A stretch of 64,000 nucleotides of DNA from the IMG/VR virus record IMGVR_UViG_3300035703_000020, positions 85,879 through 149,878 of that record. One strand, written 5' to 3'. The stretch is from a virus. Position 1 is the first letter of the stretch, and the number at the start of each line of letters is the position of its first letter. This document shows positions 1 to 64,000 of this stretch, in pieces. A program made the position numbers and the translations under genes. The notes under the pieces were generated by a model. That model made no database searches and had not been told where the DNA came from. It saw nothing but the letters and a program-made list of their open reading frames with translations.

Positions 1-1
1 C

Positions 2-1615
2 CCGGTCGCCGGCGCGGTCCTGTACTCGCAGGCGGGCCAATTCAACGTGACGGCCGTCGGGGCCAGCGGGCAGGTGCTGAGATCCAACGGCGGCGCTGCC
101 CCAAGCTGGACGAGCTCGCTCGACCTGACCGACCTGAACATCTCATCGTCCCTGCACCTGCTTGACCAGAAGGCGATCCGGTTCTACGAGGGCGGCGGCG
201 GGCCGAACTACGTCGAGATGCGGGCGCCCCTGACGATCGGCTCGGACTACGTGCTGACGCTCCCGGCCGACGACGGCAATCCCGGCGAGGTCATGGCGAC
301 CGACGGCTCCGGCAACCTGTCCTGGACGAGCCCGGTCGGCACCTTCATCTCGGCCGGCGACTCCGGCGTCTACGTGACGGACCCGGGCGTCGGCGGCCAG
401 ATCGCGTTCAAGACCGACAACCTCACCCGCTGGGAGCTCAACACTGCTGGGCACCTCATCCCGAGCACCGACAGCACCTACGACCTCGGCCTAAACGGCC
501 AGCGCGTCGCGAACGTCTACGCAGACAGCTACCACGGCGAGATCGCGACCAACAACCAGCCGAACATCACCGGGCTCGGGACCGTCTCCAGCGGCACGTG
601 GAGCGCGACGGTCATCGACCCGCTGTACGGCGGGACCGGCGTGTCCAACCCGTCCGGGCGCACGATCACGCTCGGTGGATCGATCACGACCGCCAACTCG
701 TTCCAGACGTCGGGCAACTTCCCCATCACCCTGACGGCCACCGGCAACACGAGCATCACGCTGCCCACGAGCGGCACGCTGGTGTCGTCGTCGGTCACGA
801 CGCTCAGCAGCCTGACCACCGTCGGCAGCCTGCTCAGCCTGACGTGCCAGGGGACGACCAACCTGCAGGCCGGCGTGACCCTGGGCAGCAATGCCACCGA
901 CACGCTCACGATCAACAGCCGCCTGGCCTCGGACATCATCCCGAGCACGGACAACGCCAGGGACCTCGGCGGCGCCGGCTACCGCTTCGCGGAGGTTTGG
1001 GCTAGCCTGGCCTACCTCAACGAGGTCCGCCTCCCGACCGAGGGCCCGGTCAAGTTCTACGAGGCGGCGGTCAACGGCACCGACTATGTGGGCTTCCAGG
1101 CCCCGACGAGCATCACTGGGACCGTCATCTGGAAGCTGCCGCCCGCGGACGGCGGCGCCAACCAGGTGCTGAAGACGGACGGCGCTGGCAACCTCTCCTG
1201 GGCAGCGGGCAGCGCGGTCGCGGCGGGCGGCTCCACCACGCAGGTCCAGTACAACTCGGGCGGATCGCTGACCGGCTCCGCGAACATGACGTTCGACGGG
1301 TCGACGCTGACCGTGCTTGGGCTGACTGTCAACAACGCCGCCAGCTTCAACGGTTCCACGACCACGTTCGGCAACGCCACGAGCGACGCCGTCGTCTTCA
1401 ACGCGCGGGTCAACTCCGACCTCCTCCCCAGCACGGACAACACGCGCAACCTCGGCAGCGCGTCCAACCGCTGGGCGAACATCTACACCGGCGACCTCCA
1501 CCTCAAGAACGAGAGGGGAGACTGGACGATCATCGAGGAGGAGGACGCGCTGACCATCCGCAATAACAAGACGGGCAGGGTCTACGACATCATGATGACG
1601 CCGAGGGGGTCCTGA
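2..1615 (+). CDS. Tail fibre protein (5' partial)
   Basis: Frame is open from the window start. Gly/Thr/Ser-rich, with repeated YVxxxAP..LP.DG..G.V..TDG.GNLSW modules and C-terminal RWANIYTGDLHLKNERGDW typical of cyanophage fibres. Confidence 0.8.
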   Translation, partial: PVAGAVLYSQAGQFNVTAVGASGQVLRSNGGAAPSWTSSLDLTDLNISSSLHLLDQKAIRFYEGGGGPNYVEMRAPLTIGSDYVLTLPADDGNPGEVMATDGSGNLSWTSPVGTFISAGDSGVYVTDPGVGGQIAFKTDNLTRWELNTAGHLIPSTDSTYDLGLNGQRVANVYADSYHGEIATNNQPNITGLGTVSSGTWSATVIDPLYGGTGVSNPSGRTITLGGSITTANSFQTSGNFPITLTATGNTSITLPTSGTLVSSSVTTLSSLTTVGSLLSLTCQGTTNLQAGVTLGSNATDTLTINSRLASDIIPSTDNARDLGGAGYRFAEVWASLAYLNEVRLPTEGPVKFYEAAVNGTDYVGFQAPTSITGTVIWKLPPADGGANQVLKTDGAGNLSWAAGSAVAAGGSTTQVQYNSGGSLTGSANMTFDGSTLTVLGLTVNNAASFNGSTTTFGNATSDAVVFNARVNSDLLPSTDNTRNLGSASNRWANIYTGDLHLKNERGDWTIIEEEDALTIRNNKTGRVYDIMMTPRGS

Positions 1616-2796
1616 TGGAGCTCCGGTCGATCACGAAGATCGAGCAGTTCATGACCAACGCGCTGCTGTCCTCGCCGCTCGTCCCGCTCGGGGTGAACGT
1701 GGTGAGGCTGGCGGACGTGTCCGACGAGGAGGGCATCTTCCAGATGGTCAACTCGATGGTCGTGCGCTACACCGACTCGAGCGTGAACATCGTCAGCCGC
1801 GCACCACTCTCGATGGAGCGCACGCTGAACTTCGAGGTGAACATCGCCTGCCAGAGCTACCTCAGCAACTCCGGGCACGATTTCGCCGTGCAGCTGCTGG
1901 CCGCGGCCCACGAGACGCTGATCAACCAGGTGCCGTGCGACACCGGCCTGGAGGTGATCGAGCCGCTGGTGATGTCGAGCGAGCGCTTCACCGGGCTCAC
2001 GGACTCCACGCACTACACCTACACGCAGACCTGGTCGCTGGTGGTGCAGGACTACTACCGCGGCATCGCCCTCGACCCGTGCGTCGCCCGCGGCAACTGC
2101 AGCAAGCTGTGGCCGGCGTACCTCAACCAGAGGCTCCTCCCCGGCGAGTTCGTCGCGAGCGGCAGGATCACCGCCCCGGTGCTGCCGCCGCCGAACGACT
2201 CGATCGACTACGACTGCGAGTACGCCGGCGTCGTGGTGAACGAGGCGGGCGACTGGGTCTACAAGTGGGACCCCACCAAGGTGTTCATGTCCGCCGGCGA
2301 GATCGCGAACTGCGAGGTCATCTACACCGGCCAGACGGACGAGTCGGGCAAGTTCTACATCTATAACATCAAGTGCGGCGGCGAGTTCGTCAGGTTCTTC
2401 TTCGCCTGCGACACCGGCAAGAGGCTGCTGCAGGTGAGCGAGACCCTGTTCAGGTCGCCGAACCAGCTCGTCGGGCTGCCGCGGGTCTCGGATCCAGGAG
2501 AGAGGATCGTGCCCAACACGCTGCTGCCCCGCAACGGGTACGGCTTCGTGGCGCCGGCCAAGGCGTTCATCTACAAGGACCCGACCGACCCCGACGCCAT
2601 CGCCATCCTCGTGCAGAACGGCGACCTGTTCCCGACCGAGGAGGGCACGGTGCTGGCGGTCGACGACGCCTCGTACTACCGCATCGGCGGCACCCCGATT
2701 GGCAAGGCCTGGATCGACACGCGCGACTTCAGCCTGCTCGAGCCGAACCAATACCTGCCCCGGGTGGACGCGTCCGGGCCGGAGATCGAGGAGTAG
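1615..2796 (+). CDS. Hypothetical virion protein (possible tail completion protein)
   Basis: 393 aa, TGATG-coupled to the fibre gene, typical codon usage; function inferred from context only. Confidence 0.5.
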   Translation: MELRSITKIEQFMTNALLSSPLVPLGVNVVRLADVSDEEGIFQMVNSMVVRYTDSSVNIVSRAPLSMERTLNFEVNIACQSYLSNSGHDFAVQLLAAAHETLINQVPCDTGLEVIEPLVMSSERFTGLTDSTHYTYTQTWSLVVQDYYRGIALDPCVARGNCSKLWPAYLNQRLLPGEFVASGRITAPVLPPPNDSIDYDCEYAGVVVNEAGDWVYKWDPTKVFMSAGEIANCEVIYTGQTDESGKFYIYNIKCGGEFVRFFFACDTGKRLLQVSETLFRSPNQLVGLPRVSDPGERIVPNTLLPRNGYGFVAPAKAFIYKDPTDPDAIAILVQNGDLFPTEEGTVLAVDDASYYRIGGTPIGKAWIDTRDFSLLEPNQYLPRVDASGPEIEE

Positions 2797-2810
2797 GGTA
2801 AGAGCCGCTG

Positions 2811-3026
2811 ATGGGAACAGCCGCGCGGGTGGACCTCTCCGACCTGAGCAACGAAGTGGACGCATCGCGCTACAGGCGCATGAGGCGGACCTACATCAAC
2901 ATGCTGGCCTCGGAGGTCCCCGAGTCCTTCCTCCTCCGCTTCGACAGCGAGGAGACGGCGCTCGAGGAGCTGCTAGACGCCATCTACGGCACAATGGAGG
3001 CGGACGACGATGAACAACGGGCGTGA
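2811..3026 (+). CDS. Hypothetical protein
   Basis: 71 aa, preceded by GGGTAAG, fits gene packing. Confidence 0.6.
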   Translation: MGTAARVDLSDLSNEVDASRYRRMRRTYINMLASEVPESFLLRFDSEETALEELLDAIYGTMEADDDEQRA

Positions 3027-3195
3027 CATCCTCTGGAAGGAGTACTACGCCGCGGTCAAGGCCGGCAACGCCGACCGCGCCAAGCTGATTCTGAAGAAGC
3101 TGCACTCGGGCCCCTCCGGGACGTCCGGGTCGGTGTACATGCCCAACGGCGCGCAGGCGCCGGGTGGGTGCAAGCGATGCAGGAGGACGATCTGA
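3010..3195 (+). CDS. Hypothetical protein (C-terminal CxxC)
   Basis: 61 aa, overlaps both neighbours, TGATG-coupled to the next gene. Confidence 0.55.
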   Translation: MNNGRDILWKEYYAAVKAGNADRAKLILKKLHSGPSGTSGSVYMPNGAQAPGGCKRCRRTI

Positions 3196-3488
3196 TGGCC
3201 GACAGGAACGAGCGGATCATCGAGCAGAAGAGCAAGCTCGCCGAGAAGGTGCTGAAGGTGGCCGAGCAGGCGCTCGGCGACATCGAGGCGACCATGGGCG
3301 AGGCGCCCGTGCGCGACCTGATCAGCATCTTCAACTCCTCGATCAAGGTCCACCGCGACCTCATGAGCGACATCGTCGCCATCCAGGAGAGCGAGACGAA
3401 GGCCGAGAAGGAGCTGGCCAAGGACAAGGAGTACACCTCCAAGGTCGACGACCTGCTCAAGAAGCTGGGGCAGGGCAAGCAGGAATGA
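3195..3488 (+). CDS. Putative terminase small subunit
   Basis: Helical 97-aa protein, ATGA-coupled to terL; assignment is positional. Confidence 0.45.
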   Translation: MADRNERIIEQKSKLAEKVLKVAEQALGDIEATMGEAPVRDLISIFNSSIKVHRDLMSDIVAIQESETKAEKELAKDKEYTSKVDDLLKKLGQGKQE

Positions 3489-5173
3489 GGCCCATCATCA
3501 CGCACGCGTCGCAGCTGGAGGAGCACTCGAGCTGGCGCGTGTACAAGCGCGGGCTCCGCGAGCTGGAGCTCATGGAGGCGCCGAAGAGCGTGCTGCAGGA
3601 CTACAGGTTCCGCGCGGCGCGCTCTTGCTTTCTGGCGTTCGCGGACGTCATGCTCGACGGCAAGCTGCAGGTCGCCGACTTCCACGAGATCATCGGCTCC
3701 GCGTTCGAGGACGTCGCCCAGCTGCGCTACCAGAGGCTGATCGTCAGCTGCGCGCCGCGCTCGGGCAAGTCAATGCTCGCCCAGCTGTTCGTCGCATGGC
3801 TCCTCGGCCACGACGAGCAGACGCAGCACATCATCGCGTCGTACGGCCAGCTCCTCTCGAACAAGTTCAACCGCGGGGTCAACGGCTACCTCCGCCACAA
3901 GCACTTCCAGCGCATCTTCCCCGAGTGGAGCGGCTTCCACCCGGACTCCAAGTACGACATGCGCGGCGGCGGGTTCATCCTCGCGACGTCCGTCGGCGGG
4001 GTGCTCACAGGCTTCACGGCCGGGACGCCGCACGAGGACAGCCCCGGCGTCGGCGCGATGGTCATCGACGACCCGCTGAAGGGCTCGGACTCCCGCGCCG
4101 CGTTCGAGGAGTTAGAGGACTGGTGGGGCGAGCAGGCGTCCACCCGGCGCACGAACCGCTGGGCCCAGCTCGTCATCGGCACCCGCTTCGGCGAGAAGGA
4201 CCTCCACGGCCTCCTGATGGACGGCGACGGCCTCTGGGACCCCGACGACAACCCGAAGGGCTGGCGGTGGGTGAACATCGAGGCGCTCTGCGAGAACGAG
4301 GCGACCGACATCCTCGGCCGGAAGAACGGCGAGTCGCACTGGCCCGGTAACGGCACCTTCACCGTCGACATGCTCCTCTCGCAGAAGAGGATCATGGGCT
4401 CGGACAAGTTCTCCGCGCTCTACCAGGGCAGGCCGACGGCGCAGGAGGGCTCGATCGTCAAGGCGGGCTGGATCAGCGTGAAAAGGCCCGAGGACTGCCC
4501 GGAGTTCGACATCACCTACCTGTCGCTCGACACGGCGTTCTCCGAGAAGCAGAGCGCGGACGAAAGCGTGATCGCGGTGATGGGCTACTCGCGCAAGCAC
4601 AAGGACGACGTCTACGTCCGCGAGATCATCAGCGGGCGGTGGGGCTTCCCAGACCTGCTCGCCATGCTCGAGCAGACGCGGAAATACTATGGGGCGAAGT
4701 TCCTCACGATCGAGCAGGCGGCGTCCGGCCAGTCGCTGATCCAGATGCTCGAGCGGGAGAGCAAGATACACATCCACGGATTCAAGCCGCTGCGGTCCAA
4801 GACGATCCGCCTGCAGACGGTGTCCCCGCTGTGGGAGGCCGGGCGCGTGCACTTCGTCGAGGGCGCCTGGACGGACGACTTCATTAAGGAGCTCACGGCC
4901 TTCCCCTTCGTGCCGCACGACGACCGGACTGACGCGGTCGTTTACGGGTTGACGTACTACATGTTCCACCTCGACGGTGGAACGCACGGCGACACGCTCC
5001 AGGCGATTGTCGGCGCCAAGGGCAAGTCACCAGGCCGCGGGCAGCTCACGGGCGAGTTCACGGAGCTGCGGAGCGGCAGGAAGCGCGAGCTGCTGACGCA
5101 CGGCGAGAGGGCACTGTACTTCGGCAAAGGCGGCAAGCGGTCGGGGCTCTCGTACGACATAGGCATGGACTGA
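3485..5173 (+). CDS. terL: Terminase large subunit
   Basis: Walker A APRSGKS, Walker B MVIDDP, nuclease motifs LSLDTA, IEQAASG and FPFVPHDDRTDA. True start is ATG 3485 (MRPIITH). Confidence 0.92.
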   Translation: MRPIITHASQLEEHSSWRVYKRGLRELELMEAPKSVLQDYRFRAARSCFLAFADVMLDGKLQVADFHEIIGSAFEDVAQLRYQRLIVSCAPRSGKSMLAQLFVAWLLGHDEQTQHIIASYGQLLSNKFNRGVNGYLRHKHFQRIFPEWSGFHPDSKYDMRGGGFILATSVGGVLTGFTAGTPHEDSPGVGAMVIDDPLKGSDSRAAFEELEDWWGEQASTRRTNRWAQLVIGTRFGEKDLHGLLMDGDGLWDPDDNPKGWRWVNIEALCENEATDILGRKNGESHWPGNGTFTVDMLLSQKRIMGSDKFSALYQGRPTAQEGSIVKAGWISVKRPEDCPEFDITYLSLDTAFSEKQSADESVIAVMGYSRKHKDDVYVREIISGRWGFPDLLAMLEQTRKYYGAKFLTIEQAASGQSLIQMLERESKIHIHGFKPLRSKTIRLQTVSPLWEAGRVHFVEGAWTDDFIKELTAFPFVPHDDRTDAVVYGLTYYMFHLDGGTHGDTLQAIVGAKGKSPGRGQLTGEFTELRSGRKRELLTHGERALYFGKGGKRSGLSYDIGMD

Positions 5174-5302
5174 TCCCCCTTCACATGCTTAGCCGACGAG
5201 CGGGGCATCTTATTCAATAAGTAAAAGAAGACATGGGTAATATAATGACGTTCGCGTCTTACACTCGTGCCGAATAATAGATTCCAGAAGAAACGCACCT
5301 TC

Positions 5303-5563
5303 ATGAAGACTCAGCCAATGGACGACCGATTCATAGAGGAGCGCATCCCCGTAGAGGCCAAACCACCGCGTAATTACCTTCGTGATCGCGGCAAGCGACT
5401 CACTAATCGAGCCACCGGACGCCGCATAACCGTGCAGGGCGGTGTCGGTTGGAAAGAGATCTGCGAAGAGATCCTCCGCGATGGTACGCATCCGAAATCA
5501 CTCGCCCAGGTTGCGGCTGGAAAATGGAAAACTGCCAATGGGTGGGAGGTCGAGGTATTGTGA
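5303..5563 (+). CDS. NUMOD1-like DNA-binding protein
   Basis: C-terminal LAQVAAGKWKTANGWEV resembles NUMOD1/IENR1; lies in a lower-GC island. Confidence 0.5.
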   Translation: MKTQPMDDRFIEERIPVEAKPPRNYLRDRGKRLTNRATGRRITVQGGVGWKEICEEILRDGTHPKSLAQVAAGKWKTANGWEVEVL

Positions 5564-5997
5564 AACACAAGCACAGAATCACGCCAGGCTACGAAGGTGG
5601 TGAGTACGTAGAGGGGAATGTAGTCGAGCTGACACCGACGCAGCACGCAATGTGGCATTTCGCCGAATGGCAACGCAAAGGCAATTGGCAAGATAGATTA
5701 GCGTGGCAGTGCTTGACCGCGCAATGCACGAGGGGGGAAGCTGTAAGAAAAGCTCAATCAGAAGGCGGTAAACTGGGAGGCAGATCAAGACCATCGGCTG
5801 AAGCTAGAGAGAAAATGAGCGCGTGGCAACGTGGTGAAAGGAGCCCGAGTTACGGAAAATGTAAGAGCGAGGAAACGCGGAGGAAAATTTCGGCAAGTAG
5901 CAAGGGAAAGAAACTGAGCGAGGAAACACGCCGCAAAATAAGCGAGGCCAGTAAAGGTAGAACACCATGGAATAAGGGCTTGCGTCTGCGGGGGTAA
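5560..5997 (+). CDS. HNH homing endonuclease with NUMOD3 repeats
   Basis: HKHRI..GG.Y..GNV..LT..QH..WH HNH core, two SEETRRKIS repeats and PWNKG; lower GC than flanks. Confidence 0.8.
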   Translation: MKHKHRITPGYEGGEYVEGNVVELTPTQHAMWHFAEWQRKGNWQDRLAWQCLTAQCTRGEAVRKAQSEGGKLGGRSRPSAEAREKMSAWQRGERSPSYGKCKSEETRRKISASSKGKKLSEETRRKISEASKGRTPWNKGLRLRG

Positions 5998-6027
5998 GCT
6001 CGGGACATACCTTGGCAAGAATATGCC

Positions 6028-6828
6028 ATGGCAAAAATTAAAGGGGGTGAGCCGCATGATCACCTAGAGTTCGCATTGGTCGAATCTCAAACCTTTGTCA
6101 CCGATACAATGCCAGCTTGCAAAGAGCGTCGCAAGGAACGCAGGGCTAACGTGGCCCGCGCCGAGCTCGACACCCACCGCAACATGGACCTCATGCCGTT
6201 CATCCCGAGGACGGACAGGCAGGAGGAGCTCTGGACATGCCTCAACAAGAACACCGTCACGATCGCCGTCGGCCCGGCCGGCGTCGGTAAGACCCTCGTG
6301 GCCCTGCACTGGGGCCTCAGCTCGATCAGGGTCAACCAGATCGACAAGATCTACTACCTGCGCTCCGACGTCGGGGTCATGCACCAGCGGGGCCGCGGCG
6401 CGCTGCCGGGCACGATGGAGGAGAAGATGGCGCCGCTCGTCGGCCCGGTCTTCGACAACCTCAACGTGATCATGCGGTCGCACGGCGCCGCCGAGTACCT
6501 CGTCAACAAGAAGGTCGTCGAGCCGATCCTGCTCGAGGACGTCCGCGGCCGCTCGCTGTCGAACTGCCTGATCGTCTTTGACGAGGCGCAGAACGCCACG
6601 CCCGACCAGTGCAAGACCGTGCTGAGTCGCGTCGGCGAGAACGCCAAGGTGGTCCTCACGGGCGACACCAGGCAGATCGACCTCGACGTGTTCCAGACCA
6701 ACTGCGGGCTGATCGACGCCTACCAGCGCCTCGCGGGGCTCGACCAGGTCGGCAGGGTCCGGTTCACGGCCGACGACATCGTGCGCAACTCGGTGATCGC
6801 ACACATCCTCAGAAGGTATGACGACTGA
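6028..6828 (+). CDS. phoH: PhoH family ATPase
   Basis: GPAGVGKT, GALPG, RGRSL, DEAQN, GDTRQID, DIVRN motifs. Confidence 0.93.
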   Translation: MAKIKGGEPHDHLEFALVESQTFVTDTMPACKERRKERRANVARAELDTHRNMDLMPFIPRTDRQEELWTCLNKNTVTIAVGPAGVGKTLVALHWGLSSIRVNQIDKIYYLRSDVGVMHQRGRGALPGTMEEKMAPLVGPVFDNLNVIMRSHGAAEYLVNKKVVEPILLEDVRGRSLSNCLIVFDEAQNATPDQCKTVLSRVGENAKVVLTGDTRQIDLDVFQTNCGLIDAYQRLAGLDQVGRVRFTADDIVRNSVIAHILRRYDD

Positions 6829-7594
6829 CGCGGACAGGTACGCATCCTCGTTCGACGGTGGGTCCCGGGAGGTTCTCGGGGCCCTCTTCGACTTCGCGGC
6901 GTGCGAGAGGCCGGACGGGTCCCGCTACGGGATCGCGGCCGGCAGGCGGTGCAGGAAGGGCCGCGAGGTCGACATCGAGGGCGCCGAGTGGGAGTACCTC
7001 ACGAAGGGCAACTACGGGGCCGTCGAGATCGACCGAAAGCAGGGGCTGATCCGCAAGACCAACGTGCCGGGCCGGAGCTTCGGCGAGCACGAGGCGGAGC
7101 TGCAGAGGATGATGGGCGACGCGGGCCACAGCCCGAAGCTCCACAGGGCGTCCGACAGCGAGATCGTCATGGACCTGGCGCCCGGGAAGACGATCTGGAA
7201 GGACTACAGGCCGTCCGAGGGCGAGAAGGGCGTGAGGTTCAACGAGGCGCAGGCCTCGGCCGCGGCGAAGGCCGTGCTGTTCCTCCACCGCAAGGGCTTC
7301 TACCACGGCGACATGCACAGCCTGCAGTGGATGGTGGACGGCGACAGGCCCATGCTGATCGACTTCGGCCTGAGCGGTAAAACGGCCTCGGACCCGAGGA
7401 AGGCGCTGCAGGACTGGACGAAGGGCGCGGCGTTCATGAACCTCGACGCCGTCGGCGGGGAGGGCGGCAGGCGCGTCCGGGACTACGTCGGGCGGTACAG
7501 GGAGGCGGGGGCGTCCAAGCCCGCGAAGGACAGGCAGGCCAAGCAGGAGCAGGTCGCCAGGGAGTACCTGGACTGGGTCGGCTCGCTCGGGTAA
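6818..7594 (+). CDS. Leader/Cys-motif protein with protein-kinase-like domain
   Basis: N-terminal FDFAACERPDGSRYG..CRKG; kinase motifs KGNYG, HGDMH, LIDFG. Confidence 0.8.
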   Translation: MTTDADRYASSFDGGSREVLGALFDFAACERPDGSRYGIAAGRRCRKGREVDIEGAEWEYLTKGNYGAVEIDRKQGLIRKTNVPGRSFGEHEAELQRMMGDAGHSPKLHRASDSEIVMDLAPGKTIWKDYRPSEGEKGVRFNEAQASAAAKAVLFLHRKGFYHGDMHSLQWMVDGDRPMLIDFGLSGKTASDPRKALQDWTKGAAFMNLDAVGGEGGRRVRDYVGRYREAGASKPAKDRQAKQEQVAREYLDWVGSLG

Positions 7595-7637
7595 ACCCTA
7601 CGAGGCGGGCTCCCGTCCCGCGTTAAAGCAGACTGCC

Positions 7638-8246
7638 ATGAGAAAAGACCGCTTCACCGACGAGGCCCTGCGGAACGCGCGGGCGCTCGCCGAACTGAAA
7701 TACTCCGAGAACCCCGAGGAGCAGACGGCCTTCGCGGAGGCCTACGACTTCGCGCGCTGCCAGCGGCCCGACGGCACCTTCTACGGCACCAGCGGCCAGT
7801 GCCGCAAGGGCCAGGAGGCCGGCGCCAACAAGAAGCTCAAGACGGACTTCCGCAAGGAGGTGGCCGCCGGCGCCGCCAAGCGCAAGGTGCGGGACGAAAA
7901 GATCACGGCCAGGCAGGGCCGCGACGCCGAGCTGCGGACGCAGATCCGCGACGCGATCGTCGCGCAGCGCCCGATCAAGGCCGAGCTCGACCGCCGCGAG
8001 CGGGCCCTCCGCGAGGTGGAGCGCCGCGTGAAGAAGGACCCCTCGAAGGAGAACAGGGCCAACATGAGGACGCTCGCCGCCGCCGTGCGGGAGAAGGAGC
8101 GCGAGTACAACAAGGCCGAGCGGGAGATCGAGAAGATGGCGCGCGAGCGGGCGCGCCTCGAGCGGCAGCGGCAGCGCGAGCTGATGACCCCGGCCCAGAG
8201 GGCCGAGGAGCGCCGCGTCGGCAAGATCATCAAGGAGCGCGGCTGA
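7638..8246 (+). CDS. Leader/Cys-motif protein with basic coiled coil
   Basis: YDFARCQRPDGTFYGTSGQCRKG followed by an R/E-rich helix. Confidence 0.8.
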   Translation: MRKDRFTDEALRNARALAELKYSENPEEQTAFAEAYDFARCQRPDGTFYGTSGQCRKGQEAGANKKLKTDFRKEVAAGAAKRKVRDEKITARQGRDAELRTQIRDAIVAQRPIKAELDRRERALREVERRVKKDPSKENRANMRTLAAAVREKEREYNKAEREIEKMARERARLERQRQRELMTPAQRAEERRVGKIIKERG

Positions 8247-8839
8247 TGGCCAGGGTACACAGCAACATCTTCGACAACTTCAGCGAGGAGGCCCTCGAGG
8301 CGCTGGACTTCGCCCGTTGCCAGCGGGCCGACGGCTCCTACTACGGGACCTCGGGCCAGTGCCGCAAGGGCAAGGAGGCGGGCGACAAGACAGCTGAGCA
8401 AAAGAAAGTTCCAACGGCGAAGCCCAGCGGAGTAAGCAACGAGCAGGCGATGAAGCTCCGCGCCTCCCTCACCAAGCAGATCGGCGACGCAGCAAAGTCC
8501 CGCGACCTGAACAAGACCAACAATCTGATGCAGGCGCTCGCGGCCGTCGAAGGTCAGCTCAAGGCCAGAGGCGTTAATCTCGCCGGAGGCGGGGCGATGG
8601 CCGAGGCCAAGGCCGGCGAGCGCGAGATCGCCCGCGGCGAGAAGTTCATCGGCCGCGCCCGCGTCGCGATGAAGAAGCTCTCCAACGAGCGCAATGTCGC
8701 CCAGATGCGCCTGCAGATCGGGCGCATGAACCAGATCGACGAGGCCATGAAGCGCCTCCGCAAGAAGGCTGAGCAGGTCGGCGGGCGGCTCGACGAGCTG
8801 ACCGGCACCAAGGGCCAGGGCAAGTACTACGTCCCCTGA
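8246..8839 (+). CDS. Leader/Cys-motif protein with basic C-terminus
   Basis: Start ATG 8246 (TGATG); LDFARCQRADGSYYGTSGQCRKG. Confidence 0.8.
   Translation: MARVHSNIFDNFSEEALEALDFARCQRADGSYYGTSGQCRKGKEAGDKTAEQKKVPTAKPSGVSNEQAMKLRASLTKQIGDAAKSRDLNKTNNLMQALAAVEGQLKARGVNLAGGGAMAEAKAGEREIARGEKFIGRARVAMKKLSNERNVAQMRLQIGRMNQIDEAMKRLRKKAEQVGGRLDELTGTKGQGKYYVP
8263..8387 (+). repeat. 125-bp perfect direct repeat, copy 1
   Basis: Identical to 8861-8985; encodes the leader and Cys motif. Confidence 0.95.
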
Positions 8840-8846
8840 GGCCGGC

Positions 8847-9365
8847 ATGGCGATACACGACAACATCTTCGACAACTTCAGCGAGGAGGCCCTCGAGGCG
8901 CTGGACTTCGCCCGTTGCCAGCGGGCCGACGGCTCCTACTACGGGACCTCGGGCCAGTGCCGCAAGGGCAAGGAGGCGGGCGACAGGCCGGCCGAGGCGC
9001 CCAAGGGCGACCGGGCGCCGGTGCTCAAGGACCGCATCGCCAAGGCTAAGGCGTCAGGTGACAAGAAGAAGCCTGAGATCGACGAGAGCAAGCTCTACAG
9101 GCTGAATCAGAAGCAGAACCAGCTGGCCGAGAGAATCGGGCGCGAGCGGTCCATGCTGGCCCGCATGAGCACGGGCAAGGCGGCTGCCGAGCTCCGCAAG
9201 CGGCGCGAGGACCGCATCAAGAAGCTCTCGCGGTCGCTCAAGCGGCTGGGCGAGCTGCGAACCGAGGCGAACAGGCGGCTCGACAAGGGCGCCAGGAAGT
9301 CCGGCAGGCCGAGGCCGCTGATGGCCCCCAACTGGGGTACCAGCCCCGGGAGACCCACCAAGTAG
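8847..9365 (+). CDS. Leader/Cys-motif protein with basic C-terminus
   Basis: Same N-terminus as the 8246 gene, unrelated C-terminus. Confidence 0.8.
   Translation: MAIHDNIFDNFSEEALEALDFARCQRADGSYYGTSGQCRKGKEAGDRPAEAPKGDRAPVLKDRIAKAKASGDKKKPEIDESKLYRLNQKQNQLAERIGRERSMLARMSTGKAAAELRKRREDRIKKLSRSLKRLGELRTEANRRLDKGARKSGRPRPLMAPNWGTSPGRPTK
8861..8985 (+). repeat. 125-bp perfect direct repeat, copy 2
   Basis: Identical to 8263-8387. Confidence 0.95.
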
Positions 9366-9369
9366 GCCC

Positions 9370-9789
9370 ATGAACAACTTCGGACGCATCAACCCCGAGG
9401 CCCTCGAGTGGGCCGAGAACCCCGAGTGGGCCGAGAAGTACGGCGGCATCGACTTCCGCCCGCCCCAGTCCGTGGCTGACGCGGCGGCGCGCGGGCTCGA
9501 GCTGCGCAAGAAGACGGGCCGCGGCGGCTTCAGCACGAAGCAGGCGGCCGCCGAGGGCGTGGGCTCCGGCGTGCAGCGCGCCGCGTCGCTGAAGAACAGG
9601 CAGTCGCTGTCGCCGGCGACCATCGGCCGCATGGTGAGCTTCTTCGCCCGCCACTCGGCGTACAAGAAGGACCACACGACGGACCCCCCGTCCAACAGCC
9701 TCATCTCGTGGCTGCTCTGGGGCGGCGACCCGGGCAGGGCCTGGGCCGAGAAGGTCAAGGCGCAGATGGACCGGGCCGATGAGAAGTAG
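9370..9789 (+). CDS. Conserved phage hypothetical protein (head-region type)
   Basis: PPQSVADAAARGLELR..RMVSFFARH..WLLWGGD.G..WA pattern; leader-like N-terminus with EWAE twice. Confidence 0.7.
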   Translation: MNNFGRINPEALEWAENPEWAEKYGGIDFRPPQSVADAAARGLELRKKTGRGGFSTKQAAAEGVGSGVQRAASLKNRQSLSPATIGRMVSFFARHSAYKKDHTTDPPSNSLISWLLWGGDPGRAWAEKVKAQMDRADEK

Positions 9790-11218
9790 GCTACCGCAGC
9801 ACGGCGGCTGGGACACCGGCCTCGAGGCGAAGGCCAGGGAGGTCCTCGCGCTCCGCTACTCTGAGTCGAACGGGCACCTGGACTACACGATCTGCCAGCG
9901 CGCGGACGACTCCCGGTACGGGATCGGCGAGGGCAAGGAGTGCCGCAAGGGGAAGGAGGTCAGTCGCGAGGAGGTGCTCACGATGCTGACGCGCGAGGGG
10001 CTCGTGCGCACGGACAAGCAGCGCGAGAGGCTCAGGCAGCTCGACGACAAGACCCTTGCGAAGGTCGCCGACAGGGCGGTCACCCGCGCCGAGCAGGGCA
10101 CGCTGAAGATCGCCGGGAAGATCCAGGAGAAGCAGGGGCTCGACGAGGGGCAGGCCAAGCGCGCCGCCACGGCCGTCCGCGCGCTGAAGTACGACCCGTC
10201 CGGCAGCAAGAAGGAGGGCGGCGCCAACCTGCAGGACCCGGGCGAGGCCGCGAAGTACGCCGAGTTCTACGCGAACAAGCAGGACCTCAAGTACAAGTCG
10301 CCCTTCGACACCGACCCCAAGGTGGTCAAGGCGACGCTAGCGCAGCTCAAGGAGGAGATGCCGGCGTCCGACTACCAGAAGCTGATGACCGCCCTCGGCG
10401 GCAAGGGCAGCCCGACCAAGGAGCAGCTCGATGCCGCCGGTTGGAAGGGCCGCGGCGAGCGCGCCGAGGCCGTGCTCAAGTCCCTCATGGACAATGACTT
10501 CAAGGACGTCATGGGCAAGGAGCTGTCATGGCGCCAGGGCCTGCAGCTCGACCACAAGCGCGCCGGGTCCACCGGCGGCAGCGACCGCCCGGACAACTGG
10601 ATCTGGATCTCGACCGCGTCGAACCAGGTCAAGGGTGGCATGGAGGCCGCGGCCAAGAAGCGCCAGGGCACCGCGGTCGAGAAGGAGGACTTCATCCGCC
10701 GCGGGCTGATCGAGAAGCTCCAGGCCAACGCCAGGATGACGCCCGACCAGGTCCGCGAGGCCAAGGCCGCCGGGTCGATGGGCGCCTCGGCCAAGGCCGA
10801 GAAGGCCGCCGCCATGCGCGACAATCTCCCGCTGATGACCCCGCAGCAGCGGGCAGAGCGGATCCGGGACGCCAGCATCGACGACCTGAAGGCCATGCTG
10901 AAGGGCTCCGTCAACCCGGACAAGACCAACCCGGCGACCGGCCGCAAGCCGTCCTACCGCCCCGTCCTCAGCGGCGGCGGCGGCGCGCGGGTCCGCAAGG
11001 ACTACGGCACCGGCCCGCAGATGAAGTCGCTGATGCGGCTGCGCTGGGGCGAGAAGCTCGAGGAGAACGACATCAAGAACATCGGCGCCATGCTCGGGGC
11101 GTCGACCGGCAGCACCAAGAGCGCCAAGGACAAGCTCGAGGAGCTCCTGGGCAACTTCCCGCCGACCAGTGGCCTGACGGCCGCCGAGCGGGTCGCGATC
11201 ATCAAGGAGGCAGGCTGA
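9779..11218 (+). CDS. Leader/Cys-motif protein with HNH-like domain
   Basis: LDYTICQRADDSRYG..CRKG; internal LQLDHKRAGSTGGSDRPDNWIWISTASNQVKG. Confidence 0.75.
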   Translation: MRSRLPQHGGWDTGLEAKAREVLALRYSESNGHLDYTICQRADDSRYGIGEGKECRKGKEVSREEVLTMLTREGLVRTDKQRERLRQLDDKTLAKVADRAVTRAEQGTLKIAGKIQEKQGLDEGQAKRAATAVRALKYDPSGSKKEGGANLQDPGEAAKYAEFYANKQDLKYKSPFDTDPKVVKATLAQLKEEMPASDYQKLMTALGGKGSPTKEQLDAAGWKGRGERAEAVLKSLMDNDFKDVMGKELSWRQGLQLDHKRAGSTGGSDRPDNWIWISTASNQVKGGMEAAAKKRQGTAVEKEDFIRRGLIEKLQANARMTPDQVREAKAAGSMGASAKAEKAAAMRDNLPLMTPQQRAERIRDASIDDLKAMLKGSVNPDKTNPATGRKPSYRPVLSGGGGARVRKDYGTGPQMKSLMRLRWGEKLEENDIKNIGAMLGASTGSTKSAKDKLEELLGNFPPTSGLTAAERVAIIKEAG

Positions 11219-11220
11219 CC

Positions 11221-13566
11221 ATGGCTAAACTGACGCAGCACGGCGCCTTCGACGCCGACAGTGAGAGGAGGGCCCGCGAGGAGCTCCTCACCGAATTCAC
11301 CGAGGGCCGGTCCTGGGCGGACGCTTGCGGCGACTGGTCGGCAGAGGACTTCGGCGAGATCGCGGACGGATTCGACTTCGCGCAGCTCTGCCAGAAGCCG
11401 GACGGCAAGATCTACGGGACCCAGGGCCAGTGCCGCAAGGGCACGCCCATCTCCTACCGCCCGGGCGACCGCCAGGGCGACGTCTACAACAAGGGCCGCG
11501 CGGCCGGCATGCGGGTCGAGTCGATCCTCGACGAGAACAAGCGCCTCCGCCTCGAGAAGGGCCTCAAGATGGTCAAGGGGCCCGAGGCGGTCCAGTCGCT
11601 CGTCCGCAGGCTGAACCAGCGGATGGGCGTGGCGCAGAAGCCCGACGACCAGAAGAACGTCAAGACACCGGAGCAGGCGGCCAAGGCGGCCAAACCTCCC
11701 GAGACCCCGTCGCGCCAGGCGTCCCAGGCGCTGCGCGACCTAGTCAAGGCCGGCGACCGCCTCGACGCCAGGGCCGCGCAGAGCGCCGCAGACCGCCTTC
11801 AGGCGGCGAGGGCGGCGGCCGAGAAGCCCGCGTGGCAGCGGGAGCGGGACGTGATGAACAGGGGCCCAGCGGACCCCGCGGGGCAAGAAAAGCAGCTGAA
11901 GTTCAACCTCAGGGTCGCCCAGAACAAGGGGACGCAGTCGCAGATAGTCAGGGCGCAGAACGAGCTCCGCGAGTTCCGCAAGCAGCAGCGGATGGTCAAG
12001 GAGGCAGCCAGGCCAGGGGCCAAACCCGCGGCCGCCAAGCCCGCGGCTAACGCGGCGAAGGAGAAGCCCTCGATGCAGGTCAACGCGCGGTTCCTGAAGA
12101 AGGAGACGACGCAGAAGCTGCAGGAGTACCTCGACGGCCGCAAGCTGTACGCCTACCAGCGCAAGGCGATCGAGGAGGAGCTCAAGCGCCGCGAGAAGGC
12201 CGGCCAGGCCGACGTGCGCGTCCGCCGCGAGGCCCCCAAGGCAGCTGCCCCGAAGGCGTCTCTCGGCGACAGGGCGGCGCGCAAGGCCGCCATCGACGAC
12301 GTCAACCGCCAGATCGAGGCCATCCGCCGCCGGCGCAACGAGCCGGCCTACCAGAAGCCCGACCAGAAGAAGTTCCTCGACAGCCTGGAGATCGGGCTGG
12401 TCCGCCGCCGCATGGACATCGAGGCCGGCGTCGCCCTGCCGAAGGCCGGCGCGAAGTCCCTCAACGACACCTCAGCCCTGGCGAAGCGCGCGCTCCAGCC
12501 CGGCTCCGCCGGCCGCGAGGCCCGCCTGAAGCTCGGCGAGAAGGTCAGGCTCGAGCGCGCCAAGGCCGGCATCGGCCCGGAGGTCGCGTCGGCCAAGCCT
12601 GCCCGCGTCGACCAGAAGCTGCTCCAGGCTCCCACCGACAAGCTCCAGGCGATCCTCCGCCGGGGCGACCTCGGCGCCGGTCAGCGCAAGAAGATCGAGG
12701 AGGAGCTCGGCGGCCGCGGCGTGACGCCCGCAAGGCCCGTGAAGATCACCGCCGGCATGACCACCGACGCGGCCGTCAAGGCGGGCTGGAAGCTCGACCG
12801 CGCGGTCAGGGACTACGACCCGATCGCCGTCTACAGCCAGACAGGCAACCAGCTGCTTGCGAAGGGCGCGTTCGGCGCCGCCTACCGCACCGACGGCCCG
12901 CCGCCCGGCGTCATCAAGCAGGGCAAGATCGGCGAGCACGAGGCGGAGGTCTGGCAGAAGCTGCAGGGCACCGGCCGCGTCCCCGAGTTCCACGGCGCCG
13001 TCGTCAGCCCGAACATGCGCGTCGTCGGCTCCGGCTACGGTGGCCACGTGAAGGAGGGCAGCGGCTACCTGGGCATCGGCGAGGCGAAGGGCGTCCCCGT
13101 GGCGAAGTACAGCCCGCGCACGAACGAGGAGAGGAACAAGGTCCTCGAGGAGTACATCCGCGCCCGCCGCGACATCCACCTAGCCGGCGTCGCCCACAAC
13201 GACATGCACGGCAACAACGTCTTCTATGACAAGGCGACCGGCAGGATGCAGCTCATCGACTTCGGCCTGGCGCAGCCGAGCTACAAGGCCGCCCTCATGG
13301 AGGCCTTCGGCACCAACCAGGGCGACTGGCAGTCCGAGCGGTTCATCGGGAACTACTCGGGGCGCGGGGGCGAGGCGCCCGCCTACTACCGCTTCCGGCG
13401 GAACCAGGAGCGGGTCAACCGCGCGCTCGAGGAGCTCGACATCGACACCAACCGCATGCGCGGGATGGGCATCCGGAACAAGCCGGAGCACATCGACCGG
13501 GTCCTCAACGGGATGTCCGAGCAGGCCGCCAAGGCGTACGTAGAGATGCTGTACGAGGGCGTCTAG
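11221..13566 (+). CDS. Leader/Cys-motif protein with C-terminal protein kinase domain
   Basis: True start 11221 (MAKLTQHG). FDFAQLCQKPDGKIYGTQGQCRKG; kinase motifs AKGAFG, VIK, HNDMHGNN, LIDFGLA. Confidence 0.85.
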   Translation: MAKLTQHGAFDADSERRAREELLTEFTEGRSWADACGDWSAEDFGEIADGFDFAQLCQKPDGKIYGTQGQCRKGTPISYRPGDRQGDVYNKGRAAGMRVESILDENKRLRLEKGLKMVKGPEAVQSLVRRLNQRMGVAQKPDDQKNVKTPEQAAKAAKPPETPSRQASQALRDLVKAGDRLDARAAQSAADRLQAARAAAEKPAWQRERDVMNRGPADPAGQEKQLKFNLRVAQNKGTQSQIVRAQNELREFRKQQRMVKEAARPGAKPAAAKPAANAAKEKPSMQVNARFLKKETTQKLQEYLDGRKLYAYQRKAIEEELKRREKAGQADVRVRREAPKAAAPKASLGDRAARKAAIDDVNRQIEAIRRRRNEPAYQKPDQKKFLDSLEIGLVRRRMDIEAGVALPKAGAKSLNDTSALAKRALQPGSAGREARLKLGEKVRLERAKAGIGPEVASAKPARVDQKLLQAPTDKLQAILRRGDLGAGQRKKIEEELGGRGVTPARPVKITAGMTTDAAVKAGWKLDRAVRDYDPIAVYSQTGNQLLAKGAFGAAYRTDGPPPGVIKQGKIGEHEAEVWQKLQGTGRVPEFHGAVVSPNMRVVGSGYGGHVKEGSGYLGIGEAKGVPVAKYSPRTNEERNKVLEEYIRARRDIHLAGVAHNDMHGNNVFYDKATGRMQLIDFGLAQPSYKAALMEAFGTNQGDWQSERFIGNYSGRGGEAPAYYRFRRNQERVNRALEELDIDTNRMRGMGIRNKPEHIDRVLNGMSEQAAKAYVEMLYEGV

Positions 13567-13608
13567 CCCGCATAATACCACGAAGAGCACCGACACCCAC
13601 ACCACACC

Positions 13609-13764
13609 ATGGCCAGCAAGTACGTGGAGCTGATGACCAAGCGCAAGGAGGCCCTGTTCAGGGGCGACGAGGCCACGGCCGAGAAGCTCCTGACCCTCGC
13701 CGAGAAGCTCGCGGAGCGCGGCAAGGTCTCCGACGACGAATTCCTCGCGGCAGCGTACCTATGA
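13609..13764 (+). CDS. Small helical hypothetical protein (51 aa)
   Basis: MASKYVELMTKRKEALFRGDE...; ATGA overlap with next gene; CATAAT at 13571. Not in the ORF track. Confidence 0.65.
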   Translation: MASKYVELMTKRKEALFRGDEATAEKLLTLAEKLAERGKVSDDEFLAAAYL

Positions 13765-14372
13765 GCGGCCGAGCACCAGAGCAGCAGGTAGTCGACTACC
13801 TCGAGGCGGCCGGCTACAGGCCCGACTCCATCATCCGCTACCTCGAGGCGCAGGTCGCCCGCGAGTGGGCGTCCGCCGACTTCGCCGAGTGCGGACCGGG
13901 CGAGAAGATGACGTTCGGCGTCTGCCGCAAGATCGGTGAAGCCCCCGCGGCCCAGCCCGCGCAGCAGGGCGCCACGCCGGCGCAGCCCCGGGCTCAACAG
14001 CCAGGGCAGAGGGCGGCGGGCCAGCAGCCCAAGCCGAAGGAGGCGCAGAAGTCCGGCATGGAGGAGAAGCTCGAGAAGGCCGCGAAGGCTCAGGGCTCCG
14101 ACGCCACCAACAACCGCAAGGTGGTGATCGACGGCAAGGCGTACGGCTGGGCGATCCAGAACGGCAAGCCGATCATGGTCGAGTGGGGCGCCGTCGCCGG
14201 CATCAAGAAGGTCGGGCCAAAGCAGGCCAAGCCCAAGCGCGGCGGCCGCCGCGGTGGCGCTGGCGGCGACAACGCGGGCCGCATCGCGGGACTGAAGAAG
14301 GCGCTCGAGAAGCAGGTCAACGAGGCCGGGCGCCAGGCCATCCTGAAGCAGATCCAGGAGCTGGGCGGGTAA
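13761..14372 (+). CDS. Protein with degenerate Cys motif
   Basis: ADFAECGPGEKMTFGVCRK variant of the family motif, then a Q/P linker and basic tail. Confidence 0.7.
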   Translation: MSGRAPEQQVVDYLEAAGYRPDSIIRYLEAQVAREWASADFAECGPGEKMTFGVCRKIGEAPAAQPAQQGATPAQPRAQQPGQRAAGQQPKPKEAQKSGMEEKLEKAAKAQGSDATNNRKVVIDGKAYGWAIQNGKPIMVEWGAVAGIKKVGPKQAKPKRGGRRGGAGGDNAGRIAGLKKALEKQVNEAGRQAILKQIQELGG

Positions 14373-14373
14373 G
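14367..14373 (+). promoter_or_regulatory. GGGTAA candidate late promoter (representative copy)
   Basis: Also at 2796, 5235, 5992, 7589, 17687, 21225, 23000, 42665, 43068, 53930, 54001 and 59897, mostly just upstream of gene starts. Confidence 0.65.
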
Positions 14374-14402
14374 ACACGCGGGTACCAACCCACGGAAACA
14401 AC

Positions 14403-15134
14403 ATGTCCGGATTCGGGAGCTTCTCGCAGGAGGCCTACGAGCAGCTGCGGCAAGCATACTCTGACCAGCTCCAGCGCGCAGACGAGATCGAGGAGGCCGG
14501 CGTCCAGATCGGCCAGGACAAGCTCGGCGTCGAGACCGCGCCCGTCCGCAGCGACTGGCTCGACAAGACCGGCCTCTGGAAGTACCCCGACGGCCGCGGC
14601 GAGCGCCAGGACGTCGAGCAGCGGCAGCAGGACCTCCTGGCCGCCCTCCGCGACGAGGACGGTAACCTCCCCGACAACGATGACGACGAGCAGGACCTCG
14701 ACGCGATGTCCGACGAGGAGATCGACGCCCTGATCAGCCAGGTCCTCGACGAGATCGACGGAGACGACGACGAGGAGGAGGAGGAGCCCGGCGGCGACGA
14801 CCTCGTCTCCAGGATCCTCGAGGCCATCGGCGACGGCGGGCTGAGCGACGAGGAGATCGACGCCGCGATCGACCAGATCCTGGGCGAGGGCGACGCCGCC
14901 GAGGATGACGACGACGAGGGGGAGGAGAGCGACGAGCCGTCCGCCGACGAGATCGCGTCCAGGATCGCCGAGCTCAGGGCCGAGCTGGCCGCACTGTCCG
15001 AGGGCGGCGGGGACGAAGAAGAGGACGAGGACTACGAGCCCGAAGAAACTCAGGGCGACGAGGAGGAAACCGAACCCGACAACGACACCGACATCGAAGA
15101 CGAGGAGGTGACCTCCGATGATGAACCTAACTGA
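14403..15134 (+). CDS. Highly acidic protein, possible prohead core/scaffold
   Basis: D/E-rich with repeated SDEEIDA.I.Q.L helices; N-terminal GFGSFSQEAYE resembles the family leader. Confidence 0.6.
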   Translation: MSGFGSFSQEAYEQLRQAYSDQLQRADEIEEAGVQIGQDKLGVETAPVRSDWLDKTGLWKYPDGRGERQDVEQRQQDLLAALRDEDGNLPDNDDDEQDLDAMSDEEIDALISQVLDEIDGDDDEEEEEPGGDDLVSRILEAIGDGGLSDEEIDAAIDQILGEGDAAEDDDDEGEESDEPSADEIASRIAELRAELAALSEGGGDEEEDEDYEPEETQGDEEETEPDNDTDIEDEEVTSDDEPN

Positions 15135-15603
15135 TACGCTCGTGGGGCAGGTCATCCCCGTCGACGCGCTCGAGGCCAACAAGAAGCGCCGCGAGCGGGT
15201 CGAAGCCCTGATCCCCAAGGACCGCGACAACTACATCGTCGGCGACGACGTGATGCGCGAGATCATGGGCCGCAAGCGCGCCCGCATGGAGATGGCCCGC
15301 CAGAACCGGGTCAACTACCAGGAGGAGGCCTACGGCATCAACCACCGCGAGTGGTCCGGCGACATGCGCAAGGCGCTGTCCGAGGGCAAGATGAAGGGCG
15401 GCTTCGCCGGCCCCGACACGTCCTTCCCGATCGCGTCCCCAGGCGACGTGGCGGCGGCGTGGTCGTCCGTCGGCCGCGCCAAGGACCCCGACGCCACGAT
15501 GCGGAAGATCATCAAGATCGCGAAGGACAACGGCTGGGAGCAGGGCCTGCCTAAGTCCGTCCGGGACCGCTTGAAGGCGGGCAAGTCCGGGCTCCCCGAG
15601 TAA
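15118..15603 (+). CDS. Hypothetical protein (DUF6582-like)
   Basis: FAGPDTSFPI..DVAAA...GRA..IIKIA...G...LP pattern. Confidence 0.55.
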   Translation: MMNLTDTLVGQVIPVDALEANKKRRERVEALIPKDRDNYIVGDDVMREIMGRKRARMEMARQNRVNYQEEAYGINHREWSGDMRKALSEGKMKGGFAGPDTSFPIASPGDVAAAWSSVGRAKDPDATMRKIIKIAKDNGWEQGLPKSVRDRLKAGKSGLPE

Positions 15604-15619
15604 CACACTGGAGGCAGCC

Positions 15620-16084
15620 ATGCCAACTTTCCTCGAACCACTCTACCCGGCCCTCGCCGGCATCCTGATCGGCGTCGCCACGATGGGCGCCAAGAAGGTG
15701 CTGGAGAAGGTCAACGCGCGCAAGTACGCGCCGCTCCTGGCCAAGGTCTACGACGTCGTCGACCCGCTGTTGGACAAGTACTACACAGGCTGGGACGGCA
15801 GCACGATCGACACCGTGCTGGAGCTCGCCTTCTACTCCGTCGGCGACGGCCAGCTGAGCAAGGAGGAGGCCCAGGCCGCCGTCCAGATGGCCAAGGAGAA
15901 GTTCCTGCCGGACGTCGCCAAGTCCAAGAAGCTCGACCCCAATACGCCTGAGGGCCGCAAGTCCCTCGAGATCGCCGAGATGGTGCTCAAGATGGAGGAG
16001 GGCGTGGACAAGGACAAGCTAGTCGACCTAGCCAAAGCATCGGTACCCCTCGAGCCCGCACAGCGGCTGCTCGGGCTGTTCTGA
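15620..16084 (+). CDS. Membrane-anchored protein, possible holin-like
   Basis: One N-terminal hydrophobic helix; GGAGG RBS. Confidence 0.45.
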   Translation: MPTFLEPLYPALAGILIGVATMGAKKVLEKVNARKYAPLLAKVYDVVDPLLDKYYTGWDGSTIDTVLELAFYSVGDGQLSKEEAQAAVQMAKEKFLPDVAKSKKLDPNTPEGRKSLEIAEMVLKMEEGVDKDKLVDLAKASVPLEPAQRLLGLF

Positions 16085-16104
16085 TCTTGGAGACTTAGGC
16101 CACA

Positions 16105-16434
16105 GTGGAAGCGCTCGTTCTGCAGTTGATCGGCTCCGTCGTGCTCCCGTCCGTCATAGCGGTGGGCGGCGCGATCGGCTGGTTCAACATGGTGTCGTCC
16201 AAGCACATGGACGACAAGTTCAAGACGATCTCAGGCCAGATCACCTCCAACGACACTAAGATCGAGCGCGTCGAGCGGGACCTCCTCGAGATGCAGATGA
16301 AGCTCCCCAAGGAGTTCGTCATGCGCGAGGAGTTCATCGCCCGGATGAGCGACGGCGCCAAGAAGATGGACTACCTCGTGGAGCAGGTCGACGCCATCAA
16401 GAACATGCTGATGTTCGGGAGGGAGAAGCAGTGA
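16105..16434 (+). CDS. Membrane protein with coiled coil
   Basis: N-terminal TM segment followed by a heptad-like region. Confidence 0.55.
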   Translation: MEALVLQLIGSVVLPSVIAVGGAIGWFNMVSSKHMDDKFKTISGQITSNDTKIERVERDLLEMQMKLPKEFVMREEFIARMSDGAKKMDYLVEQVDAIKNMLMFGREKQ

Positions 16435-16595
16435 TGCGCGACATCTGCGCGAGGAGCAAGTCCTCGGGCAAGACGTGGGAGCAGCGCCGCGACTCCCTCA
16501 GGAAGAACCTCTCGGCGCAGGGCTTCGCGCCCGACTCAGTTGAAAAGGTTCTCTCGATGCTCTTCGAGAGGTGCATTAAAAAATTGCCCCAGTAG
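16434..16595 (+). CDS. Small hypothetical protein (53 aa)
   Basis: TGATG-coupled MRDICARSKSSGKTWEQRR...; fills the gap between genes. Confidence 0.5.
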   Translation: MRDICARSKSSGKTWEQRRDSLRKNLSAQGFAPDSVEKVLSMLFERCIKKLPQ

Positions 16596-16601
16596 CACAC
16601 C

Positions 16602-17216
16602 ATGCCAGTCAAGAAGGGAAAGGGCTGCGTCGCCGACGTCATGCGTGAGTGGAAGGCAGGCCAGCTCCACTCCGGCGAGGACGGCAAGGTCGTCAAGGAC
16701 CAGAAGCAGGCGGTCGCCATCGCCCTGTCGATGTGCGGCGGCAGCCGCGAGAAGGCCAAGTCGTACGAGGAGTACGCCAACAGCCTGGTCGACGAGGTGA
16801 AGGACACCTACGCCGAGAAGTGCGGCTGCAAGCACAAGAAGGGCACGAAGGAGTACGGTGAGTGCAACTGCGGCTGCAAGGGCTGCAAGCGCCGCGCGAT
16901 GGCCATCGGCTACCCCACCCCGACCTTCGGCGAGGAGGAGACGATCGGCATGATCCGCACCCGCCTCAAGGTCATGCACGGCCGCCTGTCCGACATCGAG
17001 CGGGCGATCGAGATGGCGATGATGCGGGGTAGCGAGATCGAGATGGAGCCCTGGATGATCGACAAGATCACCCTGGCCGCAGACTACCTCTCGGCGGTCG
17101 CCGATAACGCCGTGTACGGCGACGGCATCGAGGTCGAGATGGAGAACGAGGGCGAGGAGGAGGAGGGCGGTTACGCGCAGTTCCGCCGCTTCGGGTACGC
17201 CGAGGGAAAGGGCTGA
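16602..17216 (+). CDS. DUF6496-like protein, Cys-rich; upstream partner of a -1 frameshift
   Basis: VMREWKAGQLHSG..KQAVAIALS; CGC/CNCGCKGC; ends G_GGA_AAG_GGC_TGA. Confidence 0.75.
   Translation: MPVKKGKGCVADVMREWKAGQLHSGEDGKVVKDQKQAVAIALSMCGGSREKAKSYEEYANSLVDEVKDTYAEKCGCKHKKGTKEYGECNCGCKGCKRRAMAIGYPTPTFGEEETIGMIRTRLKVMHGRLSDIERAIEMAMMRGSEIEMEPWMIDKITLAADYLSAVADNAVYGDGIEVEMENEGEEEEGGYAQFRRFGYAEGKG
17204..17210 (+). promoter_or_regulatory. Candidate -1 ribosomal frameshift slippery site G_GGA_AAG
   Basis: X_XXY_YYZ in the correct phase, one codon before the stop; the -1 frame continues to 17668. Confidence 0.7.
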
Positions 17217-17668
17217 AGCCGGACTACGCCAAGGGTCTCACGAAGCGGGAGCAAGCCATCGCAAAGCGCGAGGCCGAGGAGACCCAGGAGAAGGCGAAGT
17301 CCGGCAAGGGCGCCAAGAGCGTGTACGAGGACTGGAAGTCCGACAAGGCGTACCGCAACAGGAAGAAGGGCGAGATGCCCAAGTCGAAGGCCACGGAGGC
17401 CTACGAGCGGATGTACGGCAAGAAGGACGCCGAGGACATGGCCGAGGGCGGCTCCGGCAAGGCCCTGGCCGCGAAGGCGAAGGAGTCCGGGATCCCACTC
17501 GGCGTGCTCCGGCAGGTGTACGAGCGCGGCATGGCCGCGTGGCGCGGCGGCCACAGGCCGGGCGTGTCGCCGCAGCAGTGGGCGATGGGCCGCGTGAACT
17601 CTTTCATCACCGGCTCCGGCGGGGCCAGGAAGGCCGACGCGGACCTATGGAAGAAGGCCGGCAAGTAG
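17210..17668 (+). CDS. DUF5824-like domain ORF (frameshift extension)
   Basis: KAKESGIPLGVLRQVYERGMAAWRGGHRPG..QQWAMGRVNSF. Coding-like codons begin at 17213, 36 codons before the first GTG (17321). Confidence 0.7.
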   Translation, partial: GLKPDYAKGLTKREQAIAKREAEETQEKAKSGKGAKSVYEDWKSDKAYRNRKKGEMPKSKATEAYERMYGKKDAEDMAEGGSGKALAAKAKESGIPLGVLRQVYERGMAAWRGGHRPGVSPQQWAMGRVNSFITGSGGARKADADLWKKAGK

Positions 17669-17723
17669 ACGCACTGGCCACCGCCGGGGTAAAAGATAGA
17701 GCAACCACACGCCGGCGGTTGCC

Positions 17724-17888
17724 ATGCCAAAGTCGTTCCAGGAGGCCTTCAACGAGTGGAAGGCCGATGACCGGTACAAGATCGGGGACGACATAGGCTG
17801 GGAGTTCGCCGACGCGAAAGAGGCCGGTCCTACGCCGGCCGACAGTTCCTCAACGACACAGCAAGATGGCCCAGCGCATCCAGCATAA
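17724..17888 (+). CDS. Small hypothetical protein (54 aa)
   Basis: MPKSFQEAFNEWKADDRY...; 37 nt after GGGTAA; overlaps the next gene. Confidence 0.5.
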   Translation: MPKSFQEAFNEWKADDRYKIGDDIGWEFADAKEAGPTPADSSSTTQQDGPAHPA

Positions 17889-20800
17889 GCGCTCCTCGAT
17901 CCTCGGGAAGCGCCCGGCCGAGCAGTATTTGGAACCCGGGGAGCTGGCGCTCAACACCAACGCCAGCGACCCGGGCGTCTTCTTTGAGACCAACAACGGC
18001 GAGATCGCCAAGGCCGGCCCGACGTCGATAGGCCCGCAGCCCCCGGTGAGCGAGGTCGGCTACGGCCCGGGCGAGTCGTGGTACGACAGCGGCAACGGCA
18101 CACTCAACCTGTGGGTGCCGGCGCTGGAACAGTGGGTCCCCGTGTCGTCCCCGTTCTTCGGCGGCTCCATCACGGCCATCTTCGTCGGCTCGGAGTTCCC
18201 CCAGGCCACCGACGACCTCTCGAACGACGGCTACGCGCGCCCGTTCGTGTCGCTGAACCGCGCGATGATAGAGGTGGCCAGGCGCTCGATCCTGCGCGGC
18301 CGCCCGGACGACGCGTTCAACGCCAGGTTCTCGGTGTTCCTGCTGCCGGGCAACAACGTCGCCTATAACGAGCCGGGTCTGACCTTCTCCGAGTTCGAGG
18401 CACAGACCGAGGTCTTCGTCGAGGACCAGGCGCTCACGCAGAAGCAGCTGGCCCAGTTCAACTCGCCCACCGGCGGCGTGATCGTCCCGAGGGGCACCAC
18501 GATCTTCGGCCTCGACCTGCGGAAGACGATCATCAACCCGACCTACTACCCGGTCTGGACGCGCGACGCGTACGAGAACGAGCCCGAGACGCTAGCCGCC
18601 CGCTCCGCCGTCCTGCGCTGGACCGGCAACTCGTACTTCACGTCGTTCACCTTCCGGGACAAGGTCTCGGAGTGCTCGGTCACCGAGATCACCGGCCAGA
18701 GCTTCGAGGTCGCCGTGCTGCGCACCCTGCGGCCGCACGGCTTCCGCTCGCTCGTGACCACGCTGGAGGACGAGGACCAGATCCTCGACGGCGACAAGGC
18801 CGAGCTGGTCTACCCCGACGGCATCTCCCGCTTCTACAACGGCGTCCCCACGGTGCCGCAGGAGGAGTACTACGCCGAGCCGATCGACGCCTACCGGTTC
18901 AGGCTGCGAAAGGTGCAGAGCGGTCTCGCCGTGCTCCGCAGCGAGCTGCCGGAGGCGCCCGTGGCCGGCACGTCGCCGAGCCTGTTCCTGAACTTCCGCG
19001 TAAGGCTCGGCACCGCCCACCGCCTCACCGCCATCGAGTACGCGGAGGACCTGGACCTCAACTCCCTCTACGACAAGGTGCAGCGCGCCTTCTCGACCCT
19101 CTCGTTCTCCGGCACGGCGTCCAACGCCGAGATCTCCGGGGGCGAGACCATCATCGTCGCCAGCACGCCAGAGACCCCCAACGTAGAGACCAACAGCGTC
19201 GACAACGCGTCCCCGTACGTCTTCAACGTCTCGCTGCGGTCGCAGTGGGGGATGTCGGGCATGTGCGTCGACGGCGGCGAGATCGGCGGCTTCAAGTCGG
19301 CCCTCAGCTGCAATTACACGGCGGTGTCCGTCAACAACGACCCCGACGTGTACGAGGTCTACGACGACCAGCAGTGGAAGTCACTCCGCGAGGCCTACGC
19401 CGAGTCCGTCGGGTTCCCGGTCTCCGAGACCACGCGCGAGCAGGCGATGAACTACCTCGTGCGGACCGTCAAGACCGACGACATCCGGTTCTTCCTCAGG
19501 CAGGCGTATGACATCCCGGGCCAGGACGGCAAGTCCTCGGGCCAGGTCAGCGAGCTGTCGGACACCCGGCACTACGCGACACTGGCGACGAACGGGGCCT
19601 TCGTGCAGATCGTGTCGTCGTTCGCCATCGGGCTGGCCGTGAACTACTGGACAAAGGCCGGCGGCGAGATCGCCGTGACCAACGCCAACTCCAACTTCGG
19701 CGGCGTCGCCCTCCGCGCCGAGGGCTTCTCCGGCATCGGGACCACCGGCGGCGCGCTCGACCCCGACCGCGGCTTCACCGTGCAGGGCGTGCGGCGCCCG
19801 TCGGTCGTGACGCAGAAGATGGTCGAGGACAGCGTGGTCAAGCGCGCCGTCAACTCGCGCATCGCCTCGACCACGAGCACCACCATCACCCTGGCCGAGC
19901 CCTTCTACGGGCTGACCATCGCCCCGTTCACGCTGCGCAACGGGACCTTCATCTACGTCCAGGACTCGCGCGATGGCACGGAGTACAGGGCCCAGCTGGC
20001 CACGACCGGGGCCGTCGTCAGCGAGGACGGGCTGACGATCTCCGTGGTCGACACGACCAGCCAGATCCACACCGCCATCGTCGGCGGGCTCAACCCGGAC
20101 TTCCTGACGCTGCCCTACATCAAGCGCTTCAAGGACCCGCGCGCGCCGATCGACCGGCAGTACAGCCTCTGGGTGCAGAACACATCGCAGTTCCACCGCC
20201 CGCCGCAGCAGCAGTTCGTCCTCCGCTTCGCCGAGAAGCCCCAGACGGGCGTGGCCAACCTGGTCCGCCCCAACATGCAGCTCGACCCGGGCGAGAAGGG
20301 CGGCTGGGCGCACCTGTTCCAGATCACCGACGCCAGGACCAAGCGCGAGGGCGATAACCCGAACGGGATCGAGCCCCTGATCACGCCGATCGTCGGCACC
20401 GAGAGCTACTACGTGACGATCGCGCTCGTCGACGGCTTCCGCCCGTACGTGACCGTCTCCGACAATGGCTTCACCGACGACGCGACCATCGACCACGCGT
20501 CCGGCCAATACTGCACCTACAACGACCGCCTCTTCTACCCGCAGGACAACGACCTCGCGCCCGCCGCGCTGAAGCTCGACCCCACGAACGACCGCTCCGT
20601 GTGGACGCGCTCGAAGAACTTCGAGCTGTGCTCGCCCGTCGACGAGGCGTGGTACGGCGCTGACTCGCTCAGCACGGCGACGGAGGACGTCTACGTGGCG
20701 GCCTACCCCGAGAACGCCACCTACCCCCGCGGCCTGCAGTACGAGATCCAGGACATGTCGGCCGACCTCGTCGTCGACGAGGACGACGGCACCCCGACCC

Positions 20801-21315
20801 TCGGGATCGTGACGGGCGGCGTCGCCGACGTGGACAAGTACGACCCGTGGTGGTCGCCCTCGAAGCTCTCGATGGCACGCCTGCTGCAGCTGCTCGGCTT
20901 CACGTTCGCGGACATCGGCTCGATGCTGGTCCCGCAGTTGTGGTCCTCGAGGAACCTCCCGGTCACCTCCATGCCCGACGTCACCGGCGGCGGCTACGCG
21001 ATCACCACCGGCACGTGGCCCGTCGAGTTCAACCGGCCGTCGACCATCCGCTGCGGCAACCACACGTGGGAGTGGTGCGGCTACATCAACTACACCAAGG
21101 GCCTCCCGCAGTACCAGACCACCCAGCTGTCCGTGCGCGAGCGCTTCGACTTCATGCAGACGGCCCTCTGGGGCGGCCAGGTGTACTCCACGGGCACGAA
21201 CGAGAAGGGCGAGTACGTCTTCTCGGGTAAGACAGTGGCTGCCGGGACAGGCGACATCCTGCTGAACACCAACGTACCGCTGGTGCCAGCCGCGCCCCCA
21301 GCCCCAATCAGCTAG
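17866..21315 (+). CDS. Large tail fibre/spike structural protein
   Basis: N-terminal QRIQHKRSS..KRP...GELALN resembles the T4 gp37 N-terminus; 1149 aa, beta-rich. Confidence 0.7.
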   Translation: MAQRIQHKRSSILGKRPAEQYLEPGELALNTNASDPGVFFETNNGEIAKAGPTSIGPQPPVSEVGYGPGESWYDSGNGTLNLWVPALEQWVPVSSPFFGGSITAIFVGSEFPQATDDLSNDGYARPFVSLNRAMIEVARRSILRGRPDDAFNARFSVFLLPGNNVAYNEPGLTFSEFEAQTEVFVEDQALTQKQLAQFNSPTGGVIVPRGTTIFGLDLRKTIINPTYYPVWTRDAYENEPETLAARSAVLRWTGNSYFTSFTFRDKVSECSVTEITGQSFEVAVLRTLRPHGFRSLVTTLEDEDQILDGDKAELVYPDGISRFYNGVPTVPQEEYYAEPIDAYRFRLRKVQSGLAVLRSELPEAPVAGTSPSLFLNFRVRLGTAHRLTAIEYAEDLDLNSLYDKVQRAFSTLSFSGTASNAEISGGETIIVASTPETPNVETNSVDNASPYVFNVSLRSQWGMSGMCVDGGEIGGFKSALSCNYTAVSVNNDPDVYEVYDDQQWKSLREAYAESVGFPVSETTREQAMNYLVRTVKTDDIRFFLRQAYDIPGQDGKSSGQVSELSDTRHYATLATNGAFVQIVSSFAIGLAVNYWTKAGGEIAVTNANSNFGGVALRAEGFSGIGTTGGALDPDRGFTVQGVRRPSVVTQKMVEDSVVKRAVNSRIASTTSTTITLAEPFYGLTIAPFTLRNGTFIYVQDSRDGTEYRAQLATTGAVVSEDGLTISVVDTTSQIHTAIVGGLNPDFLTLPYIKRFKDPRAPIDRQYSLWVQNTSQFHRPPQQQFVLRFAEKPQTGVANLVRPNMQLDPGEKGGWAHLFQITDARTKREGDNPNGIEPLITPIVGTESYYVTIALVDGFRPYVTVSDNGFTDDATIDHASGQYCTYNDRLFYPQDNDLAPAALKLDPTNDRSVWTRSKNFELCSPVDEAWYGADSLSTATEDVYVAAYPENATYPRGLQYEIQDMSADLVVDEDDGTPTLGIVTGGVADVDKYDPWWSPSKLSMARLLQLLGFTFADIGSMLVPQLWSSRNLPVTSMPDVTGGGYAITTGTWPVEFNRPSTIRCGNHTWEWCGYINYTKGLPQYQTTQLSVRERFDFMQTALWGGQVYSTGTNEKGEYVFSGKTVAAGTGDILLNTNVPLVPAAPPAPIS

Positions 21316-21362
21316 TATATCCCTAAGCGAAACTTCACTTTGGCCTGTAAAGGTGTCATGCA

Positions 21363-23039
21363 GTGACTACTAACATCCAGCTCCTGCGGTCTTCGGTCGC
21401 CCAGAAAAGACCGAACCCCGCCTCGCTGCTTGATGGTCAGCCCGCGGTCAACATCAACGTTGACGAGCCCGGGCTGTTCTTCAAAGCGACGGACGGCACA
21501 CTCTTCAAGGTAGGCCCGGCCGCCATCACTTCGAGCGGCTCCCCACCGAACGCATCCGCTGTCGGCCCCGTCGGCAACGTGAAGGGCGAGCTCTGGCTCG
21601 ACGGCCGCGCGGCGTACTCCAACGCCGTGATGAAGATCTACAACGGCACCCAGTGGGTACCGGCGAGCGGCTTTCAGGTCAACGACACCACCGGCAACTT
21701 TACGCTGTCGAAGGCCCTGACCGTCTCGACGCTGATCGCGAACGGCTCAGGCGCCAGCAGCTACATCCGGGTGCCGCAGGGCCCGAATACGGACGAGTCG
21801 CTGATCCCGGCTGTCGCCGGCATGATCCGCTTCGACACGACGCTCGACGTGTTCCGCGGCTACGATGGCACCACCTGGTCCGACCTCGGCACCGGTAACA
21901 TCGCCGGCAACCTGACCGTCGGCGGCAACGGTACGATCGCGGGCAACCTGACGGTCGACGGCAGCGTCACCCTCGGCAACGACTGCACGAGCGACATCGT
22001 CACGGTGAACGCCACGGCGAACTTCGCCTGCAATGTGACTGTCGGCAACGCCGCGACCGACACCCTGACCGTCGCCTCGATCAGCGACTTTCAGAACGCT
22101 CTGCGGCTGTCCAACCAGAACGACCTGCGCTTCCACAGCGGCTCCGTCGGCTCCTCGAACTACGTCGGCTTCCAGGCGCCGGGCTCCATCGCGTCCAACG
22201 TGCTCTGGACCCTCCCGGCCCAGGACGGCACCCTCGGGCAGGCCCTGATCACCAACGGCTCCGGCGTGCTGAGCTGGGGCGCCGCCGGTGGCGGCGGTGC
22301 GCAGGTGACCGTGAGCGACAGCGCGCCCACCTCCCCGGCCCCGCAGGAGGGCGACCTCTGGTTCAACTCCGCGTCCGGCCGCCTGTACGTCTTCTACGAG
22401 GACGGCACCAGCGACCAGTGGATCGACGCCGCGCCCAACAGCTCCGGCGCCGCGGCCATCCGGACCCTGGACGACATCTCGGCCTCGTTCGACGGCGTCA
22501 CGTCGACGTTCAACCTCACGATCGGCGGCTTCGCGTTCACCCCGGTGAACCCCCAGCAGCTGATCGTCCACAAGGCTGGCGTCTACCAGGACCCCTCCAC
22601 GGCGTACACCGTGGTCGGCTCGACGATCGTGTTCGCGGCGGGCAACATCCCGACCTTCGGCCAAACGTTCTCCGGCGTGGTCCTCGGCGCGGCGGTGACC
22701 CAGAACACCGTCGCCGACTTGTCGATCAACACGCTGAAGCTGGCCAACCTGGCCGTGACGGACGCCAAGATCGCCAACAACTCGATCACTGGCGCCAAGC
22801 TCGCGCCTGGCTCCGTCCAGGTCTCCAAGCTGAGCATCGACGGCAACCTCCTGCCCAACTCGGACAACGCGTTCAACCTGGGCTCGCCGACGTTCCGCTG
22901 GGCTAACATCTACACGGGTGACCTTCACCTCCAGAACGAGCGCGGCTCGTGGACTGTGATCGAGGAGGAGGAGTTCCTGACCCTCAGGAACAACAAATCG
23001 GGTAAAACCTTCAAAATCGTTATGGAGGCGATCGACTGA
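21363..23039 (+). CDS. Tail fibre protein
   Basis: gp37-like N-terminus, fibre repeats, C-terminal RWANIYTGDLHL. Confidence 0.8.
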   Translation: MTTNIQLLRSSVAQKRPNPASLLDGQPAVNINVDEPGLFFKATDGTLFKVGPAAITSSGSPPNASAVGPVGNVKGELWLDGRAAYSNAVMKIYNGTQWVPASGFQVNDTTGNFTLSKALTVSTLIANGSGASSYIRVPQGPNTDESLIPAVAGMIRFDTTLDVFRGYDGTTWSDLGTGNIAGNLTVGGNGTIAGNLTVDGSVTLGNDCTSDIVTVNATANFACNVTVGNAATDTLTVASISDFQNALRLSNQNDLRFHSGSVGSSNYVGFQAPGSIASNVLWTLPAQDGTLGQALITNGSGVLSWGAAGGGGAQVTVSDSAPTSPAPQEGDLWFNSASGRLYVFYEDGTSDQWIDAAPNSSGAAAIRTLDDISASFDGVTSTFNLTIGGFAFTPVNPQQLIVHKAGVYQDPSTAYTVVGSTIVFAAGNIPTFGQTFSGVVLGAAVTQNTVADLSINTLKLANLAVTDAKIANNSITGAKLAPGSVQVSKLSIDGNLLPNSDNAFNLGSPTFRWANIYTGDLHLQNERGSWTVIEEEEFLTLRNNKSGKTFKIVMEAID

Positions 23040-23434
23040 TGGCGATCAACTTCCCCGCGGCGACCGTTGTGGGACAGACGTACACAGACCCCGCCTCGGG
23101 TAACACGTACGTGGTCGTCGCAGTCGGTCCACCGGCCCAGTGGGTCGGGTCGGGCAGCACCAACAACCTGGACGGAACCTACTTCCGCGTCGACGCATCT
23201 AACGGCCCTCTGGGCAACACGGTCTCGGTGGACGGCAACATCCTCCCCAACACCGACAACGTCCGCAACCTCGGCTCTGTCACGCAGCGCTTCGCGAACA
23301 TCTACACGGGTGACCTCCACCTGAAGAATGAGCGCGGGGACTGGACGATGATCGAGGAGGATGAGTTCCTCACTCTGCGGAGCAACAAGACCGGCAAAGT
23401 GTTCAAGCTCCTCATGGAAGAGGTCCAAGACTAA
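23039..23434 (+). CDS. Small fibre-related protein
   Basis: MAINFP N-terminus plus the shared IYTGDLHLKNERGDW C-terminal module. Confidence 0.7.
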   Translation: MAINFPAATVVGQTYTDPASGNTYVVVAVGPPAQWVGSGSTNNLDGTYFRVDASNGPLGNTVSVDGNILPNTDNVRNLGSVTQRFANIYTGDLHLKNERGDWTMIEEDEFLTLRSNKTGKVFKLLMEEVQD

Positions 23435-23763
23435 TGGCGATCATCAGCACTACATCCCTCATCTCGTCCGTCAACGGTCAGAACCGTCTGGTGGTCGACA
23501 ACGCCGGCAACGTGGAGATCCTGGGTAACTCGTCCCAGGCCGGTACCCTCAAGATCTTCGAGGATAGCGACAACGGCACCAACTACGTTGCCCTGCGCGC
23601 CCCCAGCTCCGTCGCCTCCAACGTCACCTTCACCCTGCCGAACGCGGACGGCTCCGCGGGCCAGGCGATCGTGACCGACGGCGCCGGCAACCTGAGCTTC
23701 TCCAGCAGCCCCATCTCGACGACAGGTAAGTCGATCGCGATGACCCTGATCTTCGCTATCTGA
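23434..23763 (+). CDS. Small fibre-related protein
   Basis: Single YVALRAPSS..LPNADG..TDGAGNLSF module; ends TGKSIAMTLIF. Confidence 0.7.
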   Translation: MAIISTTSLISSVNGQNRLVVDNAGNVEILGNSSQAGTLKIFEDSDNGTNYVALRAPSSVASNVTFTLPNADGSAGQAIVTDGAGNLSFSSSPISTTGKSIAMTLIFAI

Positions 23764-23797
23764 TCAACCCCCTTCATTCCGATTAGAGGACCGAACA

Positions 23798-24190
23798 GTG
23801 CCTATCAACATCGTTAACGTTGCCACCATCAACGGCAAGACCGTCGGCGCAGCCCTGACCGCCGCCGCCCCCACCCCAGCCCAGGCGGTTCTGACCAACC
23901 CCGGAGCTCCGGCAGCTGAGAAGCTGTTCAAGGTCAACTCCGTCTACGTGGCCAACGTCGACGGCACCACCGCGGTGGACGTGACCTGCTTCTTCTACGA
24001 CGCCAGCGCCACCCCAGCCGCGACGAGCTACAAGGTCGCCAACACGATCTCCGTGCCCGCCGACGCCACCCTGGTGCTCGTCGACAAGACCGCGCCCCTC
24101 TACCTCGAGCAGGGCGACCGCCTCGACTTCATCACCTCCGACGCCACCAGCGGCCTCGAGGTCGTGATCAGCTACGAGGAGATCAGCTGA
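23798..24190 (+). CDS. Conserved phage structural hypothetical protein
   Basis: PINIVNVATINGKT..ISVPADATLV..YLEQGD..ISYEEIS pattern common in tail modules. Confidence 0.65.
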   Translation: MPINIVNVATINGKTVGAALTAAAPTPAQAVLTNPGAPAAEKLFKVNSVYVANVDGTTAVDVTCFFYDASATPAATSYKVANTISVPADATLVLVDKTAPLYLEQGDRLDFITSDATSGLEVVISYEEIS

Positions 24191-24225
24191 GCAAGCTGAC
24201 GCAAAGCAAACAAGCAGTCTAATCA

Positions 24226-24735
24226 ATGGCGGACCTGTATTCCCTGCAGGGCCGCGAGCCGGAGCCGCTACCCGAGAAGGTGCGGCTCCTCGACTCCGGC
24301 CTGACCGTCCGTGTCGTCGACGACATGGACCCCGAGATTCTGAAGCAGTGCGGCTACACCGGCCCGCACGCTCCCCTGACGGACTTCGACCAGAACACGC
24401 ACAAGTGCGTGTGGTCCCCCGAGGATACCGCGTACGTGGTGATCGAGAAGAGCTCGATCGAGCTACGCAACGCCGTAAACAGCGCGTGGGCCCAGCTCCG
24501 GGTCGACCGCAACTCCCTGCTCGCCGACAGCGACAAGCGGATCATGCAGTGGCTCGAGAAGGGCCAGCCCGCGCCCGAAGCCTGGCAGAAGTACAGGCAG
24601 GCGCTGAGGGACCTGCCGGCAAACACCGAGGACCCCTTCCGCGTCATGTGGCCGATGGAGCCTCTGCCCGAGCCGCAGTCGGGCGGCGAGGAGAAGCCGA
24701 AACCTAGGACCTCCCGCCGCCGCAAGACCACCTGA
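24226..24735 (+). CDS. Tail fibre assembly chaperone
   Basis: WAQLRVDRNSLLADSD...WQKYRQALRDLP...WP motif. Confidence 0.85.
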   Translation: MADLYSLQGREPEPLPEKVRLLDSGLTVRVVDDMDPEILKQCGYTGPHAPLTDFDQNTHKCVWSPEDTAYVVIEKSSIELRNAVNSAWAQLRVDRNSLLADSDKRIMQWLEKGQPAPEAWQKYRQALRDLPANTEDPFRVMWPMEPLPEPQSGGEEKPKPRTSRRRKTT

Positions 24736-24751
24736 CCTGGGATAGCCCGAA

Positions 24752-25147
24752 ATGTCTTTCACCGTTCAGCACATCCGCTCGGCGGACTACGGCAGGCGCC
24801 CGACGCCCGACTCGCTCGCGGCCGGTCAGCTGGCGGTCAACTACAACTCCCAGTCCGTCGGCCTGTTCTTCAAGACAGACACCGGCGGCCTGGTCAAGGT
24901 GGGCCCCACATTCGTCGGGAACGACCCGCCCCCGCTGAGCAACTACCTCGAGCGGTCAGTGGGCGAAATGTGGCTCGACACGTCCACCAACCCCACGCCA
25001 CTCCTCAAGGTGTGGCTCGCGTCCGGCTGGGCCACGGTCAGCACGCAGGTGACGCAGACGAGCGTCTTCATCCCGCCCACCTCCCCGACCGGTCTGCCGT
25101 CCGGCGCCGTGTGGAATAACAACGGCATCCTGACGATCGTCCCCTGA
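24752..25147 (+). CDS. Small tail protein (gp37-like N-terminal domain only)
   Basis: RS..RRP.P..L..GQLAVN...GLFFK...LVKVGP. Confidence 0.7.
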   Translation: MSFTVQHIRSADYGRRPTPDSLAAGQLAVNYNSQSVGLFFKTDTGGLVKVGPTFVGNDPPPLSNYLERSVGEMWLDTSTNPTPLLKVWLASGWATVSTQVTQTSVFIPPTSPTGLPSGAVWNNNGILTIVP

Positions 25148-25158
25148 GCGCGGTGTAG

Positions 25159-26886
25159 ATGTCGACGCAGATACAGTTCCTCCGCACCGACCAGTCGCAG
25201 CTGCGGCCGGATCCCAACGTCCTCGCCAACGGGATGCCGCTGCTCAACTTCAACGAGCAGGAGCCCGGGCTGTTCTTCAAGGCGAGGGACGGCTCGCTGT
25301 TCAAGGTGGGCCCCACGGCCGTGGGTGGCCTGGCCCCCAATTCCGGCGCAAACGGCTACGCCGGCAACACGGTCGGCGAGATGTGGCTCGACACGAGCGG
25401 CGCCGTCGCTGAGCTCAAGGTGTACGACGGCGCCGACTGGGTGATCCCGGGCGCCGGGGACACTCGCGTGTCCAGCGTCGGGCTCTCGATGCCACCGTCG
25501 ATCTTCGACGTCGAGGGGACCCCGATCACGACCGCGGGCACCTTCGACGTCAACCTGCAGCCCCAGGCGCGCAATCGCTTCCTGGGCGGCCCGACCGAGG
25601 GCTCGGCCCAGATCCCCACCTTCCGCGCGCTCGCCGGCGACGACATCCCCGGCCTCGACGCGACCAAGGTCGTCTCCGGCCTGTTCAACCAGGCCCGTAT
25701 CCCCAGCCTCGACGCAACGAAGATCACGAGCGGGGTGTTCAACAGCGCCCGGATCCCGGGCATCGACGCGACCAAGATAATCTCCGGCGTCCTCCCGTAC
25801 TCCTTCGGCGGCACCGGCGTCGGCGCCTACCCCGGCCCCGGCGAGCTGCTCATCGGCGGCATGTCGACGGGCTGGAACAAGACGACCCTGACCGCCGGCC
25901 CGGCGATCGGCATCACCAACGGGGCGGGGAACATCACCCTGCGCGTGTCCCCTCCCGGGGCGGGCGGCGAGGTGATGTTCAACAACCAGGGGTCGCTTGG
26001 GGCCGACTCGAGCTTCTCGTACGACGGCGTCTCCAACACTCTGCAGCTCGACGGCCAGCTCTGGCTCCGCTCTGGCACCGGGCTCCGGCTGCGCGAGAGC
26101 GGCGGCACGCCGACCCCGGCCCTGTTCGAGTCGGGCAACGGCAACGCCATCACCCTCCGCGCCCCCACGTCGGGCATCGCCGCCCCCTACACGCTGGTCC
26201 TCCCGCCGAGCATCCCGGGGACCTCGGCCGAGAACATCCTCAAGGTCAGCGGGTCCGGGACCCTCAGCTTCACGGACTCCGTGACGCTCAACAACCTGGA
26301 CGTCAGGGACACCCTGGCGGTGCAGAACTCCTCCACCGGGTTCGAGACGCGCGTGCGCGCCGGGTCCGGCCTGGCCTCCAACCTCGACCTTACGCTCCCG
26401 ACGTCGTACGGCGCGTCTGGCGGCTACCTGAAGACGGACCCATCCGGCGTCCTGTCGGTCTCCGAGAACGTCTCCGCGCCCATCGTCGAGCCAGGCCAGC
26501 TGCGCATGATCTCGTCGAGCCCGAGCCGCACGTTCATCTCCGACGTGGCGTCGCTGGCCGTCAGCTCCAACGGGACCTACAACCTGATCGAGATAACTGC
26601 AAACGGCTCGCCGGCGTCGGTGAGCTTCACCGTGTTCGTCCACGACGAGAGCGCCGCGATCGGCACCGGCACGCTGACGGTCTCGTACAACGCGCACTAC
26701 AACGGGTCCGCGGCGGTCCTCAGCGCGGCCGGCAACAAGGTCGACAGCTGGACCGGCACCGAGCCCACGTTCGCCGCGACCTATTCCGGTGGCGTCCTCA
26801 TGGTGCAGACGACGACCGCGAGCGGCAGCAACCAGCTGCGCTTCATGGTCGACTACACCTACGTCATCAACGTCAGCCCGACCTAG
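25159..26886 (+). CDS. Tail fibre protein
   Basis: gp37-like N-terminus plus internal repeats. Confidence 0.75.
   Translation: MSTQIQFLRTDQSQLRPDPNVLANGMPLLNFNEQEPGLFFKARDGSLFKVGPTAVGGLAPNSGANGYAGNTVGEMWLDTSGAVAELKVYDGADWVIPGAGDTRVSSVGLSMPPSIFDVEGTPITTAGTFDVNLQPQARNRFLGGPTEGSAQIPTFRALAGDDIPGLDATKVVSGLFNQARIPSLDATKITSGVFNSARIPGIDATKIISGVLPYSFGGTGVGAYPGPGELLIGGMSTGWNKTTLTAGPAIGITNGAGNITLRVSPPGAGGEVMFNNQGSLGADSSFSYDGVSNTLQLDGQLWLRSGTGLRLRESGGTPTPALFESGNGNAITLRAPTSGIAAPYTLVLPPSIPGTSAENILKVSGSGTLSFTDSVTLNNLDVRDTLAVQNSSTGFETRVRAGSGLASNLDLTLPTSYGASGGYLKTDPSGVLSVSENVSAPIVEPGQLRMISSSPSRTFISDVASLAVSSNGTYNLIEITANGSPASVSFTVFVHDESAAIGTGTLTVSYNAHYNGSAAVLSAAGNKVDSWTGTEPTFAATYSGGVLMVQTTTASGSNQLRFMVDYTYVINVSPT
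25645..25794 (+). repeat. Three 54-bp (18-aa) coding repeats IPxLDATKxxSG
   Basis: IPGLDATKVVSG / IPSLDATKITSG / IPGIDATKIISG. Confidence 0.85.
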
Positions 26887-27632
26887 AAGTCCAGGTCGAC
26901 CTCCTCCTCGCTCGTCTTCTCGAACGAGCCCAACACCCCGACGGGCGTCTCGTATCCCGAGGCGCCCTTCGATCTATTCGCCGCCGCGCAGACGGCGATC
27001 AGCCTGGCGTTGTCCTCGTGGAACATCGGCCAGGCGTCGTTGTACTTGGGCTCCTTGAAGCGCTTGAGGTTCGGCGGCCCGACCAGCGCGAGGTCGCAGT
27101 ACGTCAGCCCTAGCGACTCGACCCACTCGTCGGCCAGCTGCACGAACGGCTTCCCGAGGTGGTCGATGTCGACGCGCATTCCAGGCCTCAGCTGCTTCCC
27201 GGTCACGTAGCACTCGACCGGGTACTGCAGAGTCTTGCGGTAGGAGCGGAGCTGGCAGTCGACGAGCTGGCGCATGGCCGCGCGGACGGCCGTGACGTGC
27301 TTACGCTCCGTGTTCGGGGCCCTCTTGGTGACGCGGGGCGGGTACAGCTGGTCGACGAGCTGATTCTTCGGGATCGGGTACTCCTTCCCGTCCTTGCGCT
27401 TCATCACGGCCATCTTGACCTTGCGCGGGCCGCAGGGCCACATCTTCACCCTCAGCTCCACGTCCGGCTCGTTCGCGACGGTCGAGAACCTGTCGGCCAG
27501 CCGCGCGGCGGTGATGATGAAGTTCCGGGGCTCGCCGATGAGCTTCGACCCGGCGCGGTGGGCCTCGATGATCCGAGACAGCTTGTCCGAGAACTCGCCC
27601 TTGTTGAGGCCGAAGGTCTCCTTTCCGATCAT
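26883..27632 (-). CDS. Hypothetical protein with HNH-like motif
   Basis: The only convincing minus-strand gene; VDIDH...H...VC..AN.SKG; ends EEEVDLDF. Confidence 0.7.
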   Translation of the reverse strand: MIGKETFGLNKGEFSDKLSRIIEAHRAGSKLIGEPRNFIITAARLADRFSTVANEPDVELRVKMWPCGPRKVKMAVMKRKDGKEYPIPKNQLVDQLYPPRVTKRAPNTERKHVTAVRAAMRQLVDCQLRSYRKTLQYPVECYVTGKQLRPGMRVDIDHLGKPFVQLADEWVESLGLTYCDLALVGPPNLKRFKEPKYNDAWPMFHEDNARLIAVCAAANRSKGASGYETPVGVLGSFEKTSEEEVDLDF

Positions 27633-27696
27633 GGTCCTTTACCGCGGCCGGCCGCGGCGCATAATGTGGGCGTATAACGCAGGAAGCGATGGGTCC

Positions 27697-28260
27697 GTGA
27701 GCCACTTCTCCCCCGTCCCGCCGGGAGAGAGGAAGTACGCCCCGAACTACAGGAAGGAGCTGCAGCCGCTCGAGGCCCAGCTTGTCAGGGTCAGCGGCCG
27801 GGTCAAAGAGTTCAGGGACCACCCCGAGCGCTCGGACCTCCGATCGCTGCTCCTGGTGAACCTGATCATAACCCCCGTCCCGAGGGGCAGATCGATCAAG
27901 CTCTCGCACCTGTGGGTGCTCGAGAAGCACGTCAGACGCACCGGGATCGAGCCCAAGCAGGGCCGCAGGGTGACATTCGTCGGGTCGGTCTACGCGTACT
28001 TCAGACTCGGCGGGAAATCAAAGCAGCGCGGGCTTCTGGGCTCGCACGACTTCTCAATCCTCCCGATGCACAGGGACCAGATCGAGACGTTCAAACCAGG
28101 CATAAAACAACGCTATGAAATTGAAGACGAAAGAGCCCTCGACGGCGGAGATGGCGGAGGCGAAGGCCGAGGCGACCGCGTGGGCGAAGCAGCGGCTGTC
28201 GGACCCGCGGACGGTCATCGTCGACGTCGAGACGACCGGCATCCTATCCCGAGACCCTGA
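27697..28260 (+). CDS. Hypothetical protein
   Basis: Start probably GTG 27697 (alternatively ATG 27664) after -10-like boxes; overlaps the exonuclease by 146 nt. Confidence 0.5.
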   Translation: MSHFSPVPPGERKYAPNYRKELQPLEAQLVRVSGRVKEFRDHPERSDLRSLLLVNLIITPVPRGRSIKLSHLWVLEKHVRRTGIEPKQGRRVTFVGSVYAYFRLGGKSKQRGLLGSHDFSILPMHRDQIETFKPGIKQRYEIEDERALDGGDGGGEGRGDRVGEAAAVGPADGHRRRRDDRHPIPRP

Positions 28261-28744
28261 TACCGAGATCTGCCAGCTCTCGATGATCAACACGGCCGGG
28301 CGCCCGCTGCTCTCGATGCTGATCCAGCCCAACCGGCCGATCCCGCTCGAGGCGACCAGGATCCATGGGATCGAGCAGCGCGACGTCGCCCACTGCCCGC
28401 CCTTCCAGGTGGTCGGCGACCTCGTCGCCGGGCTGATGCAGGGGCGCCACGTGGTGGCGTACAACGCCGCCTTCGACGTGCACCTGATCACCCACATGCT
28501 CGCGAAGTACGGCATCGAGGTCCCGGACTTCGACACGTCGTGCTGCATGGAGGAGTACGCCCGCTGGTGCGGCCAATGGGACTCCCGCAAGGACGACTGG
28601 AAGTGGCAGAAGCTGCCAAAGTTGGCCTACGGCAATGCACACGACTCGCTCACGGACTGTATGTCGACCCTGCTGCTGATGCGGAAGATGGTCGGGGACT
28701 TCTCTGACGAGCCGTCGGCCGACGATCTCGACCTGGACTTTTGA
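28115..28744 (+). CDS. DnaQ/DEDDh 3'-5' exonuclease
   Basis: VDVETTG, AYNAAFD, HDSLTDC motifs. Confidence 0.9.
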   Translation: MKLKTKEPSTAEMAEAKAEATAWAKQRLSDPRTVIVDVETTGILSRDPDTEICQLSMINTAGRPLLSMLIQPNRPIPLEATRIHGIEQRDVAHCPPFQVVGDLVAGLMQGRHVVAYNAAFDVHLITHMLAKYGIEVPDFDTSCCMEEYARWCGQWDSRKDDWKWQKLPKLAYGNAHDSLTDCMSTLLLMRKMVGDFSDEPSADDLDLDF

Positions 28745-28753
28745 GGTGCACCA

Positions 28754-28921
28754 ATGCTGAGACTCCTGGAACTGCTCATCCGTGGCCACATCCACGACTG
28801 GGAGACCATTGACCAGCGCAGATTCAACTGGTCCAACGACTTCGGGGAGCAGGGGACCTGCACCCGCTTCTACCTCCGCTGTAAGAAATGCGGCTGGATC
28901 CGCAAGATCGACTGCAGATGA
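28754..28921 (+). CDS. Small Zn-ribbon-like protein (55 aa)
   Basis: GHIHDW...RCKKCG; GAGGT RBS. Confidence 0.6.
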   Translation: MLRLLELLIRGHIHDWETIDQRRFNWSNDFGEQGTCTRFYLRCKKCGWIRKIDCR

Positions 28922-29142
28922 GGCACTTCGCGAGCTGGTACTACACCGCCCGCGCGGGCACTATACTATACGGCTGGGCGTGCCTCAGGCTGGCCGTCCG
29001 CTACTGGAGGTTCCTCGTGTTCGGCTCGGACAAGTACGGGCCCCGCGAGGTGGAGGGCGCCAGGATACAGTTCTTCGAGTCGCTCGACCCCAAGTCGATC
29101 TCCGACGACTTCATACGCAACAACCACCTGAGACTGCAATGA
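28918..29142 (+). CDS. Hypothetical protein
   Basis: ATGA overlaps on both sides. Confidence 0.5.
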   Translation: MRHFASWYYTARAGTILYGWACLRLAVRYWRFLVFGSDKYGPREVEGARIQFFESLDPKSISDDFIRNNHLRLQ

Positions 29143-30689
29143 CGTCCAAGCTCAACAGGATAGCGATAGTCGGCGGCGGGTCCGCTGGCTGGATGTCCGC
29201 GGCGACGATGGTCAGGGCGCTGCCGGACGCCGAGGTCGTCATCATCGAGAGCCCGGACCACCCGGTCGTCGGGGTCGGCGAGAGCACGCTGGGATCGATT
29301 AGGGACTGGACGAATTGGCTCGGGCTGGACGAGGACGAGCTCATCCGCGGCACCGACGCGTCGATCAAGCTCAGCATCCGGTTCACCAACTTCGAGACCG
29401 AGAGCTCCGGGTCGTTCCATTACCCGTTCGGGCAGGTCGTCCTCCCCGAGAACCACGACAATGGCACGTCCGACTGGTACCTCCGCAAGGCCATGGACCC
29501 GTCGCTGCCGGTCCAGGACTACGCCAGGACCTACTTCCCGAACATGGCGCTCGTGGAGGCCAACCGGGTCTCCCGCGACGCGCGTGCACTCGACGGGTTC
29601 CTCTACAGGAGGGACACCGCCTTCCACTTCGACGCGATCAAGTTCGGCCAGTGGCTCAAGACCGGCTACTGCCTGCCGCGCGGGGTCGAGCTCATCCAGG
29701 ACTCCGTCGAGCACGTCAGCACCTCTGACGGCGCGGTGACGTCCCTCCGCCTGAGCCGCGGCGGCGAGGTCTCGGCCGACCTGTACATCGACTGCACGGG
29801 GTGGAAAGGGCTGCTCATAGGCGAGGCACTCGGCGTCGGCATGCGGCCGTTGAGGGACCTGCCCAACAACAGGGCCATCGCCACGCGCGTGCCCTACGTC
29901 GACAAGCGCTCGCAGCTGGTGCCGTACACGGACTGCACCGGGCTCAAGAACGGGTGGGTGTGGAACATCCCGCTGTGGTCGCGCATGGGCATCGGCTACG
30001 TGTACAGCGACGCGCACACGTCCCACGACGGCGCGCTCTCGGAGCTCGAGGGCTACCTGGCCGGGCTCGGCGTCAGGGATTTCGACAGCCTGGAGTTCCG
30101 GCCGATCGAGATCGGCACGGGGCTGCGGCACGAGATCTGGAGCTCCAACGTGGTCGCCATAGGCCTGTCGGCGGGGTTCATCGAGCCCCTCGAGAGCAAC
30201 GGGCTCTTCACCGTGCACCAGTTCCTGCTCAAGCTGGCGACGCTCGTCCAGCGCGGGGACGTCAACCAGTGGGACCGCGACTGCTTCAACTGGGCGGCGA
30301 GGCGCCAGTTCGAGTCGTTCGAGGAGTTCGTCGCGCTCCACTACGCCCTCAGCCGCCGGGACGACTCGGAGTACTGGCGCGACGTGACCGAGATGAGCCG
30401 CGCGTCCAACCTGGCGGCGAGCGTCGGCGACTACATGTTCTACGCCGACCAGCGGCTGGTCTCCAAGCGCTTCGACCCCGTGGCCGGCATGCAGTGCATC
30501 GCGACCGGGATGAACCGCTTCCCCCTCAGCGAGATCGAGCTGCTGCCCATCTTCGAGATGCACGGCGTGGATCCACGCCACAACGCCGCCGCCTACGATA
30601 GGGCGGCGGCTGTGCAGAGGGCTCGGTGGGACTCCGCCGCCGCATCCCTCCCCACGCTGCACGAATTCCTGGAGAGAATCCACAGATGA
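29139..30689 (+). CDS. Tryptophan halogenase family flavoprotein
   Basis: GGGSAGW, GVGEST, DCTG, GWVWNIPL, FIEPLESNG; true start 29139. Confidence 0.92.
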   Translation: MTSKLNRIAIVGGGSAGWMSAATMVRALPDAEVVIIESPDHPVVGVGESTLGSIRDWTNWLGLDEDELIRGTDASIKLSIRFTNFETESSGSFHYPFGQVVLPENHDNGTSDWYLRKAMDPSLPVQDYARTYFPNMALVEANRVSRDARALDGFLYRRDTAFHFDAIKFGQWLKTGYCLPRGVELIQDSVEHVSTSDGAVTSLRLSRGGEVSADLYIDCTGWKGLLIGEALGVGMRPLRDLPNNRAIATRVPYVDKRSQLVPYTDCTGLKNGWVWNIPLWSRMGIGYVYSDAHTSHDGALSELEGYLAGLGVRDFDSLEFRPIEIGTGLRHEIWSSNVVAIGLSAGFIEPLESNGLFTVHQFLLKLATLVQRGDVNQWDRDCFNWAARRQFESFEEFVALHYALSRRDDSEYWRDVTEMSRASNLAASVGDYMFYADQRLVSKRFDPVAGMQCIATGMNRFPLSEIELLPIFEMHGVDPRHNAAAYDRAAAVQRARWDSAAASLPTLHEFLERIHR

Positions 30690-30892
30690 GCTACGCCGAC
30701 CGTAGAGACAGGGCGATCGGGATCCTGATGGAGGCCATCCGCGCCATCCCGCAGGACGCGATCGTCTCGGCCGTGCTGCACGGCTGCAACAGCGAACTTC
30801 ACGAGGTGGCCGAGGAGACGTATGAGTGGCTCGCCACGCTGCGACGCTTCCCTGTGTACCCCAAAAGAGAGGGCGGCAATGGGGATGTTTGA
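30686..30892 (+). CDS. Hypothetical protein
   Basis: ATGA-coupled, 68 aa. Confidence 0.55.
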   Translation: MSYADRRDRAIGILMEAIRAIPQDAIVSAVLHGCNSELHEVAEETYEWLATLRRFPVYPKREGGNGDV

Positions 30893-31280
30893 CTGGGTGC
30901 GTTGCGGGTGTCTTCACACACACGACCCGCGTGTGGACACACACACGACGTACCAGACCAAGGACCTCGACTGCTGCCTCGACGACTACTGGGTCGACCC
31001 GGCCGGGCAGATCTGGCGGGTCGACTACTCTGGCACGCACGACTACGTTGAGGAGCCGCCAGAGGAGGTGGAAAAAGCCAGGCTGGAGAAGCGCTGGCTA
31101 CCGCCATTCACCCCAGTGCCGAACGGCAACCGAGGGAGGGTGAGGCCGCTCGACCTCACGCGCACCATCCGCCTCCACCCAGCACAGTGGAAGCACCACA
31201 AGCCCGACCACAGCGACTGGCCGGAGTACGAGCTAACGTTCAGAGACGGAAAAGTCATCCTCATCCAATGCTTAAAGTAA
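30879..31280 (+). CDS. Conserved phage hypothetical protein
   Basis: MGMFD...YQTKDL...FRDGK pattern. Confidence 0.7.
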   Translation: MGMFDWVRCGCLHTHDPRVDTHTTYQTKDLDCCLDDYWVDPAGQIWRVDYSGTHDYVEEPPEEVEKARLEKRWLPPFTPVPNGNRGRVRPLDLTRTIRLHPAQWKHHKPDHSDWPEYELTFRDGKVILIQCLK

Positions 31281-32002
31281 CCGAAGACGCAATCACCAAT
31301 GACGCCCACTGGGTCATCTCAGGATCGTCCAAAGCCCGACTGGTCAACGCGACTCCACACCTTGATGAGACTGTGGGCTACGTGGCACGTGTATCGAGCA
31401 AGGCTCAGGAGAATCCATCCGTCGAGCGGCTGCTCGGGTACTGCGCCAAGCACGGGCACTGGAGCGTCTTCGAGCAGGGGTCGATCACGGTAGAGGTCGT
31501 CACGCCGCTAGCTATCGCGATCCAGGCTCTGCGGCACCGGAGCTTCTGCTTCCAGCAGTTCAGCGGCCGGTACCAGGACCACTCCGAGATGGCGGGCATG
31601 ACGCTCGGCCTGCCGGCGCTGTCCGGCATGTTCTACATGCCCGAGGTGGCGCGCCTGCAGGACCCCAAGAACAGGCAGAACAGCGTCGCGACCGACGACG
31701 AGGGGCTCACGGCTGAGATGCGCGCCGACATGACGATGGCCTACGAGGTCGCGATCGCCTGCTACGCGTCGCTCATCGAGAAGGGCATCGCGAAGGAGAT
31801 CGCCAGGTTCGTGCTCCCGGAGGGCGTGTACACGCGGCTCTACGTCACCGGCAGCCCGCGCTCGTTCATCCACTACTGCGGCGTCCGCGACGACGAGGGC
31901 GTGGCGCAGCTCGAGCACGTCGAGCTGGCGCGCGCGGTCCGAGCGGTGTTCTCGCAGGCGTGCCCGGTCATCGCCAGATCTATCTGGGGAGGGGCCGTCT
32001 AA
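31268..32002 (+). CDS. thyX: Flavin-dependent thymidylate synthase
   Basis: GHWSVFEQ, RHRSFCFQQFSGRY, EIARFVLP. Confidence 0.93.
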   Translation: MLKVTEDAITNDAHWVISGSSKARLVNATPHLDETVGYVARVSSKAQENPSVERLLGYCAKHGHWSVFEQGSITVEVVTPLAIAIQALRHRSFCFQQFSGRYQDHSEMAGMTLGLPALSGMFYMPEVARLQDPKNRQNSVATDDEGLTAEMRADMTMAYEVAIACYASLIEKGIAKEIARFVLPEGVYTRLYVTGSPRSFIHYCGVRDDEGVAQLEHVELARAVRAVFSQACPVIARSIWGGAV

Positions 32003-32026
32003 GATAGGTTGGTATAGGCAAACACA

Positions 32027-32983
32027 ATGGCGCTGCGAGAGGAGTCCTTCGAGCTCGATCTCGAGCCTGCGCCCCTGGTCGTCTTCGACTTCATGGTCGC
32101 GGCCTGGGGCGTGTTCGGCTACCTACAATCGATCGAGCACCTCTACACGCCGGAGATGCTGCAGAAGATCACCAAGGCCCTGTGGGCGATCAAGGCGAAC
32201 CGCGGGCCGGACATGCTACCGCGGCACGGCTACAACATCGTGGTCGTCTCGGACAAGAGGTACGAGGCCTACGGCACGTACTGGCGCGGCGTGGAGATAC
32301 GCAAGGACGAGCGGATGGAGGTGGTCTGGGAGGAGTACTGCGAGGCCAAGGGCCTCGACCAGGCCGGCACCGCGACCGGCTACAAGGGCAACCGCCGCGA
32401 GAAGGACGACAACTTCTACCAGGTCGTGGAGACCGGCTGGGAGTACTGCCAGCGGTACTTCCCGTGCTTCAAGGAGGAGGGGCTCGAGGCCGACGACTGG
32501 GCCGGCGCCATCTTCCGCGTGTCGAGGGACACGAAGGGCGTGTGCCGCGACCGCCAGGTCCTGCTGAGCACGATCGACCGCGACTGGTCGATGCTCGTCG
32601 ACGAGTCGCACCGCGTCTACTGGGCCAACACGCGCATCCCGGGGCCGAAGGAGCGCATCCAGGAGCGGCTGGCGGGCGAGGATCAGGTGCTGCTTCACAC
32701 GGAGATGAAGTTAGGAGTAAAAATAAAGCACCCGCGCTTCCTGGCGCACGCCAAGCAGGAGCAGGGCGATCTCGGCGACAACCTCCCGCCGGGCTCCCCG
32801 CTCGAGTACTTCGACCTCTGCGAGCCCCACCCCAAGTACCGGGTGGAGGAACTGGAGGACTACCCTCGTCTCGTCGAGGCGCTGAACGACCCGGCGCCGA
32901 ACGTGATCCACGAGCACATGGACAAGGCGCTGGCGGCCTTCAGGAAGATCGGGCTCGAACCGCCTCCGTACTCCTTCTGCTAG
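32027..32983 (+). CDS. 5'-3' exonuclease / RNase H (FEN-like)
   Basis: YKGNR, EADD, DRD motifs. Confidence 0.8.
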   Translation: MALREESFELDLEPAPLVVFDFMVAAWGVFGYLQSIEHLYTPEMLQKITKALWAIKANRGPDMLPRHGYNIVVVSDKRYEAYGTYWRGVEIRKDERMEVVWEEYCEAKGLDQAGTATGYKGNRREKDDNFYQVVETGWEYCQRYFPCFKEEGLEADDWAGAIFRVSRDTKGVCRDRQVLLSTIDRDWSMLVDESHRVYWANTRIPGPKERIQERLAGEDQVLLHTEMKLGVKIKHPRFLAHAKQEQGDLGDNLPPGSPLEYFDLCEPHPKYRVEELEDYPRLVEALNDPAPNVIHEHMDKALAAFRKIGLEPPPYSFC

Positions 32984-32984
32984 C

Positions 32985-34292
32985 ATGCCGAACTTCCTGG
33001 CCGGACTGACGAGCGGGCAATCCCAGAGCGCCCTGAACGCGGCCGGGTCGTCCTTCGGCGTCGGCAACGTGGGGTCGCTCGCCTACTCCGGCTCGGCGGC
33101 CGTCGCCGCCCTGCAGAACACGAACGGGCAGGCGCTGCAGCAGGCGGGCTTCAACGCCGCGATCAGCCTGACCAGCGGCGCGTCGCTCGGCACCGTCGCG
33201 TCCAACGCCCTCTCGAGCCTGACCGGCGTGAGCTTCGGGCCCCTGAGCGGGCTCCTGGGCGGTGGCGGCGGGCTCAGCGGCGTCAAGCCCGTGGCCCTCC
33301 ACACCGAGTTCGCGGCAGGGCCCGCGGAGATGGGCCGCACCTACGGTGAGCAGGACCTGGTCTTCTACCTGCTGAGGGCAGACCAGGGGGCCGCGTCCGC
33401 CACCACCAAGATCGAGGACCAGACGGCCGCCGCGGGCGGCGGGCAGCTGGGGACGCTCGGGACGCTGGCCTCCGTCGCGACAGTCGCCGGGGCGATCACG
33501 GGCAACGCCGTCGTGCAGAACGTGGCGACGGGCCTGGCGTTCGCGAAGGCGGCAACGGGCCTGTTCAACAAGGGGCCCGCGGCCGCGATTTCAGCCCTGG
33601 CGGGCGGCGGCGGCTCCGGCAACCTGGCCGCCAAGGACATCCAGAACACGGACCTCCCGGGCACGATGCCCACGGAGTGGTACTTCATCACGCCGCCGCA
33701 GGACGTCAACTGGTCCAAGGACTCGAAGAGCGGCGCGGTGGAGACCTACGGCACGAACTCGCCGTACGTGACCTACGCCGCGACGGGCCTGAGGAAGCTG
33801 TCGCTCGGCAACGCGATGCTCGAGGGCTTCTCCAACGGCAAGCAGGTCGAGGGCAACGTCACGCAGCTCGAGGCGTCGATGAACATGGTGCTGCAGAGCG
33901 GCTACACCGCCCCCTTCTGCTGGAAGGTGTACTGCGGCCCCACGAAGGAGTACGGGACGTTCATCATCTCCTCCGTGAAGGTGAAGGAGGCGATGAGAGA
34001 CATGAGCGGTTACGCCACGCGGGCCTTCGTCGACGTTGACCTGATAGAGGTCCCGTCGTACCAGGTGTCCGGCGGCATCGACCTGGCTGGCGGGAGCATC
34101 CTCAGCTCCGGGCTGTCGAGCGCCGCCAAGGGCGCTAGCGCGGCGTCCTCCAACTCGTCCGCGTCGCAGAACGCGGCGGCCGCGTCCGCCACGCCCAAGC
34201 CACCGGCGAGTACGGCTAGCACGGCTGCAGCCGCCGCGAAGGCGCCCGCGGCACCGGCCGCGGCCGCGCCCGGCACCAGACTCGCGCAGTGA
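32985..34292 (+). CDS. Tail/baseplate-associated protein
   Basis: Gly/Ala-rich N-terminus, tube-like beta domain, lies just before the tape measure gene. Confidence 0.5.
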   Translation: MPNFLAGLTSGQSQSALNAAGSSFGVGNVGSLAYSGSAAVAALQNTNGQALQQAGFNAAISLTSGASLGTVASNALSSLTGVSFGPLSGLLGGGGGLSGVKPVALHTEFAAGPAEMGRTYGEQDLVFYLLRADQGAASATTKIEDQTAAAGGGQLGTLGTLASVATVAGAITGNAVVQNVATGLAFAKAATGLFNKGPAAAISALAGGGGSGNLAAKDIQNTDLPGTMPTEWYFITPPQDVNWSKDSKSGAVETYGTNSPYVTYAATGLRKLSLGNAMLEGFSNGKQVEGNVTQLEASMNMVLQSGYTAPFCWKVYCGPTKEYGTFIISSVKVKEAMRDMSGYATRAFVDVDLIEVPSYQVSGGIDLAGGSILSSGLSSAAKGASAASSNSSASQNAAAASATPKPPASTASTAAAAAKAPAAPAAAAPGTRLAQ

Positions 34293-34306
34293 GGAACTAG
34301 ACTGAC

Positions 34307-37300
34307 ATGGCAGACAAGGAAATCAGGCTAGTTGGGTCGTTTAAGGACGACATCACGCCGAAGCTGGCGAAGCTGTCGAAGGAGATCGACGCCGTCACAA
34401 AGAGCTTCACCAAGATGCAGGGGAAGCTCAGGCCGATCGCGCGCGACATGGGCGTCCTCGCCATGGCCTCAGAAAGGCTCGGCGACGGCCTGCGCTCGCA
34501 GCGCACCGGGTTCGAGACCAACATCCGGGCGATGCAGCAGTACCGCTCGGAGATGGGCAAGGTCGCCCGCGCCCAGCGCGCGATCCGGCCGACGACGCTC
34601 TCGGCCCCTCGCGGCGGGGGCGGCGGCACCCCGCGCGTTCGCGGCGGCGGTGGCGGAGGGACCGGCATAGGCGAGATCGCCATCGGTAGCGCCATCGGCG
34701 GCGTGGTGACCAGCGCGATCGTCGCCGGGTTCCAGACCGGCGTCCAGCTGATGACGAAGCCGTTCGAGATGTTCGGACGCGCGTTCGCCGAGAGGATCGG
34801 CGACGAGATGGAGGACATCAAGTCGGCCGGCGGGATGTTCGCGCTCGACAAGAAGTCGAAGACCCCGTTGTTCACGTCCTTCGAGGACGCGATGAAGATG
34901 CAGGAGGGGCTCAACAGGTCCCTCGCCAAGTCCGCCGCGGCGCTGCCCGGCGCGACGAGCGACTACGTGAAGGCGGCCCGCGGCCTGACCGACACGGTGA
35001 TGGGCGCGTTCACCAAGAACGAGGAGGCATTCAAGAAGTTTGCCACCGAGCTCGGTGCGCGCCAGGGCGCGACGTCCGAGGAGGCCATCACCAAGGTGCT
35101 CCAGCGGTTCACCGAGCAGACGGTGCTGCTGGGCCAGGGGCAGAAGGGCGGCATGCCCCTCACGATGCTGATGGAGCAGCTCGTCACGCGCGAGTCGGTC
35201 AACATCACGGGCATGGCAGCCCGCTACGCCCAGCTCAGGAGCAACCCGCTGCTGGCGGGCATGCTCAAGGACGCCGAGGCGGAGATCAACAAGACGACGG
35301 CGGGCACCGCCGAGCGCTTCAGGGCCGTGATGAAGGCCCTCGACGCCGCACTGCCGCAGGAGGTCGTCAACAAGATGCGCAGGTCGGTGAGCGGCCTGAT
35401 CGAGGCGACCCGCTCGGCGTTCCTCGACCCCGACACCGGCCTGTTCGGCCTGTCGCGCGAGCTGCAGATGACGGTCCCGGCCGTCAACCAGTTCGGCCAG
35501 TACGTCGACGAGAACGGCAAGGCCGTCCGCGACGCGGCGCTGGCGGCGCGCGAGTCGACGTCGCTGTTCAAGATCCTCAAGGAGACGCTCGCGAACTTCG
35601 CGGTGCCCATCCTCGAGCTGCTCAGCACGCTGCCCCAGATCTTCGACCCGTTCAAGAAGATCGCGGAGCAGTTCAAGGAGCTGCGCGAGACTTCGAACCT
35701 GTTCTACCGCAACTTCAACTCCTACACGAAGTGGTTCGAGAACCAGTCCGCCAACTTCATGAAGCAGGCGGAGAAGATCACCGACCCCAAGGCGGCCGCG
35801 GACCTCAAGCGCCGGGCCAACATGCTCAAGGAGCAGGCCGGCGGGCGCGGCGCGCTCGCGACCCTCAACAACGCGCTGGCGTCCATCGGGGCGATCGACG
35901 ACAAGCAGTTCAAGGCCAACGCCGCCAAGCTCGCCGACACCAGCAAGGCCGGGATCGAGTCCTTCGGGGCCAAGGGCATGGCGGAGATGACCAAGACCCT
36001 CCTCGTGCAGTTCGGCAACTCGAAGTACATCGCCGACCTGGCCGAGACGCTCGGCAAGGCGATGGGCGCGTTCATCGACACCGTGTTCACGATGCTCGAC
36101 GGCGCGCTGTCAGGCGTTGAGAGCAAGACCGGCAACAAGATCGTCGAGGCGTTCGGCCGCGGCTTCGCCAGCGTGATCAACAAGCGGCGCGCGGACGAGA
36201 TCGCTGAGATCATCGACAGGCTGCTGACCAAGGTCTTTGATATGGCCGCCAACATCCTGATCACGAAGGTGATCCCGGCGATCGGCGTGGCCATCATCAA
36301 GTCGATCGAGGCCGCCTGGAAGGCGGGCCCGCTCGGGAAGTTCCTGGTCATCGTTGGCGTGCTGACGACCTTCCAGCGAGCCGTGGTGGCCGCGACGGCT
36401 GCCATGAAAGCCCTGGCACTGCTGAGGGCGCTCGGCGGCGGTGGCCTCCGGGGTCTGGGCGGCGTTGCCGGCCCGGCGAGGACGGCGGCCGGAAGCAGAG
36501 CGATGGCCATCGGGGCCGGGATACGTGGATCGTTCCGCGGGTCGCTCATGGGGCGGGCCGGGACGGCGATGGCCGCGCGGGGCATGCCAGCGATGCCTGG
36601 CTTCATGGGCGGCGCGATGCAGGGCGTCCGCGGGGCGGGGGCCCGGATGACCAAATTCATGCGCAGCCCGGTGGGCGGGGGAATCGGGGCCGGCGCCCTG
36701 ACCGCCGTGTTCTCCGGGCTCGAGACCCTCTCGCAGCTTGAGGGCATCGACGCCGAGCGCTCGCAGCTCGAGAAGGAGCGCAAGGAGGCGCTGAAGCAGG
36801 GCGACTACCAGCGCGTGGCCGAGATCGGCAAGGAGCAGTCCGCGCTGGCCGACCTCAAGGGCAAGACCCAGGCCGAGGGCGTTGGCGGCATCGCCGGCTC
36901 GCTCGCGGGTGGGGCGCTGGGCGGCCTGATCGGCGGCCCCATCGGCGCCATGATCGGCGCGCAGGTGGGCAACGCCATCGGCACGAAGTTCGGCCCGGCC
37001 ATCGGCAACTGGTGGAACAGCACCGCGGCGCCCTTCCTGTCCAACCTCGGCGCCACGATCGGCAACTTCTTCACCCAGACCATCCCCGCCTGGTGGAGCG
37101 GCACCGCGTGGCCCGGGATCCAGAACGCCTTCAACCTCCTCAAGGACGGCATCGGGCTGGTCTTCAAGGTGCTGTTCTGGCCGCAGACGATGGCGCTGAA
37201 CCTGATCCGCGGCCTCGCCCAGAACATCTACACCGCGGCGCAGAACATCGTCCCGGGCATAGGGAAGTTCTTCGTCGACCTCCCGGGCAAGATCGGGTCA

Positions 37301-38023
37301 GCCATCAAGGGCATGTTCGGCTTCGGCGGCGGGTTCGCCCGCGGCGGCGTCGGCGGGTTCCCCAAGACCTCCGGGTTCGGCATGCGCTGGGGCCGGATGC
37401 ACTCCGGCAACGACTACGGGATGCCGACGGGCACGAAGCTCGGGCTCGGCGGGCCCGGCAAGGTCAAGTACGCCGGCTGGGGTGGCGGCTACGGCAACAT
37501 GGTCGACATCCAGGGCGCCGACGGCGTCCTCTACCGCTTCGCCCACCTGAGCAAGATCAACGCGCCCGTCGGCGCGGTCCTGCCCCCGGGAGCCGTGTTC
37601 GGCCTCTCCGGCAACACGGGCAACTCTACCGGCCCGCACCTGCACTTCGAGGCGCGCCCCGGCGGGGGCGCCGCGGTCAACCCCGACCGCTACGCTGGCA
37701 TGATCCGGGCCAACTTCGGCGGCACCGACCTCGGCGGCATGCTGGCGGCGGCGCAGCTCGAGGCGGGCAAGATGCCGTACGGCGCCAACCTCGCGATCGG
37801 CAACTCGGACGAGATCTTCATGAAGCCCATCCAGATGTCGTCGCTTGTGGAGAGCGCGACGCGGGCGGGCGTCAACGGGGCGGGCAACTTCGACGTGCAG
37901 AAGGTCGAGGTCACCGTCGTCGACAACACGGGCAACATAGCGCAGGTGGCCGACCAGGTCGCCGAGCAGTTCCTCACGCACATGTACAAGGCGTCCCTCA
38001 GCGTGGACGGCCGGGCGGGATAA
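34307..38023 (+). CDS. Tape-measure-like protein with C-terminal M23 peptidase
   Basis: 1238 aa, helical and Ala/Gly-rich; HSGND, AHLS, STGPHLHFE. Confidence 0.8.
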   Translation: MADKEIRLVGSFKDDITPKLAKLSKEIDAVTKSFTKMQGKLRPIARDMGVLAMASERLGDGLRSQRTGFETNIRAMQQYRSEMGKVARAQRAIRPTTLSAPRGGGGGTPRVRGGGGGGTGIGEIAIGSAIGGVVTSAIVAGFQTGVQLMTKPFEMFGRAFAERIGDEMEDIKSAGGMFALDKKSKTPLFTSFEDAMKMQEGLNRSLAKSAAALPGATSDYVKAARGLTDTVMGAFTKNEEAFKKFATELGARQGATSEEAITKVLQRFTEQTVLLGQGQKGGMPLTMLMEQLVTRESVNITGMAARYAQLRSNPLLAGMLKDAEAEINKTTAGTAERFRAVMKALDAALPQEVVNKMRRSVSGLIEATRSAFLDPDTGLFGLSRELQMTVPAVNQFGQYVDENGKAVRDAALAARESTSLFKILKETLANFAVPILELLSTLPQIFDPFKKIAEQFKELRETSNLFYRNFNSYTKWFENQSANFMKQAEKITDPKAAADLKRRANMLKEQAGGRGALATLNNALASIGAIDDKQFKANAAKLADTSKAGIESFGAKGMAEMTKTLLVQFGNSKYIADLAETLGKAMGAFIDTVFTMLDGALSGVESKTGNKIVEAFGRGFASVINKRRADEIAEIIDRLLTKVFDMAANILITKVIPAIGVAIIKSIEAAWKAGPLGKFLVIVGVLTTFQRAVVAATAAMKALALLRALGGGGLRGLGGVAGPARTAAGSRAMAIGAGIRGSFRGSLMGRAGTAMAARGMPAMPGFMGGAMQGVRGAGARMTKFMRSPVGGGIGAGALTAVFSGLETLSQLEGIDAERSQLEKERKEALKQGDYQRVAEIGKEQSALADLKGKTQAEGVGGIAGSLAGGALGGLIGGPIGAMIGAQVGNAIGTKFGPAIGNWWNSTAAPFLSNLGATIGNFFTQTIPAWWSGTAWPGIQNAFNLLKDGIGLVFKVLFWPQTMALNLIRGLAQNIYTAAQNIVPGIGKFFVDLPGKIGSAIKGMFGFGGGFARGGVGGFPKTSGFGMRWGRMHSGNDYGMPTGTKLGLGGPGKVKYAGWGGGYGNMVDIQGADGVLYRFAHLSKINAPVGAVLPPGAVFGLSGNTGNSTGPHLHFEARPGGGAAVNPDRYAGMIRANFGGTDLGGMLAAAQLEAGKMPYGANLAIGNSDEIFMKPIQMSSLVESATRAGVNGAGNFDVQKVEVTVVDNTGNIAQVADQVAEQFLTHMYKASLSVDGRAG

Positions 38024-38026
38024 CCT

Positions 38027-39337
38027 ATGGCGGTTCTACCAGGCCTACTCATCCAGCCCCTCGTCTGGGTCAAGTGGGGCGACACGGACCTCACGCAGTA
38101 CCCCGTCGGCTCCGGCCTGGAGCCGGTGGTCTACGGCGTCTCGATCACGATCCCGGAGAAGGACAACGTCCCGACGTGCGAGTTCAACTTCGCGCCGACG
38201 CCGGCGGGCTTCACCGCGTTCCAGAAGTGCGTCACCTCGGACAAGGACAAGCCGGTCACCGTCACCATTGGCTACCAGGGCGGGCCGGAGTTCAAGATGA
38301 AGTTCTTCTTCACCGGCCTGACGTTCTCCACCGGAGTCGACACCAGCGCGAGGGTGTTCCTGACGGTCGCGACCAAGGGCGCCTGGACCGACAACAGGAT
38401 CTCCTTCACGATGACCGAGAAGGAGAAGGTCACGCTCGACGCCTTCCCGGACTTCATCAAGAAGAAGATCGGCGACGCCGGCAAGGACATCAACATCGAG
38501 TTCGCGGGCCAGCTGAAGGAGGACGCGCCTAAGATCGAGGTGCAGCTCAACGTCATCCAGCAGACGCCGATGCAGATCATCGAGGGGATGGCCAGGTCCA
38601 TGGGCTTCGTCATCAGCAACGGCGACACCGTCATCGAGGGCGGCCCGCTGGTGCTCAGCTACTCCCCCAACTACGAGCCCGACAAGAAGAAGGACGCGCC
38701 GATCGTGCTCGGGAAGCCCGGGACGCCGAAGCCCGCCGAGCGCAAGGTCTACATTGTGGGCCCCGGCCTGATGGAGACGTTCCAGAGGGAGATGAAGTTC
38801 ACGACGAGCATCTCCGGCTTCGACATCGGCAAGTCGTTCAAGGAGCCCGGCTCGTTCGACTCCGACTCGGAGAAAATCCTCGACACGAAGACCGAGGCCG
38901 GCAAGAAGAAGGTGGAGGGCACCAACACGAAGGGCACTACGGGCAACGCCGGAGGCAAGACCCCGGCCCAGCGCGGCGCCAAGAAGTCCGCGGGCGTGGA
39001 GAAGGAGGCCCGCTCGAAGAAGGAGCAGATCGGCAACATCAAAGCGAGCGGCGAGTTCTTCATGGTCCCCTACATGGTCGGGATCAAGCCCAGGGACTTC
39101 ATCGCCATCCCCTCGCTCGCGCTGCCGTGCGCCTACGTCGAGGACTGGGCCGTCGAGCAGGTGACGTACACGCAGACGGACGAGGGCGGCGTGCGCGTGG
39201 GCGTCGAGTGCACGCGGGAGTTCATCGGCACAGAGAACATGATGGACAAGGACCCCGTCGACGCCGTCAAGAAGATCGCCGACGCGAACCACGCCGGCGG
39301 TACCTCCTTCTGGCACCGGATGTACTGGGAGGCCTGA
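38027..39337 (+). CDS. Putative baseplate hub protein
   Basis: Follows the tape measure gene; assignment is mostly positional. Confidence 0.45.
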   Translation: MAVLPGLLIQPLVWVKWGDTDLTQYPVGSGLEPVVYGVSITIPEKDNVPTCEFNFAPTPAGFTAFQKCVTSDKDKPVTVTIGYQGGPEFKMKFFFTGLTFSTGVDTSARVFLTVATKGAWTDNRISFTMTEKEKVTLDAFPDFIKKKIGDAGKDINIEFAGQLKEDAPKIEVQLNVIQQTPMQIIEGMARSMGFVISNGDTVIEGGPLVLSYSPNYEPDKKKDAPIVLGKPGTPKPAERKVYIVGPGLMETFQREMKFTTSISGFDIGKSFKEPGSFDSDSEKILDTKTEAGKKKVEGTNTKGTTGNAGGKTPAQRGAKKSAGVEKEARSKKEQIGNIKASGEFFMVPYMVGIKPRDFIAIPSLALPCAYVEDWAVEQVTYTQTDEGGVRVGVECTREFIGTENMMDKDPVDAVKKIADANHAGGTSFWHRMYWEA

Positions 39338-39429
39338 CGGGACTCACCCCTAGGGCGCCCAGCTATGATGGTCTCGAGCGCCACCGGCAACAGGGCCGGA
39401 CCGAGAGCGCTCTACACGAGAGACCAAAC

Positions 39430-40395
39430 GTGAAGAACGTCAAGATCAACATCGCACTGGACGAGCGCAACCGCGCGCGCCTCGAGACCAAGTCGTACGA
39501 CCGGGCCTACGTGGACGTGCCGAACCGCGCGCTGCCCGCAGGCCTCAAAGAGGAGCTGAGCGTCATCCACGCCGCGCTGACCGGCGATGAGCTGTCCGAC
39601 GAGGGCAGCACCTTCACCGTGCGCGCCGACGCCGCGGGCACCTTCAAGCGCCTCTACAGCCCGACGGTCTTCTCCACCGAGGAGAAGGGCCTGATCATCC
39701 GCTGGGGCACCGACGACATCCCACTGGCCGTGACCAACGGCAAGATCGGCGCGCCAACCGCCGACAAGAAGGCCAAGTTCGCCTTCAAGGAGGAGCAGGT
39801 CGGCAAGTACAACGAGACCGTGCTGAGCGTCTCGATCGCCAAGGACGGCACCCTCTACACGATGCCCTTCCCCGTGAAGGCGGCTGACTGGGAGGCGGGC
39901 GTGAGCCCCGACGTGCTCGACGTGCTGCTCGAGGAGAACCCCGACGCCATCGCCGACCAGATCGCGGTCGCCGGCGACCCCACCAAGCGCGGGGAGGGCG
40001 GCGGGCCCCGGCTGCAGGGCCACATCATCAAGGTGGCCGAGCTGCCGATCGGCACCTACACCGTGACCGGCTACCGCTCCCGCGAGACCTCCTACGGCAC
40101 CGACTACATGATCCAGGCCGTGGTCGAGGAGCCCTTCGTGGCCACGACCCGCGTCAAGGACGAGGCGACCGAGGAATGGGGCGACGCGGAGGTCGAGGTG
40201 AGCGGCTTCGCCATCGTGAAGCCCAACACCCAGCTCAAGAAGCTGCTGGCCGCCGAGCCCATCATCGACGAGTCCAACCCAGCGACCCTGCAGGTCGTCG
40301 ACCACGGCGAGTGGAACGGCTACAAGACCGCAAAGGTGAGCCTGAAGTGCTCCGCCTTCAAGCAGGACGACGGCTCGTTCGACATCGACTTCTGA
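39430..40395 (+). CDS. Putative single-stranded DNA-binding protein
   Basis: GTG start after TATGAT (39364); beta-rich; acidic tail DDGSFDIDF; followed by a terminator; near the helicase. Confidence 0.5.
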   Translation: MKNVKINIALDERNRARLETKSYDRAYVDVPNRALPAGLKEELSVIHAALTGDELSDEGSTFTVRADAAGTFKRLYSPTVFSTEEKGLIIRWGTDDIPLAVTNGKIGAPTADKKAKFAFKEEQVGKYNETVLSVSIAKDGTLYTMPFPVKAADWEAGVSPDVLDVLLEENPDAIADQIAVAGDPTKRGEGGGPRLQGHIIKVAELPIGTYTVTGYRSRETSYGTDYMIQAVVEEPFVATTRVKDEATEEWGDAEVEVSGFAIVKPNTQLKKLLAAEPIIDESNPATLQVVDHGEWNGYKTAKVSLKCSAFKQDDGSFDIDF

Positions 40396-40416
40396 TCGGC
40401 CGGATCGGCTAACTCG

Positions 40417-40440
40417 GAGGGGCCCAGCGCCCCTCTTTTA
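40417..40440 (+). terminator. Intrinsic terminator
   Basis: GAGGGGC-ccagc-GCCCCTC-TTTT. Confidence 0.8.
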
Positions 40441-40442
40441 TT

Positions 40443-40694
40443 ATGGGAACGTTCTGGATAGTCTTCTTCGCCGCGCTGGCGCTGCTGGCCGCGGTGCTGC
40501 CCGACGACGCGGCGATCGCGATCGACCTCGTAGACGTGTGGCTGCGCGCCGCCCGCGTGTGGCTGGCGTCGAGGCTGATGATGGCCCGCCTGTGGCTGAG
40601 GCTCAAGTGGGACGGGTCCCAGATCGCGTGGCGCCTGTGGCTCATCCGCCGCAGGGCCGCGCACAATAGAAACAACGAAGCAAAAGGCAACTGA
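40443..40694 (+). CDS. Small membrane protein
   Basis: Hydrophobic N-terminus, TGATG-coupled to the next gene. Confidence 0.55.
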   Translation: MGTFWIVFFAALALLAAVLPDDAAIAIDLVDVWLRAARVWLASRLMMARLWLRLKWDGSQIAWRLWLIRRRAAHNRNNEAKGN

Positions 40695-42634
40695 TGACTG
40701 ACAGGTTCAGCGGCAAGGCGTTCACCGACCCGCAGAGCGACAACATCCGGAAGACGGCGAAGGCCCGCAAGTTCTCGACCAAGAAGGACGAGACGGGCGA
40801 CGAGAAGAAGGCCCCGTCCAACCTCTCCGAGCTGTACAACAAGGGCGTGGAGCACCTGCGCACCTTCAACTTCCACATCGAGCTGGCGGAGACGGGCGAC
40901 CACATCAAGCACCGGATCCTCAAGCCCGCCGCCCCGACCCAGATCCTGGGGATCAACTACCCGGCGAGCTTCCAGCCGCTGCAGGACATCTCTACGCTGG
41001 AGGACTTCCAGCGCATCGAGCGCGCGTTCGAGTCCGCCGAGACCGAGGTGCGCGACTTCTGGACGCCGCTGTTCCGGCCCAAGGGCGGCGAGACCGACCT
41101 CGGCAACTTCGCCGACCGCCTGCTGGCGATGAAGCGCATCCAGCAGAACATCAACATCCACGAGACTCTCGATTACGGCCACACCTTCGACCCCGACGGC
41201 AGCCTCTGCGGCTACGGCTTCGTGCGCAACCCGCGCGTGTGGGTGCCAGCGAAGGAGTGGTTCGACGAGAAGCTGCGGGCCGTGACGCTGCAGGACGTCT
41301 TCACGATCTTCCCCGAGGCGGAGGTCGAGATGCTGAAGATGATCCTCGGGCGCGTGGGCGTCGGCCGCGCCAACCACCTGCCGCCGAACTTCCCCAAGCC
41401 CATCGACCACACGGCCCGCATGGCCGCGGTCATCGTCGGCAAGGACGCCGGCCTGGGCAAGTCGACCATCTTCAACGGGCTCACGGCCGCGCTGTCCAAG
41501 TGCGGCTTCGCGACTCACACCTTCAAGTCCACGGAGGACCGCTTCGGCCTCAAGGCAGCCGCGCTGGCCAACGTCGCCTACAAGGACGACACGGCCATGA
41601 AGTCGCTCAAGCAGTTCCTCGCGGCGGAGGAGACGAAGATCCTCATCACCAACGGCCTATTCCAGACCGAGGAGAAGTTCCAGAACGCCGAGCAGATCTG
41701 GCCGCAGTGCGTGCTGATCGTCAACTCGAACGACTGGGACGCGCACTTCGCCTACGACCTCGACCCCGGCATCATCGACCGGATCAAGATCCTCTCCACC
41801 TACCGCGAGTATGAGGTCCTCAAGAATCGCAAGGCTCTGGCGGACACTGCTTCTGACGGTACTCCTGACCTGCGCCCTCGCGCTCACATCCCCTTCCTGG
41901 CTGACAAGCTTGGCGTCTCTGCTGACGCTCTTTACCTTTGGTGCCTTCGCCTTGCGACTGATCGCTTCTGGGAGATAATCAACGACACCGAGGACCCGAC
42001 GGTCAACCGCCTGCAGGTCGAGGTGCGCTACTGGACCACGCGCCAGCGCATCCGCTTCAAGGCCGACACGTCGCAGGCCCTGGTCAACGCCATGGCGATC
42101 TGCGCGGCCATCCGCAACGGCCACGAGCCGTACTCGATGCCCGAGCTCACCCCGGAGGTGCTCACGAGGCACCTGCGCGACCTGCTGTTCGTCGGCATCG
42201 ACAAGAGCGGCAAGAAGCTGATGTCGGCGATGAAGGCCAAGTGGGAGGAGGCCGGCCGGCCGTCCACGCACTACTACCAGGGTCTCCGCGAGATCCGGTG
42301 GGAGTCGGTGCAGCTAGCGATCGACACCTTCGTCAACGCCCAGCACTACGGCGGCAAGACGCCAGCCGAGCTGGTCAAGGAGGTCATGAGCAAGCTGATC
42401 ATGCGCGACGGCTTCAAGATCTCTACCGGCCTGAGCTACGTGATCGAGGACTGGAACACCTGCCGCTACGCCATCGGCGAGATCTCCGAGGAGGCCCAGG
42501 CCCTGCGGTCGACCCTTTCGAAGACCCAGCAGGAACGGCTCTGCGACAGGAGCATCGAACCGACCCGGGACTGGCTCTCGAACCCAAACTACTCGCCCGA
42601 CCGGGCAGAGGAACTACGCCCCGACATGGACTGA
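40694..42634 (+). CDS. SF3-like (D5-type) helicase/ATPase
   Basis: Walker A-like GKDAGLGKST, Walker B-like AYKDD, motif C-like IVNSN. Confidence 0.7.
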   Translation: MTDRFSGKAFTDPQSDNIRKTAKARKFSTKKDETGDEKKAPSNLSELYNKGVEHLRTFNFHIELAETGDHIKHRILKPAAPTQILGINYPASFQPLQDISTLEDFQRIERAFESAETEVRDFWTPLFRPKGGETDLGNFADRLLAMKRIQQNINIHETLDYGHTFDPDGSLCGYGFVRNPRVWVPAKEWFDEKLRAVTLQDVFTIFPEAEVEMLKMILGRVGVGRANHLPPNFPKPIDHTARMAAVIVGKDAGLGKSTIFNGLTAALSKCGFATHTFKSTEDRFGLKAAALANVAYKDDTAMKSLKQFLAAEETKILITNGLFQTEEKFQNAEQIWPQCVLIVNSNDWDAHFAYDLDPGIIDRIKILSTYREYEVLKNRKALADTASDGTPDLRPRAHIPFLADKLGVSADALYLWCLRLATDRFWEIINDTEDPTVNRLQVEVRYWTTRQRIRFKADTSQALVNAMAICAAIRNGHEPYSMPELTPEVLTRHLRDLLFVGIDKSGKKLMSAMKAKWEEAGRPSTHYYQGLREIRWESVQLAIDTFVNAQHYGGKTPAELVKEVMSKLIMRDGFKISTGLSYVIEDWNTCRYAIGEISEEAQALRSTLSKTQQERLCDRSIEPTRDWLSNPNYSPDRAEELRPDMD

Positions 42635-42717
42635 CGGCTATGGTATCGACCCAGACAAAACCGCGGGTAAGCTCAACGGAACCCCCCTCGCTGGGGGCCG
42701 TTGAAGACCGCGAAACA

Positions 42718-43068
42718 ATGGACGCATACGCCTACGAGCAGGACAAGCAGAGGCGCCTGCTCGACGAGCTGGTGGCGGGCGGCTACACCCTGGCCGACGA
42801 CCCGGCCGGGCTGCACGAGCACATCGGAACCTCGATGGACATCGAGGTCTGGTGCGAGATGTGGACGCCGCGCCTGCTATGCAAGCTCTTCGTGAGGGGC
42901 ACCGAGGAGGTGGCCCACTCGTTCCACCTGGTCCCCCTGCACCAGATCGTCAAGTGGCTCTACCAGGTGCCGAACCCGGGCGACGCCTTCGTCGGGAGGT
43001 TCGTCGTGGGCGTGCGCCGCGTGAGCGAGACCCAGTACGTCCCAGCCCTCAGGCTGCCGCTGAAGTAG
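42718..43068 (+). CDS. Hypothetical protein
   Basis: MDAYAYEQDK...; downstream of GGGTAAG (42665). Confidence 0.55.
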   Translation: MDAYAYEQDKQRRLLDELVAGGYTLADDPAGLHEHIGTSMDIEVWCEMWTPRLLCKLFVRGTEEVAHSFHLVPLHQIVKWLYQVPNPGDAFVGRFVVGVRRVSETQYVPALRLPLK

Positions 43069-43100
43069 GGTAAGTCACACCGCAAACAACAGGAGCCGAA

Positions 43101-43616
43101 ATGCAGGACGCGACCGCCGTCATCGACGGCATCAAGAAGTCAGTGGAGCTGGCCGGCAGGTCCGGCCGCGACGGCATCACGCTGGACAACGTCTCCTTCA
43201 GGCTCGACATCCGCGAGGTGGACGTGCCCCACGGGGCCGAGCTCAGCGAGGCCTCGCTTATCGCCGGAGAGCTCGCCTACGACCTGCTCGAGGACGGGGC
43301 CCTGGGCTACAGCCAGGAGGGCGTCTTCCTGGTGTACAGCGACGAGATGTTCCCCAACTGCGTGTCGCTGCAGGTCCTGCTCGTCGACCACGGCGTCGAC
43401 GGCAAGAGGCTGGACATGATCGCCACCCTGCACCGCTCCGACGTGGCCGGTGAGCTCCCGCGCGACGTGCTCGTGTGCGAGCTGCTCGCGCACAGGTTCG
43501 CCCACGCCGCCAACCGCAGGGCCGGCTTCCTCACCGTGAACGTTGGTCTCGCGACCGTCATGTGGGACGACGCCGATTTGCTCGAGGAGCCGGACGAGAT
43601 CGAGATCCCGATGTGA
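43101..43616 (+). CDS. Degenerate thymidylate-synthase-fold (ThyA/dCMP hydroxymethylase-like) protein
   Basis: FPNCVSLQ..KRLDMIATLHRSDVAGELPRDV..LL...A...AG.L.VNVG aligns to the ThyA C-terminal half. Confidence 0.6.
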   Translation: MQDATAVIDGIKKSVELAGRSGRDGITLDNVSFRLDIREVDVPHGAELSEASLIAGELAYDLLEDGALGYSQEGVFLVYSDEMFPNCVSLQVLLVDHGVDGKRLDMIATLHRSDVAGELPRDVLVCELLAHRFAHAANRRAGFLTVNVGLATVMWDDADLLEEPDEIEIPM

Positions 43617-43666
43617 GCGCACCTGGCGCACTTCGAAGTACAATCAACCCGTAGAGGCAAACAACG

Positions 43667-44179
43667 ATGGCATTCGACTACGTAGAGTTCGTCAACGAGG
43701 GCTTCTCCGCCCAGCAGAAGTACGCGGAGAAGGTCGGCGAGATGGGCCCAAAGGACTTCGCCATGGTCGACATGGTGAACCAGTTTGGGGGCGACGCCGC
43801 GGACGTCAACGAGATCCGCTACCGCAAGGTCATCGAGCACTTCGGCCACCTGATCGAGGAGGCCATCGAGGCGCGCGTGTACGTGCCGCGCCGCAGCTGG
43901 AAGAACGGCGAGCGCAGCTACCTCGACAGCCCCGAGCTGCGGAAGGAGTTCGTCGCCGAGATGTACGACATCCTGCTGTTCCACCGCGCGATCCTGGCCT
44001 ACGCGGGCGTGACCGGCGAGGAGTTCGCGCAAGTGGCCGCCGAGAAGCAGGCCTACAACCAGACCCGCAAGGACCACAACGTCAACGGCGACGAGCCCGT
44101 GAGCGCCAGCCCGAGCGAGGAGCTTGCCGGCGCCTGCGCCTCCGCCTCCTTCGCCAACAACTCGTACGACCGCGACTGA
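43667..44179 (+). CDS. All-alpha dNTP pyrophosphatase (dimeric dUTPase/dCTPase/MazG-like)
   Basis: EEAIE..WK...EMYDILLF acidic helix motifs. Confidence 0.75.
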   Translation: MAFDYVEFVNEGFSAQQKYAEKVGEMGPKDFAMVDMVNQFGGDAADVNEIRYRKVIEHFGHLIEEAIEARVYVPRRSWKNGERSYLDSPELRKEFVAEMYDILLFHRAILAYAGVTGEEFAQVAAEKQAYNQTRKDHNVNGDEPVSASPSEELAGACASASFANNSYDRD

Positions 44180-44322
44180 TGCAAGACACGTTCATTGTCA
44201 AGCTGATCAACCAGGGACGGGTGATCAACATCTCCGTCCAGGCGACGTCGCAGCAGGAGGCCAAGCGCGTCGCCGAGAACATGTATCACGGATACCGCGC
44301 CATGTCGGCGCAGCGGGGCTGA
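44179..44322 (+). CDS. Small hypothetical protein (47 aa)
   Basis: TGATG-coupled; V.A.S..EA...AE.MY pattern. Confidence 0.6.
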   Translation: MQDTFIVKLINQGRVINISVQATSQQEAKRVAENMYHGYRAMSAQRG

Positions 44323-44325
44323 CCG

Positions 44326-44523
44326 ATGGCCATCTCACAGCCGGTTCTCGAACCGTTACGCGACGCCGAGAAGTCGCTCCGCGACGCGCTAGCATCAGCA
44401 GCGAGGGTCGAGAAGGCCCACGTCCCGGCCGTCATCTCCGAGCTCATCGTGAAGATCAATACCCTGATCGACATGACCGAGTTCCTCGAGGACGTCCAGG
44501 AGCGCATCCCCAAACGATTCTAG
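44326..44523 (+). CDS. Conserved cyanophage hypothetical protein
   Basis: MAISQPV...L.DAE..LR.ALA.AAR.E pattern. Confidence 0.65.
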   Translation: MAISQPVLEPLRDAEKSLRDALASAARVEKAHVPAVISELIVKINTLIDMTEFLEDVQERIPKRF

Positions 44524-44527
44524 GCCG

Positions 44528-44935
44528 ATGAAAATCTACCGCCGAACGCCCGGCATCACGGTCCAACTGCGGAGGGCCACCGACGAGGACCTCCTCGAGA
44601 TGGAGCTGCAGTACCCCGACGACAGGCTGCTGCCCACGATGTCCGCGATGGAGAGCTACGTGCTCATCGTCGGCGAGGACCGGTACAAGCGGCCCGTCGG
44701 CTTCATCGAGTACTTCGTGCGGGACGCCGAGCTGTTCGTCACCGGCCTGTGGGTGGCCCCGGACCACAGGGGCAATGGCTACGGCACCATGATGCTCGAG
44801 CTCGCGGAGGCCACCGAGCGCCCGGACATGATGCGGGTGGTCGCCACGCCGCACTCCGAGGGCTTCTACGAGAAGCGCGGCTACAACATGGACCAGGGTT
44901 TCAGGGTCATGACCAAGGTGTGCATCGATGACTAA
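44528..44935 (+). CDS. GNAT acetyltransferase
   Basis: LWVAPDHRGNGYG and FYEKRGY motifs. Confidence 0.88.
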   Translation: MKIYRRTPGITVQLRRATDEDLLEMELQYPDDRLLPTMSAMESYVLIVGEDRYKRPVGFIEYFVRDAELFVTGLWVAPDHRGNGYGTMMLELAEATERPDMMRVVATPHSEGFYEKRGYNMDQGFRVMTKVCIDD

Positions 44936-45185
44936 GACGAAGGACTACGACTTCGACCGCATTACGCGGATCCTCCGCTCGAGCGAGGCCGGGCAGCTGA
45001 TCGACAGCTTCGTCCGAGTCGAGCACGGCGAGGACTTCCTGCGGGCCGCGTGGGACGCCTTTCTGGACCTCGGCGAGTACTTCGACGAGGTGTACGAGGG
45101 CGAGCGCCAGATGCTCAACCAGTTCGTGCTCATGCTCGAGGACGAGGTGGGCCTGAAGGACATGGGGCTGCCCGTATGTGTGTGA
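44928..45185 (+). CDS. Hypothetical protein
   Basis: 85 aa, overlaps both neighbours. Confidence 0.55.
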   Translation: MTKTKDYDFDRITRILRSSEAGQLIDSFVRVEHGEDFLRAAWDAFLDLGEYFDEVYEGERQMLNQFVLMLEDEVGLKDMGLPVCV

Positions 45186-45772
45186 GCGCCTGGGACGGCC
45201 GCTTCATGGAGATGGCCTCGCTGATCTCCGGCTGGAGCAAGGACCCCGGGACCAAGGTCGGGGCCGTGCTCGTCGGCGACAGGAACATCCTCGCCACGGG
45301 CTACAACGGCTTCCCGTCGGGGATCGACGACAATCCCGCGAGGTACGCGGACCGCGAGGTAAAACTTGCCTACACCGTCCACGCGGAGGTGAACGCGCTG
45401 CTCAACGCGGCGAAGAACGGGGCCAAGACGGAGGGGTCCACGCTGTATGCTACGTTCCACCCGTGCGTCAACTGCGCGGCTGCGATCATACAGGGTGGCA
45501 TAAGGAGGGTTGTTTGTCCGTCGGTAGAATCGGCTCCCGAGAGATGGCACGATAGCTTCAAGCGTGCCCGGGACCTCATGCTGGAGGCCGGCATCGAGAT
45601 CCACCAACACGGAGCACACGATGAGCGAGGAGGAATCCCTCAGCCGGACCTGCCCGAAGTGCGGGGCAAGGTTCCTGGGCGGCAGGCTGTACTGGGCGAC
45701 GGGCAAGCCCGGCGACCCGAAAGACCTTGCGGGTCTCGTCTGTCAGAACTGGGGCGACGCGACCTGCATTAA
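45176..45772 (+). CDS. dCMP deaminase
   Basis: SKDP.TKVGA, GYNG, HAE, PCVNC motifs. Confidence 0.9.
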   Translation: MCVSAWDGRFMEMASLISGWSKDPGTKVGAVLVGDRNILATGYNGFPSGIDDNPARYADREVKLAYTVHAEVNALLNAAKNGAKTEGSTLYATFHPCVNCAAAIIQGGIRRVVCPSVESAPERWHDSFKRARDLMLEAGIEIHQHGAHDERGGIPQPDLPEVRGKVPGRQAVLGDGQARRPERPCGSRLSELGRRDLH

Positions 45773-45869
45773 CCCCATGCGAGAGGCCAAGGGAGGCGAC
45801 ACGTGGGTGAAGCGGCTCGAGTTCATGCGGGCCATGGACTCCGAGCTGCAGCTACCCCCGATTGAGTAG
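45621..45869 (+). CDS. Conserved cyanophage Cys-rich hypothetical protein
   Basis: CPKCGA...YWATG....DLAGLVC...CINP. Confidence 0.7.
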   Translation: MSEEESLSRTCPKCGARFLGGRLYWATGKPGDPKDLAGLVCQNWGDATCINPMREAKGGDTWVKRLEFMRAMDSELQLPPIE

Positions 45870-45931
45870 ACGGTCCGCGAACCGCCACACTGCCCGTCCC
45901 GGTGGCGCCCGGGGCGGGCTATGATGTCTGT

Positions 45932-46546
45932 ATGACGAAACAAACCATGCCGGACAAGCCCGAGAACCAGATCATCGCAGAGGCCCAGGCGGGCGACCGC
46001 CGCGCCGAGCGCGCCATCCTCAAGAAGTACGAGCGCCTCGTGCACAAGCTGGCGTGGAAGTACGCCTTCACGGCGACCTCGCACACCCACGAGGACCTCA
46101 CGCAGGAGGGCTACATCGGCCTGATCAGCGCGATCAAGTCCTACGACCCCACCCGCGGCGCCAAGTTCATGACCTGGGCCTACTACCACGTCCGCGGCGC
46201 GATCACCTCGTGCGGCCGCTCCGACCGCCACCAGCCGAAGTACCCGTACTCGCTGGAGGACTGCCCCCGCGCGTACAATGTCGAGGACCCGACGCAGGAG
46301 ATCGACGTCAAGATGGACGTCCCCGCCGAGTTCGTCCGCACCGTCGTCGCCGAGTGCTGCGGCGGCATGCACACCAAGCGGGCGCAGGTCGTCGTCGACC
46401 GCTTCGGCCTGTTCGGCAAGCCCGAGCTGCGCAACTGCGAGGCCGCGGCCAAGTACGGCATGACCAAGTACGCGGTCAACGCCCACGTCTACGCCTTCAA
46501 GAAGAAGGCCGCCGAGCGCTACCCCGAGCTGGAGATGTACGTATGA
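45932..46546 (+). CDS. Sigma-70 family RNA polymerase sigma factor 1
   Basis: Region 2 EDLTQEGYIGLISAIKSYDPTRGAKFMTWA; region 4-like C-terminus. Confidence 0.88.
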   Translation: MTKQTMPDKPENQIIAEAQAGDRRAERAILKKYERLVHKLAWKYAFTATSHTHEDLTQEGYIGLISAIKSYDPTRGAKFMTWAYYHVRGAITSCGRSDRHQPKYPYSLEDCPRAYNVEDPTQEIDVKMDVPAEFVRTVVAECCGGMHTKRAQVVVDRFGLFGKPELRNCEAAAKYGMTKYAVNAHVYAFKKKAAERYPELEMYV

Positions 46547-46836
46547 GGGTCTGGAAGATCTCCGACCAGGACTGCCCGATCTGCGCCGAGATGGCCACCT
46601 TCGACGCCGGCGTCGCCGCTGGCCTCGAGTGGGGCTTCGGCGTGATCAACTTCGACTTCCTGTCCGAGTACTCCGACATCCGCGACTACGTCCGCGTGAA
46701 CTTCGTCGCCACCGACGGCTCCGTCGACATCCCGATCTACGTGATCGAGAGCGAGGACGGGCGCCTGATCGGCGGCGTGCAGGGCCGGAACACCAAAGGC
46801 GAGCTCCGCCGCAAGCTGATGCAGGCCGCAGGATGA
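46543..46836 (+). CDS. Thioredoxin-like protein
   Basis: CPIC near the N-terminus and a later IP motif. Confidence 0.65.
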   Translation: MRVWKISDQDCPICAEMATFDAGVAAGLEWGFGVINFDFLSEYSDIRDYVRVNFVATDGSVDIPIYVIESEDGRLIGGVQGRNTKGELRRKLMQAAG

Positions 46837-47027
46837 TGTCATCGCTGATACAAGTCATCCTGACGCGGCTCTCCGACGGCTCGGAGTTCGAGGGCATGGC
46901 CTGGTGCGACAACGGGAAGTACGAGGCCATCTGGAACGAGGGTGGCCTGCGCTACGTCTTCCACTTCCGCGAGGACGGCAAGCAAATAGGCGTCAACAAG
47001 TACCGCCTCCGCCGCGCCGATCAGTGA
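46833..47027 (+). CDS. Hypothetical protein
   Basis: ATGA-coupled, 64 aa. Confidence 0.5.
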   Translation: MMSSLIQVILTRLSDGSEFEGMAWCDNGKYEAIWNEGGLRYVFHFREDGKQIGVNKYRLRRADQ

Positions 47028-47117
47028 ACCGGCACGTGGCAGAGTCTACGCGGTCTCGAATGTTACAGAATATGGAAGACCCAGAGCGGGTCGACTAGTC
47101 GAAACGATCGAACCTAC

Positions 47118-48008
47118 ATGAAAGCAATCGCAACCGCCGCGCTGGCCGCCGCACTGAGCGTGGCCCCGGCCATGGCACAGGTGACCAGCGTCGGCCAGCT
47201 GCGCGACGTGCAGCCCACCGAGTGGTCCTACCAGGCCGTGAGCAACCTGGTGTCCCGCTACGGCTGCGTGGCCGGCTTCCCCGACGGCACCTTCAAGCCC
47301 GGCCAGCCCGCCACCCGCGCCCAGCTCGCCGCCCTGACCAACGCCTGCCTCGACCGCATCGCCGAGTACCAGAGCGCCGCTGACGCCCAGCTGGCCGCCG
47401 CGCTGCGCGCCGAGTTCGCCAAGGAGCTCGGCCAGACCAACGCCCGTGTGACCGCCCTCGAGGTCGCGGCCGAGACCAAGGCCAAGGGCGTCGGCAACTA
47501 CGTCGGCATCGGCGTGCTGCTGAACAAGCAGGGCGTCGGCGGCTCCGGCGTGGAAGGCATGGCCAGCCCCAACTCCACCGTCTCCGGCGGCACCCTGCAG
47601 GGCCGCTACGCCCTCGGCACCGCCTGGGGCAACGAGTACTCCCTGCGCCCGTACATCAACGCAGCGGCCGGCCCCAACGGCCAGATCGGCGCTGCCGGTG
47701 GTGCCCTGCTGACCTACGACTACAGCATCTCCAAGGCCACACTCGAGAACGGCGCCAAGGTCAGCCGCGCCAACATCTATGGGGGCGTGGGCTACCAGGT
47801 GCCCTTCACCAACAACGTGGAGGCCTCCTTCCAGTCCGCGATCGGCAGCAATCGCGGTGGCCAGGCTGTATTCGTGCTCGGCACCGAGGGCCGCATCACC
47901 AACAGCATCGTGGGCTTCGCCGACCTGAAGTTCCCCACGACCAACGCGGGCATCCAGGGCAGCTCCTACAGCCCCGTGTTCACCACCGGCCTCGGCATCA
48001 AGTTCTGA
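47118..48008 (+). CDS. SLH-domain outer-membrane (Som/porin-like) protein
   Basis: Signal peptide; DVQPTEWSYQA..RYGCVAGFPDGTF..ACLDRI cyanobacterial porin N-terminus; terminal Phe. Confidence 0.85.
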   Translation: MKAIATAALAAALSVAPAMAQVTSVGQLRDVQPTEWSYQAVSNLVSRYGCVAGFPDGTFKPGQPATRAQLAALTNACLDRIAEYQSAADAQLAAALRAEFAKELGQTNARVTALEVAAETKAKGVGNYVGIGVLLNKQGVGGSGVEGMASPNSTVSGGTLQGRYALGTAWGNEYSLRPYINAAAGPNGQIGAAGGALLTYDYSISKATLENGAKVSRANIYGGVGYQVPFTNNVEASFQSAIGSNRGGQAVFVLGTEGRITNSIVGFADLKFPTTNAGIQGSSYSPVFTTGLGIKF

Positions 48009-48184
48009 TGACTACCACCGAGCAGATCGTGGAGGTCTTCGAGCAGTGGCGCGCCGAGGACGAGAAGTTCACCGACAAGGGCAACAAGGCGGCGGGAACC
48101 CGCGCCCGCAAGGCCCTTTTAGAGCTGGGCAAGCTCGCCAAGGCCCGCCGGGCCGAGATCAGCGAGGCTAAGGCCGAGGCCTGA
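48008..48184 (+). CDS. Histone H1-like (Hc1-type) small DNA-binding protein
   Basis: KF..KGNKAAGTRARKAL.EL.KLAK.RR.EI. Not in the ORF track. Confidence 0.75.
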   Translation: MTTTEQIVEVFEQWRAEDEKFTDKGNKAAGTRARKALLELGKLAKARRAEISEAKAEA

Positions 48185-48200
48185 GCCATCGCCGCGATTC

Positions 48201-48221
48201 GGGAGCCTTCGGGCTCCCTTT
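48201..48221 (+). terminator. Intrinsic terminator
   Basis: GGGAGCC-TTCG-GGCTCCC-TTT. Confidence 0.85.
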
Positions 48222-48274
48222 GAATTTGCGCCAACTTTTGTAACACATAATCGGTGCGAACACGCGCCAGCGGA

Positions 48275-48469
48275 ATGACAGTAACCACCAACGAGCACGG
48301 GCAGCAGAACATGTGGGCCAAGGAGCCCGCGATGTACTACCAGAACTACGGCATGCTGAGCCCCGGCGAGGTCAAGGAGCGGACCAACGGCCGCTGGGCG
48401 ATGATGGGCATCGTGGCCGGCGCCATCTCCTACGCAATCACAGGCAAACTCTTCTTCGGTATCTACTGA
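48275..48469 (+). CDS. hli: High-light-inducible protein
   Basis: NMWAKEP N-terminal extension; ERTNGRWAMMG. Confidence 0.9.
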   Translation: MTVTTNEHGQQNMWAKEPAMYYQNYGMLSPGEVKERTNGRWAMMGIVAGAISYAITGKLFFGIY

Positions 48470-48582
48470 TGGGCTTCAACGAGAACAGCGAGAAACTCAA
48501 CGGCCGCCTCGCCATGATCGGCATCATGGCGGCGATCGGCGCCTACCTGGCCACCGGTCAGATCATCCCCGGAATCTGGTGA
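48469..48582 (+). CDS. hli: High-light-inducible protein
   Basis: EKLNGRLAMIG...TGQIIPGIW. Confidence 0.92.
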   Translation: MGFNENSEKLNGRLAMIGIMAAIGAYLATGQIIPGIW

Positions 48583-48674
48583 TCGCGCCCCTGATCTTCA
48601 CGAGCACCAGCGTAGCGTTCCTGGTGCTCCTTTTTCATTCTGTCTATAATCTCGCGGGAACCTACGACCTGTGA
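48579..48674 (+). CDS. Small hydrophobic peptide (31 aa)
   Basis: GTGA overlaps on both sides; single TM segment. Confidence 0.4.
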   Translation: MIAPLIFTSTSVAFLVLLFHSVYNLAGTYDL

Positions 48675-48970
48675 CGATGGATGGGGACGACATCTGGTGG
48701 CCGAGAGTTAGCGCGCTGGAAGACCTCACGATAGACGAGATCGAAAGCGGCTTCACGCTGAGCGCCCCAGACGGCACGGAGTGCGCCGACTGGCTCGCCC
48801 ACTACAATTCCACAGACGAGCTGCGGGAGCGGTTCAACGCCGCCTTCGTGAGGATGCTCGCCGAGTACATACAGAAACTGGAGCAAGATGGCAGTAAAGG
48901 CCAAGTCCCTGACGGGGTCGAAGCTGATCGAGAGCAAGCCGAAGAAGACGAGCCTCGGCCGGTCGCATAA
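48671..48970 (+). CDS. Hypothetical protein
   Basis: Acidic 99-aa ORF. Confidence 0.5.
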   Translation: MTMDGDDIWWPRVSALEDLTIDEIESGFTLSAPDGTECADWLAHYNSTDELRERFNAAFVRMLAEYIQKLEQDGSKGQVPDGVEADREQAEEDEPRPVA

Positions 48971-49034
48971 TACCAAGCTCAGCGCCACCTCGCGCAACTC
49001 GCGCAAGAAGCGCTACCGCGGCCAGGGGCTGTGA
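48888..49034 (+). CDS. Small basic cyanophage protein
   Basis: IESKPKKTS.G...TKLSATSRN..KKRYRGQG pattern. Confidence 0.7.
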   Translation: MAVKAKSLTGSKLIESKPKKTSLGRSHNTKLSATSRNSRKKRYRGQGL

Positions 49035-49222
49035 ACTACGAGTGCCTGCGGAAGGTGGGCGACGGCGAGGAGTGGGTCACCTGCACGGTGGTCGACTCCT
49101 ACACGTCGCCGACCCACTGGTACGTCCGCTGCGAGCTCGGACCAGAGTCGGATCACGTGTGGCTGCCGATCGACAAGGTCCGGAGGATCAGCTTCAACAA
49201 CACTAACGAGCCGTCGTACTGA
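49031..49222 (+). CDS. Hypothetical protein
   Basis: GTGA-coupled, 63 aa. Confidence 0.5.
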   Translation: MNYECLRKVGDGEEWVTCTVVDSYTSPTHWYVRCELGPESDHVWLPIDKVRRISFNNTNEPSY

Positions 49223-49276
49223 GCTCGCCGGCCGCTGCGCGCGGCATCATGTAAAAGACTCGCAAAACAACAAGCG

Positions 49277-49849
49277 ATGAACCTATTTGTCGTCGACCGC
49301 GACCCGGTCAAGGCGGCCGAGTGCCTCCCCTCCAAGCTGATCGTTAAAATGCCCCTCGAGACCTGCCAAATGCTGGCGGTCAACATGGGGCCTCTCTATC
49401 TCGACTGGGGTCCGCTGAGGCGGAAGGACGGGCAGCCGTACGGCCACAAGGGCTTCCGCAACCACCCGAGCACGGTGTGGGGGCGCGAGCGGGACGAGAA
49501 CATGGCGTGGATGATCACGCACGGCCTCGCCCTCTGTGGCGAGTACCTGCGGCGCTACGGGAAGCTCCACGCGTGCTTCGCGGGCCTGACCGACGCCAGG
49601 CGCCTCTTCGAGCTCAACACCGGCAAGCCGCTGTCGGTGTGGCGCGACGTGGACTCGTTCGCACGGGCCATGCCGGAGGAGCTGAAGTTCGACGACAGCA
49701 TAGACGACGTAACTGCGTACCGACTCTATGTCAACGGGCACAAGCACTACGCAGAGTGGAAACGCCGCCCGGAGGCAAAGCCCTCCTGGTGGGACGAAGA
49801 ACTCTTCTCTCGATGTCTATCACGGACCACCGCGACCCCTACAAGCTGA
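49277..49849 (+). CDS. Pyrimidine-dimer DNA glycosylase family protein
   Basis: MNLF..D.DP..AA....K.IVKMPLE.CQML, NHPSTVW, EY..RYGK.H. Confidence 0.8.
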   Translation: MNLFVVDRDPVKAAECLPSKLIVKMPLETCQMLAVNMGPLYLDWGPLRRKDGQPYGHKGFRNHPSTVWGRERDENMAWMITHGLALCGEYLRRYGKLHACFAGLTDARRLFELNTGKPLSVWRDVDSFARAMPEELKFDDSIDDVTAYRLYVNGHKHYAEWKRRPEAKPSWWDEELFSRCLSRTTATPTS

Positions 49850-50790
49850 ACGGCTCATTCGAATACCCAGAATACTACGAGAGATTCCAGAAAGCGATCG
49901 CGTCGGTGTGGAGGCCCGAGGAGGTCTCCATGGCGCACGACGTCTACGACTGGCAGGAGGCGCTGCCCGAGGAGCGCGAGGTCATCGGCGGCATCCTCCG
50001 CGGCTTCACGCAGCTTGAGCTGCACGTCGCCTGCTACTGGGGCGACGTCATCACGAAATACTTCCCGAAGCACGAGATCCACGCGATGGCGCGGGCCTTC
50101 AGCTCCAGCGAGGCCGTGCACGCCGCCGCGTACTCGCACCTGTCCGACACGCTCGGGCTGGACGAGTTCGAGGCATTCCTCGGCGATCCGACCGCACGCG
50201 CGAAGATCGACTACTTTGTGAATCAAGCTGACCCCGTGGTGTCCCTAGGTGTTTTCTCAGGCGCCGGCGAAGGGGTTTCTCTATTCTCGTCGTTCGCCGC
50301 TCTTCTGTCATTCAACCTCGACGGGAGGTTCAAGGGCGTCGCGCAGATCATCTCGTGGTCCGCGCTCGACGAGCAGCAGCACTCGGACGGGGGATGTTCT
50401 CTCTTCCGCGAGCTCGACTCTGAGGGCCGAGTTAGCGCTGTGCAGAAGGCCGAGATCGTGGAAGGATTTAAGGCGGTCCTCGCTAACGAGGATGCGTTCC
50501 TCGAAAAGATCTTCAACGGCTACAGCCTCAGGTGCATCAATCGGGAGGATCTTTGGCACTATCTGCGTCACAGGGCTAACGATCGCCTTCGCATGTTGGG
50601 CATTGACCACTCCTTCGAGTATGACCGAGCTAAAGCGGACGTCATCCGCCGCTGGTTCGAGCCGGTACTGAAGGGTCAAGTTTCTCAAGACTTCTTCGCC
50701 CACCACAAGGAAGGATCAGCTTACATCGCTAAGCCTGCACAGGACTTTTCGAGGGTGAAGTGGTCTCTTTTGGAGTTGGATCTTACATGA
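49813..50790 (+). CDS. nrdB: Ribonucleotide reductase class I beta subunit
   Basis: W.PEE..M..D..DW, EAVH..AY, EGVSLFSSF, DEQQH, DFF. Confidence 0.92.
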   Translation: MSITDHRDPYKLNGSFEYPEYYERFQKAIASVWRPEEVSMAHDVYDWQEALPEEREVIGGILRGFTQLELHVACYWGDVITKYFPKHEIHAMARAFSSSEAVHAAAYSHLSDTLGLDEFEAFLGDPTARAKIDYFVNQADPVVSLGVFSGAGEGVSLFSSFAALLSFNLDGRFKGVAQIISWSALDEQQHSDGGCSLFRELDSEGRVSAVQKAEIVEGFKAVLANEDAFLEKIFNGYSLRCINREDLWHYLRHRANDRLRMLGIDHSFEYDRAKADVIRRWFEPVLKGQVSQDFFAHHKEGSAYIAKPAQDFSRVKWSLLELDLT

Positions 50791-51353
50791 AACACAAGCA
50801 TAGAATCCTTCCAGGGTACGAGGGGGGAAGCTATATTGATGGGAATGTGATCCTACTGTCTCCGATTCAGCACGCCATGTGGCATTTTGCTGAATGGCAA
50901 CGTAAAGGTAGATGGCAAGATCGGGTGGCATGGAGAGCCCTTGCTGGACTGGCTTCCCAGGGGGAGATCATGTCAACAGTCCTAAGTGAAGCTGGAAAGA
51001 AAGGCGCCCAGTGGAACAAAGACCCAGCCAACAAGCATCTGAAGATGCATCGTAAAGGTGCTAGACATGATCAAACTGCTCGCCGCAAGATGCGTGAAGC
51101 TCATGGTCGTCGTCTAGATAGCCCTGGTGATCAACTTAGGACGGTCTCAAAAGAACAAAGAGCGGTGAACGCAAAGAAAGGCCTGCTAAGCAGATGGGGT
51201 TATGGCGGTCTTTACCCGTCCTCCAATGAGTTTAGGACTTCACTTTCAGAAACCTTCATAGAATACTTCTCCATTCATGGCCATCCAACTCCAAAGCGAG
51301 TCAGACGTAACAGTTCAGCAAGTGCCAGACTGGTTGAGCCCAGAAGGGCTTAA
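50787..51353 (+). CDS. HNH homing endonuclease
   Basis: N-terminal domain is a close paralogue of 5560-5997; lower GC; sits between nrdB and nrdA. Confidence 0.8.
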   Translation: MKHKHRILPGYEGGSYIDGNVILLSPIQHAMWHFAEWQRKGRWQDRVAWRALAGLASQGEIMSTVLSEAGKKGAQWNKDPANKHLKMHRKGARHDQTARRKMREAHGRRLDSPGDQLRTVSKEQRAVNAKKGLLSRWGYGGLYPSSNEFRTSLSETFIEYFSIHGHPTPKRVRRNSSASARLVEPRRA

Positions 51354-53211
51354 CACCCTCTCGCGAGGCTACCTCCTCCAGGGGGAGACCCCACGGGGCA
51401 TGCACCACCGCCTCTCCGCCTACGCGGCGAAGGTCCTCCAGATGCCCGAGATCGAAGATGATCTCTTCGAGATGTTCTGGCGCGGATGGCTGGGGCCCGC
51501 GACGCCAGTCGCCTCTAACTTCGGCACAAACCGCGGCCTGCCAATCTCGTGCTACTCGGTCCATGTCGGAGACAGCGTCAACTCGATCTACTCACACCTC
51601 AAGGAGGTGGCTCAGCTCTCGAAGAACGGGGGTGGTGTGGGCGTCTACCTCGGCGACGTCCGCCCCAGCGGCAGCCCGATCAGCTCAGGCGGGAAGTCGA
51701 CCGGCGTCGTCCCTTGGGCGCAGCAGTACGACCTCGCGTCGCGCGTCGTGTCCCAGGGCGGCGTCCGCCGCGGCTCGTTCGCGATCTACCTCCCGATCGA
51801 CCACCCGGACGTCCCCGAGCTGCTGCAGGCCAAGGACCATTCCAAGGGCGACCCCAGGCGCTTCGTCGACTCGAACATCGCCCTGACGATCACCGACGAG
51901 TGGATCGAGTCGATGCTCGCCGGCGACGAGAAGAAGCAGGAGCTGTTCAGCGAGGTGCTCAAGACGCGCCTGATCAGCGGCTCCCCCTATATCGTCTACA
52001 TCGACAACGTCAACCGCCAGAACCCCGAGTGCTACCGGCAGAGGGGCCTCGAGGTCAAGACGTCCAACCTGTGCTCGGAGATCACCCTGCACACCGACGA
52101 CGACCACACGTTCGTGTGCGTGCTGTCGTCCCTCAACCTTGCGAAGTACGACGAATGGCGGGACTGGCGTGGTACATCCTCTCTCAGCGTCCCGGAGCTC
52201 TCGATCCACTTCCTCGACGCCGTCGTGGAGGACTTCATCCACAAGGCGAGCCGCATCCCGAGCATGGGGCGGGCCGTGCGGTTCGCCCGCAAGTCCAGGG
52301 CACTTGGCCTGGGCACGATGGGCTTGCACTTGCTCTACCAGCGGCGTGGTCTGCCCTTCGCCTCCCCTGAGGCCCGCGAGCTCAACGTCGAGGTCCACAG
52401 GTTCATCAAGGACGAGGCGACCAAGGCAAGCCGCGCTCTGGCCGAGAGGCTGGGCGAGCCGGAGTGGTGTGCGGGTTCCGGCATGCGCCATACGCACCTC
52501 CTCGCCATCGCCCCGACGCGCACGAACAGCGTGATCAGCGGCGCCTTCTCGCAGGGCATCGAGCCGATCGACGCGAACTACTTCGTGGCCAAGCAGGCCA
52601 AGGGGACGTTCGTCCGCAAGAACCCGGTGCTGGAGGAGCTCTTCTGCCGCAAGGGCGTCAAGGAGTCCGTCTGGGACTACATCCTCGAGGAGAAGGGCTC
52701 AGTCCAGAAGCTCGACTGCCTGACCGCCGAGGAGAAGGAGGTGTTCAGGACCGCGCGCGAGATCGACCAGTTCGAGATCGTCAGGCAGGCCGCCGACCGC
52801 ACCCCGTTCGTGTGCCAGGCCCAGTCGCTCAACCTGTTCGTCGACCCCGAGATCGAGGCCGAGGAGCTGGTGCGGCTGCACCTGTCCGCGTGGCGGAACG
52901 GCGTCAAGTCGCTCTACTACCTGCGCAGCACGTCGCTCGTGGCGAAGAAGGATTCGTCCTCGCCCCGCGGGAAGATAATCTCGAAGAAGGACTGCCCCTT
53001 CTGCGATAAGCTCAAGGCGCGGCTGAAGGCCGACGGCGTGACCTTCCACGAGATCGACAGGTCGATCGTCGAGGAGTTCCCGTACAAGACCGTGCCCCAG
53101 CTGTGGATCGACGGCGAGCATGTTGGCGGCTACACCGACTACATGCGAAAGTTCCATGCCCCTGACAGTGACGCTGACGGCGAGAATGAGTGCAAAGCCT
53201 GCGAAGGGTAG
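51277..53211 (+). CDS. nrdA: Ribonucleotide reductase class I alpha subunit with glutaredoxin domain
   Basis: ISC, SNLCSEI, AIAPT, KSLYY; Grx CPFC..TVPQLWIDGEHVGG; terminal CKAC. Confidence 0.93.
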   Translation: MAIQLQSESDVTVQQVPDWLSPEGLNTLSRGYLLQGETPRGMHHRLSAYAAKVLQMPEIEDDLFEMFWRGWLGPATPVASNFGTNRGLPISCYSVHVGDSVNSIYSHLKEVAQLSKNGGGVGVYLGDVRPSGSPISSGGKSTGVVPWAQQYDLASRVVSQGGVRRGSFAIYLPIDHPDVPELLQAKDHSKGDPRRFVDSNIALTITDEWIESMLAGDEKKQELFSEVLKTRLISGSPYIVYIDNVNRQNPECYRQRGLEVKTSNLCSEITLHTDDDHTFVCVLSSLNLAKYDEWRDWRGTSSLSVPELSIHFLDAVVEDFIHKASRIPSMGRAVRFARKSRALGLGTMGLHLLYQRRGLPFASPEARELNVEVHRFIKDEATKASRALAERLGEPEWCAGSGMRHTHLLAIAPTRTNSVISGAFSQGIEPIDANYFVAKQAKGTFVRKNPVLEELFCRKGVKESVWDYILEEKGSVQKLDCLTAEEKEVFRTAREIDQFEIVRQAADRTPFVCQAQSLNLFVDPEIEAEELVRLHLSAWRNGVKSLYYLRSTSLVAKKDSSSPRGKIISKKDCPFCDKLKARLKADGVTFHEIDRSIVEEFPYKTVPQLWIDGEHVGGYTDYMRKFHAPDSDADGENECKACEG

Positions 53212-53935
53212 GGGCTGGACCCCTCTGAGCAAGCGCCTCGGCCTGCAGCCCGGCGACACCTTGCCAGACCGCCGGAAGGACCGGCGCAAGAAGTACCCGC
53301 CCCTGACCAGGGAGCAGCAGCGCCTGGTCGAGGAGCACCGCTGGATCGCGGGGCGCCTCGCCCACAGCGCGAAGGCGATGACGGGAGGCTACACCGGCTG
53401 CTTCTCGCGGCAGGACCTCGAGTCTGTGGCCTACTTCGCCCTGTGCGTGGCGGCCACCAGGTACGACCCGTCGCTCGGCTGGAAGTTCAGCACCTTCGCC
53501 TGGAATACGGCCAGGGGCTACATCCAGCATGCCCTGCGCGACCACAGCCGCATGGTGCGCGTGCCCCGCTGGATCATGCCGATCCGGGCCGAGGTGCGCC
53601 AGATGCTCACCGACGGCGCGACCTACGACGAGATCGGCGAGGAGCTCGGGCTGACGCACCAGCAGGTGCTGATGTGCGAGGAGTCGTGGCAGGAGATCCA
53701 CTCGTCGTACGACCACACGCCGGACGAGTGGCGCCCGAAGGAGTTCATCTATGAGATCGACGAGGCCCGCGCCATGATCGGCGAGGAGGTGCTCCAGGCG
53801 CTCGGCAACCTGCCCGACCCGGACCTCGAGCTGCTGCTCGCGCACGTCGAGGGGCCGCTGGAGGACGACGACGACATCGCCAGGGCCGACGAGCTGCTGA
53901 AGTACCTGCGCGCGATCGTCGAGGAGCACGGGTAA
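53186..53935 (+). CDS. SigF/SigB-like sigma factor 2
   Basis: DLESVAYFAL..AA.RYDPS.G.KFSTFA...HALRDHSRMVRVPR. Confidence 0.85.
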   Translation: MSAKPAKGRGWTPLSKRLGLQPGDTLPDRRKDRRKKYPPLTREQQRLVEEHRWIAGRLAHSAKAMTGGYTGCFSRQDLESVAYFALCVAATRYDPSLGWKFSTFAWNTARGYIQHALRDHSRMVRVPRWIMPIRAEVRQMLTDGATYDEIGEELGLTHQQVLMCEESWQEIHSSYDHTPDEWRPKEFIYEIDEARAMIGEEVLQALGNLPDPDLELLLAHVEGPLEDDDDIARADELLKYLRAIVEEHG

Positions 53936-54038
53936 GAACACGCGTCGCCGGCGCTGACCGAGCGGCGCAAGGCATTGGATCCCAAGCCGGGCCGAATCCC
54001 GGGTAAGACCCCCAACAAATAGAGGCATCCGCACGCTG

Positions 54039-55904
54039 ATGGCGACTGTACGCATCTCTCAACTCACCGCAATCACGGCGCCCACGGATGATGACGTACT
54101 CATCATCAACGACGCCGATACCAACACGCGAAAGATCACCTTCGCGAACCTGACCCAGAACCTGGTCAACACGACCGCCGCCGCCCAGACCAAGTCTGGC
54201 GCCCTGACCGTCACCGGCACGCTGACGGCCGGCGCGAACTTCGTCGTAGACACCAATACCTTCTTCGTCGACTCCGTCACCAACCGCTGCGGCGTCCGCA
54301 CGATCTCGCCCAACACCGAGCTCGACATCGACGGCACGGTCCACATCCGCAACAGCAACACACTGCAGTTCGGCGACGCCAACGACTCGAACTACGTGAG
54401 CCTCGGCGCCCCGAGCGTCATCGCCTCGAACTTCGCCCTGACGCTGCCCGCGTCGCTGCCTGCGGCCAACAACATCCTGTGGTCCGACGGCTCCGGCAAC
54501 CTCGGCTACACCACCGGCGTCACCTACGACTCCGGCACCCAGGCGCTCACCCTCGGCCAGGCATACTTCACCAACCGAGGCTCGGTCCGCTTCTACGAGC
54601 AGAGCATCAACGGCTCCGAGTACGTCGGCTTCACCGCTCCGGCCAACCTGGCGAGCACGACGGGCTACACGCTGCCGGGCACCTACCCCGCCTCTAACGG
54701 CTTCGTCCTGGCGTCGACGACCGGCGGCGTCCTCTCCTGGGTCAGCAACGGGGCCGGCGCCGCCGGCAGCGCGGGCGACGTCCAGTTCAGCGACGGCGCC
54801 CAGCTGACCTCCAACAGCAACTTCAACTTCAACAACGGCACCCAGACGCTCAACGTGCCATCCGTGGTCGTCGGCTCCGTGTTCGAGTCCAACGGCTCGA
54901 GCCAGCTCGGCAACAGCAGCGGCGACGACCTCATCATCAACGCCTCGCTCACCACCGACTTCAAGCCCAAGACGACCGGAACCGTCGACCTCGGCACCAG
55001 CATCCTGCACTTCGCCGAGGCTCACGTCGACGACCTGTACGTCTACGGCAACGCCGAGCTCGGCAACGGATCCGGGGACCTGATCTCCATCAACGGCGCG
55101 GTGGACACCAACGTGCTGCCCGACGTCACCGTCACCCGCAACCTCGGCTCCTCGACCGTACGCTGGAACTCCGTCTTCGCCAATGGCCTGGACTTCATCG
55201 GCGACGCGACCTTCGGGGACACCTCCGGCGACCTGATCACCATCAACGGCGACATCGCCGGCCGCCTGATCCCGCGGGCCGACGGCGCGATCGACCTCGG
55301 CAGCGCCACGCGGCGCTTCGCGAACGCGCACATCAACCAGCTGAGCACCTACGGCACCACGACCCTCGGAGACACCAACGCCGACTCGGTCGTGATCAAC
55401 GGCGTGGTGCAGAGCAACGTCCTGCCGTCCGGGGGCTTCGACCTCGGCGCCGCGGGCAGCCGGTGGGCCAACGTCTACGCGACCGCGGTCGACGCCACGA
55501 GCGTCAACACGTCGGGCTCGGCCACGGTCGGCGCGGCGCTGACGTTCTCGTCCATCAAGATGTCTGGCGCCATCGCCGGCCCGCTGCTGGCCGCCGCCGC
55601 CGCCAACTTCCAGCTCGAGGACATCACGACGCACCGTGCGTACAGCGTGTCCGTGTTCGCCCGCGACACGACGACCAACGCCACCGAGCTGTTCGACTAC
55701 CTGATCGCCTCCGACGGCACCGTCATCAGCGGCCAGGCCGGGACGACCGTCCGGTCCGGCGTCGCCTCGGCCCTCGTGACCCCTTCGGTCTCCATCGTCA
55801 CCGTCGGCGCCGCGAACTTCGCGCGCCTCACGCTGACGAACACCGCTGTCTCCACCAACTCCGTCTCCGTGCGGATCGTCGTCACCGCGGTCCCCAACTT
55901 CTAA
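54039..55904 (+). CDS. Tail fibre protein
   Basis: MATVRISQL N-terminus; fibre modules shared with 2-1615. Confidence 0.8.
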   Translation: MATVRISQLTAITAPTDDDVLIINDADTNTRKITFANLTQNLVNTTAAAQTKSGALTVTGTLTAGANFVVDTNTFFVDSVTNRCGVRTISPNTELDIDGTVHIRNSNTLQFGDANDSNYVSLGAPSVIASNFALTLPASLPAANNILWSDGSGNLGYTTGVTYDSGTQALTLGQAYFTNRGSVRFYEQSINGSEYVGFTAPANLASTTGYTLPGTYPASNGFVLASTTGGVLSWVSNGAGAAGSAGDVQFSDGAQLTSNSNFNFNNGTQTLNVPSVVVGSVFESNGSSQLGNSSGDDLIINASLTTDFKPKTTGTVDLGTSILHFAEAHVDDLYVYGNAELGNGSGDLISINGAVDTNVLPDVTVTRNLGSSTVRWNSVFANGLDFIGDATFGDTSGDLITINGDIAGRLIPRADGAIDLGSATRRFANAHINQLSTYGTTTLGDTNADSVVINGVVQSNVLPSGGFDLGAAGSRWANVYATAVDATSVNTSGSATVGAALTFSSIKMSGAIAGPLLAAAAANFQLEDITTHRAYSVSVFARDTTTNATELFDYLIASDGTVISGQAGTTVRSGVASALVTPSVSIVTVGAANFARLTLTNTAVSTNSVSVRIVVTAVPNF

Positions 55905-55961
55905 GTTCACCAGCCGTAAGTCCGGCCACGATCGTGTGGCCGGCGCGCACTAATCAACACG

Positions 55962-56150
55962 ATGGACACTAAGCAAACCCTCGCCAACCTGATCGACGCC
56001 TACGCCGCGGCGAAGCAGACCAACAACGAGACGCTCGTACGCATGTCGGTGGCGGAGTTGCAGGCCTTCCTCGCTCGCCACGACGTGGTACCACTGGGCA
56101 CCGCAGATGAGCAAGTGCAGGATACTGAAGGAGCAGGTGTCGCCGGGTGA
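55962..56150 (+). CDS. Hypothetical protein
   Basis: 62 aa, typical codon usage. Confidence 0.55.
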   Translation: MDTKQTLANLIDAYAAAKQTNNETLVRMSVAELQAFLARHDVVPLGTADEQVQDTEGAGVAG

Positions 56151-56337
56151 CATCCACCCGAGACAGCTGACGAACGACTGCTACTACGTCCACAGGGTGG
56201 ACGGGCAGGTCGACATAGCCCGGGCTGGTAAGATGGTCGAGGTCTTCGACGTCTACCACGACCTGGGCATCTTACTGACCAGGATCGAGCACTCAGGCGG
56301 CAGGCGCAACCCCAAGTTCCAGGAACCGGAGCTGTGA
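56107..56337 (+). CDS. Conserved cyanophage hypothetical protein
   Basis: DIAR..KMVEVFDVYHD pattern. Confidence 0.65.
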   Translation: MSKCRILKEQVSPGDIHPRQLTNDCYYVHRVDGQVDIARAGKMVEVFDVYHDLGILLTRIEHSGGRRNPKFQEPEL

Positions 56338-56338
56338 G

Positions 56339-56536
56339 ATGCCCCGCGAGTGGAACACGCCGAAGCGCGAGGCGTGGAACGCCCCGATCCACCAGATCCT
56401 GAGGGCGATCGACGAGCACAACCGCCAGTTCTTCCTCACGCGCGACCCCTGGCACCTGGAGAAGGCCACCCTGCTGAGGGCCTACCTCCACGAGCTCAAG
56501 ACGTGGATCCACAGGCAGGAGGGGCGTGACGGTTGA
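56339..56536 (+). CDS. Conserved cyanophage hypothetical protein
   Basis: MPREWNTPKRE.WNAPIH..L.AID.H pattern. Confidence 0.7.
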   Translation: MPREWNTPKREAWNAPIHQILRAIDEHNRQFFLTRDPWHLEKATLLRAYLHELKTWIHRQEGRDG

Positions 56537-56583
56537 AGCACCGCCCTAATCTTTGATTCACACTCCGTTACACTGCGTAAGAT

Positions 56584-56617
56584 AAGGTCATCGGCGCTAC
56601 CGATGGCCTTTCTTTTT
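56584..56617 (+). terminator. Terminator-like hairpin upstream of the psbA leader
   Basis: AAGGTCATCGG-cgcta-CCGATGGCCTT followed by TCTTTTT. Confidence 0.6.
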
Positions 56618-56632
56618 GGCCTCGGGAGCCAT

Positions 56633-56719
56633 CCTGCTGAAACGGGACTCGCACTCCTTACCGGGGCTAAGCAGGCTAAATACGCCCCTCATGCCGACCT
56701 TAAGGGGGGTCGGGAATAC
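56633..56719 (+). ncRNA. PhotoRC-II-like structured psbA leader RNA
   Basis: CCTTACC.GGGCTAA.CAG..AAATACGCCCCTCAT..GAATA resembles cyanophage psbA leaders; CCTGCT/AGCAGG and GGGGC/GCCCC pairings. Confidence 0.55.
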
Positions 56720-56761
56720 CGAAACGCCGGTCCCTGCCGCGCGCTTTCTTCTGAACGTTTA

Positions 56762-57772
56762 ATGGCTTCATCTGTTCTCTCCCGCCGCTCAACTAATTCC
56801 GGCTGGGAGTCTTTCTGCGAGTGGGTCACCTCGACGAACAACCGCCTCTACGTCGGTTGGTTCGGCACCCTGATGATCCCGACGTTGCTCGCCGCAACTA
56901 TTTGCTTCATCGTCGCCTTCATCGCAGCCCCACCGGTTGACATCGACGGAATCCGCGAGCCTGTTGCCGGCTCCCTCATGTACGGCAACAACATCATCTC
57001 CGGCGCCGTGGTACCGTCGAGCAATGCTATCGGCCTCCACTTCTACCCGATCTGGGAGGCCGCGTCCCTCGATGAATGGCTCTACAATGGCGGTCCTTAC
57101 CAGCTCGTCGTCTTCCACTTTCTCATCGGCGTTTTCTGCTATATGGGCCGGGAGTGGGAGCTTAGCTATCGCCTCGGCATGCGCCCTTGGATTTGTGTTG
57201 CTTACAGCGCTCCGGTAGCCGCCGCGACCGCCGTGTTCCTGGTCTATCCTTTCGGCCAGGGCAGCTTCAGCGACGGCATGCCCCTCGGCATCTCCGGCAC
57301 CTTCAACTACATGCTGGTGTTCCAGGCTGAGCACAACATCCTGATGCACCCCTTCCACATGCTCGGCGTCGCCGGCGTGTTCGGCGGCTCGCTCTTCAGC
57401 GCGATGCACGGCAGCCTCGTGACCAGCTCCCTGGTCCGCGAGACCACCGAGAACGAGTCCCAGAACTACGGCTACAAGTTCGGCCAGGAGGAGGAGACCT
57501 ACAACATCGTGGCCGCCCACGGTTACTTCGGTCGCCTGATCTTCCAGTACGCCAGCTTCAACAACAGCCGCAGCCTGCACTTCTTCCTGGCCGCGTGGCC
57601 CGTGATCGGCATCTGGTTCACCGCCCTGGGCGTGAGCACGATGGCGTTCAACCTCAACGGCTTCAACTTCAACCAGTCCATCGTGGACGCCCAAGGCAAG
57701 GTGATCAACACCTGGGCCGACGTGCTGAACCGCGCCGGTCTGGGCATGGAGGTGATGCACGAACGCAACGCT
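56762..57772 (+). CDS. psbA: Photosystem II D1, exon 1
   Basis: Clear D1 sequence up to MEVMHERNA; true start ATG 56762. Confidence 0.97.
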
Positions 57773-57980
57773 CGACTTGTGGGCGCCCTCGCCTGAAAGG
57801 GCGAGGTAAACTCCGGATGAATTGCTGGGAACCCGGCGGGGCAATCAGCAGCCAAGCCGCTCACGCTTGAGCGGAAGGTTCAGAGACTAGGCGGTGTGGA
57901 GAGCGCTCCACGTAAAACGCCACTAGCGTCCGGCACCTAAACCCCCTTGGGGCACGGTGAAGATATAGTCCAAGCGGGAG
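57773..57980 (+). mobile_element. Group I intron (208 nt, no ORF)
   Basis: 5' exon ends in U and the intron ends in G. P1 CGCU/GGCG and P10 UUGUG/CACAA pairings; AATTGCTGGGAA, AATCAGCAG, TTCAGAGACTA and AAGATATAGTCC core elements. Removal restores HERNA|HNFPLDLA. Confidence 0.93.
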
Positions 57981-58052
57981 CACAACTTCCCCCTCGATCT
58001 CGCAGCCGCTGAGGCCACTCCTGTGGCTCTCAAGGCTCCAGCGATTGGTTGA
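57981..58052 (+). CDS. psbA: Photosystem II D1, exon 2
   Basis: HNFPLDLAAAEATPVALKAPAIG*; spliced product is 360 aa. Confidence 0.95.
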   Translation, partial: HNFPLDLAAAEATPVALKAPAIG

Positions 58053-58106
58053 GCTAACGCACAACTTTCCTCTCGGGTATACTATATTCGAGAGGATTTT
58101 TTCTAA

Positions 58107-58733
58107 ATGGGCACAAAGAGGCCACACTGCCGCCGAGATTGGGACCGGGACCTCAAGGAACTCGGCGCGCGGATCGGATTCGAAGTCATCGCCTGGGACG
58201 GCTATCCGGCCAGGCGAAATAAGGTTCTAATCCGCTGCCCGCACGGCGAGAGGTGGGTATTTCCGAACGGTCAGATCAACAAGACGCACTGCTGCCGCTC
58301 TGCGTCAAAACAGGGCGCCAACAACCCCTTCCACAACAAACCCACGTGGAATGCTGGCACGAAAGGCGTAAGCCGCGGGCACGGGTTCGGCTACAGGCCG
58401 AATCACGAGCAGTCGCAATTGCCTGGTCTTCTGTATCTCGCCCAGTACTCAGATTGCGGCGAATCCCACTTCAAGCTCGGCATCACGGGTCGCTCCACGA
58501 GGAAGCGTCTGCAAAGTCGACTCCTGTGGATTGTCAAAGAATGGGAACTACCACTTGGAAAGTGTTTCGATCTGGAGCAGGCTGCACTCGGCCATGCTTC
58601 GCAACATGGCTACCGCTACTCCTCACCAACAACAACCGAGCTCATCCGCCCCGACGGAGTGGTTCCAATTCTCGAGTTCATCGAACAGTATCTCGATGCT
58701 GATGGACACGTGGCCCAACCTCCCTCGGCCTAA
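58107..58733 (+). CDS. Free-standing putative homing endonuclease (GIY-YIG-like)
   Basis: CPHG/CC Zn-like motifs, WNAG, LYL...FKLGIT...RKRL...LEQ; lower GC. Confidence 0.65.
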   Translation: MGTKRPHCRRDWDRDLKELGARIGFEVIAWDGYPARRNKVLIRCPHGERWVFPNGQINKTHCCRSASKQGANNPFHNKPTWNAGTKGVSRGHGFGYRPNHEQSQLPGLLYLAQYSDCGESHFKLGITGRSTRKRLQSRLLWIVKEWELPLGKCFDLEQAALGHASQHGYRYSSPTTTELIRPDGVVPILEFIEQYLDADGHVAQPPSA

Positions 58734-58837
58734 TGACTGAGGGATACAGTCTTCGGCCCATCATCGATTCGGTGATGGGCACCGCAATCGGGATCTCCTC
58801 GGTCCTCATTCCACTCTTGGTCGTACTCCTACTATGA
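58733..58837 (+). CDS. Small hydrophobic peptide (34 aa)
   Basis: TAATG and ATGA coupling on both sides; [34 protein letters not shown]. Confidence 0.45.
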
Positions 58838-59889
58838 CTGCATCTGCCCTAACTGCCCCTTCACGAGGATGGTTCGATGTCCTGGATGACTGGCTTAAAC
58901 GCGATCGCTTTGTATTTGTGGGCTGGTCTGGACTACTTCTTTTTCCCACTGCTTATCTGGCCCTTGGTGGCTGGCTTACTGGCACAACGTTTGCTACGAG
59001 CTGGTACACCCACGGGCTGGCGTCTAGCTACCTTGAGGGCGCTAATTTCCTCACAGCAGCTGTTTCGACGCCTGCAGATGCTATGGGTCATTCTCTTCTT
59101 CTACTTTGGGGCCCTGAGTCTCAGGGCGACTTCGTCCGCTGGTGCCAGCTTGGGGGACTCTGGCCTTTTGTGGCGCTCCACGGAGCCTTCGCTCTTATAG
59201 GCTTCATGCTCCGCCAGTTCGAGATCGCCCGTCTGGTCGGCATCCGCCCCTACAACGCCATCGCCTTCTCCGGCCCGATCGCGGTGTTCGTGTCGGTGTT
59301 CCTGATGTACCCCCTCGGCCAGAGCAGCTGGTTCTTCGCTCCCAGCTTCGGCGTGGCGGCGATCTTCCGCTTCCTGCTCTTCCTGCAGGGCTTCCACAAC
59401 TGGACGCTGAACCCCTTCCACATGATGGGCGTGGCCGGCATCCTCGGCGGCGCCCTGCTCTGCGCCATCCACGGCGCCACGGTGGAGAACACCCTGTTCG
59501 AGGACTCCGAGCAGGCGAACACCTTCAAGGCGTTCGAGCCCACCCAGGAGGAGGAGACCTACTCGATGGTCACCGCCAACCGCTTCTGGAGCCAGATCTT
59601 CGGGATCGCCTTCTCCAACAAGCGCTGGCTGCACTTCTTCATGCTGTTCGTGCCGGTGATGGGCTTGTGGACCTCGTCCATCGGTATCATCGGCCTCGCG
59701 CTGAACCTCCGCGCCTACGACTTCGTGTCGCAGGAGATCCGCGCCGCCGAGGACCCGGAGTTCGAGACGTTCTACACCAAGAACATCCTACTGAACGAGG
59801 GCCTGCGCGCGTGGATGGCCCCGACGGACCAGCCCCACGAGAACTTCGTGTTCCCGGAGGAGGTCCTGCCCCGCGGCAACGCTCTCTGA
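58834..59889 (+). CDS. psbD: Photosystem II D2
   Basis: [16 protein letters not shown]...[10 protein letters not shown]. Confidence 0.97.
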
Positions 59890-59955
59890 CGGAGGCGGGT
59901 AAGCACCCAACATAGGCCGGAACCCACGCGCTCGAAGTTCTTCGCTCGAACAACC

Positions 59956-60192
59956 ATGTCCATGATGCTCCGCAACTTCCAGTACCTCTCCGGGGGGACC
60001 GCCAACGGGCAGTACCCGTCCGGCGATCTGGAGGCGAACATCGCAGCCGCGACCACCGGAACGGCGCTCCGCGCCGCCCTCGGCATCGAGGAATACGCCA
60101 CCAACGCGGCCGCCCTCACCGGTGGCCTCAGCGCCGGCGACCTGTACTTCAACACCGGCAGCAGCACCTACGTGCTGGTCCAGGCGCCCTGA
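59956..60192 (+). CDS. Hypothetical protein (possibly virion)
   Basis: 78 aa, GGGTAAG upstream, terminator downstream. Confidence 0.6.
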   Translation: MSMMLRNFQYLSGGTANGQYPSGDLEANIAAATTGTALRAALGIEEYATNAAALTGGLSAGDLYFNTGSSTYVLVQAP

Positions 60193-60216
60193 AACCGGTC
60201 GCCAATCCACCACGAG

Positions 60217-60241
60217 AGCCGCCCCACGTGGGCGGCTTTTT
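60217..60241 (+). terminator. Intrinsic terminator
   Basis: AGCCGCCC-cacgt-GGGCGGCT-TTTT. Confidence 0.85.
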
Positions 60242-60274
60242 GCTATGATACTCGGAGCAGCAGCTCTGACGGCC

Positions 60275-60754
60275 ATGGACCCCTTCGTGGCGCGCTACCA
60301 GGCCTTCGACAAGGCGGCCATCCTAGACGCCCTGGGCGAGATCAGGTGGGGCGGCAACGGCCTCATCGACGGCGAGGGCTCGTCGTCGTACCACACGGAC
60401 AGCCTGCTCTTCCTGACGCACCCGCGCGTCTTCAACGAGCTCGCCTGCTTCATCTGCGGGAAGCTGCCGTTCGGCGTCAAGTTCCAGGAGATGTGGGCAA
60501 ATACTACCCAGAGCGGCAGCCACACGAAGCCGCACAACCACGTCTCGGCCGAGCAGCCGAGGGTGATCGTGGCCGTGCTCTACGTGCACAAACCGGAGGG
60601 CTCGGGGAGCATCGTGATAGAGGGCGAGCGCTGGGACGCGGGGGAGGGCGACGTGCTGTTCTTCGACGGGTCCATGACCCACTGGACCGAGGTCAACGGC
60701 TCGCCCGAGCCGCGCACGGTCGTGACATCAAACCTTCAGATCATCGGGAGATGA
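60275..60754 (+). CDS. Putative 2OG-Fe(II) oxygenase
   Basis: WAN....PHNH...VLYV...FF....H.....R...SN. Confidence 0.75.
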   Translation: MDPFVARYQAFDKAAILDALGEIRWGGNGLIDGEGSSSYHTDSLLFLTHPRVFNELACFICGKLPFGVKFQEMWANTTQSGSHTKPHNHVSAEQPRVIVAVLYVHKPEGSGSIVIEGERWDAGEGDVLFFDGSMTHWTEVNGSPEPRTVVTSNLQIIGR

Positions 60755-61026
60755 CCCTAGAGGACGCCTGCTACTCGCTAAAGCTCGAGTGCGCCCTGCG
60801 CGAGCTCGGGTTCGTGGACATAGGCTGGCGCGTAGTCGCGCACGCTGGCATCTTCTTCGTCGAGCCGGTCGGCTGGAGCTCCGTGTGTGGTCCGGCGGAC
60901 GACCTGCTCGGGTTCCAGCTGCAGCGCCACGTCATGGCGAGGGAGACCGAGCGCGGCCTCCACCTGGGGCGCCCGATCGCCCAGACGGCCAGGCAGGCGC
61001 TGGACCTCGCCATATCGCTCTCATGA
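60751..61026 (+). CDS. Conserved cyanophage hypothetical protein
   Basis: ATGA-coupled; LKLECALRELGFVDIGW. Confidence 0.6.
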   Translation: MTLEDACYSLKLECALRELGFVDIGWRVVAHAGIFFVEPVGWSSVCGPADDLLGFQLQRHVMARETERGLHLGRPIAQTARQALDLAISLS

Positions 61027-61259
61027 ACATGGACCCGCTGCCGCTCGAGAAGGAGCTGAGGATCGAGTCGATAAAGCGGCACATCACCGAACTGCCGCGG
61101 GACGAGCTCATCGAGAGCCTGGCCAGCGCCATCGACACGCTGACGCGGATGACGCACCAAACGAAGCAGCTGCTGGCGTACATCGACATCCTCGAAGCCC
61201 GGACGCACCCCGCCGGCGATTCGCACGGGGCGGGCAGGCTGGATAATCGGGCGGATTGA
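61023..61259 (+). CDS. NblA-like phycobilisome degradation protein
   Basis: LPLEKELRIESIKRHITELPRDELIESL fits the NblA helix-loop-helix pattern. Confidence 0.45.
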   Translation: MNMDPLPLEKELRIESIKRHITELPRDELIESLASAIDTLTRMTHQTKQLLAYIDILEARTHPAGDSHGAGRLDNRAD

Positions 61260-61269
61260 GAGCGAGCGA

Positions 61270-61860
61270 TTGGAAATCGACAGCAAGCTTCTATTCCCGC
61301 GCCAGGTGGTGAGCGTGACCGATCGCAGTTACGCCACGGACGAGCTGCTGCGCTTCTGCTACGCGGCAAGGGAACGGGACAGCGCCGGGCGGCGTGTATC
61401 GAACCAGAACGGGGGGTGGCAGAGCGAGTCCATAGAGGCGGGAAACGAGGCGTACGAGGCGCTCAACTCCGCCATAGCGGAGCCGCTGCGCGCCGGCCTT
61501 GTCGGCGGCATGGGCGTCGACCCGGATTGGGCCTACGCGGTGTCCAACTTCTGGATCAACATCTCCGGGCCAGGGGCGTACAACGTGTCCCACATACACC
61601 CCAACTCGTCATTCTCCGGCGTGTTCTACGTGCAGGTGCCGGCGGACAGCGGCTGTCTGATCTTCGAGGACGACCAGCACCGGATGCTGGAGGAGGCCCG
61701 CCGCACTAAAGCGGCGACCGACGCCACCCTGCAGCACCAGACGTACTGGTTCTCGCCTGTCCCAGGCCAACTGCTGCTGTTCCCGGCAACCCTGCCGCAC
61801 CGTGTCGCCACCAACAGGTCCGGCGCGGACCGCGTGACGATAGCCTTCAACATGCTCTAA
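61270..61860 (+). CDS. 2OG-Fe(II) oxygenase (TIGR02466-like)
   Basis: SN.GGWQS, WIN, HIHP..FSGVFYV, LLFP..LPHRV..N...RVTIAFN. Confidence 0.85.
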   Translation: MEIDSKLLFPRQVVSVTDRSYATDELLRFCYAARERDSAGRRVSNQNGGWQSESIEAGNEAYEALNSAIAEPLRAGLVGGMGVDPDWAYAVSNFWINISGPGAYNVSHIHPNSSFSGVFYVQVPADSGCLIFEDDQHRMLEEARRTKAATDATLQHQTYWFSPVPGQLLLFPATLPHRVATNRSGADRVTIAFNML

Positions 61861-61894
61861 AGCGCTCGCGGCGAAACAGAGTATAATCTACGCA

Positions 61895-62035
61895 CGTTCA
61901 TTCGCACTTTCGGGCACAAGTTGCCCGATCCTGCGAACGGAAGTAAGCCGACGCGGAACGGAACGTTCATATCAGCAAAGCTGATAAACGCCATTTATCA
62001 ACAGGGCTGATACGCAAACGCCGACTGAAGGAACG
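61895..62035 (+). ncRNA. Tandem glutamine-riboswitch-like RNA (glnA/Downstream-peptide type)
   Basis: Two units CGTTCA...GGAACG (61895-61960 and 61964-62035) with GGAAGTAAG and GAAGGAACG; TATAAT at 61882; precedes a DUF4278-like gene. Confidence 0.7.
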
Positions 62036-62064
62036 CGGAATGTAACCACACATTTCGAGGACCG

Positions 62065-62217
62065 ATGTCAATCGCCACCTACCGCGGTGTCAAGTACGAC
62101 ACCGAGAAGCACCAGTCCACATTCCGCGACTGGTGGAACGAGATCCACTGCAACGCGACCCGCTGGTTCACCTACCGCGGCAAGCACTATCGCGCGTACG
62201 GGGAGTGCAAGCTGTGA
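62065..62217 (+). CDS. DUF4278-like small protein
   Basis: ATYRGVKY and FTYRGKHY repeats; GAGG RBS. Confidence 0.75.
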   Translation: MSIATYRGVKYDTEKHQSTFRDWWNEIHCNATRWFTYRGKHYRAYGECKL

Positions 62218-62312
62218 AGCCCGCCTTCCTCACGTGGCTCGCCGCCGCCAAGCGCCGCGACGCCAGGATCGCCAAGCAGTACGAGCACAGCGTCCCCTCG
62301 GGCGTCGTGTAA
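62214..62312 (+). CDS. Small peptide (32 aa)
   Basis: GTGA-coupled; ends just before a terminator. Confidence 0.45.
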   Translation: MKPAFLTWLAAAKRRDARIAKQYEHSVPSGVV

Positions 62313-62316
62313 GATC

Positions 62317-62344
62317 AGGGGGCCCGCGGGCCCTCTTTCTTTTT
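62317..62344 (+). terminator. Intrinsic terminator
   Basis: AGGGGGCC-cgcg-GGCCCTCT followed by TTCTTTTT. Confidence 0.75.
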
Positions 62345-62354
62345 GGGCAAACCC

Positions 62355-62885
62355 ATGCTCAACTTCCACTTCGGCCGGCGCAGGCCGAGCATCAAGCAAT
62401 GGGCGGCGTACTCCGTCGGGACCGCGACCGCCGTCGCCCTGATCGTGCACTACGGCAACATGCTTTTAGCGTCCAAGCATGGGGAATTCATCCGCGACGC
62501 CATCTGCGCGACGTCGAAGGTCATGCCGGACGGCCACCTCGCGCGGCTGATGTCCACGCTCTGCAGGGCCTCGAAGGACGGCACGATCACGCCGGAGGAG
62601 GCCAAGACGGCCCTCGGCAGGGCACAGCAGGCGACGGGGGCGTTCCGCGAGTACTTTGACAACGACCCCGAGAACACCGACCTGAGGGCAAAGGACGAGG
62701 TCGACTTCGCCGTCGAGGGGTGGAAGCGTCTGAACCCGTCGCCCAAGATCGATCCGGGCCTCCGCAGGCAGTTCCCGGACATGACAGAGGAGCAGCTCTG
62801 CGTGCTGTCCCAGGCCGAGCGCTACACGGATGGCGACGCCATCGGGATCAGGTACGCCGGGATGGCCGTCTGCGAGGACGAGTAA
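62355..62885 (+). CDS. Hypothetical protein
   Basis: 176 aa with a hydrophobic segment near the N-terminus. Confidence 0.55.
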   Translation: MLNFHFGRRRPSIKQWAAYSVGTATAVALIVHYGNMLLASKHGEFIRDAICATSKVMPDGHLARLMSTLCRASKDGTITPEEAKTALGRAQQATGAFREYFDNDPENTDLRAKDEVDFAVEGWKRLNPSPKIDPGLRRQFPDMTEEQLCVLSQAERYTDGDAIGIRYAGMAVCEDE

Positions 62886-62913
62886 GATCAGGGCACACAC
62901 CCGCAGCGGAAAG

Positions 62914-64000
62914 ATGCGCGTCATCGACTCCTACACGTTCACGCCCGGCGCGCGCAACGCCGGCACCATCGTCATCCCGGAGGTGGTGGAGCTCGAGGAC
63001 ATCGACCGCATCTGGAACGTGACCCGCGGCGCCATCATCTACGAGACCACCAACTCGCAGTACGGCATCTCCAACGTCGTCATCGCGAACGGGTCGACAA
63101 CGCTGACGATCGAGACCGGCACGGAGACGATGAGCTCCGGCGACGAGCTGCAAATTCTGCTGTTTGATTCGACGGGCCAAAACGGCACGCTCGGCATCAC
63201 TGGGACCGGGGCCACGGCGACAAGCGCCTTCGGGGAGCCGATCGCCGTCCCCGTCACGCCAGTCTTCCAGCTCGACGGGATCTACGGCTTGCCCACGGTG
63301 GACTTCGAGCAGTACACCAGCGGGACCGGATCCGTGACGTCCGCTGGCCTGATGACCGTGTCCACCGGAGCCGGGGCCGGCGGCTATGGCGTGCTCCGCT
63401 CGCGCCGTGTTGTGCGCTACCGCCCGGGCCAGGGCGCTCTGGCAAGATTCACGGCCATGTTCAGCGCCCCTCTCGCCAACTACACCCAGAGGGCCGGATT
63501 CTTCTCCCAGGAGCAGGCCCTCATGGTCGGCTACAACGGGACAAGCTTCGGCATCCTGAGACAGAACGGAGGCAAGGCCCACATCGAATCCCTGACGATC
63601 ACGAATGCCGGCAACGGGTCCGAGACGGTGACCATCACCCTGAACGGCACCGCGTTCAACATCCCGATCTCAGGGACTACTATCGCCTCGAACGCGACGG
63701 TGATCGCCAACTCCGCCTTCGCTGGGTGGATCGTGTACCAGGTGGGGGCCAAGGTCTGGTTCCTATCCACGACGGTGGGGCCTAAGGCGGGTGCCTTCTC
63801 GGTGGCGACGTCAGTCGGGGGCACCTTCGCCGGGACGATGGCCGTGGCCCAGGCCGGGGTTAACCACACCGACAATTGGACCCCTCAGGCGAGCTGGAAC
63901 ATCGACAAGCTCGACGGCACTGGCCCCTCCGGCGTGACGCTGAACCCACAGACCCTCAACATCTTCCAGATCAGTTTCCGCTGGCTCGGGGCAGGGGAGA
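62914..64000 (+). CDS. Structural protein (3' partial)
   Basis: Open to the window end; YTFTP..IWNVT..IIY, RYRPGQG..RFTA, WLGAG motifs. Confidence 0.7.
   Translation, partial: MRVIDSYTFTPGARNAGTIVIPEVVELEDIDRIWNVTRGAIIYETTNSQYGISNVVIANGSTTLTIETGTETMSSGDELQILLFDSTGQNGTLGITGTGATATSAFGEPIAVPVTPVFQLDGIYGLPTVDFEQYTSGTGSVTSAGLMTVSTGAGAGGYGVLRSRRVVRYRPGQGALARFTAMFSAPLANYTQRAGFFSQEQALMVGYNGTSFGILRQNGGKAHIESLTITNAGNGSETVTITLNGTAFNIPISGTTIASNATVIANSAFAGWIVYQVGAKVWFLSTTVGPKAGAFSVATSVGGTFAGTMAVAQAGVNHTDNWTPQASWNIDKLDGTGPSGVTLNPQTLNIFQISFRWLGAGE

Follow-up and report, generated by a model that had tools for sequence, protein, structure and literature searches.

The window analysed here comprises 64,000 nucleotides of a phage genome of 149,878 bp, from a relative of Synechococcus phage S-CBWM1. 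It contains a gene array that lies inside a + strand run of structural genes extending from terL to the tail fibres; we found no + strand terminator in that run. Six of six adjacent genes, named here by their first nucleotide (6818, 7638, 8246, 8847, 9779 and 11221), encode the motif D[FY]xxC[QE][RK][PA]D[GD]xxYGx4-6CRKG near the N-terminus, as a sequence-only reading of this DNA had described. The features of the region, all on the + strand, are as follows:

6818..7594, + strand: tagged protein of 258 aa; leader and Cys hairpin (Cys29...CRKG), then a kinase-like domain (HGDMH / DFG)
7589..7594, + strand: GGGTAA, 49 nt before the 7638 start
7638..8246, + strand: tagged protein of 202 aa; hairpin at residue 41, C-terminus a very basic coiled coil (pI 11)
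8246..8839, + strand: tagged protein of 197 aa; FSEEALE leader and hairpin, basic C-terminus
8263..8387, + strand: first copy of a 125-nt exact repeat, spanning leader and hairpin only
8847..9365, + strand: tagged protein of 172 aa; FSEEALE leader and hairpin, helical-hairpin coiled coil
8861..8985, + strand: second copy of the 125-nt repeat, identical to 8263..8387
9370..9789, + strand: leader-only protein of 139 aa, without the Cys hairpin; matches phrog_2859
9779..11218, + strand: tagged protein of 479 aa; slightly aberrant hairpin (DD for DG), HNH-like (Cas9-type HNH_4) domain at ~245-300
11221..13566, + strand: tagged protein of 781 aa; hairpin at residue 57, long basic linker, C-terminal protein-kinase-like domain (HNDMHGNN / DFG)
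13609..13764, + strand: conserved ORF of 51 aa that ends the variable array in all relatives
13761..14372, + strand: degenerate-hairpin protein of 203 aa (DFAEC...FGVCRK), its position fixed in relatives
14403..15134, + strand: acidic protein of 243 aa; FSQEAYE N-terminal leader without hairpin, pI 4.1, 38% D+E
16602..17216, + strand: DUF6496 protein with a Cys-rich look-alike stretch (YAEKCGCKHKKGTKEYGECNCGCKGCKRR)
5992 (before phoH), 14367 (before 14403) and 17687, + strand: further copies of GGGTAA

The first Cys of the tag falls between residues 24 and 57 across the six proteins. The tag itself is a two-Cys mini-domain of ~25 residues (DF[AT]RC.R.DG..YGT.G.CRKG); leader and hairpin together make up a module of ~40 residues, which Lys/Ala/Glu-rich linkers join to the payloads. 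The degenerate version noted earlier in 13761 is indeed there, as a decayed copy of the tag (DFAECGPGEKMTFGVCRK). A six-frame regular-expression search of the whole 149,878-bp genome confines the canonical motif to this array, and a protein search of the same genome agrees. The tagged proteins are all basic (pI 8.4-10.4), like internal head proteins, a property that we counted in favour of packaging. The prohead-protease site that CRKG-x-E might represent was discarded as a candidate, G-x-E being present in 49/115 proteins and [TS]P in 32/115; the lack of a conserved protease site after the tag was counted against packaging.

The leader is also found by itself. Its occurrence without the Cys motif on 9370 and 14403 is borne out by the pattern [EQP]EA[LY]E, which has five occurrences in all ORFs of the genome, each within the first 14 residues; the short leader helix (FSEEALE-type) is thus seen only at extreme N-termini, those of hairpin-less proteins included. 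The leader-only protein 9370 is the best-conserved array member, with 96% identity in the relative L017. In 14403 conservation covers the N-terminal ~110 aa, the D/E tail being variable; of the earlier description of this gene as acidic and scaffold-like, the first part holds and the second is not supported, the scaffold being probably encoded by the C-terminal portion of the gene for the Mu-like protease, ~25 kb upstream.

The payloads in the window are two protein-kinase-like domains, an HNH nuclease and basic coiled coils, and a Pfam scan assigns one payload to each protein. The kinase folds proposed for 6818 and 11221 retain HxDxxxxN and DFG, but their Pkinase scores (19.3 and 26.3 bits) fall under the Pfam cut-off of 31.7; 11221 also matches Cdc7 kinases in PDB (E=7e-4). 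The HNH-like domain is supported by a family profile that matches the Cas9 HNH domain (8d2k, E=1.5e-4). The C-termini had been described as unrelated; with the tag removed, the two kinase-like ones are alike (BLASTP E=0.005) and the others have no similarity. AF2 predicts the coiled coil of 8847 with pLDDT above 90 over residues 80-150. By-eye assignments of P0204 as ParB-like or RelA/SpoT-like were dropped, as Pfam gave no support at E up to 1. Relatives add ADP-ribosyltransferases (ARTs, Alt/VIP2-type), nucleotidyltransferases (CTP_transf_like) and DUF6496 to this repertoire. Some tagged proteins are not freely polymorphic but conserved orthologues. The L017 orthologue of 7638 has a 220-aa low-complexity expansion, and that of the HNH protein 9779 has lost the first Cys, a loss that we counted against packaging.

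The combination of a shared N-terminal module with interchangeable C-terminal payloads extends to hundreds of metagenomic proteins. A profile HMM of the tag retrieved 920 metagenomic protein clusters, counted at 50% identity, with varied C-termini; over these clusters and 277 word-search matches the module is nearly invariant and the C-termini are unrelated. More than 12 residues are nearly invariant across genomes of GC 45-67%, which implies strong selection on the tag itself. Each of the 30 IMG/VR loci recovered falls within a single phage lineage, in which terL is 60-92% identical, GC is 45-67% and an array can reach eight tagged genes. In some proteins the tag is internal or duplicated, and we counted these positions against packaging; single-tag genes are far commoner than multi-tag genes, and the two-tag proteins occur outside the window. 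The region has no megablast match in INPHARED. In S-CBWM1 the two-Cys tag is carried by gp165, annotated only as hypothetical, and by gp39, which joins it to a nucleotidyltransferase payload and has tRNAs and small genes as neighbours, in a region that looks early; this location, too, was counted against packaging.

Array content varies even between phages whose terL genes are 92% identical. The 125-nt stretch shared by 8246 and 8847 has unrelated flanks, and the two genes carry unrelated cargoes; because this stretch of the tag is identical between them, we conclude that recombination was recent. Recombination inside the conserved tag would thereby reshuffle cargo.

Sister phages replace the two-Cys tag with a four-Cys tag on payloads of like types. 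In S-CBWM1 the four-Cys tag is found at the equivalent position after phoH, and its carriers are gp106, 113, 161 and 162. Both Cys are invariant in every copy of the two-Cys tag, and the four-Cys tag has four invariant Cys. The latter recurs two or three times, every ~450 aa, in proteins of 900-1,945 aa that carry LPD1 and MtfA-type peptidase domains, which are markers of polyvalent proteins. LPD1 and Peptidase_M90 occur only on the four-Cys tag; kinase, ART and HNH payloads occur on the two-Cys tag.

The motif had earlier not been recognised as a named family, and neither Pfam, PHROGs and PDB nor the literature has a match to it. Pfam and PHROGs scans of the tagged proteins gave no match to the tag, a PDB profile search returned only a chance 10-residue match to FGF21, Foldseek against PDB, VIA-align and the Atlas gave nothing significant, and a literature search found the motif unmentioned. 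The weak fold matches to the tag, to RbpA chains and to DUF4124-type models (the best, TM 0.44-0.50), are leads only. A single-sequence AF2 model of the 8847 protein gives the tag low confidence, and folding the tag with a 77-sequence alignment gave pLDDT 75-88; its predicted structure is a small beta sheet of three strands. A zinc ribbon or zinc knuckle was rejected on the grounds that two Cys and no His are conserved, as against the four ligands needed.

A peptide-word scan of species-representative genomes did not find the tag. A degenerate-DNA scan of such genomes gave six loci, of which three are chance matches, two (L058 and L059) probably represent fragments of phage or the ends of chimeric contigs, and one (L060) is a genuine gene of the host. 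Because this hairpin is also present in a secreted protein of a few picocyanobacteria, its fold is not confined to capsids; these look-alikes were likewise counted against packaging.

The upstream sequence GGGTAA had been called a promoter. It is a real conserved upstream motif, with 33 copies on the + strand versus 4 on the - strand, ~33-40 nt before start codons; a promoter role is putative. Copies also stand ahead of the prohead protease/scaffold gene and of further genes for head and tail. With its PF06074 portal and Mu-like protease the head is of the Mu type, and its genes (portal, Mu-like protease/scaffold, MuF-like protein and MCP) lie 25-30 kb from the array, a distance that we counted against packaging. 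PF04233 (Phage_Mu_F) was found on none of the tagged proteins and nowhere in a Pfam scan of the genome; a stand-alone MuF-like gene, recognised by motif and by Atlas neighbours, adjoins the protease. A predicted complex of the tag with the stand-alone MuF-like protein scored 0.00, which counts neither way.

Judged from sequence, the tag is a large undescribed domain family that marks what appears to be one phage lineage's host-manipulation arsenal. Our best reading, which we hold tentatively, is that it serves as a docking tag for capsid packaging. We hypothesize that the tagged proteins are synthesised alongside the virion genes, that the tag docks them into the particle, probably in the head interior, and that they would enter the next host with the DNA and act before phage gene expression. 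Apparent late synthesis with the virion genes, together with a payload set typical of head-packaged effectors, fits this reading: kinase, Alt/VIP2-type ART, HNH, CTP_transf_like and DUF6496 payloads are the set ascribed to head-packaged, host-injected phage effectors (PMC5512222; PMC9503650), and ARTs encoded beside terminase or portal genes have been interpreted as packaged (PMC9503650). We also counted in its favour a module that stays nearly invariant over unrelated C-termini, the exchange for a four-Cys tag on like payloads in sister phages, the array's place in the structural-gene run with GGGTAA, ~36 nt ahead of start codons, upstream of 7638 and 14403 as of head and tail genes, the restriction of the 125-nt repeat to the tag, the differing array content of close relatives, and the leader helix seen at extreme N-termini only. 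The restriction to one lineage would be compatible with a phage-encoded receptor for the tag.

The tag might instead be an intracellular localisation domain, bringing effectors that are synthesised during infection to a host or phage macromolecule, for example the nucleoid, RNA polymerase, the ribosome or a phage replication compartment. Nucleic-acid binding is suggested by its conserved Arg and Lys residues and by the Lys/Ala/Pro linkers behind it, which resemble histone H1; HNH, kinases and ARTs target DNA-associated molecules in other phages (PMC5512222), gp39 of S-CBWM1 has its early-looking surroundings, and internal and duplicated tags are evidently tolerated. We nonetheless consider localisation rather unlikely, given that the tagged genes have structural genes on either side and the upstream motif in common with them, that two invariant Asp and confinement to one lineage are atypical of a general DNA-binding motif, and that fold and profile searches with the tag matched no known nucleic-acid-binding fold.

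Less probable again is that the hairpin is a metal- or redox-dependent module for folding, pairing or switching that governs payload oligomerisation or activity, for instance as half a zinc site that a second copy completes, or as an extracellular disulfide. The invariance of its two Cys would then be explained, the interchangeable four-Cys tag offers a full zinc-site complement, the secreted host look-alikes would be disulfide-bonded, and pairing would be possible for the many payloads that are coiled coils; but this leaves unexplained both the same module on unrelated payloads of one locus and a separate leader helix on Cys-less proteins, and the fold searches with the tag recovered no metal-binding fold. 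The recurrence of the four-Cys tag every ~450 aa in 900-1,945-aa proteins, and the resemblance of two-tag proteins to in-frame fusions of adjacent array genes, each keeping its leader, would also suit an origin of the tags as module headers inherited from giant polyvalent precursors, whose units are now separate genes, the header having little function of its own. That origin is very unlikely in our estimation: the selection evident on more than 12 near-invariant residues across GC 45-67% argues against an inert header, and single-tag genes far outnumber multi-tag ones.

Returning to the docking tag, a broader proposal built on it should be taken with more caution still: that the two-Cys hairpin and its four-Cys counterpart, possibly metal- or disulfide-stabilised mini-domains, form a modular signal for cargo loading, new to science and belonging to a widespread lineage of cyanophages, through which recombining kinases, ADP-ribosyltransferases, nucleases and DNA-coating proteins would be brought into the capsid and co-injected. 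Should the tag prove to direct packaging, the T4 capsid-targeting sequence (CTS) would be its only forerunner as a well-defined sequence address for proteins entering a tailed-phage head, and neither Mu-like heads nor cyanophages would have an earlier example. Sequence alone could then identify hundreds of candidate injected effectors, their action would be on picocyanobacteria, which are major primary producers, and the tag would offer a portable means of putting cargo into the particles of phages. If packaging is wrong, there is still a large undescribed family here, for which S-CBWM1 provides a cultured model.

Such a system would correspond, with its parts split into separate genes, to polyvalent proteins, to MuF-toxin fusions and to the T4 CTS. 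The T4 CTS (IPI-III, Alt), like the tag, is a short N-terminal element common to otherwise unrelated, mostly basic proteins, and the Alt/VIP2-type ADP-ribosyltransferase payload class is common to both, co-delivery with DNA being a proposal in the present case. The CTS is ~10 residues long, has no Cys, and is cut off by the gp21 protease at L/I-x-E, whereas the tag is a ~40-residue module with a folded two-Cys hairpin. We rejected a T4-type CTS because it calls for a T4-type gp21 protease and gp22 core, and this head is of the Mu type; nor is there a conserved cleavage site after the tag. MuF/SPP1 gp7 toxin fusions likewise combine a conserved virion-associated N-terminus with variable C-terminal enzymes that include ARTs, but the tagged proteins are without a MuF domain, and the MuF-like protein is encoded separately. 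The Dar antirestriction system of phage P1 comprises several head-internal proteins that are incorporated in an ordered manner and injected; it is not known to have sequence similarity to the proteins described here, and no shared Cys tag is known in P1. Polyvalent proteins overlap the present repertoire in part, in kinase, ART and HNH, and in the LPD1 and MtfA-type peptidase domains on the four-Cys tag (PMC5512222). Neither tag is among the Pfam families recovered by our scans, the polyvalent LPD models included. Cassette-like variability and structural-gene neighbours are further common ground. Polyvalent proteins, however, assemble two to fifteen effector domains on one polypeptide (PMC5512222), whereas the array has one gene per effector, each with its own small tag, in what may be a plug-and-play equivalent.

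A two-cysteine N-terminal mini-domain, which we call the tag, is joined to differing payloads in an array of genes named here by their start coordinates in the window:

6818 and 11221: tag with kinase-like payload
9779: tag with HNH-like payload
7638, 8246 and 8847: tag with basic or coiled-coil C-terminus
13761: degenerate tag
9370 and 14403: short N-terminal helix (the leader) without the tag

The motif D[FY]xxC[QE][RK][PA]D[GD]xxYGx4-6CRKG is present in all six named genes, with its first Cys at residue 24–57, and 13761 has a shortened version, much as the sequence-only reading had described; a regular-expression scan of all six frames of the whole genome found the canonical motif nowhere outside the array. 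That reading also held the C-termini to be unrelated. This applies to most of them: once the tag was removed, composition-corrected BLASTP gave no mutual similarity except between the two kinase-like C-termini, which are alike (E=0.005). The two proposed kinase folds fall under Pfam thresholds; nonetheless, they have a catalytic-loop motif and a DFG motif, and a PDB search matched 11221 to Cdc7-type kinases. The suggested HNH-like domain is supported by the profile of the 9779 family, which matches the Cas9 HNH domain (8d2k, E=1.5e-4). Every tagged protein is basic, and the adjoining 14403 product is extremely acidic.

Neither Pfam nor PHROGs has a family for the tag, which bears out the earlier impression of an unrecognised motif. 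The tag was found on 277 proteins by a word-seeded profile search across 5.8 billion, and an HMM run exhaustively against 1.84 billion cluster representatives matched 920 clusters at E≤0.001, of which 220 reach E≤1e-10. The near-invariant core residues are D, F, R, C, R, D, G, Y, G, T, G, C, R, K and G, and the core usually starts 16–57 residues from the N-terminus. The homologues’ C-termini are diverse: kinases (APH/Pkinase/ABC1/RIO), ADP-ribosyltransferases (ADPrib_exo_Tox/ART), a cytidylyltransferase-like nucleotidyltransferase, DUF6496 and DUF6381 are recognisable, and the majority of payloads are without any family. The only cultured phage with the tag is Synechococcus phage S-CBWM1 (gp165, and gp39 with a nucleotidyltransferase payload). 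AlphaFold2, supplied with a 77-sequence alignment, predicts a short helix and then a three-stranded sheet for the tag (pLDDT 75–88); there was no convincing match to this model among solved or predicted structures. The pairing of a conserved N-terminal module with exchangeable effectors is characteristic of trafficking or addressing domains.

The tag, or hairpin, was also seen on two bacterial contigs. One, a Prochlorococcaceae MAG contig (JAJDUS010000043.1), is cyanobacterial chromosome with MnmE and SelO nearby, and encodes a 135-aa protein (L060:264-671) with a signal peptide and two hairpin copies. This protein has only four relatives in 5.8 billion proteins, and the hairpin is found on a secreted protein in a handful of picocyanobacteria; the gene could be a host capture from phage, or the motif’s source. 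In the other, a Gemmobacter MAG contig (JAUREX010000043.1), a tag ORF (L059:133-450) is confined to the first ~450 nt and the rest is bacterial (CO dehydrogenase flavoprotein, aldolase, FGGY kinase); the ORF is probably a chimeric contig end.

Tag carriers were found in 30 IMG/VR loci and three long metagenome contigs. All placeable loci have terL (60–92% identity), phoH and further genes in common with this phage, at a GC content of 45–67%. The largest arrays hold eight tagged genes, and in one locus (L036) a kinase, an ART and a nucleotidyltransferase are adjacent, with the tag on each. The commonest layout is that of the present genome: terL, phoH, the variable array and then a fixed gene set, as follows:

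51-aa ORF
degenerate-tag gene
acidic gene
three small genes
DUF6496
DUF5824
~1,150-aa tail-fibre protein

The tagged genes 6818, 7638, 11221 and 13761 have conserved orthologues, and others are gained or lost between phages at 92% terL identity. In the related locus L017, 8847 is missing, there is an extra kinase and the HNH orthologue is without the first Cys. Genes 8246 and 8847 have in common a 125-nt stretch, identical at all synonymous sites and confined to leader and hairpin, and the DNA flanking both copies is unrelated; the tag is thus a site at which duplication or gene conversion has recently acted.

The leader and the hairpin are distinct parts, and the former can stand alone. Among all genome ORFs, [EQP]EA[LY]E occurs five times, each time by residue 14 of the product of a real gene (8246, 8847, 9370, 14403 and one of 226 aa at genome 32,495), which agrees with the description of 9370 and 14403 as carrying a hairpin-less leader. 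In relatives, members of the 9370 and 14403 families and several tagged proteins begin with an FSEEALE-type leader; at L036:9932 it lies ~20 residues upstream of the hairpin. The 226-aa protein (genome 32495-33175, outside the window) has an FSPEALE leader, a degenerate Cys pair (EFKSC...CLKG) and then an Ala/Gly-rich region, with GGGTAA at +36 before its gene.

The whole genome has 33 copies of GGGTAA[AG] on the + strand and four on the - strand (window positions 2796, 5992, 7589, 14367, 17687, 43068, 54001 and others), mostly at gene ends or intergenically, and many of them are ~33–40 nt before a start codon. It precedes the prohead protease/scaffold gene, other head and tail genes, phoH, 7638 and 14403, and GGGTAA sites are kept at syntenic positions in six relatives. 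The promoter idea of the sequence-only reading is supported to the extent of a conserved upstream element, a candidate phage promoter. No terminator-like site was found on the + strand from terL to the tail-fibre gene, and the element’s distribution suggests that the array is co-regulated with morphogenesis genes.

The window is the final 64 kb of a 149,878-bp IMG/VR virus record, the ‘terminal repeat’ of which is a 127-bp overlap. ORF-by-ORF BLASTP relates the phage to S-CBWM1 (Aokuangvirus), with terL (56% identity), phoH, portal, MCP (64%), sheath, baseplate and replication genes in common. Several features lie in the window or upstream of it (L016 is an upstream piece of the same genome):

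window 5173-6028: ~850-nt lower-GC insertion between terL and phoH
window 5449-5997: ORF in this insertion
window 16602-17216: DUF6496 protein
window 28782-30689: tryptophan-halogenase-like gene among replication genes (Pfam E=4.8e-101)
window 56603-57796: psbA
genome 60.5–66.4 kb: Mu-like head module, upstream of the window
L016:6935-9046: 704-aa Mu-like protease/scaffold protein with a long charged C-terminal part
L016:9054-9770 (genome 64054-64770): MuF-like protein, 239 aa, directly after the protease

The head module also contains a Portal_Mu portal and an E-type capsid protein. The 239-aa protein ends in D.RTC.DC...PG..CRC.D.CRC, and 18 of its 30 Atlas neighbours are Phage_Mu_F clusters; the PF04233 genome scan did not pick it up. 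By motif and neighbours, we assign it as a stand-alone MuF-like minor head protein. The charged part of the protease contains SCGKKGMSYEE, which resembles a Cys-rich stretch of the DUF6496 protein (CG.K.KKG[TM][KS][EY]Y) and, loosely, the tag’s C.R..G..Y; a common hairpin motif in all three is possible. The halogenase-like gene is unusual auxiliary content for a cyanophage. The insertion ORF has repeated EETRRKIS motifs, NUMOD3-like by eye, which suggests a candidate homing endonuclease; in L017, terL nearly abuts phoH without the insertion.

S-CBWM1 and low-GC relatives have a four-cysteine N-terminal motif, K[RK]C.KGKSCG[SA][AT]CI.....C (loci L013-L015, with S-CBWM1 gp106, gp113, gp161, gp162 and gp174; L034, L035, L039, L040, L041 and L045), that is absent from the present genome. 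Its carriers are three or four kinases, the gene that comes first after phoH and one ‘virion structural protein’, an annotation that may derive from similarity, not proteomics. A profile search found 190 metagenome proteins with this tag, whose payloads include kinases (Pkinase), ARTs, HNH_4, LPD1, DnaJ and an MtfA-type peptidase (Peptidase_M90); in proteins of 900–1,945 aa the motif repeats every ~450 residues. LPD1 and MtfA-type peptidases typify the polyvalent proteins described by Iyer et al. (PMC5512222), who argue that such proteins are packaged and then delivered along with the DNA. Given these domains and the same payload types, the two tags look functionally interchangeable and tie the system to the polyvalent class.

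Our best reading of the tag, held at somewhat less than even confidence, is virion loading: the payload set, basic charge, structural-gene setting and polyvalent-protein link point this way, and the same context-based argument was made for ARTs encoded beside terminase and portal genes (PMC9503650). Other observations point away from packaging, or at least fit its absence as well: 25–30 kb separate the head genes from the array, the tagged enzyme gp39 of S-CBWM1 is in an early-looking genome region, some proteins carry the tag internally or doubled, no conserved cleavage site follows the tag, and a picocyanobacterial secreted protein has the same hairpin. Rival readings, each less probable, take the tag as a domain for intracellular localisation, as a metal or redox pairing module, or as a relic header from polyproteins.

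If virion loading is correct, the system would work like T4 capsid-targeting sequence (CTS) proteins, MuF-toxin fusions and polyvalent proteins. It is not a member of any of these classes: unlike in T4, the head is Mu-like, without a T4-type protease site; a MuF domain is in none of the tagged proteins here; and, in contrast to polyvalent proteins, there is one payload per protein. The tag itself is undescribed, and S-CBWM1 is a cultured phage in which the system is testable.

Follow-up and report, generated by a model that had tools for sequence, protein, structure and literature searches.

A conserved G_GGA_AAG site and probable lambda-type -1 frameshifting in a DUF6496/DUF5824 gene of uncultured aquatic phages

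A gene of an uncultured, cyanophage-like virus very probably yields two proteins by a programmed -1 frameshift of the lambda G/GT type, a short product of 204 aa and a 355-aa product in which a DUF6496 and a DUF5824 domain are joined. The gene lies in the window, by which we mean the whole stretch of DNA analysed, the last 64 kb of a 149,878-bp IMG/VR virus record (terminal repeats; 65.5% GC). In the proposed mechanism, ribosomes translating this structural-region gene from its ATG would reach the G_GGA_AAG heptamer and have tRNA-Gly paired with GGA (P site) and tRNA-Lys with AAG (A site). The majority would not slip and, after reading GGC, would stop at the adjacent TGA to release the 204-aa protein. 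A minority would move one base back, the tRNA-Gly and tRNA-Lys slipping in tandem to re-pair on GGG and AAA, and would then continue through GGG CTG AAG to the distant TAG, so that the 355-aa form would share the first 203 residues and carry a 152-residue extension with the DUF5824 domain. If the heptamer acts alone, as it does in lambda, the efficiency of the slip is probably a few per cent. The sequences show how the site is built, that relatives keep it, that a start-less stretch of the -1 frame is under coding constraint, and that single-frame orthologues contain the predicted junction; that ribosomes slip here, how often they do so and that both isoforms are needed is inferred.

The slip site and its genomic setting

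The 204-aa ORF has a DUF6496 N-terminus followed by a Cys-rich stretch, a helical hairpin and an acidic linker, and it ends ...GYAEGKG-stop (Table 1). Its last codons are GAG (17202-04) GGA AAG GGC TGA, and because the frame divides the sequence as GAG|GGA|AAG, the heptamer stands in the X_XXY_YYZ phase. The post-slip reading, GGG CTG AAG CCG GAC TAC and onward (= GLKPDYAKGLTKREQ...; GLKPDYAKGLT...), extends over 152 codons, and the predicted transframe protein is therefore residues 1-203 plus 152, or 355 aa. The -1 frame is open from 17108, immediately after a TAA at 17105, and its first ATG, GTG or TTG is a GTG at 17321, 37 codons past the junction. Both the in-phase heptamer at the end of this ORF and the -1 frame open to 17668, with no start between the TAA and 17321, had been described in the first-pass annotation, and the codons confirm them. 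The DUF6496-like and DUF5824-like parts that it had named are likewise both matched by Pfam above the curated gathering cut-off.

Table 1. Positions in the window of the features discussed
Feature	Position	Strand	Remark
TerL	3164-5173		56% identical to TerL of Synechococcus phage S-CBWM1
Zero-frame ORF, 204 aa (short product)	16602-17216	+	from ATG 16602
Second in-phase G_GGA_AAG	16616-16622	+	codons 5-7 (KGK, in MPVKKGKGC) of the same gene
DUF6496 (PF20106) match	16620-16733	+	residues 7-44 of upstream ORF; Pfam E 3.2e-7, 31 bits, cut-off 24
Slippery heptamer G_GGA_AAG	17204-17210	+	X_XXY_YYZ phase of upstream ORF
-1 frame extension, 152 codons + TAG (17666-17668)	17210-17668	+	predicted post-slip reading
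Zero-frame stop TGA	17214-17216	+	one codon (3 nt) beyond heptamer; position kept in relatives
Candidate stem GGGUCUC (17233-39) / GAGACCC (17279-85)	17233-17285	+	weak; starts 22 nt past heptamer
DUF5824 (PF19141) match	17345-17641	+	residues 46-144 of extension; Pfam E 1e-17, 64.7 bits, cut-off 25

The heptamer GGGAAAG is not over-represented in the window (3 observed vs 6.4 expected), and only one of the seven copies in the 149.9-kb genome, the one at this site, combines a long upstream ORF (203 codons), a stop three codons further and a 152-codon -1 extension. A second in-phase copy lies close to the start of the same gene, where a slip would terminate after 8 codons; the two in-phase sites have a 12-nt string, GGGAAAGGGCTG, in common. 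The upstream copy is probably incidental, because relatives use other codons there, and it could cost some yield.

Judged by its terminase, the phage has Synechococcus phage S-CBWM1 as its only close cultured relative. The INPHARED phage collection held no near relative by DNA, and its protein matches cover the 60-residue DUF5824 core only. Downstream of TerL come PhoH, a kinase-like 1012-aa ORF, several ORFs without assignment and then the DUF6496/DUF5824 gene; on its 3' side a 54-aa ORF is followed by tail-fibre-like genes at 17866, 21363 and 25159. The gene order o14403-o15118-o15620-o16105-(o16431)-gene-o17724-tail fibre was found in every related locus fetched, and the genes are therefore orthologous at one locus. 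The first-pass annotation had placed the frameshift outside the tail-chaperone context, and this is upheld: tail fibres adjoin the gene, the tape-measure-like gene (34307-38023) is 17 kb away, and Pfam and PHROGs gave no tail-chaperone family match for the gene, whose only matches there were DUF6496, DUF5824, phrog_3041 and phrog_28338. Membership of the tail-chaperone G/GT family is ruled out because both position and homology fail, the gene not lying between tail tube and tape measure. The description of it as a head-region gene found no support, the conserved synteny placing it directly upstream of the tail-fibre genes. Pfam profiles run over the genome (CheckV completeness 69%) gave no Gp23 or HK97 match, so that the head module was not located and the capsid gene is either of an unrecognised type or in the missing part.

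Several features of the surrounding block are recorded here in their own right. Neither the 161-aa ORF at 15118-15603 nor the 154-aa ORF at 15620-16084 is matched by Pfam or PHROGs, and yet no other genes of the syntenic block are so well conserved (57-96% identity for the first and mostly 72-94% for the second, in relatives of 49-67% GC); both are probably core structural proteins. The 54-aa ORF (17724-17888; MPKSFQEAF...) is kept in all relatives and overlaps the start of the tail-fibre gene at 17866 by 23 nt. An intergenic motif of promoter-like look, TTCGC...(about 16 nt)...GGTAAAATCT(A), directly follows the stop of the gene in L093, L094, L096, L100, L108, L102 and L107; the corresponding stretch of the window is 17680-17719, where GGGGTAAAAGATAG (17686-17699) sits within an inverted repeat, ACCGCCGG (17680-87) / CCGGCGGT (17712-19). 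A similar AAATCTTAAA motif stands ahead of the ATG of the gene in several relatives.

Split and fused relatives

A search with the 204-aa protein gave 73 clusters, and the class counts refer to the window's protein together with these 73. The short class consists of 30 protein clusters (90% identity; the window's included), 45-85% identical, that end in [E/Q]GK-x-stop at the same alignment column. Sixteen clusters of 255-353 aa form the fused class, in which DUF5824 is read in frame; those of full length (about 330-353 aa) run continuously from the DUF6496 N-terminus into DUF5824, and five shorter ones are without the DUF6496 N-terminus. The first-pass annotation had held that a continuous ORF in relatives would refute a frameshift. 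Such relatives do exist, but their single-frame fusions confirm that both parts belong to one protein.

A further 7 clusters have a different C-terminal module (...CWxGY...VPNCV), and the other 20 are a mixed remainder, many with a third module (...GEKGAPS...) and others ending soon past the helical hairpin. The alternative modules, of the patterns ...GLEDACWKGY..G.KKKG..VPNCV and ...LWDNIHAKRERI..GERMR.PGEKGAPS..., were seen at loci L099, L102 and L107 and in proteins P0012, P0013, P0015, P0034, P0037, P0046 and P0052, as well as P0049, P0050 and P0054-P0074. All of them follow a conserved Y-x-E-(G/A/K)-K linker, which argues for module swapping at this junction.

DNA of relatives was taken from IMG/VR, JGI/ENA metagenomes and GTDB contigs, and the comparison of split-type DNA covered six sequence types out of roughly thirty short-type clusters, namely the window, L003 (with seven near-identical copies), L104, L090, L110 and L151, which come from separate metagenome or viral-contig records. 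All six have GAG GGA AAG, one further codon (GGC or CAC) and TGA, TAA or TAG, with DUF5824 in the -1 frame; the heptamer is identical, the position of the zero-frame stop is fixed and no split type has a break in the 152 codons of the -1 ORF, across a range of 51-67% GC and with N parts 49-73% identical to that of the window. The conservation of heptamer and frame offset that the first-pass annotation had suggested looking for is thus present in 6/6 split types. Further scans of viral contigs (P0038, P0053 and an alignment of the C part) added L151 as the only new locus, and a scan of genome contigs gave one fused MAG contig. The tree of C-terminal parts is poorly resolved and compatible with a single origin of the split state, which may have arisen only once; the six sequences therefore do not stand for six independent origins. 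In L101 an in-frame TAA (2980-2982) interrupts a conserved helix, ...AADYLAAVHD*AMYGPG..., past which homology continues in the same frame; a nonsense mutation, an error of assembly or readthrough could each account for it.

GGA makes up 30/640 Gly codons (~5%) in this phage, and an E-G-K tripeptide would be encoded as GAG-GGA-AAG by chance with a probability of 0.04-0.13 in any one sequence. As an internal control we took the conserved KGK near the N-terminus of this protein, and there GGA, GGT, GGG and GGC, and AAA and AAG, vary among the same relatives. When synonymous identity was scanned over the whole transframe CDS of the six split genes, the top 7-column interval was the junction itself (E G K L P Y K), at 0.83 vs a mean of 0.53.

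Over the 36 codons from the junction to the first start, dN/dS in the -1 frame is 0.03-0.4 for divergent split pairs (dS 0.9-2.2; NG86) and 0.56-0.63 for the two closest pairs (dS about 0.25-0.3); in either of the other frames most pairs give about 1 or more (range 0.4-7.6). Judged by these ratios the stretch, which aligns residue for residue with fused orthologues, is under purifying selection in the -1 frame only. Such constraint argues that the stretch is translated in that frame, by ribosomes that could enter only from upstream. The alternative is that two separate genes are present, with translation of DUF5824 beginning internally, at GTG 17321 or at the conserved methionine codon of MPKSK (ATG 17375), and the heptamer incidental. 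The Pfam match to DUF5824 starts past GTG 17321, M56 of the extension is nearly invariant in the family and stand-alone DUF5824 proteins of 86-130 aa exist; because many genes of this phage are without an obvious SD, the sequence leaves an internal start a small share of probability. We nevertheless regard two separate genes as improbable, given that the constrained codons lie ahead of any start and that the first in-frame start shifts among relatives (24, 37 or 54 codons past the junction), and the invariant GAG GGA AAG, the fixed stop position and the peak of synonymous conservation would be left unexplained. Some independent initiation at the conserved Met (MPKSK, extension residue 56) could accompany the frameshift.

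The fused orthologue L111 reads GAG GGG AAA GGA CTG AAG CCG GGC TAC in a single frame, giving EGKGLKPGY. Its EGKGLKP is the junction predicted for the transframe product of the window, and the DNA differs essentially by one extra G. This difference, together with how common the fused forms are, would also suit a gene broken by a 1-nt deletion (GGGG to GGG) in a fused ancestor, or an assembly error, with an inactive remnant downstream. However, the same state recurs in six sequence types with different stop codons and widely differing GC, from separate records, and in 30 protein clusters; the downstream part has dN/dS well below 1 at saturated dS, and its frame is unbroken in every split type. 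The tests of selection, the positions of the first starts and the L111 junction together make an assembly error or a dead gene very unlikely.

Other routes of recoding, either transcriptional slippage or termination-reinitiation at the TGA, would be in keeping with a stop so soon after the heptamer and the brief overlap of the two frames. In bacteria, transcriptional slippage is known from A or T runs about 9 long (PMC5009743), but no long run of either is present at the site; for reinitiation, no ATG, GTG or TTG lies near the stop in any split-type locus. The conserved element is, moreover, exactly a canonical in-phase X_XXY_YYZ heptamer, and we consider these routes scarcely probable. The lambda-type -1 frameshift with products of 204 and about 355 aa, as the first-pass annotation had proposed, has comparative support from the conservation of the site, the selection on the -1 frame, the peak at the junction and the L111 orthologue.

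Slip efficiency, isoforms and the DUF5824 module

Taking as a stimulator either a stem-loop or pseudoknot 5-9 nt to the 3' side or an SD-like sequence to the 5' side, we found no candidate of either kind at the split-type junctions that was both convincing and conserved. Downstream folds of the split types had z-scores of -0.8 to -3.3 with one covarying pair only (RNAalifold and single-sequence folds), and the candidate stem in the window (Table 1) was rejected as a stimulator, its folds being weak and its distance from the heptamer too great. AAG accounts for 95% of Lys codons in this phage, and its genome encodes no tRNA-Lys or tRNA-Gly; the five tRNA genes that it does have (Asn, Thr x2, Val, Met) lie at 34.8-37.2 kb of the record. 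Reliance on a single tRNA-Lys, the condition that makes A_AAG shifty, is seen in only about half of bacteria (PMC5009743), and for this reason the efficiency of the slip could be low, namely if the host has a tRNA-Lys(CUU).

A different slippery sequence occurs among the fused relatives. Five of them (L093, L094, L096, L100 and L108) have A_AAA_AAG (xxA AAA AAG) in phase at the homologous junction, the codon before AAA AAG being TCA, GCA or GGA, and this is the sole in-phase copy in each of the five ORFs. The triplet xxA AAA AAG has an expected frequency of 0.025-0.055 per sequence, and both Lys codons are 100% identical in the five orthologues vs a mean codon identity of 0.48, with pairwise dS from 1.5 to above 2.5. 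A -1 slip at this heptamer meets a stop after 1, 4 or 6 codons, and the resulting short isoform would, from the sequence, differ little from the zero-frame product of the window. Modest hairpins lie 5-6 nt 3' of A_AAA_AAG (z -0.2 to -0.8; -2.85 in L094), and no SD-like or strong stem-loop stimulator was found in these five genes. Other fused orthologues (L111; L112, L113, L092; L103, L105, L154; L120) are without a slippery site, so that two isoforms are not universal. It is possible, in a reading that we lean slightly against, that both architectures keep two isoforms, the N part alone and the N part with DUF5824, by recoding, the slip giving the long form in split genes and a dnaX-type slip the short form in fused ones. 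If true, a viral gene would in its evolution have exchanged the isoform that depends on slipping for the other, a change also proposed for dnaX of bacteria, and what selection acts on would be the isoform ratio, in a clade of aquatic phages that is widespread and probably infects cyanobacteria. The locus would then be a natural system for studying how selection on isoform ratio shifts a gene from a frameshift-on to a frameshift-off architecture or back.

DUF5824 is a promiscuous module. A library clustered at 50% identity has it in 2070 clusters; the proteins measure 86-1392 aa, and the module is mostly at the C-terminus and sometimes repeated. A co-occurrence census of 81 long proteins returned only other DUFs and, occasionally, Zeta_toxin and cytidylyltransferase, and no function is therefore assignable to it; in the library of papers searched, none mentions either DUF5824 or DUF6496. 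The AF2 model of the 152-residue extension is confident and all-helical (pLDDT 85.5), with no analogue in the PDB (Foldseek E > 2; VIA best Z 3.8) and with BFVD matches to other DUF5824 proteins only. By this predicted fold the extension is not of the Ig-like C-terminal kind. The model of the N part is mediocre (pLDDT 72) and gave no structural match (best Z 4.9).

Comparison with known recoding systems

With this site, a family of uncultured aquatic phages gains a recoding site that is conserved and well supported. Gene callers cut the gene in two or shorten it, with about 30 clusters recorded as roughly 200-aa proteins, and the annotation of these genomes should therefore join both parts.

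The lambda G/GT site works without a strong stimulator, and no obvious strong one was found at the window's gene, which resembles lambda in having the same heptamer, a close zero-frame stop and a long -1 product that would share its N-terminus with an abundant short one. In lambda the identical G_GGA_AAG keeps the zero frame about 96% of the time and slips about 4%, with the stop of G just downstream (PMC3296357); in E. coli this heptamer is one of those described as highly shift-prone (PMC5009743). The lambda frameshift belongs to a tail assembly chaperone (Levin et al. 1993; Xu et al. 2004, as cited in PMC3296357 and PMC5009743), whereas the gene described here encodes a DUF6496/DUF5824 protein and lies directly upstream of tail fibres, not between tail tube and tape measure.

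In bacterial dnaX, which of the two products needs the slip has reversed among species (PMC5009743). The comparison with dnaX concerns the relatives and not the window, and it is with a viral and unrelated protein whose fused forms are without SD-like or strong stem-loop stimulators. The fused orthologues nonetheless carry A_AAA_AAG, the heptamer of dnaX tau/gamma, and orthologues of this phage gene, too, appear to differ in the isoform that would depend on the slip.

In the use made of a C-terminal module the gene resembles some phage structural proteins. Ig-like domains are added as a C-terminal module by frameshift and are in frame in relatives (PMC5009743; Fraser et al. 2006), and GGGAAAG is used in the capsid gene of phiEco32-like phages and of Privateer, in the latter thus outside the tail genes (PMC7881722). 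Unlike these cases and that of T7/T3 gene 10A/10B, the DUF5824 module is helical by prediction, and its carrier, known here from sequence, is not a recognisable capsid or tail protein. As in them, a promiscuous C-terminal module would be placed on a fraction of molecules by a -1 slip and is found in frame in relatives, and DUF5824, which is joined on in either the same or the -1 frame or gives way to another module, mirrors the mobility of Ig-like domains on phage structural proteins.
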